Origin: an uncultured Gemmatimonadota bacterium
GTDB taxonomy: Bacteria > GCA-2686955
NCBI GenBank assembly: GCA_964490075.1
Contig: CAZBBK010000063.1
Coordinates: forward strand, 1 to 35,112
Direction of reading: 5' to 3'
DNA: 35,112 nucleotides
Made by a program: the position numbers and the translations under genes. How positions within the stretch are numbered: position 1 is the stretch's first letter; the number at the start of each line of letters is the position of its first letter. This document shows positions 1-35,112 of the stretch, piece after piece. A model generated the notes under the pieces. The model did not search any database. It was given only the letters and a program-made list of their open reading frames with translations, and was not told the DNA's origin.

Positions 1-139
1 TTGCCCGCTGCCGATGGGGGCTCTGGCCGTCCCATCCGGCGGGAGGTCCGCGGCGTCGAGACCTCAGATTCCGGAGAAGCCGAAATCCACACCCGCACGA
101 GGGCCCCGCTCCGGCCTCGCGGCATCAGGGCCGGAATCC

Positions 140-386
140 GGTCGTAACTCGCGACTCTGATCGAGGAGCTGAGGGTTGCGGCCAGATTCTGGTCACAACT
201 CCCGACTCTCGATCGAGAGTCGCGAGTTACGGCGCGAATACGGTCGTGGCTCCGGTTTCATCGCGCTGAGTGGCGAGTTGTGGCGGATATACGGTCGTGG
301 CTCCGCACTCTCGATCGAGAGTGGTGAGTTGTGTCGCGAAAAGGCGTCATGACTCGCGGTTCCGAGCGCGGAGCTGGGCTTTGTGT
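140..386. repeat. Tandem array of ~5 imperfect palindromic units, 51-bp period
   Basis: Unit starts at 140 (ggtcgtaactc), 191 (ggtcacaactc), 242 and 293 (ggtcgtggctc), ~345 (cgtcatgactc). Units 2 and 4 carry the palindrome actctcgatcgagagt; unit 2 extends to aactcccgactctcgatcgagagtcgcgagtt. No convincing ORF covers it. Confidence 0.75.
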
Positions 387-662
387 CGGGGCCGGTCGCG
401 GGGGTGGCGCGGGCGCGGGGGAGCGCGGCGTGCGCGGAGGGTGCGCACGATGGCGGAAGAGCACCCTACCCCGTCATCCCGGCTGACTTCTCGATATGGC
501 GCTTCTCGAGCGACGCACTCCGCGAAGAACCGCAGGCCCCGCGGGAGTCCGCGGGCCTCCGGGGCTCCAGCCAGGTTGGGAGAAACGGTACAGGGCAGGG
601 GCGGGTTTTGCCACATACCGGCCGCTCCCCGCGTAGAGGCTCGCTATATCGAAACTCCAGCG

Positions 663-2021
663 CTAGTTCGGGACAATCGTCAAGGTCCGGGTCAGCCGGC
701 GCGGATCGTGGCGCACGCTCAAGATCTCGCTCTCCGGGTCCCAGTCCCAGGACCAGGTGCCGGGAAGGTCGGTCGAGCGCACGCGGAATCCCTCGGGGTA
801 GTGGCGGGCGGCGGGCACGAAGATCTCGGTCGGGGCATCGATCGCGGCGCCGCCGCTCCAGGTGAATTTCCAGCGCCGCGTGAGAGGCACGAAGCCGAAG
901 CCGAGCGGCGTGCCGGCGGTGCGCAGCGGAGTCGGTCGCGCCAGCAGGTCGACCACCGGAAGCTCCGATCCGTCGGGATACTCCACGCCCCACTCTTCGT
1001 TCGAGCGGGTGTAGTCCCAGAAGGCCGACCCGAAGGCGAAGCGGTCGAAGAGACCCAGGAGGTCCCGGTAGTAGTCGCGCACACCGGGCATCTGCCAGGA
1101 GCAGCCGTACTCGCCGATCCAGACCGGGTCCTTGAAGCGTTCCCGTTCCATCGCCCGGCGGGTCATGGCCAGGGTCATCAGCGCGCCCGGACCGACGTAG
1201 CCCCACTGCGATTCGGTGGCCGGATCGTAGTAGTGGGGAGCCATCACCCAGTCGTGCTCCGGGTGGCTGGCCAGGTAGGAGGGCGAGCCCCAGTTGGTGA
1301 GCACCCGCGGCTCCCAGAAGGTCAGCAGCCCGGCGCCGGCGGAGGCGACCGCGTCGTGCCCGCGGTGCAGGAACGACTCCATGTACTCGGGGTCGAAGAG
1401 GAGGCCGAGCATCGGCTCGGGCCAGGGTTCGTTCATCAGCTCGATGCCGATGACGGCGTGCTGGTCGCGGAATCGCTCGGCGGTGTAGGCGAGCATCTCG
1501 TGGAAACGGGTCTGGATCCCGTCCTCATCGGCCCAAAAGGCGCCGAAGGCGTGCTGCACGGCCGGCTCGAAGTAGTTCATGAACCAGTGGTCGCGCCGCT
1601 CGAAGGGGATTCCACCGTCGCGGACCGCCCACTGGGGCGCGCCATCCCCGCCGAAGTACTCCGAGTAGATGTCCTGGTGGAAGTCCAGGACCACGTGCAG
1701 CCCTTCGTCGCCCATCTGACCGGCGAGCGCGACCATCCGGTCCAGGTACTGGTCGTCGTAGACCCCGGGCGCGGGCTCCACGCCGGCCCAGAGAATCCCG
1801 AGACGGATGCAGTTCATCCCCCACATCCGCACCTTGCGGAACTGCTCCGGGCCGTGCCAGGGCACGTAGTCCGGCCCTTTGTTGATCATGTTGATGCCGC
1901 GCAGGATGACGGCACGCCCCTCGGCGTCCCGCAGGTGGGATCCGGGCGCACTCAAGCGCTCGCCGCGGGCTGGCGCAGCGACCAGGCAGAGGAGGAGCAG
2001 GGGTGGGAAGGAGGATTTCAT
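663..2021 (-). CDS. Secreted glycoside hydrolase family 5, endoglycoceramidase-like, with C-terminal beta-sandwich domain
   Basis: Signal peptide MKSSFPPLLLLCLVAAPARG; RLGILWAGVEPAPGVYD, LDFHQD, NEP (acid/base), HYY, IGEYG (nucleophile); C-terminal ARPTPLRTAGTP...PTEIFVP. ATG at 2021 with gagga upstream. Confidence 0.85.
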   Translation of the reverse strand: MKSSFPPLLLLCLVAAPARGERLSAPGSHLRDAEGRAVILRGINMINKGPDYVPWHGPEQFRKVRMWGMNCIRLGILWAGVEPAPGVYDDQYLDRMVALAGQMGDEGLHVVLDFHQDIYSEYFGGDGAPQWAVRDGGIPFERRDHWFMNYFEPAVQHAFGAFWADEDGIQTRFHEMLAYTAERFRDQHAVIGIELMNEPWPEPMLGLLFDPEYMESFLHRGHDAVASAGAGLLTFWEPRVLTNWGSPSYLASHPEHDWVMAPHYYDPATESQWGYVGPGALMTLAMTRRAMERERFKDPVWIGEYGCSWQMPGVRDYYRDLLGLFDRFAFGSAFWDYTRSNEEWGVEYPDGSELPVVDLLARPTPLRTAGTPLGFGFVPLTRRWKFTWSGGAAIDAPTEIFVPAARHYPEGFRVRSTDLPGTWSWDWDPESEILSVRHDPRRLTRTLTIVPN

Positions 2022-2060
2022 GGCCGGGTCCTCGCTCGGGAAAGGGAGCGGATGCGCTTG

Positions 2061-2205
2061 GGGTCCGCGCGCGCGAAAAAAAACCAATTTTAGGGGCCCA
2101 AGTGGGGGGAAGAGGGGGCCCCNNNNNNNNNNCATGATTAAACTGATTCATACAATGCTGACTCCAAATGCTTATTTTTTTTTATTTTTGCGCGCGCGCG
2201 GACCC
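2061..2205. mobile_element. Inverted repeats flanking an assembly gap; possibly the ends of a collapsed insertion sequence
   Basis: gggtccgcgcgcgcgaaaaa (2061-2080) and tttttgcgcgcgcgcggaccc (2185-2205) are near-perfect inverted repeats around NNNNNNNNNN; interior is AT-rich unlike the surroundings; no transposase visible. Confidence 0.35.
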
Positions 2206-2300
2206 TAATCGAGCCTAACCCGCCCAGCCCCCCCCCTCTCTCCTCTCCACTCAGCCCATGCTACTGTGCGGGCTTCTCGAACCTCCTCCCAGGAGTTCCC

Positions 2301-4814
2301 ATGCCCACACACCGTTTCAAAGTCTCCGGCATGAGCTGCCACCACTGCGTGCGCCACGTGACGCGCGCGCTAGAGGGAGTGGCCGGGGTGACGCGGGTCG
2401 AGGTGCAGCTCGATCCCGGCCGGGCCACGGTCGAAGGAGAGGGCGCGTCGCGCGGCGCGCTGGTGGCCGCCGTGCAAGAGGCCGGCTACGAGATCGACGA
2501 CCCCGACGACGACCCCGCCAGTCCCGGGCGGGCGGCCCGATCGAACGCGACCCCGGCCGCCCGCCCCCTCCCATCCTCCTCCGGCGGGCCGCGGGTCGTG
2601 CTCGAGGTCGCGGGGATGACCTGCGCCGCCTGCGTCGGATCGGTCGAGCGCGCGCTGCGCGCTGTCGCGGGGGTGCGCACGGTCGAGGTCAGCCTGCCGA
2701 CGGAGCGGGCGACGGTCACGCTCGAAGGCGCTTTCGAGGCGCCAGGGGCGATCGACGCCGCGCTGGTCGAGGCGGTGGAGGGCGCCGGCTACTCCGCGAC
2801 GAACGCGGCGGGCGGCACCGGAGAAGGAGAGCTGACCCGCGAGCGAGAGGCGGCCGAGCGGCGCCTGGCGCACGTTTCGGAGGCGCGCCGCCGCCTGGTG
2901 GTCTCGGCGGCGCTCACGGTCCCGGTCTTCGGGCTGGCGATGGGCGCCGAGATGCTGCTGGGGATGGAGCTGCCGCGCTGGACCGGCTGGCTGCAGGGGA
3001 TCCTGACCTCGGCGGTGATGCTCGTGCCGGGGCGCGCCATCTTCGCCATGGCGCTGCGCCAGACCCGCCACGGCAGCGCCAACATGGACAGCCTGGTGGC
3101 GCTCGGCACCGCGGCCTCGTGGACGGCCAGCGTGATCAGCCTGGTGCGCGGCGGACCGCTCTATTTCGAATCGGCCGCCACCATCATCACGTTGGTGCTG
3201 CTGGGACGTTTTCTCGAGGCGCGCGCCAAGGGGCGGGCCAGCGAGGCGATCCGCGCGCTGCTGGACCGCGCGCCGCGCCGCGCCCACCGCATCGAGGAGG
3301 GCGAGGTCGAGCGCGACATTCCCCTCGACCAGGTCGCGGTCGGCGATCTGCTGCGGGTACGCCCCGGCGAGATGGTGCCCGCCGACGGCGCGATCGTGAG
3401 CGGCGAGAGCAGCATCGACGAGGCGCTGATGACCGGCGAGAGCCTGCCGGTGACGCGCTCGAGGGACGACGCGGTGATCGGCGGCACCAACAACACGGTC
3501 GGCTCCTTCGTGATGCGCGCCGAGCAGGTGGGCGACCAGACGCGCCTGGCCGCCATCGTGCGCCTGGTGCTGCACGCCCAGTCGTCGCGGGCGCCGGTGC
3601 AGCGCCTGGCGGACCGGGTCGCGGCGATCTTCGTGCCGCTGGTGCTGGCGGTCGCCCTGGCCACCGCGGCCCTCTGGGCCTTCGCCGATCCCGGGCGACC
3701 CTGGCCGGAGATCCTGCTGCCGGCGGTGGCGGTGCTGGTGATCGCCTGCCCCTGCGCCATGGGGCTGGCCACCCCGACGGCGGTGGTGGTCGGTACCGGG
3801 CGGGCCGCCCAGCGCGGCATCCTGATCCGCGACGCGGCCGCCCTGGAGCGGGCGCATGCGGTCTCCTGCGTGGTCTTCGACAAGACCGGCACGCTCACCG
3901 AAGGGAAGGCGGCGGTGCGCGCGCTGCACCCCGCGCCCGGCGTGACCCGCGACGAGCTGCTGGCCGCCGCCGCCGCCGTGGAAGGCCCCAGCGAGCACCC
4001 GATCGCCCGGGCGATCGTCGACGCCGCGCGCGAGTCGGGGCTGGCGCTCGCCGCCGCCGAGGGGTTTCGGGCGCGGGTGGGACACGGCGCCGAGGCGCGG
4101 GTCGCCGGCCAGCACTGCCGCGTCGGCCGCTTCGACTTCGTCGCCGAGCTGGCCCCTCCGCCGGCCGAGCTCCCCCCGCCGGCGCCGGGCAGCACGGCCG
4201 TCGCGGTGGCCGCCAGCGCCCGCCATCTGGGCGCCATCGAGCTGGCCGATCCTCTGCGTCCCACCTCGGCGGCGGCGCTCGAGAGCCTCGCCGAGCAGGG
4301 GATCGAGACGGTGCTGCTGACCGGCGATCACCCCGAGGTCGCCGGGCGGGTCGCCACGGAGCTTGGCATCGGCCGGGTGGTGGCGGGTATCCTCCCCGAC
4401 GGCAAGGTCGACGCGATCGAAGAGATGGCGCGCGACGGCGGCGTGATCGCCATGGTCGGAGACGGACTGAACGATGCTCCGGCCCTGGCGGCGGCCGAGG
4501 TCGGAATCGCCATGGGCAGCGGCACCGACGTCGCCATGGAGACGGCGGCGATCACCCTGACCGGCAGCGATCCAAGAGGCGTGGGCGAGGCGATCGCCCT
4601 GTCTCGCGCCACCCTCCGAGTGATTCGCCAGAACCTCTTCTGGGCCTTCGCCTACAACATCATCGGCATTCCGGTGGCCGCCGCCGGTCTGCTCAACCCC
4701 ATGATCGCGGCGGCGGCGATGGCGGCCAGCTCGGTGCTGGTCGTCAGCAACTCGCTGCGCCTGCGCGCGATGAGAATCGCCGCAGCGCCGCCCAGCACCA
4801 GGAATATTTCGTGA
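2301..4814 (+). CDS. copA: Copper-translocating P1B-type ATPase
   Basis: Two HMA domains (GMSCHHC, GMTCAAC), TGES, CPC, DKTGT, SEHP, GDGLND, YN and MAASS in the last helices (Cu+ P1B-1 signature); aggag RBS. Confidence 0.92.
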   Translation: MPTHRFKVSGMSCHHCVRHVTRALEGVAGVTRVEVQLDPGRATVEGEGASRGALVAAVQEAGYEIDDPDDDPASPGRAARSNATPAARPLPSSSGGPRVVLEVAGMTCAACVGSVERALRAVAGVRTVEVSLPTERATVTLEGAFEAPGAIDAALVEAVEGAGYSATNAAGGTGEGELTREREAAERRLAHVSEARRRLVVSAALTVPVFGLAMGAEMLLGMELPRWTGWLQGILTSAVMLVPGRAIFAMALRQTRHGSANMDSLVALGTAASWTASVISLVRGGPLYFESAATIITLVLLGRFLEARAKGRASEAIRALLDRAPRRAHRIEEGEVERDIPLDQVAVGDLLRVRPGEMVPADGAIVSGESSIDEALMTGESLPVTRSRDDAVIGGTNNTVGSFVMRAEQVGDQTRLAAIVRLVLHAQSSRAPVQRLADRVAAIFVPLVLAVALATAALWAFADPGRPWPEILLPAVAVLVIACPCAMGLATPTAVVVGTGRAAQRGILIRDAAALERAHAVSCVVFDKTGTLTEGKAAVRALHPAPGVTRDELLAAAAAVEGPSEHPIARAIVDAARESGLALAAAEGFRARVGHGAEARVAGQHCRVGRFDFVAELAPPPAELPPPAPGSTAVAVAASARHLGAIELADPLRPTSAAALESLAEQGIETVLLTGDHPEVAGRVATELGIGRVVAGILPDGKVDAIEEMARDGGVIAMVGDGLNDAPALAAAEVGIAMGSGTDVAMETAAITLTGSDPRGVGEAIALSRATLRVIRQNLFWAFAYNIIGIPVAAAGLLNPMIAAAAMAASSVLVVSNSLRLRAMRIAAAPPSTRNIS

Positions 4815-6754
4815 GCAGCAACACGTTCGAGTTTCAAGCCGAGGTCAAGCAGCTCCTCGACCTGATGGTCCACTCCCTCTACAGCCACAAAGACGTCTTT
4901 CTGCGCGAGCTGATCTCGAACGCCAGCGACGCCCTCGACAAGCGTCGCTTCGAGGCCCTCACCGACTCGGCGGCGGCCTTCGACGAAGAGCTCGAGATCT
5001 TCCTGGAACGGGACGGCGAGGCGCGCACTCTGAACATCCGCGACAACGGCATCGGCATGAGCCGCGAAGAGGTGATGACCAACATCGGCACCATCGCCCG
5101 CTCCGGCACCCAGGAGTTCCTGCGCCGCGCCGCCGAGATCAAGCAAGACCATCCCGATCCCGAGCTGATCGGTCAGTTCGGCGTCGGCTTCTACTCCGCC
5201 TTCATGGTCGCCGACCGGGTCGACTTGGTGACGCGCCGCGCGGGGGAAGAGAGCGCCACGCGCTGGATCTCCACCGGCGACGGCAGCTACACCATTTCCG
5301 ACGCCGAACGCGAGCACCCCGGCACCACCGTCACGCTGCACCTGAAGAGCGCCGACGAGGACGACGGCCTGCAGGACTACACCGAAGAATGGGTGGTGCG
5401 CGAAATCGTCAAGAAGTTCTCCGACTTCGTCGCCTACCCGATCAAGATGCAGGTGGAGCGGATCGAGCAGGAGAAGGACGCCGAAGGGAAGATCGTCGAG
5501 GGCGGAGCCGAGATCAAGCGCCAGGAGACCGAGACCCTCAATTCGATGAAGGCGATCTGGACCCGTCCCGCGGACCAGGTGAGCGAAGAGGAGTACTCGG
5601 AGTTCTACAAGCATATCTGCCACGACTGGAGCGATCCGCTCTTCCACCTGCGCTCGAAGATGGAAGGCACCTTCGAGGCGCGCGCTCTGCTCTTCGTGCC
5701 CTCGCACGCGCCCTTCGACCTCTATCATCCGGAAATGTCGCGCAAAGGTCTGCAGCTTTACGTGAAACGTGTCTTCATCATGGACGAGTGTCGCGACCTG
5801 ATGCCGGACTACCTGCGTTTCGTGCGTGGCGTGATCGATGCCGAAGATGTGTCGCTGAACATTTCGCGCGAGATGCTACAGAAGGACCGGCAGATCCAGG
5901 CGATCCAGAAGCACCTGACGAAGAAGGTGCTCGATTCGCTGGGCGATCTGGCCAACAGCGACAGCGACAAGTACTTGAGCTTCTGGGGGCAGTTCGGTCC
6001 GGTGCTCAAGGAGGGTCTGGCGGCCTTGGGCGATCGCCAGGAGAAGATCCTCGACCTCTTGCTCGCCGCCTCGACCCACGACGACGCCGAGTTCAGCACC
6101 CTGGCGCAGTACGTCGAGCGGATGAAGGAGGACCAGGAGCAGATCTACTACATGTCCGGTCCCTCCAAGGAGGCGGTGCTGCAGTCGCCGCACCTCGAGG
6201 CGTTCCGCGCCAAGGGCTACGAGGTGCTGCTCTTCACCGACCGGGTCGACGAGCTGTGGCTGAGCCGCCCCCAGGAGTACCAGGGCAAGCAGCTGCAGTC
6301 GATCGGCCACGGCGAAGTGGAGCTGGGAAGCGAGGAGGAGAAGAAGGAGGCCCAGGAGCAGCTCGACGCCAAGAAGAGCGAGCACACCGATCTGCTGGAG
6401 AAGCTGAAGTCGGTGCTCGACGAGCGGGTCAAGGAGGTGCGGCTCTCGACCCGCCTCACGGCGTCGGCGGCCTGCCTGGTCGGCGAGCAGGGCGACCTGA
6501 GCCCTCAGCTCGAGGCGATGCTGCGCGAGTCGGGGCAGAGCCTGCCGGCCAGCAAGCGGATCCTGGAGCTGAACCCCGAGCACCCGGTGCTGCCGGGGCT
6601 GCGGACACGCTTCGAGAGCGACCCCGACGATCCGGAGATCGGGGAGTTCGCCGAGCTGCTCTACGGCCAGGCGCTGCTGGCCGAGGGGGGCGAGCTGCCC
6701 GACCCGGCCGGCTTCAGCAAGCGGGTCGCGGACCTGATGACGAAGGCTCTTTGA
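4811..6754 (+). CDS. htpG: Molecular chaperone HtpG (Hsp90)
   Basis: FQAEVKQLLDLMVHSLYS, FLRELISNASDA, DNGIGM, IGQFGVGFYSAF, LNISREMLQ, LELNPEHP. GTG start overlaps the copA stop (GTGA). Confidence 0.96.
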   Translation: MSSNTFEFQAEVKQLLDLMVHSLYSHKDVFLRELISNASDALDKRRFEALTDSAAAFDEELEIFLERDGEARTLNIRDNGIGMSREEVMTNIGTIARSGTQEFLRRAAEIKQDHPDPELIGQFGVGFYSAFMVADRVDLVTRRAGEESATRWISTGDGSYTISDAEREHPGTTVTLHLKSADEDDGLQDYTEEWVVREIVKKFSDFVAYPIKMQVERIEQEKDAEGKIVEGGAEIKRQETETLNSMKAIWTRPADQVSEEEYSEFYKHICHDWSDPLFHLRSKMEGTFEARALLFVPSHAPFDLYHPEMSRKGLQLYVKRVFIMDECRDLMPDYLRFVRGVIDAEDVSLNISREMLQKDRQIQAIQKHLTKKVLDSLGDLANSDSDKYLSFWGQFGPVLKEGLAALGDRQEKILDLLLAASTHDDAEFSTLAQYVERMKEDQEQIYYMSGPSKEAVLQSPHLEAFRAKGYEVLLFTDRVDELWLSRPQEYQGKQLQSIGHGEVELGSEEEKKEAQEQLDAKKSEHTDLLEKLKSVLDERVKEVRLSTRLTASAACLVGEQGDLSPQLEAMLRESGQSLPASKRILELNPEHPVLPGLRTRFESDPDDPEIGEFAELLYGQALLAEGGELPDPAGFSKRVADLMTKAL

Positions 6755-6789
6755 CGCGCGTCATGGGCTCTTTGACGCGCGTCATCAGG
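6733..6789. repeat. Duplicated 20-mer with internal palindrome between convergent genes; possible bidirectional terminator
   Basis: ggctctttgacgcgcgtcat at 6745-6764 and 6766-6785, each containing the perfect palindrome tgacgcgcgtca; outer inverted repeat cctgatgacg / cgtcatcagg. Confidence 0.6.
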
Positions 6790-8128
6790 GCCCGCAACGC
6801 AGTCCGAGCGCGACGATGGTATACGAGCTCCGGTAGCTGCCGCGGGTATCGGGGGCGGTCTCGAACTCCCCGAGCCCCAGGTAGTCGGGGCGGTTCTCGG
6901 TCTGATCGACGACCACTTCGGGCTGGATGTAGTGGACGCCGGAAAGATCGAGGCTCCAGCCGCGACCCAGCCCGTAGCGAAATCCGCCGCTCAGGCCGAG
7001 ACGCTCCGGAGACTGGCCGACGAAGAAGTTCTGGGTCTTGACCGAAGTGCTCTCGTAGAGCGCGCCCAGGCGCCAGCCGAGCGCGCCCGGCCCCGGCTCG
7101 TGGCGCACTCCGAAGCGGATCGAGTAGGCGTCCTTGTAGTCGTAGGCGACCGTCGTCACGTCAAGCGTGTCATCGAGTCCCTCGACGACGATCTGATCCG
7201 GGGTCACGTAGAGGGTATCGGTGTTGCTCCAGTTCTCGAACACCGCCGCCAGCTCGACCCAGGTGCAATCGCCGAAGCGGCGCGCGATGCCGCCGCGCAC
7301 GAGGTCGGCCAGCTCCAGCTCGTACTCCGCCTGGTCCCCCACCACGGCGATGCCGAGCAGGTTCTGGAAGTCGGGCAGGTCGATGGCCAGATCGATCTCG
7401 CCGTCGATGCTGGTCGGGCTCTGGTAGGAGAGCCCGGCGCGCCAGGTGTCGGAGCCGACCAGGGTGAGCCCGAGATTCCAGGTCCAGGAGAAATTGTCGG
7501 AGCGCCCGGTGACCAGGGCGTCGCCGAGCTCATGGGGCAGGGTCATCGCCTTGAACTCGGCGTTGACGCCCTGCGGCGCCAGCTGCACGCCACCGCCCAG
7601 GCGCAGCGGTCCCCAGGCGTGCGCGGCGGCCAGGCCGGCCCAGGCGGTGTAGCTCTGGTCGCTGATCAGGGTGTAGCGGGTGGGGCCGTCCGGATCGTAG
7701 GCGAAGCGCCCCTTGTAGGGTCCCCAGACGCCCGCCCCGAGCGCCCAATCGCCGCCACCGAAGGCCGCGAAGAGCCCCGGCACCTGGAACAGGCCGGCCT
7801 GGTTCTCGGCCAGGGGGTAGTCGCGGATTATCTCGTAGTCGAGGCTGTCGGGGAGCTCGATCAACCCGGAGTCGGTGGCGCGCCGGAAGGTCTGCGGCGA
7901 GTGGATGAAGGCGACGTCGAGGGCGAAATGCCGGCCCTCGGCCAGATCGGCCAGGTTGGCCGGGTTGTACCAGATCGCCAGAGGATCGATCCCGCTCGCC
8001 ACATAGGCCCCGCCCGATCCGAGCGCCGGAGTGCCGATCGCCGGAACGAACATGCCGGCGGCGAGGGCCGTGGGCGGCGCGCTCGCCAGCGCCAGGGTCA
8101 CGAGCAAGGCGGGGATGCGAGACGACAT
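6785..8128 (-). CDS. OmpP1/FadL/TodX-family outer-membrane transporter of hydrophobic compounds
   Basis: Signal peptide MSSRIPALLVTLALASAPPTALA; N-terminal hatch ALGSGGAYVA...AIWYNPANL with the NPA motif; alternating beta-strand pattern; aggag RBS before the ATG at 8128. Confidence 0.8.
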   Translation of the reverse strand: MSSRIPALLVTLALASAPPTALAAGMFVPAIGTPALGSGGAYVASGIDPLAIWYNPANLADLAEGRHFALDVAFIHSPQTFRRATDSGLIELPDSLDYEIIRDYPLAENQAGLFQVPGLFAAFGGGDWALGAGVWGPYKGRFAYDPDGPTRYTLISDQSYTAWAGLAAAHAWGPLRLGGGVQLAPQGVNAEFKAMTLPHELGDALVTGRSDNFSWTWNLGLTLVGSDTWRAGLSYQSPTSIDGEIDLAIDLPDFQNLLGIAVVGDQAEYELELADLVRGGIARRFGDCTWVELAAVFENWSNTDTLYVTPDQIVVEGLDDTLDVTTVAYDYKDAYSIRFGVRHEPGPGALGWRLGALYESTSVKTQNFFVGQSPERLGLSGGFRYGLGRGWSLDLSGVHYIQPEVVVDQTENRPDYLGLGEFETAPDTRGSYRSSYTIVALGLRCGP

Positions 8129-8202
8129 CGGGGCTCCTTGGACGGGGGACGAGGCGGAAGGGTGGGCGAGCATAGCGCACCCATCCAAGGTTGTTGCGCC
8201 CC

Positions 8203-10494
8203 TCAGCCTCCCCCCAGCCCCTTTACCTCGGCCAGCTGCCGCGCCAGCTCCTTGGGATCGGTGGTCGGCAGGTTGCATACCCCGTCGCGACACAGATAGG
8301 CGGTCGCCCTGCCGCGCTCCGCCGAGCGCCCTTCGAGCAGCTCCAGGCCCTTGCTCTCTCGACCGTTGCCGACCAGCACCAGGTTCGGGCTGTAGGTCGA
8401 GGCGAGGCGGTCGAGCAGCCCCTTGGCCGAGAGCGGCGAGCCGTCGGGCGCGACGATCACCAACTCCTTGGCCTCGTCGTCGCGGAAATCGACTGCCAGC
8501 AGCAGTTCCGAGAGGGCGGCGGGGGAGCGGATCAGCAGCGCGGCGAAGGCCTTCAAGAGGGCGTCCCCCTTGGCGCGCAGGCGGTCGTCGCCGGTGATCG
8601 CCGCCAGGCGATAGAGGTTGCGCGCCGCCACCGAGTTGCCCGAGGGGATGGCGCCGTCGTGGGAGGGCCGCTCGCGCGCCAGCAGCTTCTCGGCACCCAG
8701 GGCGGTGAAACGGTAAGCGCCGGCCGGGTCGAGGAAGAGGCTGTCCTGCATCGTCTGCATGGCCAGCGCCTCGTTCAACCAGCCACGATCCCAGGTCGCC
8801 TCGAAGAGATCGATGCAGGCCGCGACCAGAAAGGCGTAGTCGTCCAGTACGCCGTCGTGGTGGGCGTCGTCGTCGGCCCAGGAACGCCGCAGCCGGCCCT
8901 CTTCGCGCAGGCAGAGCAGCAAGGTGCGCATGGCACGCTCGCCGACCCGCGCGTAGCGGGGCTCGCGCAGCACCAATCCGGCCCGCGCGAAGGCCGAGAT
9001 CATCAAACCGTTCCAGGCCGCCAGCACCTTCTCGTCGCGGGCCGGGGGGACGCGCAGGGCGCGCGCCTCGTAGAGCTCCCTGCGTGTCCGCGCGATCTGC
9101 GCCTCGAGCTCGGCCGGCGTGATCCCCAGCTCGGTCGCCACCAGCTCGGCCGGACGCGCCCGGTGCAGCACCGACTGGCCCTCGAAGTTGCCGGTCAGAG
9201 TGACGTTCCAGTAGGTGGATGCGATCCGCGCCAGCTTTTTGCCGAGCGCGGCGCTCAGCTCGGTCGGCGTCCAGACGAAGAAGCGCCCCTCCTCTCCTTC
9301 GCTGTCGGCGTCGGTGGCGCTGTAGAAGAGGCCTCCGGGCGAGGTCATCTCGCGCTCGACGTAGGCCAGGATCTCGCGTGCCACGGCCGCGAAGCGCTTG
9401 CGGCCCGAAGCCTGGTAGCCCTCGAGGTAGTCGAGGGTGAGCAGGGCGTTGTCGTAGAGCATCTTTTCGAAATGCGGCACGAGCCATTGAGCGTCGACGC
9501 TGTAGCGATGGAAGCCCCCGCCGACATGGTCGTAGATGCCGCCGTCCGCCATCCCTTCCAGGGTCTTCAGCGCCATCTCCAGCGAGTGGGCGTTGCCGGA
9601 GCGACGGTGGTGGCGCAGCAAGAGGCGGATCGGCAGGCTCGACGGGAACTTCGGCGCCCCGCGCAGCCCCCCGTTCACGGCGTCGAAGCGATCGCCGAAG
9701 AAGAGCGCGGCGGCTTGAATCGCGTCGCCGCCGGGCAGCTCGCCGGCCACCACCGGCGGCTCCAGCGCCGTTCGAATCGCCTCGGTCAGGCCCTCGGCGC
9801 TCTGGGCCACCTGGTCGGGCTGGGCGTCGTAGACCTGGCGCAGCCGATGGAGCAGAGTCAGAAAGCCGAGCTGAACCCCGCGCTCGCCGTCACGCGCGGG
9901 GATGTAGGTGTCGGCGTGGAAGGGGCGTCGATCGGGCGTGAGCCAGACCGTCATCGGCCAGCCGCCGCGCCCCTGGATGATTTGCACCGCGGTCATGTAG
10001 ATCGCGTCGACGTCGGGGCGCTCCTCGCGGTCGACCTTGATCGGCACGTAGAGCGAGTTCATCACTTCGGCGATCTGTCGATCTTCGAAGCTCTCGCGCT
10101 CCATCACGTGGCACCAGTGGCAGGTGGAGTAGCCGATCGAGAGCAACACCGGTTTGCCTTCGCGTCGGGCTCGCTCGAAGGCCTCGTCGCCCCAGGGGTA
10201 CCAGTCGACGGGATTGTGGGCGTGCTGGCGCAGATAGGGGCTCGACTCCAGCAGCAGCCGGTTGCTGTAGCGGGGCCAGCCGCCCTCCTGGGCGTGGTGC
10301 AGATGAGAGGGCGGGCCCTCGCGCAGCACCGCGGCGTCGAGGCGTTCGACCAGCTCCGGCGGGCGCGCGGCGGCGCCGGGCGGGGTGGTTCCGGAGGGGG
10401 CGCCCGGTCCGGGCGGGTCGATCGAGTGCGAAGAGGAGGCGAAGAAGGTCACCAGAGTCACTCCGGCCAGTAGACTTTTCGCCGTTCGGGGCAC
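8203..10494 (-). CDS. Thioredoxin-domain protein (YyaL/SPATA20, DUF255) with six-hairpin glycosidase-like domain
   Basis: [85 protein letters not shown]. Start uncertain; GTG at 10494 gives a signal-like N-terminus. Confidence 0.9.
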
Positions 10495-10498
10495 GGAA

Positions 10499-10735
10499 TC
10501 AGTCCCCGGTCTTGGCGCCCCGCGACAGGGTGTCGATGCGCGCGGGGGCGTTGTCGGGCGGGGTCGGCTGCGCGAGCTCGGGCTCTCCCTCGAACTCCCA
10601 GTCTGGAAAGCGTGTGCGGATCTTCCGCATGAAGATCTTGGCGCTGAACTCTCGAAACAGGAACACGCGCTCCTCTTCCGAATCGCCGAGCTTGCGTCGC
10701 CCGACGATCTTGAAGAGGTGGTTCTGGCTGGGCAC
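10499..10735 (-). CDS. Hypothetical small protein (78 aa)
   Basis: Protein-like composition (K/F/E-rich, unlike shadow frames); gaaagg upstream of the GTG; ends 4 nt before the next start on the same strand. Confidence 0.55.
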
Positions 10736-10885
10736 GAAAAGACCTTTCCCGAGGGATGCGAAGCGGCGAAACAGGGTTCGGGGATCATAACGGGTCGGAT
10801 CGGATTCCCTGTCCAGTTTCGGAGCCGCCGTGCCGATCTTCAGGGAAGGAACGAATCGCGTCGATCAAACCGGAGCACCGCCCCC

Positions 10886-10966
10886 ATGCAGTGGCTGTAC
10901 CGTATCTTCCTCGCTTCGCTCGCCACCTGGATCGTCCTCGCCGCGCGAGCCGCCGAAGGGATTTGA
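10886..10966 (+). CDS. Possible 26-aa hydrophobic small protein MQWLYRIFLASLATWIVLAARAAEGI
   Basis: ggag upstream of the ATG, one hydrophobic segment, stop lies 15 nt from the convergent imm-like stop. Confidence 0.35.
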   Translation: MQWLYRIFLASLATWIVLAARAAEGI

Positions 10967-10981
10967 TCGCCGCCTCTCTGG

Positions 10982-11212
10982 CTAGAGGCGTTGGCTGTCC
11001 CCGTCGAAGCCGGTCCGGGGTGCCGCGGGGACATCCGAGCGCAGCGACCACCACAGCGCCAGCGCCCAGGCCGCCAGGGTCCACCCGGCGAGCACGTTGA
11101 CCACCAGGATCCGCGGAGCGCGCGGATGGCGCCGGAACAGTGCCACCAGCGAAGGGGCCAGGTAGACCCCCAGGCAGAGGGCGAAGAGCAGCTGGACGGT
11201 CTGAGAGTTCAT
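10982..11212 (-). CDS. Superinfection immunity protein (T4 Imm-like membrane protein)
   Basis: YLAPSLVALFRRHPRAPRILVVNVLAGWTLAAWALALWWSL matches the family pattern Y-x-x-P-x-x-x-A-x-x-R-x-H...N-x-x-x-GWT-x-x-x-W-x-x-AL-x-W. Confidence 0.8.
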   Translation of the reverse strand: MNSQTVQLLFALCLGVYLAPSLVALFRRHPRAPRILVVNVLAGWTLAAWALALWWSLRSDVPAAPRTGFDGDSQRL

Positions 11213-11323
11213 CGAGAGTCCCGGGGCTCCCTCGTCCAACGAGGGAGGAAGCGAGTCCGCACACCCTATCGATCGGCGTGACGCGGGGCCCGGTTGATTC
11301 GCATGCCATGCTACCTTGGCGCC

Positions 11324-11689
11324 ATGCCGGGCACGCACGCGACGAATGACGATGCCGCGCTTGCGGCCGCGCTGCGATCCGCCCGCGAAGCGCTGGAGCG
11401 TCCCGGCGCACCGGACGAGCTGAGCCGGTCGCTCGCGACCTGCGCGGCGGCGATCGATGCGTCGGCCCTCGAAGAGCGGATGGCGGCAGCCTGCCCGCGT
11501 GCCCGCCGCTACCTCGAGGAGCTGCGCGCCGATCGCGCGCGGCTGCTGGCCGAGCTCGATGCGCGACCCGGACGCTCCAGACGAGGCCGCGCCGCCGGCG
11601 CCGATCCCGAGCGAGGGGCGGCACTGCTGCGGGCCTGGCGCCACCACCTCGACTCGATCGCCCGTCTGCGGGAGCGCGCGACGCGTTGA
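11324..11689 (+). CDS. Hypothetical all-helical protein (~121 aa)
   Basis: Fills the gap between the imm-like gene and the dehydrogenase stop; preceded by TGCTACCTT-N6-ATG (possibly leaderless). Confidence 0.5.
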   Translation: MPGTHATNDDAALAAALRSAREALERPGAPDELSRSLATCAAAIDASALEERMAAACPRARRYLEELRADRARLLAELDARPGRSRRGRAAGADPERGAALLRAWRHHLDSIARLRERATR

Positions 11690-11692
11690 GGG

Positions 11693-12811
11693 TTAGAAAA
11701 GCCGGACCACCGCCTCCGCCACGTCGGTGGTGGACGCCTCGCCGCCCATGTCGTAGGTGCGGACCTCGCCGCCGCGGATCACCTCGGCGATCGCCTTCTC
11801 CAGGCGCCCGGCCTTTTCGGACTCGCCCAGCCAGTCGAGCATCAGCTTGCTGGTGAGCAGCATCGCCATCGGGTTGACCTTGTTCTTGCCGGCGTACTTC
11901 GGCGCCGAGCCGTGGGTCGGCTCGAACACCGCGTAGTTGTCACCGATGTTGCCGCTGGCCGCGAAACCGAGCCCGCCGACGAGCTGGGCGCAGAGGTCGG
12001 AAATGATGTCGCCGAACATATTGGCCGCCACCAGCACGCCATAGTCCTGCGGGTTCTTGACCAGCCACATGCACATCGCGTCGATGTTGGCCTCCCACAG
12101 GTCGATGCCGGGGTAGTCGCGTGCCACCTCGCGCGCCATGCGCACCATCAGACCCGAGGTCTCGCGCAGCACGTTCGGCTTCTCGACCACCGTCACGGTC
12201 GGATAGCCGTGGGTCTTGGCATACTCGAAAGCCTGGTTGGCGATGTTGCGGGCGCCGTTGCGGGTGATCACCCGGATCGACATGGCGATGTCGTCGAGCG
12301 GCACGTCGGCGAAGCGGCGCATCTTCGGATGGTTGCGAGTCAGCACATCCATCACCTCGGCCGGCAGCGGGTTGAACTCGATCCCGACGTAGAGACCCTC
12401 GGTGTTCTCGCGGAACACCACCAGGTCGATGTCGTCGCGGAGATTCAGCGGGTTTCCGCCGAAGGCCTTGCAAGGGCGCAAATTGGTGTGCAGGTTGAAT
12501 TCCTGGCGCAGGCGCACGATGGGGCTGGAGTAGACCAGTCCCTTGGTCCGCAGCTCGGGATCGAGCGCGGCCTGCGCCTCTTCCTTGGGCATCGAGGTGA
12601 TGGCGCCGAAGAGCGCGCAGTCGGTCGTGCGCAGCAGCTCCAGGGTGCGGTCGGGGAGCGGGTTGCCTTCGTGCTTCCAGAATTCCCAGCCGATATCGGC
12701 GTGGACATATTCGGCATCGAGGCCGATTGCATCGAGCACCATTCGCGCGGCATCCATGACATCGTTGCCGATGCCGTCGCCGGGCATCCAGGCGATCCTG
12801 TACTGAGCCAT
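11693..12811 (-). CDS. Isocitrate/isopropylmalate dehydrogenase family enzyme, homoisocitrate dehydrogenase-like
   Basis: PGDGIG, YSSPIVRLRQEFNLHTNLRP (recalls fungal Lys12 YSSPIVALRR), RENTEGLY, KPNVL, NMFGDIISDL, FEPTHGSAPKYAG, NPMAM; ggagga RBS. Confidence 0.88.
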   Translation of the reverse strand: MAQYRIAWMPGDGIGNDVMDAARMVLDAIGLDAEYVHADIGWEFWKHEGNPLPDRTLELLRTTDCALFGAITSMPKEEAQAALDPELRTKGLVYSSPIVRLRQEFNLHTNLRPCKAFGGNPLNLRDDIDLVVFRENTEGLYVGIEFNPLPAEVMDVLTRNHPKMRRFADVPLDDIAMSIRVITRNGARNIANQAFEYAKTHGYPTVTVVEKPNVLRETSGLMVRMAREVARDYPGIDLWEANIDAMCMWLVKNPQDYGVLVAANMFGDIISDLCAQLVGGLGFAASGNIGDNYAVFEPTHGSAPKYAGKNKVNPMAMLLTSKLMLDWLGESEKAGRLEKAIAEVIRGGEVRTYDMGGEASTTDVAEAVVRLF

Positions 12812-12849
12812 TGTTCCTCCAAGGGACGAGTCGTGGTGTGAAACACTGA

Positions 12850-12878
12850 AGGCTACCGTCCACTATCGGGGACTGCAA
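12850..12878 (-). promoter_or_regulatory. Sigma70-type promoter for the dehydrogenase gene
   Basis: Minus strand TTGCAG-N17-TAGCCT, about 40 nt upstream of the ATG at 12811. Confidence 0.5.
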
Positions 12879-12891
12879 GGAATGGGGCGCC

Positions 12892-15252
12892 TCAGAGAGG
12901 GTCCCGGCGAGGTCGCCGGGACCCTGCTTCGGGCTTTGGGCCCGGACATCGGACATCAAGGGCGGACCGCGTGGTTGGCGAGCGATCGAGCCGAGTGAAA
13001 GCCGACGACGTTGCCGGGATTCTGCCGCCTCGGCGCGTACGATCCTCTTCCGCCCCCAACCACAGGTCGCCGCCGGGACCGCCGTAGGCGCCCATGTCGG
13101 GATCGGCTCCGTTGCCGGCGCCGTAGCCCGCGTGGAAATCGGACCAGGGGATCGCGTCGGGATCGCCTTGCCCGGCGTCGATGCAGGGGGAGCCGGGGAG
13201 CAGCAGGTAAGGAACATCCGTCCAGGTGAAGAAACGCGGATCGGCGTCGATATTGCCCGGACCCGCCCAGCCGCCTTCCACGTCGCTGTAGCGGACCAGG
13301 GGGGTGCCGAATCCGATCACGTCGATCTGCCCGGGCGTATTGCCCCAGACGATGCTGTTGTGGAAGATCATCGTGGAGTTCCACGACAGGATGGCGGCCC
13401 TGGACGGTCGCTGCGCGTGGTTGTTCACGATGGTGCAGTTCGAGAATACCGGCGCTGAGTCGTAGCACTCGATGGGCTCATCGTCGCCGACATTGTCGCT
13501 GATGAGACAGTTATGGATGAGTGGAGAGGAGGAGGCGCCGCACTTCATCACGGTATTGGCAAACCCACCTTCGTTGTCGCGGATCACGCAGCCCGAGATG
13601 GTGGGAGAAGAGATGTTGCAATAGATGGCGGCACCCAAGGGCTCGATGGAGTTGGCGACGATTTCACATCGGGTGAGTGTCGCGTTCGAGTGCCGGAAGT
13701 GGATGCAGCCGGTCGTGCCTGCCGAGTTGCCGGTGATCAGGCAGCGATCGATGAGCGGGCTGCCCTCGTTGCAGTACAGCGCCGTGACGCCTCCGGTGAG
13801 GGTCAGGCCCACCAGGCGCTGTTCCTTGACTCTGGACGGCGTGAACCGGATCAGGTCCCGCCCCCCGCCTTCGATGGCGGTAGCGGCCACCACTGCCGGA
13901 TCGTCGGGATCGGAGCCCCTGAGCTCCAGATCCAGAGCCGGGATCACCAGCTCGGGCTCGGGATAGGTGCCGGGATCGACGACGATCGTGTCCCCTGCGC
14001 AGGCCGCCCGGAGCGCCGCGCGAAGGGTGGCGTGGTCCGCCGGGACCCGAAGACGCGCCGGCACATGCACACTGGGCACGCTGCAGTCCTCGCCCCATGC
14101 GCCCATGTCGGCACCTGAGAATCCGTTTCCGAGGCAGGGCGAGTCGGCCGCGACACCAAAGCTGCGGAGTCGATCGCAGGCACCATCGCAGAATCGCGGA
14201 TCGGCGTCGATGTTCCCCTCTCCGGGCCATCCATCCCGCACATCGGAGTAGGTGATGCTCGCATCGCCGTCGGCGTCAGCTCCGATCTCCAGCGGAGCGT
14301 TGTTCCAGACGACACAATTGATCAGGCTCGGAAACCCCTCCTGGTCGCAGTAGAGCCCGCCGCCTTCCGAGCCCCAGTTGCCGGCGATCGTGGAGCTCGA
14401 GATCAACGGCGCGCCGAAGGCGCAGTAGATACCGCCGCCACCGCTCGCGGTCGCTACGTTGTCTACGATGGTGCAGCGGATCAGCTCGCTCGATCTCTCT
14501 GCATCGCTCCAGAACATCACGCCTCCCCCGTGCATCGCCCAATTGCGGGAGATCTCGCAGTCTACGAGGGTCGGACCGGAGCGGTAATTGGTGCCGATGC
14601 CGCCGCCGGAGCTCGCGCTTCGATTGTCCACGATTCTGCAGCGCCGAATCAGCGGCCGGGAGCGGAACATACAGGCGATGCCCGCGCCCCGGCCTTGCGC
14701 CGTGTTGTTGGCGATGGTGCACTCCTCGATCGTTGGGGACGCATGGTCGCAACAGATCCCTCCGCCATCCGACGACAGGTATTCGGAGCCGCCCGGCACC
14801 TCGTTGCCCCGCACCACGCAACGCCAGATGCGCGGCGACGCGCCCTTGCAGAAGATCCCTCCGCCCCAGCGGTAGTCCCAGAAGAGACCCCGATCGACCT
14901 TCGACCCGGTGCCGCCCGTGAGCGTGAATCCGGCCAGCACCGACCCCGGGCCTTCGCCGTCGACGAATCTCACGACCGAGCACAGATCCCAGCACGAGGC
15001 GGTCGACGCGTCGATCACGGTCGCGGCCACCACGCACGAGTCCCAGGGCGCTTCGCTGGTCACCGTGACGGCCTTGCCGTGGTACTGGATCGCCTCGGAG
15101 TAGGTTCCGGGAGCGACCAGCACCGTGTCACCGTCCGACGCGGCGTCGATTCCCGATTGGATCGTGGCTTGGTCCGCGGGAATCTGGATCGTCGCCGCGG
15201 AAGCGGCGGAAGCGAGAGCAAGCGCGATCAGCGCAAAGCGATTCTTCGTCAT
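12892..15252 (-). CDS. Secreted right-handed parallel beta-helix (pectin-lyase-like) repeat protein with a duplicated module
   Basis: Signal peptide MTKNRFALIALALASAASA; two modules starting IPADQATIQSGIDAASDGDTVLVAPGTY and VPADHATLRAALRAACAGDTIVVDPGTY, each ending GNIDADPRF...SPC...DMGA; many GGGI-x-C / C-x-I-x-x-N repeats. Confidence 0.8.
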   Translation of the reverse strand: MTKNRFALIALALASAASAATIQIPADQATIQSGIDAASDGDTVLVAPGTYSEAIQYHGKAVTVTSEAPWDSCVVAATVIDASTASCWDLCSVVRFVDGEGPGSVLAGFTLTGGTGSKVDRGLFWDYRWGGGIFCKGASPRIWRCVVRGNEVPGGSEYLSSDGGGICCDHASPTIEECTIANNTAQGRGAGIACMFRSRPLIRRCRIVDNRSASSGGGIGTNYRSGPTLVDCEISRNWAMHGGGVMFWSDAERSSELIRCTIVDNVATASGGGGIYCAFGAPLISSSTIAGNWGSEGGGLYCDQEGFPSLINCVVWNNAPLEIGADADGDASITYSDVRDGWPGEGNIDADPRFCDGACDRLRSFGVAADSPCLGNGFSGADMGAWGEDCSVPSVHVPARLRVPADHATLRAALRAACAGDTIVVDPGTYPEPELVIPALDLELRGSDPDDPAVVAATAIEGGGRDLIRFTPSRVKEQRLVGLTLTGGVTALYCNEGSPLIDRCLITGNSAGTTGCIHFRHSNATLTRCEIVANSIEPLGAAIYCNISSPTISGCVIRDNEGGFANTVMKCGASSSPLIHNCLISDNVGDDEPIECYDSAPVFSNCTIVNNHAQRPSRAAILSWNSTMIFHNSIVWGNTPGQIDVIGFGTPLVRYSDVEGGWAGPGNIDADPRFFTWTDVPYLLLPGSPCIDAGQGDPDAIPWSDFHAGYGAGNGADPDMGAYGGPGGDLWLGAEEDRTRRGGRIPATSSAFTRLDRSPTTRSALDVRCPGPKPEAGSRRPRRDPL

Positions 15253-15329
15253 TGGGGATTCATCCTGCGGTTGGGGGCGGGCGCACATAGCACGCACCTT
15301 CGACCGAGGGGACGTTTCCGGTCGCCCCA

Positions 15330-16649
15330 CTACTCTAACCCGGACCTCTCCCAGATCTCGAAAGCTCCCGCTCGATGGCCGGCCTCGTCGTCATCCGGGG
15401 CGCCGATCAAGAGTTCGAAGCGCCCGTCTCGATCGAGATCGAAACCACCCGCCAGGGTGTGGCCCCACGATGCCTCGGGACGAGTCCCGTGGAGCTTCAC
15501 CAGGGGCAGCTGCTGCAGTGTCGCGCCCGGGCCGCCGGCGAAGATCGCGACGGTCCCCTTGGTGTCGTTGGCGCCCGGCGCCGAAATCGCCAGGTCGACG
15601 ATTCCGTCCCCGCTGAAGTCGGTTCCGCCGGCGATCGACGCCCCAAAAAACCCGCCCTTCTCGCGACCGACCAGCGTGTCGACGATCACCGGCTCGGGAT
15701 CGACGCCGTGCAGCACTCCGACCCAGCCGAGCAGACCGCGCCCGCCCCCATGGAAACGCGGCGCGCCGAAGGCGAAATCTGGCACGCCATCCAGATCCCA
15801 GTCGCCGGCCGCGGCCAGAGCGTAGGAGAACCACGACTCCGGCGCCGGTCCCTCGATCCGCACGCGAGATCCGTCCAGTATCAGAAAGGCCCGCCCCCGA
15901 GTGTTGGTGTGGCGGGCGAAGATATCGTGGTCGCCGACCACCAGGTCATCGCACTGATCGCCGTCCAGATCCCCGGCGGGCGCCAGCCGCGAGCCGAGGT
16001 TGGAGGTGACCTGCGGATTTCCCTCCACAACCTGGTCGGGCCAGGGGTCGAGATCGGGGCCGCCGTGGAAGGTCCAGATCGCGCCGGCCCACTCGTCGGC
16101 CCCGTCGTCCGCCCCCACGACGATATCGTGCCAACCGTCGCCGTCGGCGTCGTGGGCCGCCACGCTGTAGCCGAAGTAGTCGCGCTCGAGCGCCCCGTAG
16201 AGCAGGAGATTCGGCAGCGTCGAGACACCCCGCGGGCTCCCGAAATGCACCTGAACGCCCGAGGGGGGATTCTTGAAGGGGGCGCCGATGAGCAGATCGT
16301 CGATGCCGTCGCCGTTGACGTCCTCCTCCCCGAACACCGAGTAGCCGGAATGGCCCCACCCCCAGGCTCCCGGCACGATCTGCTGCTCGGGTGGGATTCG
16401 GCCGGAGTAGAAGACCTCCACGCCGCCGCGCCGATCGGAGCTGCGGTGGGAGCTGACCGCCAAGTCGTCCCATCCGTCGCCGTTCCAGTCGCCGCTGGTG
16501 AAGGCGTAGCCGAGTGATGCGTCGGACTCGCGGCCCAGGCGCCGCATGACGAGATACCAATCGGCGTCGGCGGGCGCCGGAGGTTGCTCCGCCGGACCCC
16601 CCGCGCCCAGTGCGAGCGCCGCACAGTGGGCGAAAATACAGATCGACAT
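15330..16649 (-). CDS. FG-GAP / integrin-alpha-like beta-propeller repeat protein, likely secreted
   Basis: Seven Ca-binding repeats of type GD-x-[ND]-GDG-x-x-D-L-x-x-GAP (DWNGDGWDD, DVNGDGIDDLLIGAP, DADGDGWHD, DLDGDQCDD, DWDLDGVPD, DFSGDGIVD, DLDRDGRFE). Confidence 0.85.
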   Translation of the reverse strand: MSICIFAHCAALALGAGGPAEQPPAPADADWYLVMRRLGRESDASLGYAFTSGDWNGDGWDDLAVSSHRSSDRRGGVEVFYSGRIPPEQQIVPGAWGWGHSGYSVFGEEDVNGDGIDDLLIGAPFKNPPSGVQVHFGSPRGVSTLPNLLLYGALERDYFGYSVAAHDADGDGWHDIVVGADDGADEWAGAIWTFHGGPDLDPWPDQVVEGNPQVTSNLGSRLAPAGDLDGDQCDDLVVGDHDIFARHTNTRGRAFLILDGSRVRIEGPAPESWFSYALAAAGDWDLDGVPDFAFGAPRFHGGGRGLLGWVGVLHGVDPEPVIVDTLVGREKGGFFGASIAGGTDFSGDGIVDLAISAPGANDTKGTVAIFAGGPGATLQQLPLVKLHGTRPEASWGHTLAGGFDLDRDGRFELLIGAPDDDEAGHRAGAFEIWERSGLE

Positions 16650-16769
16650 ATCGGTCCCCAGACCGCGACTCGCTCGTCCAAGACGGCCGCTCTCTGGCGC
16701 GGCCCGTCCGGCGCCCCATGCTGTCGGACAGCTATAGCGTAACCCAGAAAGGGGGCCGGCAAAACGGGA

Positions 16770-18710
16770 TCAGGAGTCGCGTGCCAGTCTCGCCTTCACC
16801 ACCGCCTCGGCGCCCCCCGCCAGCACCAGCTCCTGGGCCACGGTCGACAGCGGCGGGATCGGGAACTCCCGGCCGCGCCAGGTGAGACGACCGGCCGCGA
16901 AGTCGACCCGCGCCTCGCCTTCGAGCGCCAGAGTTGCGGCGGATGCATCCAGCTTGCCACTCTCGAGCTCCGCCCGCAGCAGCTCGAGCAGCTCGGGGCA
17001 GGGAAGGGTGATGAAGCCGTTGTTGAAGGCGTTGCGCATGTAGGTCTGCGAGAAACTGCCGGCCACCACCATGCGAATTCCACGGTGGGCCAGCGCGGTG
17101 GCGGCCTGCTCGCGCGACGATCCGGTGCCGAAGTTGTTGCCGCCGACCAGGATGTCGCCAGCGCGCGCGATCGACTGGAAGTCCGGGTCGTAGTTCTGCA
17201 TCGCGGCGGCCGCCATCTCGTCGGGAGTCATATCGTCGCGATAGGTGAACTCCTTGCCGTAGATGCCGTCGGTGTTCATGTTGTCCTTCGGCACGTAGAG
17301 CAGACGACCCTCGATGGAGCGCGGGAAGCCCTCCAGGAAGTCGACACTTGCGGCCTCGCGCGGGACGCTTCCGTGGGACTGGGACGAAACCAGGAGCGGC
17401 TCGTCGGCGAAGGGATCGGGGCCGGTGATGTAGCCGGCGCAGGCCGAAGCGGCGACCACCGCCGGGCTGGCGAGGTATGCCTGGGCGTCGCGCGAGCCCA
17501 TGCGCCCCTTGAAGTTGCGATTGGTGGCCGAGATCGCCCTCTGGCCCGGCTCCAGCGTGCCTTCGCCGAGACCGATGCAGGGCCCGCAGCCGGGCGGCAG
17601 CACCCGAGCGCCGGCGCGCACCAGGTCGCCCCAGGCTCCGAGCCGCTCCGCCTCCTGCTGGACCTCGCGGCTGGCCGCCGCCAGATAGAGCTCGACCCCG
17701 TCGGCGAGGGTCTTGCCGCGCACCACCTGCGCGGCATCGAGGATGTCTTCCAGGCGGCTATTGACGCAGGAGAGCAGATAGGCCTTGTGGACCGGGATGC
17801 GGCGCTCCGCCAGCGCCGGCAGCGGCGTGATCGCCTGTACCTCGTCGGGACCCGCGACGTGCGGCACCACGTGGCCGAGGTCGAGCTTCAGGGTGAGCCG
17901 GTGGTCGGCGTCGGGATCGCTCTGGATAGCGCGCGCGCGCCACTCGCGAACATCGTCGGCGGAGAAGCACTGATGCCGAGCGGCCTGCTCCAGGAGCCAC
18001 TTCTCGAGCACCTCGTCGAAGGGGAATCTCCCGGCCAGGGCGCCCCACTCGGTGGTCATGTTGGCGATCGTGAGACGCTGGTCCATCGACAGCGACGCCA
18101 GTCCCTCGCCGTCGAACTCCAGCGTACGGTTGAGCGCCTCGCCGCTCTGGAAGGTACCGATCAGGGCGATGATCACGTCCTTGCCCCGCACCCCCTTGCG
18201 CAGTCGGCCCTGGAGCACCACCCGCGCCGACTCGGGCACCTGCCACCAGGTCTCGCCGGTGGCCCAGATGGCCGCCGCGTCGGTGCGCACCACCGGAGTG
18301 CCGAGCGCCGCCAGGGCGCCGTAGATGTTGGAATGCGAGTCGGAGGCCACCACCATGCTGTCGGGCACCACATAGCCCTCCTGGCACATGATCTGGTGGC
18401 CGATCCCGCTCCCGGCCGGCCAGAAATCGACGCCCTGCTCGCGCGCGAAGCTCTCGATCCGCTCGTACTTGGCCAGGTTGGCGTCGGAGCGGTTCTGGAT
18501 GTCGTGGTCGAGGGTGAAGACCGGCTGCTGGGGGTTGCGCACCCGCGCGGCGCCGATCGAGCGGAACTTGCCGAGCACCGCGGCGGTGTTGTCGTGGGTC
18601 ATCACGTGACGCGGGCGGATGGTGACATAGTCGCCAGCTCGCACCACATGGCCGGCGGGCAGCCCCACCGCGTGGGACTGGACGATCTTCTCGATGGCGG
18701 TCTGGGGCAT
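16770..18710 (-). CDS. lysF: Single-chain (fungal Lys4/LysF-type) homoaconitate hydratase
   Basis: N-terminus QTAIEKIVQSHAVGLPAGHVVRAGDYVTIRPRHVMTHDN recalls yeast Lys4; SDSHSN; Fe-S ligands SCVNSR and GCGPCIGLG; TNRNFKGRMG; fused swivel domain NTDGIY...NFGTGSSREQA. Confidence 0.85.
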   Translation of the reverse strand: MPQTAIEKIVQSHAVGLPAGHVVRAGDYVTIRPRHVMTHDNTAAVLGKFRSIGAARVRNPQQPVFTLDHDIQNRSDANLAKYERIESFAREQGVDFWPAGSGIGHQIMCQEGYVVPDSMVVASDSHSNIYGALAALGTPVVRTDAAAIWATGETWWQVPESARVVLQGRLRKGVRGKDVIIALIGTFQSGEALNRTLEFDGEGLASLSMDQRLTIANMTTEWGALAGRFPFDEVLEKWLLEQAARHQCFSADDVREWRARAIQSDPDADHRLTLKLDLGHVVPHVAGPDEVQAITPLPALAERRIPVHKAYLLSCVNSRLEDILDAAQVVRGKTLADGVELYLAAASREVQQEAERLGAWGDLVRAGARVLPPGCGPCIGLGEGTLEPGQRAISATNRNFKGRMGSRDAQAYLASPAVVAASACAGYITGPDPFADEPLLVSSQSHGSVPREAASVDFLEGFPRSIEGRLLYVPKDNMNTDGIYGKEFTYRDDMTPDEMAAAAMQNYDPDFQSIARAGDILVGGNNFGTGSSREQAATALAHRGIRMVVAGSFSQTYMRNAFNNGFITLPCPELLELLRAELESGKLDASAATLALEGEARVDFAAGRLTWRGREFPIPPLSTVAQELVLAGGAEAVVKARLARDS

Positions 18711-18746
18711 CGATCTCTCCCGGTGGATGGATAGGGATAGCGGAAG

Positions 18747-18989
18747 CTACACGATTCGCTCCCTGGCACGGACGTAGGCGCGCTGCCAGAAAATCGCCAG
18801 CAGCGCCGCGAGCAAGGCCTCGCCCCAGGCGCGCTCGAAAGCGCCGGCAATGGCGAGCGATGTCGAAAACACCACCCCGGCCCCCATGGCCGCGCGGCGC
18901 AGCCGAGGGGCGGCTTCCACGAGCTCGACCAGGAACAACCCGAGCCCCGGCAACAGGCAAGCGAGCCCGAGCGTCACCAGCCACCTCAT
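18747..18989 (-). CDS. Hypothetical small membrane protein (80 aa)
   Basis: About three hydrophobic segments (MRWLVTLGLACLLPGLGLFLV...); co-oriented between citF and lysF. Confidence 0.5.
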   Translation of the reverse strand: MRWLVTLGLACLLPGLGLFLVELVEAAPRLRRAAMGAGVVFSTSLAIAGAFERAWGEALLAALLAIFWQRAYVRARERIV

Positions 18990-19197
18990 CGCCGCTCGGG
19001 GCTCCCCGGAGTGCCTACGCGCGAGCCCAAAAAGAATGCGGCGCCTTCCCGATCCTCCCGAGAGATTTCTCTCGGCCAACTCGAGGGGGAAGCCTCGGTT
19101 TCGGCGGGGGACCGGGCGTGAGCGCCGCAGGTATCTCCAATATGGCCTCGATGCGCGGCGGAGTCCACAGATTTCCGGCCCAAAATCACGGGATTGA

Positions 19198-20760
19198 TCA
19201 GGATTCGCTCTCCACGGAATGCACGCAGTCGATGGTCGTGCCGTCCACCCACTGAATCGCCGCCACCACCTTGCCCGAGCGCTCCCGCACCGCCGGCGCT
19301 CCGCCGCAGATCCGCTCCACCTCGGCCTTGAGCTGGCCGATCTCCAAGAGCGGCAGATCGGAGCCGGAAAGCGCCTCGAGCAGATCCCGGCGCCGCGGGT
19401 TGATGCACAGACCGCGCTCCGTCGCCACCACGTCGATCAGCTCCCCCGGGCCGCAGAGCGTGGTGACCGAATCGAGGATCACCGGCACCCGGTTGCGAAA
19501 CGAAGGGACAGCCAGGATGGTGCAGCGCGCCTCGAGACAGTTCTGCCAGCCGCCGATGCCGTGCAGCAGGCGGCCGTCGGTGTGGGTCACCACGTTGGCG
19601 TTGAAGTCGACGTCGACCTCGGTGGCCCCCAGGATGACGACGTCGACCATCGAGGCGAAGTTGCCCTTGCCGTGGTAGTTGTAGGAGGTGAAGGGACTGG
19701 TGTTCAGGTGGCCGAGGTTGTCGCGCATCGAGCGCACCCCCTCGAGGTCGAAGGTCTGACCGTCGAGGATGAAGGGCGTGAGCCCCTCTTCGAGCATCTC
19801 CACCAGGTATTGGTTGGAACCGCCGCGCACGAAGCCGGCCCGGACGCCGGCCTCCTTCATCATCTCCTTGAGATAGATCCCGAAGGCCAGCGCCGTGCCA
19901 CCCGCGCCGGCCTGGAACGAAAAGCCGTCGCGCATGATGCCGGCATCGCGCACGAATCGCGCGGCGTACTCGGCGATCAGGAGCCGGTCGGGACTCTTGG
20001 TGATCTGCGTGGTCCCGGAGACGATCTTGGAGGGATCGCCCACCTTCTCCACCTCGACCACCAGGTCGACGTTGTTGCCCTGGATCTGCCAGGGGATGCA
20101 AGGGAAGGGGACCAGGTTGTCGGTCACCACGATCACCTGGTCGGCGTAGAGCGAGTCGGCGAGGCCGAAGCCGAGCAGGCCGCAGGCGCTGGGGCCACGG
20201 TCGCCGGTGGCGTTGCCGAACATGTCGGCAGTGGGGGCGGCCAGCACGGCGATGTCGATGTGGACCTGACCGTCCTGGACCGCCTGCCAGCGCCCGCCGT
20301 GGCTGCGCAGCACCCCCAGGCCGCGCATCTTGCCCCGACTGCAGTAGTCGCCCAGGGGACCGTTCATCGACCCTTCGATGTGGTGCAGCACACCGCTGTC
20401 GAGGTGGCGGATCAAGGGGGCGTGACAGGGGAAGCTGGCGGACGGGAACCAGCGCAGATCCTTCACGCCGAGCTCGGCGGCGGCGTCAAAGACGGCGTTC
20501 GCGACCAGGTCGCCGTTGCGGAAATGGTGATGCGTGCTGATCGTCATGCCGTCGCGCAGGCCGGCCTTCTCGAGCGCCGCGCGGATCGAGGCGACCCGCT
20601 TGTCGCCGCTGGGCGGGTAGTCGCGCGCCGAGCGGATCGGCGGCCCCCACTTCGCGCCCGCCGGTCGATGGGCACCGACTCCCTGGAAGGGAAGCGTCTC
20701 CAGCTCGTTGATGCGGGCCGGAACCAGGCGCCCGGCGGCGTTTTCGATCAGCTCGCTCAT
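19198..20760 (-). CDS. citF: Citrate lyase alpha chain / citrate CoA-transferase
   Basis: GLRDGMTISTHHHFRNGD, LRSHGGR, HIDIAVLAAP, GFSFQAGAGG, DGQTFD, LGATEVDVDFNANV, GGWQ, TTLCGPGELIDVVATERG, DGTTIDCV. Confidence 0.9.
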   Translation of the reverse strand: MSELIENAAGRLVPARINELETLPFQGVGAHRPAGAKWGPPIRSARDYPPSGDKRVASIRAALEKAGLRDGMTISTHHHFRNGDLVANAVFDAAAELGVKDLRWFPSASFPCHAPLIRHLDSGVLHHIEGSMNGPLGDYCSRGKMRGLGVLRSHGGRWQAVQDGQVHIDIAVLAAPTADMFGNATGDRGPSACGLLGFGLADSLYADQVIVVTDNLVPFPCIPWQIQGNNVDLVVEVEKVGDPSKIVSGTTQITKSPDRLLIAEYAARFVRDAGIMRDGFSFQAGAGGTALAFGIYLKEMMKEAGVRAGFVRGGSNQYLVEMLEEGLTPFILDGQTFDLEGVRSMRDNLGHLNTSPFTSYNYHGKGNFASMVDVVILGATEVDVDFNANVVTHTDGRLLHGIGGWQNCLEARCTILAVPSFRNRVPVILDSVTTLCGPGELIDVVATERGLCINPRRRDLLEALSGSDLPLLEIGQLKAEVERICGGAPAVRERSGKVVAAIQWVDGTTIDCVHSVESES

Positions 20761-21972
20761 CTACGCGTCCTCGACTTCCCAATCGGCCGCCAGCCGCCCG
20801 GTGGCGATCGCCAGCTCGACGCAGCTCTGGGCCCGCTTGACCACCGGGGGATCGATCATCTTGCTGCCCAGGCTGACCACCCCCAGGCCGCGCGCCTCGG
20901 CTTCGCGGAAGGCGCGCACGATCTTCCGGGCGCGCTCGATCTCGGCCGGGGCGGGGGCGAAGGCATCGTGCACCAGCGGGATCTGCCGCGGATGGATGCA
21001 GCCCTTGCCCTCGAAGCCCAGGGCGCGGGCCTCGGCGACCGAGTCGCGCAGGCCCTGGGGGTTGCCGACGTCGGAGTAGACCGAGTCGATCGCCTGCAGG
21101 TCGGCGGCGCGCGCCGCGTTGACCAGCATGCTGCGGGCCCACAGGCTCTCCTCGCCGCGCTCGGTGCGCGCCACGCCGAGGTCGGCGGTGTAGTCCTCGA
21201 GCCCGATGGTGAGCGCCACGTTGCGATCGCTGGCCGCGGCGATCTCGGTGGCGTTCATGATCCCGGCCGCGGTCTCGATGATCGGCATCAAGAGCACCTC
21301 GGCCTCGGTGAGCAGCCGGATTCGATCGTCGACCCGCTGCACGTCGCCGGCCGACTCGACCTTGGGGATCAGCACCAGGTGCACGTTGTGGGCGGCGATC
21401 TGGTCCAGATCCTCCAGGCCCAGCTCCCCCTGGTTGATGCGCACCATGCGCTCGGCGCCCATGAAGTCGACCTGGCGCAGGGCGTTGCGCACCAGGATGC
21501 GCGAGGCCGGCTTGGCGCTCGACGCCACCGAGTCCTCGAGATCGAGGATGACGCCGTCGGGGCGGTAGAGACCGGCGTTCAGAAAGAGCTTGGGCTGGCT
21601 GCCGGGAAGGTAGAGTCGAGAGCGGCGCAGCCGATCGCGCCGGGTCTCGGTTGGGGCCGCGGGGCCGAGCTCCGGCAGCCAGCTGCGGCGCCGGCCGACG
21701 CCCGCCGCATGGATCGCCGCCTCGAGACGTGCCATCAAGACGAAGGGGACCGCCCCCCCATCCTCGCAGCGCAGGGCGCCGTGCTCGGCGCCGAGCGCCG
21801 CGCAGCCCTGGAGCAGCAGCTCGCGAATCGAGTCGCCGTAGTAGGGCTCCACGGTGCTCGCGAGCTCGATCGAGAGCGCCCCGGCGGCGGCGGGCTCGTA
21901 ACGGATCCAGCAGTCGGAGCGAACCCGCGGCCCGCGGTTCCCGGCTTCGCCGGCACAGAGCTTGGTGGACAT
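20761..21972 (-). CDS. citE: Fused citrate lyase ACP (CitD) and citryl-CoA lyase beta subunit (CitE)
   Basis: N-terminal ~90 aa CitD-like (SIELASTVEPYYGDSIR...EDGGAVPFVLMARLEAA), then CitE motifs RRSRLYLPG, ILDLEDSV, VRIN, PKVE, IIET, GLEDY, GKGCIHP, MIDPPV. Stop abuts the citF ATG. Confidence 0.88.
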   Translation of the reverse strand: MSTKLCAGEAGNRGPRVRSDCWIRYEPAAAGALSIELASTVEPYYGDSIRELLLQGCAALGAEHGALRCEDGGAVPFVLMARLEAAIHAAGVGRRRSWLPELGPAAPTETRRDRLRRSRLYLPGSQPKLFLNAGLYRPDGVILDLEDSVASSAKPASRILVRNALRQVDFMGAERMVRINQGELGLEDLDQIAAHNVHLVLIPKVESAGDVQRVDDRIRLLTEAEVLLMPIIETAAGIMNATEIAAASDRNVALTIGLEDYTADLGVARTERGEESLWARSMLVNAARAADLQAIDSVYSDVGNPQGLRDSVAEARALGFEGKGCIHPRQIPLVHDAFAPAPAEIERARKIVRAFREAEARGLGVVSLGSKMIDPPVVKRAQSCVELAIATGRLAADWEVEDA

Positions 21973-22092
21973 GGAAGTGCTCCTGCGAGACCGCACCCGG
22001 GGGGAACGATTCGGCGGCGTCGAGAGTCGAGAGGATGCCATGATCGACCGCCGAGCCTACCGCCGCCGATCGCTTTTCGCTACTCTGGGCCG

Positions 22093-23643
22093 ATGGAGCG
22101 AGCGATCACCGCCACCCACGTTTACCGCTATCTGCTCTGCGAGCACAGCGCCACGCTCGCCTTCCACGGCGATCCGGCGCGGCGGGTGAACCCCCACGAG
22201 GGGCTCAGGTTGATGCTCGAGCTGGGCAACCGCCACGAGGCCGACTTCGTCGCCGAGCATTGCGCAGACTGGTCGACGCCGCGTTATCCCGAACGCGATT
22301 GGGGGGGGGGATTGGAAGCAACACTCGAGCTGATGAGAAAGGCGGTGCCGGGAATCCTTCAGGGAGTGCTGCTGGGACCGGACCGCCTGGGAATGCCGGA
22401 TCTGTTGCGCAAAGAGGCGGGAAAGAGCGAGTTGGGCGACCATCACTACGTGGCGGGGGACATCAAGAGCAGCGCCCGCCCCCACACCGAGCAGGTGATG
22501 CAAGTGTTGTTTTATACGCGGCTCGTGGAGGAGCTGCAAGGGCGGCAGCCCAGCTATGGCTACCTGGTGATGGCCGATGGGCGCGAGAAGCGCTTCCAGG
22601 TAGAGACACTGTTGCCGATCTTCGACGAGGTACTGATGGAGATCCGCGGGATCCGCGCCGGTAAGAGGGCTACGCGACTACATCTCTGTCGCGAGTGCGG
22701 CTCCTGCCAGTGGCGCAACCACTGCCGCGGACAGGCGCTGGCCGCGGACGATCTGTCGCGAATCGCCGGCATCGGGCGCGGCACCGCGGAGCTGCTGCGG
22801 CAGGCCGGAATCGCCACCGTGGCCGAGCTCGCGGCGATGAGCGCCGAGCGCGCTCGTGAAGTGGCCGACGCCGACCTCTTGGGGCTCGAGGTGCTGGAAC
22901 CGCTGCGGCGGCGGGGCCGGGCGACGGCCCGCGGCAAGCCGACGATTCTGTCGGCACCCGACGTGCCGCCGCCGCCCGAAGGGCTCTATGTGGTCGCCGC
23001 CGGCGACCCGCGGCGCGCCGGGAGCGCCTTTCTCTACGACCTGCTCGAAGTGTCCGGGGCGGGAGAGGAAAGGCGCCAGACCCTGCTGGCCGACTCGCCG
23101 GAGCAGGAAGGAGATCTCTGGCGACAGTTTCTGGCGCGTGTCAAGGCGACGATGGGGGAGCGGCGCCACAAACACTTCGCCCACCCGCCGATCTTCCATG
23201 CCGGCGGACTCGCTCCGGCGTCGCTGGAGTCGATCCAGGCGCTGCACGGCGGCGACCGGGAGGCCTTCGAGCGGGTGCACGACGAAGGGATCGATCTGTC
23301 GCGGGTGCTGCTGCGTTCGATCGCTGTCCCCACTCCTTCGGCGAACCTGCGTGCCTATGCCAGCTTCGACGGCTGCGGCGGGGAAAGCGAGGGCGCGCCG
23401 GAGGCCGACTCAGGGCTGGGCTGGGAGCCGGAGTACGGCGGTGCCTTCGGCCACTACTATCCCTGGTACGAACGGCTCGGCGCCACCGGCGAGGCGCGCT
23501 GGCGCGACAAGATCCTGGCGGCGGCCGGGCGCGAGCTGGAGGCGCTGCGCTCGTTGCGCCTGCGCCTGCACGTGGCGGCGGAGCGGGCGAGCGAGGCGCG
23601 GGCGCGGAGCCGCGGGCGCGCGACGGGGGAGCGGCGGCAATGA
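22093..23643 (+). CDS. TM0106-family RecB/Cas4-like nuclease with HhH motif and degenerate RNase H-like C-terminus
   Basis: G-x-x-HE, GMPDLL, GDIKSS, QVLFY (PD-(D/E)xK); Cys in LLCEH plus CRECGSCQWRNHC (Fe-S staple pattern); DDLSRIAGIG...LRQAGIATVAELA. Confidence 0.8.
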   Translation: MERAITATHVYRYLLCEHSATLAFHGDPARRVNPHEGLRLMLELGNRHEADFVAEHCADWSTPRYPERDWGGGLEATLELMRKAVPGILQGVLLGPDRLGMPDLLRKEAGKSELGDHHYVAGDIKSSARPHTEQVMQVLFYTRLVEELQGRQPSYGYLVMADGREKRFQVETLLPIFDEVLMEIRGIRAGKRATRLHLCRECGSCQWRNHCRGQALAADDLSRIAGIGRGTAELLRQAGIATVAELAAMSAERAREVADADLLGLEVLEPLRRRGRATARGKPTILSAPDVPPPPEGLYVVAAGDPRRAGSAFLYDLLEVSGAGEERRQTLLADSPEQEGDLWRQFLARVKATMGERRHKHFAHPPIFHAGGLAPASLESIQALHGGDREAFERVHDEGIDLSRVLLRSIAVPTPSANLRAYASFDGCGGESEGAPEADSGLGWEPEYGGAFGHYYPWYERLGATGEARWRDKILAAAGRELEALRSLRLRLHVAAERASEARARSRGRATGERRQ

Positions 23644-25430
23644 GGGAGGAGATCCGACGCTACCTGGAGCGCAGCCGGCGCGCCGAGCGGCGCGATCTGC
23701 GCGACCAGCACCTCTTGCCGATCGAGGAGCGGGTCGCCGACGGGGTGGCGATCGCCGGTCTGCGCCTGGTCGAAGTCGCGGGCCAGTCGGCGGTCTACAG
23801 CATGCCACCGGCGCCGACCAAGCTGCGGCCCGGCGATCCCTGCTGGCTCTCCACGGGAACCGACATCACCGCCGGGCTGGCGGTCGAGATCGAGGAGCTG
23901 GAGCGGGCGACGGGACGCGTGGTGCTGCGGCCCGACCGCTTCCGCGATGCTCCGGGACCGGCGCCGCGCCGGGGCGTGCTCGACCGCCGCGGCCTCGACC
24001 TGACCGACCACCTGCTGCGCGGACTGGAACCGGTCTTCGCCGGCGCCTCCGGCGATCTGGCGGGGGCCGCCTGGGTGCTGCGGGCGCTGCGCGGCGAGGC
24101 CGAGGCGCGGCCGCGCCCAGCGGGACTGGCGCGGGCCAAGGCGGCGGCCGAGGCGAGCAGCCTCACCGAGAGCCAGCGCGAGGCCTTCACCGCGGCGGTC
24201 GCGGCGCGCGAGCTGGCCTTGATCCAGGGGCCGCCGGGCACCGGCAAGACCCGGGTGGCGGCCGCGGTGATCCTGGAGGCGCTGCGCCACGGCGAACGGG
24301 TGCTGGTGTCGGCGGTGACCCATCGCGCGATCAACAACGTGTTGGTGGCCGTCGCCGAGCTGGGCGGCAAGCGGCGCGGTCAGAAGATCTTCAAGATCGG
24401 TCGCGCGCACCAGGGCGACGAGCTCGAGGCCTTCGGCATCCCCAGCAGCTCGCGGCTGCGGCGCGCCCCGGTGCCGCCCGGCGAGGGCATGGTGGTCGGC
24501 GCCACGCCCTTCGGTGCGGTCAAGCTGCGCCGCGACCACCCCCCCTTCGACCTGGTGCTGCTCGACGAGGCGGGGCAGGTGCCGATCCCGCACGCCATCT
24601 CGGCCCTCGCCGGAGGACTGCGCGGAGTGGTGGTCGGCGACCACAAGCAGCTCGGACCGGTGGTCGCCGGCGGTGTGACCGGCGACCCGGTGGAGCGTTC
24701 GATCTTCGCGCACCTCGCCGACCGCTTTCCCGACCGGATCGCGCTGCTGCGCGAGACCTGGCGCATGAACCGCACCATTTGCCGCTTCTCGAGTCGCATG
24801 TTCTACGAGGGTCAGGTGGTCCCCCACGCCAGCGCGGCGACGCGCCGGCTGCGCCTGGCCGCGGGCGGAAGGCACCGCCGCATTCTCGATCCCGAATCCC
24901 CCTCGGTATGGGTCGCGGTCGACCACCTGGCGCGCCGCAACCACTCCCGCGAAGAGGCGCGGGTGGTGGCCGAGCTGGTCCGCGAGCTGCTCGTTCACCA
25001 CGCCCTGCCGGCCGCCGAGATCGCCGTGGTCAGCCCCTTCCGAGCCCACGCCGGCGCGGTCTCGCAGGCTCTGGCCGAGGCGCTTCCCGAGGCCGGCGGA
25101 GCACTGCTCGACGGACTGGTGGTCGACACCGCGGAGCGAATCCAGGGCCAGGAGCGAGAGCTGGTCCTCTACACTTTCGGCTCCTCCGACCGCGACTACC
25201 TGGCGCGCAACGCGCACTTCCTCTTCGACCCGGGACGGCTCAACGTGGCTCTCACCCGCGCCCGCACCAAGCGCATCATCGTCGGCTCCCCCGAGGTGGC
25301 CCGCGCCCGCCCTCGCGACCTCGACGCCCTGCGCTCGGCGGCCCTGGTCCAGGCGCTCTGGAACGAGCACCGACCCCTCGGCGAGGCGGATTCGCCCGGC
25401 GACGCGATCCGTCTCTTCTGGGACGACTGA
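23640..25430 (+). CDS. Superfamily I DNA2/NAM7 (Upf1-like) helicase
   Basis: IQGPPGTGKT, THRAINN, LLDEAGQ, VGDHKQL, WRMN, TAERIQGQERE, RLNVALTRAR; ATGA overlap with the nuclease gene. Confidence 0.9.
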   Translation: MREEIRRYLERSRRAERRDLRDQHLLPIEERVADGVAIAGLRLVEVAGQSAVYSMPPAPTKLRPGDPCWLSTGTDITAGLAVEIEELERATGRVVLRPDRFRDAPGPAPRRGVLDRRGLDLTDHLLRGLEPVFAGASGDLAGAAWVLRALRGEAEARPRPAGLARAKAAAEASSLTESQREAFTAAVAARELALIQGPPGTGKTRVAAAVILEALRHGERVLVSAVTHRAINNVLVAVAELGGKRRGQKIFKIGRAHQGDELEAFGIPSSSRLRRAPVPPGEGMVVGATPFGAVKLRRDHPPFDLVLLDEAGQVPIPHAISALAGGLRGVVVGDHKQLGPVVAGGVTGDPVERSIFAHLADRFPDRIALLRETWRMNRTICRFSSRMFYEGQVVPHASAATRRLRLAAGGRHRRILDPESPSVWVAVDHLARRNHSREEARVVAELVRELLVHHALPAAEIAVVSPFRAHAGAVSQALAEALPEAGGALLDGLVVDTAERIQGQERELVLYTFGSSDRDYLARNAHFLFDPGRLNVALTRARTKRIIVGSPEVARARPRDLDALRSAALVQALWNEHRPLGEADSPGDAIRLFWDD

Positions 25431-25431
25431 G

Positions 25432-26409
25432 ATGGGAAGTAGAGAGCGCTGCGGCCGCTGCGGCTACCCCTGGGCGGCCTTCGCCAAGAGGGGACTGAGC
25501 GAATCGCTGGCACCGGCCGGCTTCCCGACCACCGCCGACAGCCTCGGCAGTGGCGAGGCCCGTGGCGAGCCGATCCCCCCCTCCGACGCCCTCTTTTACG
25601 TCGACGGCGCCGGCGCCGCCCACTGCGAGATCTGCGGCGCACACTGCCCCTCGTCGTGGATCACGCCCTTCGGCTCCGCCTTCCAGGCCTTCGTCTATGG
25701 ACTCTTCGCGCCGGCGCGCGGCCTGGCCTTGCTGCGCGCGCGCGGCACCCTGCTGCGGCGGGTGGCGCTGCCTCTGACCCTGGCGATCGCCGCCTACCTG
25801 ATCGTATTCCTGCTCGGGCTGCACCTCCTGACCGGCACCATCGAGACCCTGGCGAGCGGCTCGTGGGGACTCTTCGACTGGGCGCGGCCGGCGGCGGGGG
25901 CCGGCGTGGGCGCGGCCCTCACGGTGGTGGTGGCGCTGCTGGCCTACCTCACCTTCGCCCCGGTGACCATGGCCATTGCCGGCCCCTTGCTCGATCCGGT
26001 GGTCACCCAGGTCGACCGCCACGTGCTGGGGGTGGCGCCCAACGCCAGCCGCGGCATGATGCGCGATCTATGGCTCTCGGCGCGGGCCGCGACGGGGATG
26101 CTGGCGCTCAGCCTGGCGGTGATGCTGCTGGCCTGGCCGCTCAACTTCCTGCCGGGGATCGGCAACCTGCTCTTCCTGGTCGCGGCGGGCGGATTGACCG
26201 GCCTGCAATGCCTCGATCCGGCGCTCGGCCGGCGCCAGCTCGCGCTGCGCGCACGGCTGGCGCTGGTGCGTCGCAACCGCGCCGCAACCCTCGGCCTGGG
26301 GCTCTCCTGCTACCTGCTCTTCCTGGTGCCGGTGGTCGGCTGGCTGGTCGGCCCCCAGGTCTCCACCGCCGGCGCCGCGCTGGTGGCGCTCAGGCTGCGC
26401 AAGCAATGA
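25432..26409 (+). CDS. EI24/CysZ-like membrane protein with N-terminal Zn-ribbon-like extension
   Basis: CGRCGYP...CEICGAHC N-terminus; then IAGPLLDPV, LNFLPGIG, LDPALGRR, FLVPVVGWLVGP...AGAAL typical of EI24/CysZ; starts 1 nt after the helicase stop. Confidence 0.7.
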   Translation: MGSRERCGRCGYPWAAFAKRGLSESLAPAGFPTTADSLGSGEARGEPIPPSDALFYVDGAGAAHCEICGAHCPSSWITPFGSAFQAFVYGLFAPARGLALLRARGTLLRRVALPLTLAIAAYLIVFLLGLHLLTGTIETLASGSWGLFDWARPAAGAGVGAALTVVVALLAYLTFAPVTMAIAGPLLDPVVTQVDRHVLGVAPNASRGMMRDLWLSARAATGMLALSLAVMLLAWPLNFLPGIGNLLFLVAAGGLTGLQCLDPALGRRQLALRARLALVRRNRAATLGLGLSCYLLFLVPVVGWLVGPQVSTAGAALVALRLRKQ

Positions 26410-27485
26410 GCGCGGCGCAGCCCGCCGGCGAGCCCTGCCGCAACCCGATCCTGATCATCGGCACCGAGCGCTCGGGGTCCAACCTGCTGCGGCTGATCCT
26501 CAACGCCCATTCGGCGCTCGTGGTGCCCCATCCCCCCCACCTGGTGCACTACTTCCGGCCGCTGGAGCATCTCTACGGCGACCTGCGGCAAGATCGCAAC
26601 CACGCCCTGCTGCTGAACGATATCAGGCGACTGATCAGTACCCATATCCACCCCTGGGCGCACAAGGTGACCCACCACGCGCTGGCCGCCCTGGCCCCCG
26701 GCAACGACACCATTTCCGCCTTCATCGGCCTCTACGAAATCACCACCAGTGAGACCGGCAAACCGCGCTGGGGCTGCAAGAGCACTTTTCTGATCCACCA
26801 CATCGACGAGCTGCGGCGGCGCCTGCCCGGCGTCCAGCTGCTGCTGCTGGTGCGCGACCCGCGCGACGTGGTGCTCTCGTCCAAGCGCTCGGTGTTCAGT
26901 CCTTGCCACCCCGGACTGAGCGCCCGGCTCTGGGACCGCCAGCAGCGGATCGGATGGGAGTTGCTGGAGCGTCTCGACGAGTCCTACATTCTGCTCTGCC
27001 ACTACGAGAAGCTGCTCGCGCAGCCGGAGGCAGAGCTGCGACGGATTTGTGACTTCCTCGGAGAGAGCTTCGAGACACCAATGCTGCGCTTTTTCGAGAC
27101 CGACGAGGCGCGCACCAGCGGCGCGCTCTCGGAATCCTGGCGCAACACCCTTTCGCCGATTCTGAGCAACAACTCTGGCAAGTTCCTGAGCGGTCTGTCG
27201 GGCCGGGAGATCGCGTTGGTCGAGGCGATCTGCCGGGAAACCATGGAGCGTTTCGGCTACCGGCCGACCGGTGCGGCCGAGGAGCTGGCGAAGATCCGCG
27301 TCGCCGGCCGCCCCCCGCTGCGTCATCTCCTCGTCAACGCCGCACTGCGCCTGCGCGTGGAGGCCCGCTCGTTGCTCCACGACGGCAACCACTGGCGACG
27401 CTGGGGCCGGGCGCTGCTGCTGGCGCGGATCCGCTGGCGGCTGCGGATGCGGAGCCTGGCCGGGCGCTGGCGGTCCGCGGAGTAG
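26406..27485 (+). CDS. PAPS-dependent sulfotransferase family protein
   Basis: 5'-PSB motif IIGTERSGSNLL, RWGCKS, 3'-PB motif LVRDPRDVVLS, YEKLLAQPEAELRRICDFLG; ATGA overlap with the upstream gene. Confidence 0.88.
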   Translation: MSAAQPAGEPCRNPILIIGTERSGSNLLRLILNAHSALVVPHPPHLVHYFRPLEHLYGDLRQDRNHALLLNDIRRLISTHIHPWAHKVTHHALAALAPGNDTISAFIGLYEITTSETGKPRWGCKSTFLIHHIDELRRRLPGVQLLLLVRDPRDVVLSSKRSVFSPCHPGLSARLWDRQQRIGWELLERLDESYILLCHYEKLLAQPEAELRRICDFLGESFETPMLRFFETDEARTSGALSESWRNTLSPILSNNSGKFLSGLSGREIALVEAICRETMERFGYRPTGAAEELAKIRVAGRPPLRHLLVNAALRLRVEARSLLHDGNHWRRWGRALLLARIRWRLRMRSLAGRWRSAE

Positions 27486-27507
27486 GGAGCCGGATTGCCA
27501 GCAGCGA

Positions 27508-27936
27508 TCAGCTCCTCCCGGGCCTCCGCTTCAGCCCTGCGCGGATCGCCGCGCAGAGCTCGACCAGATCGCCGAGGTGGTTTTCGACCACGTCGCGCAC
27601 AATGCCGAGATTGACATCCTGGTATCCATGCACCAGCACGTTCCTGAAGCCAGCCATTGCGTAGAGGCTCTCCGCGAGCTCCTGCTCGAGCCAGGCGTGT
27701 CTGGCGAGTAGATCGAAGAGCGCTCGGTTGGTCTCGGGTTCCCCCAAACGATCGTCCGAGACAATGTAAGAGGCAGCGTCCAAAGCGGCCTGGATCGCCA
27801 GTTACGGGGTATGCTCGGTGAATCTCTCTTCCCGAATATCGCTGCCGATCAGCTCAGGTCGCGCCAGTTGCTCCAGCTCGCCCACCAAGGTCTCGATGTG
27901 CGCCAGTTTCTTGAGAATCAGCTCGGTATCGGTCAT
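27508..27936 (-). pseudogene. hepT: HepT/DUF86 HEPN ribonuclease toxin interrupted by an in-frame TAA at codon 45
   Basis: From ATG 27936: MTDTELILKKLAHIETLVGELEQLARPELIGSDIREERFTEHTP*LAIQAALDAASYIVSD...GFRNVLVHGY; stop at 27802-27804; RX4HXY motif intact downstream in the same frame. Confidence 0.8.
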
Positions 27937-28331
27937 CTCGCGTGCTCTCCGCGGTACCTGCGCAGATGGGGCAACAGATCGAAGTAGTCGTTGCGGGACT
28001 TCACCTCGAACGCGATTCTGAGAGAAGGTGCATGATCGGCCAGCAAGACGCCATCTCTCAACACTCGATGGACCAGATCCGGTGGAGCGTTGTTCAGAGA
28101 CACCAGATCGATCGTCAGGCGGAGTCGTCGCTCGAGCTCGCCTCTGAGCACGACCCCGGAATTGAGCAGCCGGTCGACGGGAGATTCCCGGAAGAACACG
28201 GCGATATCCAGATCGCTGGCGGCAAGCTCTTCGTGGCGGGCAACACTGCCGAAGAGGTAGGCGGCCACCACGTCGGCTTCTCTGGCCGCGAAAAGAGCGG
28301 TCAGTTCGTTGATGGTGGTGCGCCTATCCAT
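27933..28331 (-). CDS. mntA: Minimal nucleotidyltransferase (MNT) antitoxin
   Basis: AYLFGSVAR...SDLDIAV (GS-x10-DxD), IDLVSLNNAPPDLVHRVLRDG; stop overlaps the hepT ATG (ATGA). Confidence 0.88.
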   Translation of the reverse strand: MDRRTTINELTALFAAREADVVAAYLFGSVARHEELAASDLDIAVFFRESPVDRLLNSGVVLRGELERRLRLTIDLVSLNNAPPDLVHRVLRDGVLLADHAPSLRIAFEVKSRNDYFDLLPHLRRYRGEHAR

Positions 28332-28402
28332 ATCGTGAGTGTTCCCCAACGTTTCATGGAATCTCGGCGCAGACCGCCCTTCATGGCGAAGCGAAGCGTC
28401 TC

Positions 28403-29626
28403 CTAGTCGAAACCGCGAGGCTCCTCGCCGGCGCCCATCGCCGCCCGCTCCGGCACCCGAATCCGCAGGCAGACGAAAAAGCCCCCCAGGGCGATGGCGC
28501 CGGCCAGGACGAAGACCCAGCGGAATCCGTAGGTCTGCCAGATGTAGCCCGAGAGCAGCGGCAGCGACATGGCGACCAGGTGGTCGACGGTGATCCCCAT
28601 CGAGATGGTGGGAGTGATGTCGTCGGGGGTGTCGGCGATCTTGCGCAGGTAGGTGGTGCGGGCGACGCGCAGCGCGAAGAGGACCGAGTCGAAGACGTAG
28701 GCGGCGTAGAGGCCGTAGAGGCCGAGATCGGGGCCCAGCAGGTCGGTCGCGAAGGCGTAGACCAGGCAGACGCCGAGCAGCAGCAGCTCGTCGACCGCCA
28801 GCACCACGCGCTCGCCCAGCCGGTCGATCACCTCGCCGAGCAGGGGGCGCATCACCACCCCCAGGGCCGAGGCGACGAAGTAGAGCGCCGCGATGGTGCT
28901 GACCGGCACCCCGTTCAGCTCCACCAGCACCCAGCCGCCGAATACCAGGAAGATCTGCTTGCGGATCCCGAAGAGCGCGCTGATGGCGTAGAAGAGGGTG
29001 TATTTCCGCTTCAGCACGATGCGCCGGGAGCGGTCGTCACCGCGACCGACGTGCAGGCCGGCGTAGCCGATTCCGGCCAGGGCGGCGCAGGCGGCGGCGA
29101 TCGCGTAGAAGAGGTCGAAACGGTCGCCCAGCAGTTTGGCGAGGCAGTAGATCAGACCGACGCCAAGGATCGTTCCCAGGTTGCGGGCGCCGCCGAACTG
29201 GCCCAGGCGCCGCCCCTCGCGGCCGTCGCGCGCCAGCTTCAGGCCGATCGGCCCCTCGACGGCGAAGATCACGTGGTCACCCAAGGACCAGACGACGATG
29301 AACACCACCACCGCCGAGGTGGAGGGGGCCAGATAGCCGAGGCCGAGCGAGCCGATGGCGGCGAAGAGCATCGCCAGGGCGGCCATCTGGGTCTCGCGCA
29401 GCAAGAGCAGCAGCGCCCCCACCACGCCGATCATCAAGAAGCCGGGCAGCTCGCGGGGAAACTCCAGGCCGCCGCGCGCCAGGGCGTCGAGGCCGTGGAC
29501 GTTGGCCAGGTAGTTGTTGAGCGTGGCCATGAAGATGCCGGTCGCCGCCCCGAAGAAGAGGGTGGCGATCAGGGCACGCTTCAGTTCACGTGAGTGGGTC
29601 GTGGCAGGGATGGAGATCGGTTGCAC
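28403..29626 (-). CDS. MFS transporter
   Basis: About 12 hydrophobic segments, LEFPRELPG, motif A-like GEVIDRLGER, C-terminal GYIWQTYGFRWVF. Confidence 0.85.
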   Translation of the reverse strand: MQPISIPATTHSRELKRALIATLFFGAATGIFMATLNNYLANVHGLDALARGGLEFPRELPGFLMIGVVGALLLLLRETQMAALAMLFAAIGSLGLGYLAPSTSAVVVFIVVWSLGDHVIFAVEGPIGLKLARDGREGRRLGQFGGARNLGTILGVGLIYCLAKLLGDRFDLFYAIAAACAALAGIGYAGLHVGRGDDRSRRIVLKRKYTLFYAISALFGIRKQIFLVFGGWVLVELNGVPVSTIAALYFVASALGVVMRPLLGEVIDRLGERVVLAVDELLLLGVCLVYAFATDLLGPDLGLYGLYAAYVFDSVLFALRVARTTYLRKIADTPDDITPTISMGITVDHLVAMSLPLLSGYIWQTYGFRWVFVLAGAIALGGFFVCLRIRVPERAAMGAGEEPRGFD

Positions 29627-29650
29627 AGCCCTTCAGGCTATCATGCCGCC
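29627..29650. promoter_or_regulatory. Overlapping divergent -10 elements, probable leaderless promoters
   Basis: Plus strand TATCAT (29639-29644) 6 nt before ATG 29651; minus strand TGA-TAGCCT (hexamer 29635-29640) 8 nt before GTG 29626; no SD on either side. Confidence 0.45.
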
Positions 29651-30601
29651 ATGGACTCCTCGATCGAACGGCATGCTTCTTATGGCGGCGCCGGCTGGCG
29701 CGAGCGCAGCGCTTCCCACCTCGACGATGTGCGCGGCGGCCGGCTGTGGCGGCGCTGCGGATTCGGCTCGGAGACCGAGCGCCTGCGCGAGGTGCTGATC
29801 TCGTGGCCCGGCGACACCCTGGCCCGGATCGACGACCCGAGCGCGGAGCTGATGCTGGAGCGGGTCGAGCTCGACGCCATCCGCGCTCAGACCGAAGGGC
29901 TCAGGGCGCTCTACGAGTCGCTCGGTGTCGAGGTGCACCTTTCGCGGCCCGAGCAGGCGCCGCCGCCCAACTTCCTCTTCATGCGCGACCTCTTCTTCAT
30001 GACCGGCGAAGGCGCGGTGGTGGCGCGCCCCGCGGCGCCCCAGCGAGCGGGTGAGGCGCGTTTCGCGGCCGAGGCATTGGCGCGGATCGGGGTGCCGATT
30101 GTCGCCACCGTCCGCGGCCGCGGGCTCTTCGAAGGGGCCGACGCCTTGTGGGTCGACACGAAAACGGTGCTGGTGGGCGTGGGACGGCGCACCAACGACG
30201 CCGCGTTGCGACAGATTTCCTCGATCCTCGCCGACGTGGGGGTCGAGACCGAGGCGATCCCGCTGCCGCAGGGAGTGCAACATCTCTTGGGTGTGGTGAA
30301 CTTCGTCGCCGAGGATCTGGCCGTGGTGCGCGCCTCCAAGGCGCCGGGCGAGCTGCACACTTTTCTCGAGGGCCGCGGAATCGAAGCGTTGCTCCTGGCG
30401 CCCTCGCACGAGGTCGATCGACTGGGAGCGATGAACTTCGTCACCATCGCGGCGCACGCAATCGTGATGCCAGCCGACTGCCCCGAGACCCGGGCGATCT
30501 ACCGGAACCACGGCATCGAGTGTCACGAGGTCGATGTCAGCGAATACCTGAAGGCCGCGGGCGGGCCGGGATGCTTGACCGGGATCTTGCGGCGCGGGTG
30601 A
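29651..30601 (+). CDS. Amidinotransferase / arginine deiminase / DDAH (pentein) family protein
   Basis: SETERLREVL, NFLFMRD, RAGE, FEGAD, RRTN, QHLLG (His), AAGGPGCLT (catalytic Cys). Confidence 0.85.
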   Translation: MDSSIERHASYGGAGWRERSASHLDDVRGGRLWRRCGFGSETERLREVLISWPGDTLARIDDPSAELMLERVELDAIRAQTEGLRALYESLGVEVHLSRPEQAPPPNFLFMRDLFFMTGEGAVVARPAAPQRAGEARFAAEALARIGVPIVATVRGRGLFEGADALWVDTKTVLVGVGRRTNDAALRQISSILADVGVETEAIPLPQGVQHLLGVVNFVAEDLAVVRASKAPGELHTFLEGRGIEALLLAPSHEVDRLGAMNFVTIAAHAIVMPADCPETRAIYRNHGIECHEVDVSEYLKAAGGPGCLTGILRRG

Positions 30602-30607
30602 GGGCGG

Positions 30608-31489
30608 CTATTCCCCCCCCGCGATCCGTTCCACCCGCGTCGGCCCCTTGTCGGGATCGGTCAACACCAAGTCCATCCCGGCCAGCACCCGCTCCGCCGA
30701 CTCCGCCCGCAAGCGCTCGCGAAACACAACGGGCGCCGCGCGGTACTCCTGGAGCAACGCGACAAAGGCTCCGGCGTCGGCAGTGGCGACGTTGACCGCG
30801 CGGGTCGAGTCGGAGATCGCCTGGTTGGCGATGGTCTCGGCGCGCGCCCGGGCCTCGGAAAGACGCCGGTCGGCCCAGGCATCGGCCTCGATGCGATAGG
30901 TGTCGCGGTCGCCGCGGGCGCTGGCGACGTCGTTGAACGACTCGACCACCATGGCCGGAGGGGTCGCCTCGACGGCGCTGACCCGGGTCAGGCGGATGCC
31001 CAGTCCGTGGTGCTCCAGGAGCTCGCCGGCGCGCTTCTGCACCCGGGTCTCGAGATCGAGCTTGGCGGTGGTGAGCACGCTGTCGATCGGCATGGTGGCC
31101 AGCGCGGCGCGCGCCTGGCCGGCCAGCACGCGGGCCGCCACCAGGCCGGGGCTCTCGGCGCTGAAGGTGTAGGCGATCGGATCGGCGACGGTGAAGTGCG
31201 CGGTGAGCTCCAGGTCGAGCAGGTTGGCGTCGGCGGTCAGGTGGCGCCGGTCGGCGGCGCCGCGCCGCTGCACATATCCGACGTCGACCCGGCGCACGGT
31301 GGTCACGTCGACCGGCAGGACGGTCTCGACCGGGTAGGGCAGGCGCAGCGCGATGCCCGGCGGCAGCACCCGGTCGATGCGGCCGAAGCGCAGCACCAGT
31401 CCCAGCTCCTCGGCATCGATGTAGGCGGTGCAGCCGAAGATCGCCAGGGCCAACGCCAGCGCCGCGCCCAATCCCCAAAGAGCCCTCAC
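30608..31489 (-). CDS. hflK: HflK-like SPFH/band-7 protein
   Basis: N-terminal TM, GLVLRFGR...PGIALRLPYPVETV, LTADANLLDL, PPAMVVESFNDVASARGDR, EYRAAPVVFRERL; GTG start overlaps the hflC stop. Confidence 0.8.
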   Translation of the reverse strand: MRALWGLGAALALALAIFGCTAYIDAEELGLVLRFGRIDRVLPPGIALRLPYPVETVLPVDVTTVRRVDVGYVQRRGAADRRHLTADANLLDLELTAHFTVADPIAYTFSAESPGLVAARVLAGQARAALATMPIDSVLTTAKLDLETRVQKRAGELLEHHGLGIRLTRVSAVEATPPAMVVESFNDVASARGDRDTYRIEADAWADRRLSEARARAETIANQAISDSTRAVNVATADAGAFVALLQEYRAAPVVFRERLRAESAERVLAGMDLVLTDPDKGPTRVERIAGGE

Positions 31490-32382
31490 CGCCGCGGCTC
31501 CGACCGCAGCTCGAAGAGCGGCTCGAAGAGCGGCGATTCGGCGCCCAGAATCAGCGTCGCGCCCTCTCCCAGGATGCGGTCGTAAGTCTCCAGCCGCCGC
31601 AAGAAGCGATAGAGCTCCGGGTCCTGGCGGTGGGCCTCGGCGTATATGCGCGCCGCCTCGGCCTCGCCGCGCGCCCGGACCAGGGCCGCCTCGCGACGCG
31701 CTTCGGCCAAGATCTCCTCGGCCTTGCGGTCGGCCACCGCCCGGATCCCGGCCGCCTTCTCCGCCCCCTCGGAGCGATAGCCGGCGGCGATCCGCTCGCG
31801 TTCGGCGCGCATCCGCTCGAACACCGAGCGCTCGTTCTGCAGCGGCAGCCCGAGGTGACTCAGACCGACCTGCTGCACGCTGACGCCGAGCTCGTTGCGG
31901 GCCAGCTTGTCGACCTCGGCGCGCACCTGCTCGAGCACGCTCTCGATGCGCACCGTGCCCGGCTCGGTGGAGATCACCGAGGTGAAGGGCAGACGTCCCA
32001 GAGCCCCGCCCAGCTTGGAGGTGATGATGTCGAGCAGCTGCGCCTCGGCGCCGGCCGCCGAGCCGACCGCCTCGAGGAAGCGCCGCGCGTCGTGGGTGCG
32101 CCAGACGGCGAAGGGCTCCAGCACCAGCACCTTCTTTTCGCTGGTCAAGAGCTCGGTCGCCGGCAGGTCGATCACCCGCAGCCGGCCGTCGAAACGGTGC
32201 ACGGTCTGGATCGGCCACGGCGCCCGGGCGTGCAGCCCGGGCAGGGTCACCACGCGCCGCGGATCGCCGAGCGTGCTGACCACCGCCAGCTCACCCTCCT
32301 GCAGCCTGAAAAGAGACGCCAGCGCGGCCACCAGGAGCAAGCCCCCGAGCACACCGAGCGTCTGCCAAAAGCGGGTCGTCAC
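31486..32382 (-). CDS. hflC: HflC-like SPFH protease modulator
   Basis: PGLHARAPWPIQTV, LLTSEKK, VFERMRAERERIAAGYRSEGAEKA, RGEAEAARIYAEAHRQDPELYRFLRRLETY. Confidence 0.88.
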   Translation of the reverse strand: MTTRFWQTLGVLGGLLLVAALASLFRLQEGELAVVSTLGDPRRVVTLPGLHARAPWPIQTVHRFDGRLRVIDLPATELLTSEKKVLVLEPFAVWRTHDARRFLEAVGSAAGAEAQLLDIITSKLGGALGRLPFTSVISTEPGTVRIESVLEQVRAEVDKLARNELGVSVQQVGLSHLGLPLQNERSVFERMRAERERIAAGYRSEGAEKAAGIRAVADRKAEEILAEARREAALVRARGEAEAARIYAEAHRQDPELYRFLRRLETYDRILGEGATLILGAESPLFEPLFELRSEPRR

Positions 32383-34694
32383 TGCTCTCTCCCTTGCTCG
32401 ATCCGCGCCGCCCGCGCTGTTGTGGAGGGCGGCGCCGGCGGCGCCAGCCAGAGCGCCCCCGGCTCGGATGTGAGCACCAGCGCCACGCTGTCGAGCGCGG
32501 CCTCGATCCGTTCCAGGTAGACGCGGGTGCGAAAGCTCTCGGAGTGGGCACGGTCGACCTGCTCGAGCTGCTCGAAACGGCCGGCCTCGCCGCGCGCCCG
32601 CGCCACCACCGAGTGGCGCTCGGCGGCGCCCCCTTCGATCGACGCCCGGGCCCGACCGCGCGCGTCAGGCAGGAGCCGCGCCTCGTCGGCCTGCGCCCGA
32701 TTGACCGCCGTGGCCCGCTCCTCGTCGGCGTCGATCACGTCGTGGAAGGCGGCCCAGATCTCCTTCGGCGGCTCGGCCGCGGTCAGCACCACCTCGACCA
32801 CCTCCAGCCCCAGGGCGGCGGCCTCGGCGCGCACCGCCGAGCTCAGCTCGGCCTCGGCCAGCGCCCGCCCCGCGCCCAGCAGATCTTCGGCGACGCTGCG
32901 CGCCGCCACCGTCATCAGCGCCTTCTGCCCGATCCGCGCCAGGCAGGTCTCGGCACTCTGCACGTCGAACACGTAGGTCACCGGATCGGCCACCCGGTAG
33001 AGGATCGACGCCGCCACGTCGAGAAAGCTCTGGTCTCCGGTCAGCACCCGCCGCGGCCCCGGCAGCGCCAGCCTGCGGACCCGGTCGGTGTGCACCTGGG
33101 CCACCCGGTCGATCGGCGCCGGCCACACCAAGTGCAGACCGGGCTCGAGCAGCCGGTCGCGCAACGCCCGACCGAAACGATCGACGATTCCGCGGCGGCC
33201 GGGATCGACCACCACCACCGCCCCGGCGATCCAGGCCAGCAGCGCCACGCCGGCCAGCACCCGGCCGGCCGCCAGCTTGCCCAGCGTCGGACCGAGCGGA
33301 TCGCCCGCGCCGAGCCCCGCGCAGCCCTGCCCCACGGCCAGGGCCGCCAGCCCCAACGCCGCGATCACCAGGAAGATGCCGGCCGCCGCCGGCGCCCCGG
33401 CGACCGCGAAGAGACCGCTCAGGCCGACCGCCAGCGCCGCCAGCAACGCTCCGCGCGGCACCCGATCCGGCACCGTCCAGCGCGCCGCCGCGGCCAAGGC
33501 CAGAATGGCCACCGCCACCACCAGGTCGACGCCGTCGAGACCGGCGAGCCGCCATGGAAAGGAGCGCGCCAGCCCCAGCGCCAGCAGCAGCGCCACCGCC
33601 ACGCGCGCGCCGCGCATCCAGCTCGCACGCGCCCCGGCCGCCAGCGCCGCCTCGACCGCAACCCCCAGAAGCGCCGCCAGCACCGCCCAGACCGCGGCCA
33701 GCGCCAACTCCGATCCGGCGAAGAGGTGCGCGCATACGAAGCCGTTCAGAGCCAGCAGCAACACGATGCCCGGAACGACGAGATCGGCGAGCCGCCCATC
33801 CGGGCGCGGGCGCTCTCCGGCGTCGTCGGGGGCGGCGGGCGGCGCCAGCGGCATGTAGACGCCGGCCAGCACCAGCAGTCCGCCGATCCATCCGGCTCCC
33901 GAAATCTGCTCGGCGTAGAGCACCAGCCCCACCAGCGCCGCGAAGAGCACCTCGGAGAAGGAGAGCACGCTGGCCTCCGAGGCCGAGACCTGGCGCATGC
34001 CGCGGTTGAGCAGGACGAAGGGGAAGACGGTGGCGAAGAGGGCCAGGCCCGTGGTCGCCGGAAAGGCGTGGCCCGGCAGGCTCAGCGCTCCGGCGGGCAG
34101 CGCCACCAGCGCGATGGTCAGCCAGGCAACCCACCAGGCGCCGGCCAGGGTGGCGCCGATGTCGGTCTCGGCCTGGCGGCTGACCCGCGTCATCAGCAGC
34201 ACGCCGGCGTAGGCGATCGCCGACACCAGCGCCAGGAAGTCGCCGAGCAGGAAGCGCGCGCTGGCGAAGTCGTGGTGCGCCCAGAGCGCCGCACCGGACA
34301 GCGCGCCCACGCCGAGCACGGCCAGAATCGCTCCGGCCACGTGCTCCGGCCCGGCGCGCTCGCCGAGATAGCGGTGCGCGAGGGGAAACACCACCAGCGG
34401 CGCCAGGTGGTGCAGGAAGACGGTGCTGGCGACGGTGGTGAGCGCATAGCCCCCCACGAAGCACGACGACGCGACACCCAGACAGAGCCCGTAAGGCGCC
34501 GCGATGCGCCAGAACGCGCGATCGCTCAGCTTCGGCAGCGCGCCCCGCCGCAGCGCGTCGAGGGTGAAGACCGCGGCCACCATCGCCGCCCGGTAGAGGG
34601 CGATGGAGAGGAAATCGGCCTCCGCCGCCCGGGTGAAGGCGGGCATCAGGGCGAAGAGCGCCATCGCCCCCAAGATCTCGAATCGACCGCGCAT
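32379..34694 (-). CDS. Fusion protein: EamA/DMT transporter, extra TM region and C-terminal HflK-like SPFH domain
   Basis: Two EamA repeats (HHLAPLVVFPLAHRYLGER, GDFLALVSAIAYA, SVLSFSEVLFAALVGLVLYAE), a linker, about 7 more hydrophobic segments, then GIVDRFGR...PGLHLVWPAPIDRV, LTGDQSFLDV, PPKEIWAAFHDVIDADEER, RTRVYLERIE in one open frame. Alternative start at 34814. Confidence 0.78.
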   Translation of the reverse strand: MRGRFEILGAMALFALMPAFTRAAEADFLSIALYRAAMVAAVFTLDALRRGALPKLSDRAFWRIAAPYGLCLGVASSCFVGGYALTTVASTVFLHHLAPLVVFPLAHRYLGERAGPEHVAGAILAVLGVGALSGAALWAHHDFASARFLLGDFLALVSAIAYAGVLLMTRVSRQAETDIGATLAGAWWVAWLTIALVALPAGALSLPGHAFPATTGLALFATVFPFVLLNRGMRQVSASEASVLSFSEVLFAALVGLVLYAEQISGAGWIGGLLVLAGVYMPLAPPAAPDDAGERPRPDGRLADLVVPGIVLLLALNGFVCAHLFAGSELALAAVWAVLAALLGVAVEAALAAGARASWMRGARVAVALLLALGLARSFPWRLAGLDGVDLVVAVAILALAAAARWTVPDRVPRGALLAALAVGLSGLFAVAGAPAAAGIFLVIAALGLAALAVGQGCAGLGAGDPLGPTLGKLAAGRVLAGVALLAWIAGAVVVVDPGRRGIVDRFGRALRDRLLEPGLHLVWPAPIDRVAQVHTDRVRRLALPGPRRVLTGDQSFLDVAASILYRVADPVTYVFDVQSAETCLARIGQKALMTVAARSVAEDLLGAGRALAEAELSSAVRAEAAALGLEVVEVVLTAAEPPKEIWAAFHDVIDADEERATAVNRAQADEARLLPDARGRARASIEGGAAERHSVVARARGEAGRFEQLEQVDRAHSESFRTRVYLERIEAALDSVALVLTSEPGALWLAPPAPPSTTARAARIEQGREQ

Positions 34695-35029
34695 GTTCTC
34701 CAGTGCCGGCTGGGTCCTGGCGTTGGATCGGGTGCCCAGGTGGCCCACTCCGCGAATGCGGTGGCATTCGGCCGCCGCTGCATCCACGCCGGCTGCGTTG
34801 CTCCTCCTCGCCATAGCCTCCGGCTATGACTCGTCGTCGCGCCTTGCCAGCGCGGCGCATCGGCGCCCTCGGTGCGTCACCCCATCTGCGGAGTGGGCCA
34901 CCAAGCTGCGGCATCCTATCACGCGGAGGAGTACAAAGGCCTTGTCATGCAATGCGCGGGCGACCCCAACAGCCCGCCCGGGCCAGGAGCAGGGGCGCTC
35001 TTGGAGACGCCCGCAGAAAGGCCGAGGGA

Positions 35030-35112
35030 TCAGGGCTCCGGCTGCGCGATCGTCAGCCCATCGCGCAGCTTGCGGATGTCGAGCGCGACCTCTTCCACAT
35101 CGTCTTCGAGCG
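35030..35112 (-). CDS. 3' end of a gene truncated by the window edge (...LEDDVEEVALDIRKLRDGLTIAQPEP*)
   Basis: GC3-rich open frame entering from the right edge with TGA at 35030-35032; product not identifiable. Confidence 0.5.
   Translation of the reverse strand, partial: LEDDVEEVALDIRKLRDGLTIAQPEP

What the first reader, a model, noticed from the sequence alone, without database searches (positions are those of the whole stretch)
11693..21972. Candidate new pathway: citrate-lyase-like complex (CitDE + CitF) with fungal-type homoaconitase and homoisocitrate dehydrogenase
Seen: on one strand, citD-citE fusion, citF, a small membrane ORF, single-chain Lys4-like homoaconitase and, after two secreted-protein genes, a Lys12-like dehydrogenase. 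No homocitrate synthase, lysW/lysX, citC, citG, citX or citrate transporter is in the window. Knowledge: homoaconitase plus HICDH interconvert homocitrate and 2-oxoadipate, and some homologs also accept citrate/isocitrate; CitF/CitE activate a tricarboxylate as a thioester and cleave it. Inference: the three activities form one route. Either (a) a homocitrate lyase or synthase replacing canonical homocitrate synthase (2-oxoadipate + CO2 <-> homoisocitrate <-> homocitrate <-> 2-oxoglutarate + acetyl unit), or (b) reductive carboxylation of 2-oxoglutarate to citrate followed by cleavage, as an amino-acid fermentation branch. I know of no characterised pathway with this gene set.
Basis: partly seen in the sequence, partly recalled or inferred. 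Interest (0 to 1): 0.82.

Follow-up and report, generated by a model that had tools for sequence, protein, structure and literature searches.

The report
Citrate-lyase-like homocitrate module, function untested
A citrate-lyase-like enzyme travels across many bacterial phyla with fungal-type homoaconitase and homoisocitrate dehydrogenase genes, which points to an undescribed route between 2-oxoadipate and 2-oxoglutarate plus acetate.

Summary
The grouping is not chance. In 41 related loci with enough flank, CitF adjoins CitDE in 40 and the dehydrogenase lies nearby in 36. In a 121-genome class sample, 23 of 24 CitDE carriers also have the Lys4-type gene.

It includes a second hydro-lyase, either PrpD-family or a 600-aa aconitase-family protein. 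These two were mutually exclusive and together present in 26 of 26 carriers. It usually also includes a small HD protein. In this genome both lie on other contigs (C81, C23).

It is not the housekeeping TCA cycle: AcnB, a monomeric IDH and citrate synthase exist elsewhere. CitG and CitX were not found in any of the 26 carriers.

The sequence evidence favours C7 substrates (homocitrate to 2-oxoadipate). Direction and physiological role are open. Most carriers keep lysA, so lysine synthesis is not the general role. I found no description of this gene set in print.

The parts
20761..22041 (-). CitD-like acyl-carrier domain fused to a CitE-like (HpcH/HpaI) C-C lyase domain. The probable start is Met24, at 21972.
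   Evidence: Pfam ACP 48.7 bits and HpcH_HpaI 172.5 bits. NCBIfam citE 264.2 bits (cut-off 443.4) and citD 42.6 bits (cut-off 63.5). The carrier Ser42, in an 'RSDC' motif, is conserved in at least 90% of 81 sequences and invariant in the 10-sequence alignment A2.
19198..20760 (-). CitF-like acyl-ACP:tricarboxylate transferase (citrate lyase alpha subunit family). It abuts the CitDE gene.
   Evidence: Pfam CitF 428.9 bits. NCBIfam citF 475.4 bits, just under the cut-off of 501.45. It adjoins CitDE in 40 of 41 loci with full flanks.
18747..19079 (-). Small hydrophobic ORF of 110 aa or fewer, specific to this lineage. Membership of the module is doubtful.
   Evidence: No Pfam or NCBIfam match. 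tblastn finds it only in L005 and L016, at 58% and 54% identity, out of 80 loci.
16770..18710 (-). Single-chain Lys4-type homoaconitase homologue (hydro-lyase 1). The proposed reaction is cis-homoaconitate <-> homoisocitrate.
   Evidence: TIGR00139 at 707.3 bits, above the cut-off of 529.9. The translation shows a Cys in 'LLSCVNS' and the pair in 'GCGPC'; that these are the Fe-S cluster ligands is my recollection of aconitase-family motifs. It is 53-57% identical to the cluster copies in I. album and Phycisphaerae. It co-occurs with CitDE in 23 of 24 carriers.
15330..16649 (-). FG-GAP repeat protein. An intervening gene, not part of the module.
   Evidence: Pfam FG-GAP 117.9 bits. My own ORF lists of 15 related loci showed no ORF between the dehydrogenase and the hydro-lyase genes apart from the module's HD gene and, in I. 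album, CstA; not all of those ORFs were scanned against Pfam.
12892..15330 (-). Right-handed beta-helix protein. An intervening gene, not part of the module.
   Evidence: Pfam Beta_helix 91.5 bits. My own ORF lists of 15 related loci showed no ORF between the dehydrogenase and the hydro-lyase genes apart from the module's HD gene and, in I. album, CstA; not all of those ORFs were scanned against Pfam.
11693..12811 (-). Iso_dh-family beta-decarboxylating dehydrogenase of a distinct clade. The proposed activity is homoisocitrate dehydrogenase.
   Evidence: Pfam Iso_dh 291.3 bits. The best NCBIfam matches, AksF2/AksF homoisocitrate dehydrogenase, are all below cut-off. The best PDB match is T. 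thermophilus homoisocitrate dehydrogenase at 244 bits. Its motif YSSPIVRLR equals S. pombe homoisocitrate dehydrogenase YSSPIVALR. The clade consensus is Y.SPIV..RQ. It is 51-60% identical to the cluster dehydrogenases of other phyla.

Best explanation
The window holds four parts of a conserved six-part module that interconverts 2-oxoadipate + CO2 with 2-oxoglutarate + acetate through C7 tricarboxylates.

**Proposed steps (all inferred, none assayed)**
1. The Iso_dh-family enzyme interconverts 2-oxoadipate + CO2 + NAD(P)H with homoisocitrate.
2. The Lys4-type enzyme interconverts homoisocitrate with cis-homoaconitate. This is the only half-reaction that fungal and Thermus homoaconitases perform.
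3. A dedicated second hydro-lyase interconverts cis-homoaconitate with homocitrate. Here it is the 636-aa aconitase-family protein on contig C81. In other lineages it is a PrpD-family protein.
4. CitF moves the thioester of the fused CitD-like carrier domain from acetate onto homocitrate.
5. The CitE domain cleaves homocitryl-S-carrier to acetyl-S-carrier + 2-oxoglutarate.

No ATP or free CoA is consumed.

**Direction.** I favour cleavage, that is 2-oxoadipate chain shortening, a reverse of the upper aminoadipate pathway, at roughly 60:40 over homocitrate synthesis from acetate.

**Stereochemistry (inference).** CitE-type lyases act on the pro-S arm. The homocitrate handled would then be the (S) isomer, which ordinary aconitase cannot dehydrate. 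That would explain the obligatory extra hydro-lyase, as PrpD does in the methylcitrate cycle.

**Open points.** How the carrier serine gets a prosthetic group without CitG/CitX is unknown. The conserved HD protein has no assigned role.
For: **Module is real**
- Of 41 loci with at least 8 kb upstream and 2.5 kb downstream: CitF in 40, an aconitase-family gene in 39, the dehydrogenase in 36, two hydro-lyases in 36, the HD protein in 34.
- Carriers span MAGs labelled Gemmatimonadota, Ignavibacteriota, Phycisphaerae, Eisenbacteria, Acidobacteriota, Calditrichaceae and WOR-3.
- In a 121-genome class sample: both CitDE and Lys4-type in 23, CitDE only in 1, Lys4-type only in 2, neither in 95. The two genes are often on different contigs.
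- The second hydro-lyase is PrpD-like in 14 of 26 carriers and the 602-aa type in 12 of 26. The two never overlap and leave no gap.

**Not housekeeping**
- The genome has AcnB (1454 bits), a monomeric IDH and citrate synthase elsewhere.

**C7 signals**
- The homoaconitase equivalog is matched above cut-off: 707 bits here, 884 bits in I. album.
- The dehydrogenase helix YSSPIVxLR is identical to S. pombe homoisocitrate dehydrogenase. It lacks the S-x-N seen in the NAD-IDH alignments shown.
- The Lys4-like proteins of the I. album and Phycisphaerae clusters and the LeuD-like small subunits of the alternative architecture share 'GKYTY' or 'GKEFTY' in the specificity loop; this window's copy reads GKEFTY.
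- Lys4-type enzymes need a second enzyme for the homocitrate step (PMC3556520, passages read).

**Direction**
- lysA is present in 18 of 24 carriers against 87 of 97 non-carriers.
- From recalled free energies for citrate synthase and acetyl-CoA hydrolysis, I estimate that a thioester-neutral lyase favours cleavage at millimolar concentrations.
Against: - No assay exists. Substrate assignment rests on family models and short motifs.
- CitF and CitE score best on citrate lyase models, though below cut-off.
- The dehydrogenase is below cut-off for every NCBIfam equivalog.
- T. thermophilus homoisocitrate dehydrogenase, the best full-length PDB hit, also accepts isocitrate (recalled, not from a call).
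- The PrpD-family member is nearer to cis-aconitate decarboxylase (91 bits) than to PrpD (57 bits) among solved structures. It may therefore not be a dehydratase.
- No source or sink for 2-oxoadipate was identified. No lysine-catabolic gene is a conserved neighbour.
- One carrier, G002, has LysW, a homocitrate-synthase-like gene and LysX together. There the Lys4-type and dehydrogenase genes could simply serve lysine synthesis.
- This genome shows neither dapB nor a lysA above cut-off, so a biosynthetic role here is not excluded.
- The loci are dominated by Ignavibacteriota relatives, so the counts are not independent.
- The stereochemical argument is my own inference.
Confidence: 0.5

Rival explanations
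1. C6 reading. This is a true citrate lyase with its own accessory aconitase and isocitrate dehydrogenase. It serves either citrate fermentation with a branch to 2-oxoglutarate, or reductive carboxylation of 2-oxoglutarate to citrate followed by cleavage to acetate + oxaloacetate (amino-acid fermentation or an unconventional reverse TCA cycle).
For: - The best family matches of CitF and CitE are citrate lyase subunits.
- Liu et al. 2012 read the I. album orthologues (IALB_1146/1147) this way and raised the reverse-TCA idea (PMC3362086, passages read).
- The best full-length PDB relatives of the dehydrogenase include NAD-IDHs at 233 bits, close to homoisocitrate dehydrogenase at 244 bits.
- One locus (L013) and its close relative (L014) have a 2-oxoacid:ferredoxin oxidoreductase directly upstream.
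Against: - Citrate needs only one aconitase, yet 26 of 26 carriers keep a second dedicated hydro-lyase.
- The hydratase passes the homoaconitase equivalog cut-off and scores only 177 bits on mitochondrial aconitase.
- The dehydrogenase has Ile where IDHs have the isocitrate-binding Asn, and it shares its helix with fungal homoisocitrate dehydrogenase.
- Housekeeping AcnB and IDH are already present.
- CitG/CitX were not found in any carrier, and CitC was not found in this genome.
- The upstream oxidoreductase is VorB-type and occurs in only 2 of 80 loci.
Confidence: 0.2
2. Another 2-substituted malate. The module is a pro-S-type 2-oxoacid chain-elongation or chain-shortening set for a substrate other than homocitrate. 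Examples are citramalate (pyruvate + acetate <-> 2-oxobutyrate), or iterative elongation towards 2-oxopimelate and 2-oxosuberate as in methanogen coenzyme B synthesis.
For: - The dehydrogenase's best NCBIfam hits are the methanogen AksF/AksF2 enzymes. These act on several chain lengths (recalled).
- The pocket positions hold hydrophobic Ile-Val. Isopropylmalate dehydrogenase has Leu-Leu at these positions (recalled).
- The CitE domain's best solved relative is CLYBL at 140 bits. CLYBL is a citramalyl-CoA lyase (recalled).
- The alternative hydro-lyase 1 is an archaeal-type LeuCD/HacAB pair.
Against: - Lys4-model scores far above cut-off and the fungal homoisocitrate dehydrogenase helix motif point specifically to C7.
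- LeuB, a LeuCD pair and two further fused LeuC-LeuD-like proteins that could serve a citramalate route already exist in this genome.
- No evidence for further chain-length-specific enzymes was found.
Confidence: 0.2
3. The genes are functionally unrelated neighbours: an ordinary citrate lyase next to lysine-biosynthesis genes.
For: In this window two unrelated secreted-protein genes separate the dehydrogenase from the rest. The HD protein and the second hydro-lyase are on other contigs.
Against: Co-occurrence is 23 of 24 against 2 of 97 in a class sample, and it persists when the genes are unlinked. Synteny holds across several phyla. The LysW/LysX lysine route occurs in only 2 of 26 carriers.
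Confidence: 0.04

Closest known systems
Citrate (pro-3S)-lyase complex CitDEF of Klebsiella and E. coli
   Same: It has a CitF-family transferase, a CitE-family lyase and a CitD-family carrier with the conserved serine. The catalytic cycle is presumably the same thioester exchange followed by cleavage.
   Different: - CitD and CitE are fused.
- CitE and CitD score below the equivalog cut-offs, and CitF falls just short.
- CitG and CitX were not found in 26 of 26 carrier genomes.
- No convincing CitC was found in this genome.
- It is tied to homoaconitase and homoisocitrate dehydrogenase homologues rather than to a citrate carrier or oxaloacetate decarboxylase.
Upper alpha-aminoadipate pathway of fungi and Thermus (Lys20/21 or LysS, aconitase + Lys4, Lys12)
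   Same: - It has a Lys4-type homoaconitase above the equivalog cut-off.
- The dehydrogenase carries the fungal homoisocitrate dehydrogenase helix motif.
- It needs two hydro-lyases for the isomerisation (PMC3556520).
   Different: - The homocitrate-forming or -cleaving step would be a citrate-lyase-type, CoA-free enzyme instead of an HMGL-family synthase.
- The second hydro-lyase is a dedicated PrpD-family or 600-aa aconitase-family protein, not the TCA aconitase.
- Most carriers have lysA and lack LysW/LysX.
Methylcitrate cycle (PrpC, PrpD, aconitase, PrpB)
   Same: A pro-S-type condensing or cleaving enzyme is paired with a PrpD-family protein and an aconitase-family hydratase. The logic of two separate half-reactions is the same (PMC3556520).
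   Different: There is no PrpC and no PrpB. A beta-decarboxylating dehydrogenase takes the place of a lyase at the iso-acid stage. The PrpD-family member scores only about 88 bits on PrpD models.
Methanogen 2-oxoacid elongation (AksA, AksD/E, AksF)
   Same: The dehydrogenase and the alternative LeuCD-like hydro-lyase score best on the Aks-type models.
   Different: All scores on the methanogen Aks/Hac equivalog models are below cut-off; the LeuCD-like pair does pass the broader hacA_fam, IPMI_arch and LEUD_arch subfamily cut-offs. There is no AksA-type synthase in the module. The carriers are bacterial heterotrophs.

Membership tests
Citrate lyase complex (CitDEF) | Alpha subunit CitF (acetyl-ACP:citrate transferase family) | tested here: met
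   PF04223 at 428.9 bits. The equivalog TIGR01584 scores 475.4 bits, slightly below its cut-off of 501.45.
Citrate lyase complex (CitDEF) | Beta subunit CitE at equivalog level | tested here: not met
   TIGR01588 scores 264.2 bits against a cut-off of 443.4. Only the superfamily Pfam HpcH_HpaI is met.
Citrate lyase complex (CitDEF) | Gamma subunit CitD carrier with the prosthetic-group serine | tested here: inconclusive
   PF06857 scores 48.7 bits (cut-off 25.1), but TIGR01608 scores 42.6 bits (cut-off 63.5). The Ser in 'RSDC' is conserved in at least 90% of 81 sequences. That this Ser equals E. coli CitD Ser14 is my recalled alignment, not a tool result.
Citrate lyase complex (CitDEF) | Holo-ACP machinery CitG + CitX (and the activating ligase CitC) in the genome | tested here: not met
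   CitG and CitX: 0 of 25 other carriers and 0 in this genome. CitC: only a 20.9-bit borderline hit in this genome. This genome is 95% complete; the other carriers are MAGs of unknown completeness.
Citrate lyase complex (CitDEF) | Citrate as substrate | not testable with these tools
   This needs an enzyme assay.
Fungal-type homoaconitase (Lys4, TIGR00139) | Equivalog model score above the curated cut-off; single chain with both aconitase domains | tested here: met
   707.3 bits against 529.9. Aconitase and Aconitase_C domains lie in one 646-aa chain.
Fungal-type homoaconitase (Lys4, TIGR00139) | Three cysteine ligands of the 4Fe-4S cluster | tested here: met
   'LLSCVNS' and 'GCGPC' are visible in the translation. 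Their assignment as ligands is by recalled family motifs.
Fungal-type homoaconitase (Lys4, TIGR00139) | Activity on cis-homoaconitate/homoisocitrate only | not testable with these tools
   This is known for the fungal and Thermus enzymes (PMC3556520). It is untested for this clade.
Homoisocitrate dehydrogenase (Lys12 / Thermus Hicdh / AksF) | Equivalog model score above cut-off | tested here: not met
   AksF2 339.1 bits against 540. AksF 279.9 bits against 500. iso_homocit_dh 207.3 bits against 680.
Homoisocitrate dehydrogenase (Lys12 / Thermus Hicdh / AksF) | Substrate-helix residues of a homoisocitrate-specific enzyme | tested here: met
   YSSPIVRLR against S. pombe homoisocitrate dehydrogenase YSSPIVALR (3ty3), the top local PDB hit. 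The NAD-IDHs show SSINVAMR. The motif is conserved in the clade.
Alpha-aminoadipate lysine pathway (bacterial LysW type) | LysW and LysX present | tested here: not met
   Neither was found in this genome. Both occur in only 2 of 26 carriers.
Alpha-aminoadipate lysine pathway (bacterial LysW type) | HMGL-family homocitrate synthase | tested here: inconclusive
   There are two HMGL-like synthases. The C27 protein scores best on nifV homocitrate synthase at 334 bits (cut-off 463), nearly tied with isopropylmalate synthase at 319 bits. It sits next to LeuCD-like genes.
Housekeeping TCA aconitase/IDH | Being the genome's only aconitase and isocitrate dehydrogenase | tested here: not met
   AcnB (1454.5 bits, above cut-off) is on C1. 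A monomeric IDH (1215 bits) is on C7. Citrate synthase is on C17.

The most novel reading that the evidence does not exclude
This is a widespread bacterial pathway in which a citrate-lyase-type enzyme makes or cleaves the (S) isomer of homocitrate without ATP or free CoA. Its fused carrier domain is loaded by a route independent of CitG/CitX. Together with a dedicated homocitrate dehydratase (PrpD-family or a new aconitase-family clade), a Lys4-type hydratase and a Lys12-type dehydrogenase, it forms a reverse aminoadipate route. That route shortens 2-oxoadipate, for example from lysine breakdown, to 2-oxoglutarate + acetate. In acetate-rich cells it could instead run forwards.
Probability: 0.35. 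Interest if true: 0.85.

Novelty: new variant of a known kind. Interest (0 to 1): 0.72.

Why it matters
- The fused CitDE + CitF genes are routinely read in genome papers as citrate lyase and used to argue for citrate fermentation or a reverse TCA cycle, as for I. album in 2012. If the module handles C7 acids, those inferences are wrong for several phyla of sediment and marine heterotrophs.
- It would add a CoA- and ATP-free way to link 2-oxoadipate with 2-oxoglutarate and acetate.
- It would add a new solution to the 'two hydro-lyases' problem of homocitrate isomerisation.
- It poses a clear biochemical puzzle: a citrate-lyase-type carrier protein in 26 of 26 genomes where the only known enzymes that build its prosthetic group were not found.
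- It gives close bacterial relatives of the fungal lysine enzymes Lys4 and Lys12, which bears on where the fungal pathway came from.
- Two carriers, Ignavibacterium album and Melioribacter roseus, are cultured, so the question is directly testable.

Tried and rejected
- **Housekeeping TCA idea:** rejected. AcnB, a monomeric IDH and GltA are present elsewhere.
- **Lysine biosynthesis as the general role:** rejected. lysA is present in most carriers and LysW/LysX in only 2 of 26. It stays possible in a subset.
- **HD protein function:** no result. There is only a Pfam HD and an NCBIfam HDIG domain hit. The Atlas gives only 'HD domain protein' clusters. The AF2 model is good (pLDDT 87.8), but Foldseek finds only generic HD folds; the best is YhaM at E 4e-5.
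- **Binding of the HD protein to the CitD domain:** the complex-prediction job returned 'no answer'. This is no evidence either way.
- **Other conserved neighbours:** oxidoreductase, CstA, Memo, EamA, patatin, amidohydrolase, DUF4416, N-acetyltransferase and a PRK-like kinase were each checked. Each occurs in only 1 to 15 of 80 loci and within single lineages.
- **Promoter and terminator scan of 11000-23000:** nothing above shuffled expectation.
- **Expression:** no RNA holder was listed for the stretch. No reads were laid.
- **Literature:** no paper holds 'homocitrate lyase'. Only Liu 2012 mentions IALB_1146 to IALB_1150, and only 1146 and 1147. None of the titles and abstract openings listed by searches describes this gene set; only three of those papers were opened.
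- **Fungal Lys4/Lys12 phylogeny:** not done. The top 120 hits of the protein search were all bacterial or unnamed, and no fungal sequences were obtainable as stored proteins.

Full report
**1. What is in the window**

The window is about 70% G+C, so long spurious ORFs abound. Family scans pick out a run of minus-strand genes:

| Coordinates | Gene | Key scores |
|---|---|---|
| 20761-22041 | CitD-like carrier domain fused to a CitE-like lyase | Pfam ACP 48.7 bits, HpcH_HpaI 172.5 bits; citE 264 bits (cut-off 443) |
| 19198-20760 | CitF | Pfam 428.9 bits; citF equivalog 475 bits (cut-off 501) |
| 18747-19079 | Small ORF | no family |
| 16770-18710 | Single-chain aconitase-family protein | homoaconitase TIGR00139 707 bits (cut-off 530) |
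| 15330-16649 | FG-GAP protein | FG-GAP 117.9 bits |
| 12892-15330 | Beta-helix protein | Beta_helix 91.5 bits |
| 11693-12811 | Iso_dh-family dehydrogenase | best NCBIfam AksF2 homoisocitrate dehydrogenase, 339 bits (cut-off 540) |

That is a plausible true start, because conservation begins just after it.

**2. The grouping is conserved**

The CitDE fusion has relatives in at least 486 genome contigs. The 80 loci kept carry titles naming Gemmatimonadota, Ignavibacteriota (including Ignavibacterium album and Melioribacter roseus), Phycisphaerae and other Planctomycetota, Eisenbacteria, Acidobacteriota, Calditrichaceae and WOR-3.

Of these 80 loci, 41 have at least 8 kb upstream and 2.5 kb downstream of CitDE. 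Counts from my tblastn script:

| Feature near CitDE | Loci of 41 |
|---|---|
| CitF | 40 |
| An aconitase-family gene at 45% identity or more to a module type | 39 |
| The dehydrogenase | 36 |
| A small HD-domain protein | 34 |
| Two hydro-lyase genes | 36 |

Most of these loci are Ignavibacteriota, so the counts are not independent.

An evenly drawn sample of 121 genomes from the class that holds the I. album-labelled genome gives a cleaner test. CitDE occurs in 24 and the Lys4-type gene in 25. Both occur in 23, CitDE alone in 1, Lys4-type alone in 2, and neither in 95. In about half of the 23, the two genes lie on different contigs or hundreds of kb apart. The association is therefore not merely inherited synteny.

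All 5 genomes of the window's own phylum, which is small in the held collection, carry the fusion.

**3.

There are two main architectures:

- **Architecture A** (Ignavibacteria, Phycisphaerae): dehydrogenase, HD protein, Lys4-type hydratase, MmgE/PrpD-family protein, CitDE, CitF.
- **Architecture B** (Eisenbacteria, WOR-3, some Ignavibacteriota and Acidobacteriota): dehydrogenase, HD protein (absent in the Eisenbacteria loci), a fused 602-aa aconitase-family protein, a LeuC-like and a LeuD-like subunit, CitDE, CitF.

The window's lineage has CitDE, CitF, the small ORF and the Lys4-type gene together. Its HD homologue (53% identity) is on contig C23. A 636-aa protein on C81 is 57-58% identical to the 602-aa type.

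Across 26 carrier genomes, the PrpD-family protein is present in 14 and the 602-aa type in the other 12. There is no overlap and no genome without one. This holds even in genomes where the gene is not next to the cluster. That pattern is what non-orthologous displacement of one required function looks like.

Hydro-lyase 1 is likewise either Lys4-type or the LeuCD-like pair. In the specificity loop after DNxNTD, the I. album Lys4-type copy and the LeuD-like subunits read GKYTY, while this window's copy and the Phycisphaerae copy read GKEFTY. The 602-aa type reads HNRHLA.

No other neighbour is broadly conserved.

**4. It is not the housekeeping TCA cycle**

The genome has AcnB (1454 bits, above cut-off), a monomeric IDH (1215 bits) and a citrate synthase elsewhere. 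The I. album-labelled genome also has a monomeric IDH.

**5. C6 or C7?**

Four lines favour C7:

- **Hydratase.** It passes the homoaconitase equivalog cut-off here (707 bits) and by a wide margin in I. album (884 bits). It scores only 177 bits on mitochondrial aconitase.
- **Dehydrogenase helix.** Full-length comparison leaves the dehydrogenase between T. thermophilus homoisocitrate dehydrogenase (244 bits) and NAD-IDHs (233 bits). Its substrate helix reads YSSPIVRLR. The best local PDB match is S. pombe homoisocitrate dehydrogenase, YSSPIVALR. The NAD-IDHs in the same output read SSINVAMR.
- **Clade conservation.** The clade consensus is Y.SPIV..RQ. At the position I recall as the isocitrate-binding Asn of IDHs there is Ile (alignment; the residue role is recalled).
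- **Two hydro-lyases.** Fungal and Thermus homoaconitases catalyse only homoaconitate to homoisocitrate and need a second enzyme for the homocitrate step. The same paper explains PrpD in the methylcitrate cycle by the stereochemistry of elimination (PMC3556520, passages read). A pathway on citrate would need only one aconitase, yet every carrier keeps two hydro-lyases.

Points against C7:

- CitF and CitE still score best on citrate lyase models.
- The dehydrogenase is below every equivalog cut-off.
- The PrpD-family member is closer to cis-aconitate decarboxylase (91 bits) than to PrpD (57 bits) among solved structures.

**6. Stereochemical rationale (inference)**

Citrate lyase removes the pro-S carboxymethyl arm. 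Suppose the CitE domain binds a longer 2-oxoacid in place of oxaloacetate. By my working of the priority rules, the tricarboxylate it makes or cleaves is then (S)-homocitrate. HMGL-family synthases make (R)-homocitrate instead.

Aconitase works on the pro-R arm and could not dehydrate the (S) isomer towards the acetate-derived carbon. A dedicated hydro-lyase 2 would be needed even though AcnB is present. This parallels the si-type methylcitrate synthase paired with PrpD. It is untested.

**7. The carrier puzzle**

The serine of the carrier domain, in an RSDC motif, is conserved in at least 90% of 81 fusion sequences. Yet CitG and CitX, the only known makers of the citrate-lyase prosthetic group, were found in 0 of 25 other carriers and not in this genome. 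The same searches found them in control genomes.

Three possibilities remain:

- a different loading route exists;
- phosphopantetheine is used instead;
- the enzymes work with free acetyl-CoA.

The conserved HD protein is a candidate accessory factor, but nothing supports a specific role. In the architecture A members aligned, and in this genome's copy, the His of its HD dyad is replaced.

**8. Direction and role**

Lysine synthesis is not the general role.

| Test | Result |
|---|---|
| lysA in the class sample, carriers | 18 of 24 |
| lysA in the class sample, non-carriers | 87 of 97 |
| LysW among the 26 carriers examined (this genome plus 25 others) | 2 of 26 |
| LysX above cut-off among the same 26 | 2 of 26 |
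| lysA above cut-off among the 25 other carriers | 12 of 25 |

Two observations keep a biosynthetic role possible in some lineages:

- One LysW/LysX carrier (G002, M. roseus-like) has LysW, a homocitrate-synthase-like gene and LysX side by side. There the Lys4-type and dehydrogenase genes may also feed lysine synthesis.
- The window's own genome, 95% complete, shows no dapB, no lysA above cut-off, no LysW and no LysX.

This genome also has two HMGL-like synthases of unresolved specificity. One sits next to LeuCD-like genes and the other next to LeuB.

A thioester-neutral lyase has a standard free energy near zero. I derived this from recalled values for citrate synthase and acetyl-CoA hydrolysis. 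Cleavage is therefore favoured at millimolar concentrations. Condensation would need high acetate and 2-oxoglutarate plus pull from the decarboxylation. On that basis, and because lysA is common in carriers, I lean about 60:40 to the cleavage direction: 2-oxoadipate + CO2 + NAD(P)H to homoisocitrate, to homocitrate, to 2-oxoglutarate + acetate. No source of 2-oxoadipate was identified.

**9. What is known**

Liu et al. 2012 noted the I. album CitF (IALB_1146) and the CitE-CitD fusion (IALB_1147). They read them as an ATP-independent citrate lyase and suggested citrate fermentation or an unconventional reverse TCA cycle. The neighbouring genes were not discussed (PMC3362086, passages read). The M. 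roseus genome paper mentions only the lack of ATP-citrate lyase (PMC3534657, passages read).

Searches for 'homocitrate lyase' (0 papers), for citrate lyase with homoaconitase or PrpD, for the I. album locus tags and for homoaconitase biochemistry listed no title or abstract describing this gene set; I opened only three of the listed papers. Public annotation calls the hydratase 'homoaconitase' automatically.

**10. Verdict**

It is best filed as a new variant built from known enzyme families, with a real open question about the carrier's prosthetic group.

Noticed in passing
window 22100-25430 (+): A Cas4-like (DUF83) nuclease-domain ORF is followed by an AAA_11/AAA_12 superfamily-1 helicase, directly upstream of and divergent from CitDE. 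The same pair flanks CitDE in the related locus L016. The 1474-aa ORF at 19219-23643 is mostly an over-extension across the CitF and CitDE genes.
   Followed up: partly
G000 whole genome: The 95%-complete genome shows no dapB, no lysA above cut-off (best 231.8 bits against 297.9), no LysW and no LysX. Its closest relative examined, G023, lacks the same four. How this lineage makes lysine is unclear.
   Followed up: partly
L108 (G002:C137) about 10083-12243: In the M. roseus-like genome, LysW, a 404-aa homocitrate-synthase-like gene (LysS_fung_arch 351 bits, cut-off 413.55) and LysX lie together at a contig end. This genome also has the CitDE module, so it carries both a canonical synthase candidate and the lyase-type enzyme.
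   Followed up: partly
alignment A1 (HD proteins), columns about 125-131: In the HD proteins of the architecture A clusters aligned (I. album, M. roseus, Melioribacteraceae L070, Phycisphaerae L008), of the Calditrichaceae locus L078 and of this genome, the His of the HD dyad is replaced by Ala or Ile ('L[AI]DVGK'). Architecture B copies keep 'LHD[IV]GK'.
   Followed up: no
window 30537-34914 (-): There are three consecutive SPFH/Band 7 genes. The largest (32379-34814) also carries EamA transporter repeats.
   Followed up: no
window 2258-6754 (+) and 6785-10788 (-): An Hsp90/HtpG domain fills only the C-terminal third of a 1498-aa ORF. A FadL-like outer-membrane ORF and a DUF255 thioredoxin-domain ORF overlap each other. 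These are probably start-codon over-extensions typical of 70% G+C DNA.
   Followed up: no
G001:C13:205293-206407: The lysA of the I. album-labelled genome matches in two adjacent pieces in separate open frames (profile positions 4-101 and 137-415). This suggests a frameshift or an assembly error in that record.
   Followed up: no
loci L017, L034, L040, L060, L084: Five Planctomycetota or Phycisphaerae loci have the CitDE fusion, but tblastn found no CitF, hydro-lyase or dehydrogenase in the DNA held. L034, L040 and L084 have several kb on each side. These may be a different use of the fusion, or dispersed genes.
   Followed up: no
G000, phylum level: The held species collection has only 5 genomes in the window's phylum, although NCBI titles of the nearest contigs call them Gemmatimonadota. 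The stretch is held by DNA runs of one marine-metagenome study.
   Followed up: no
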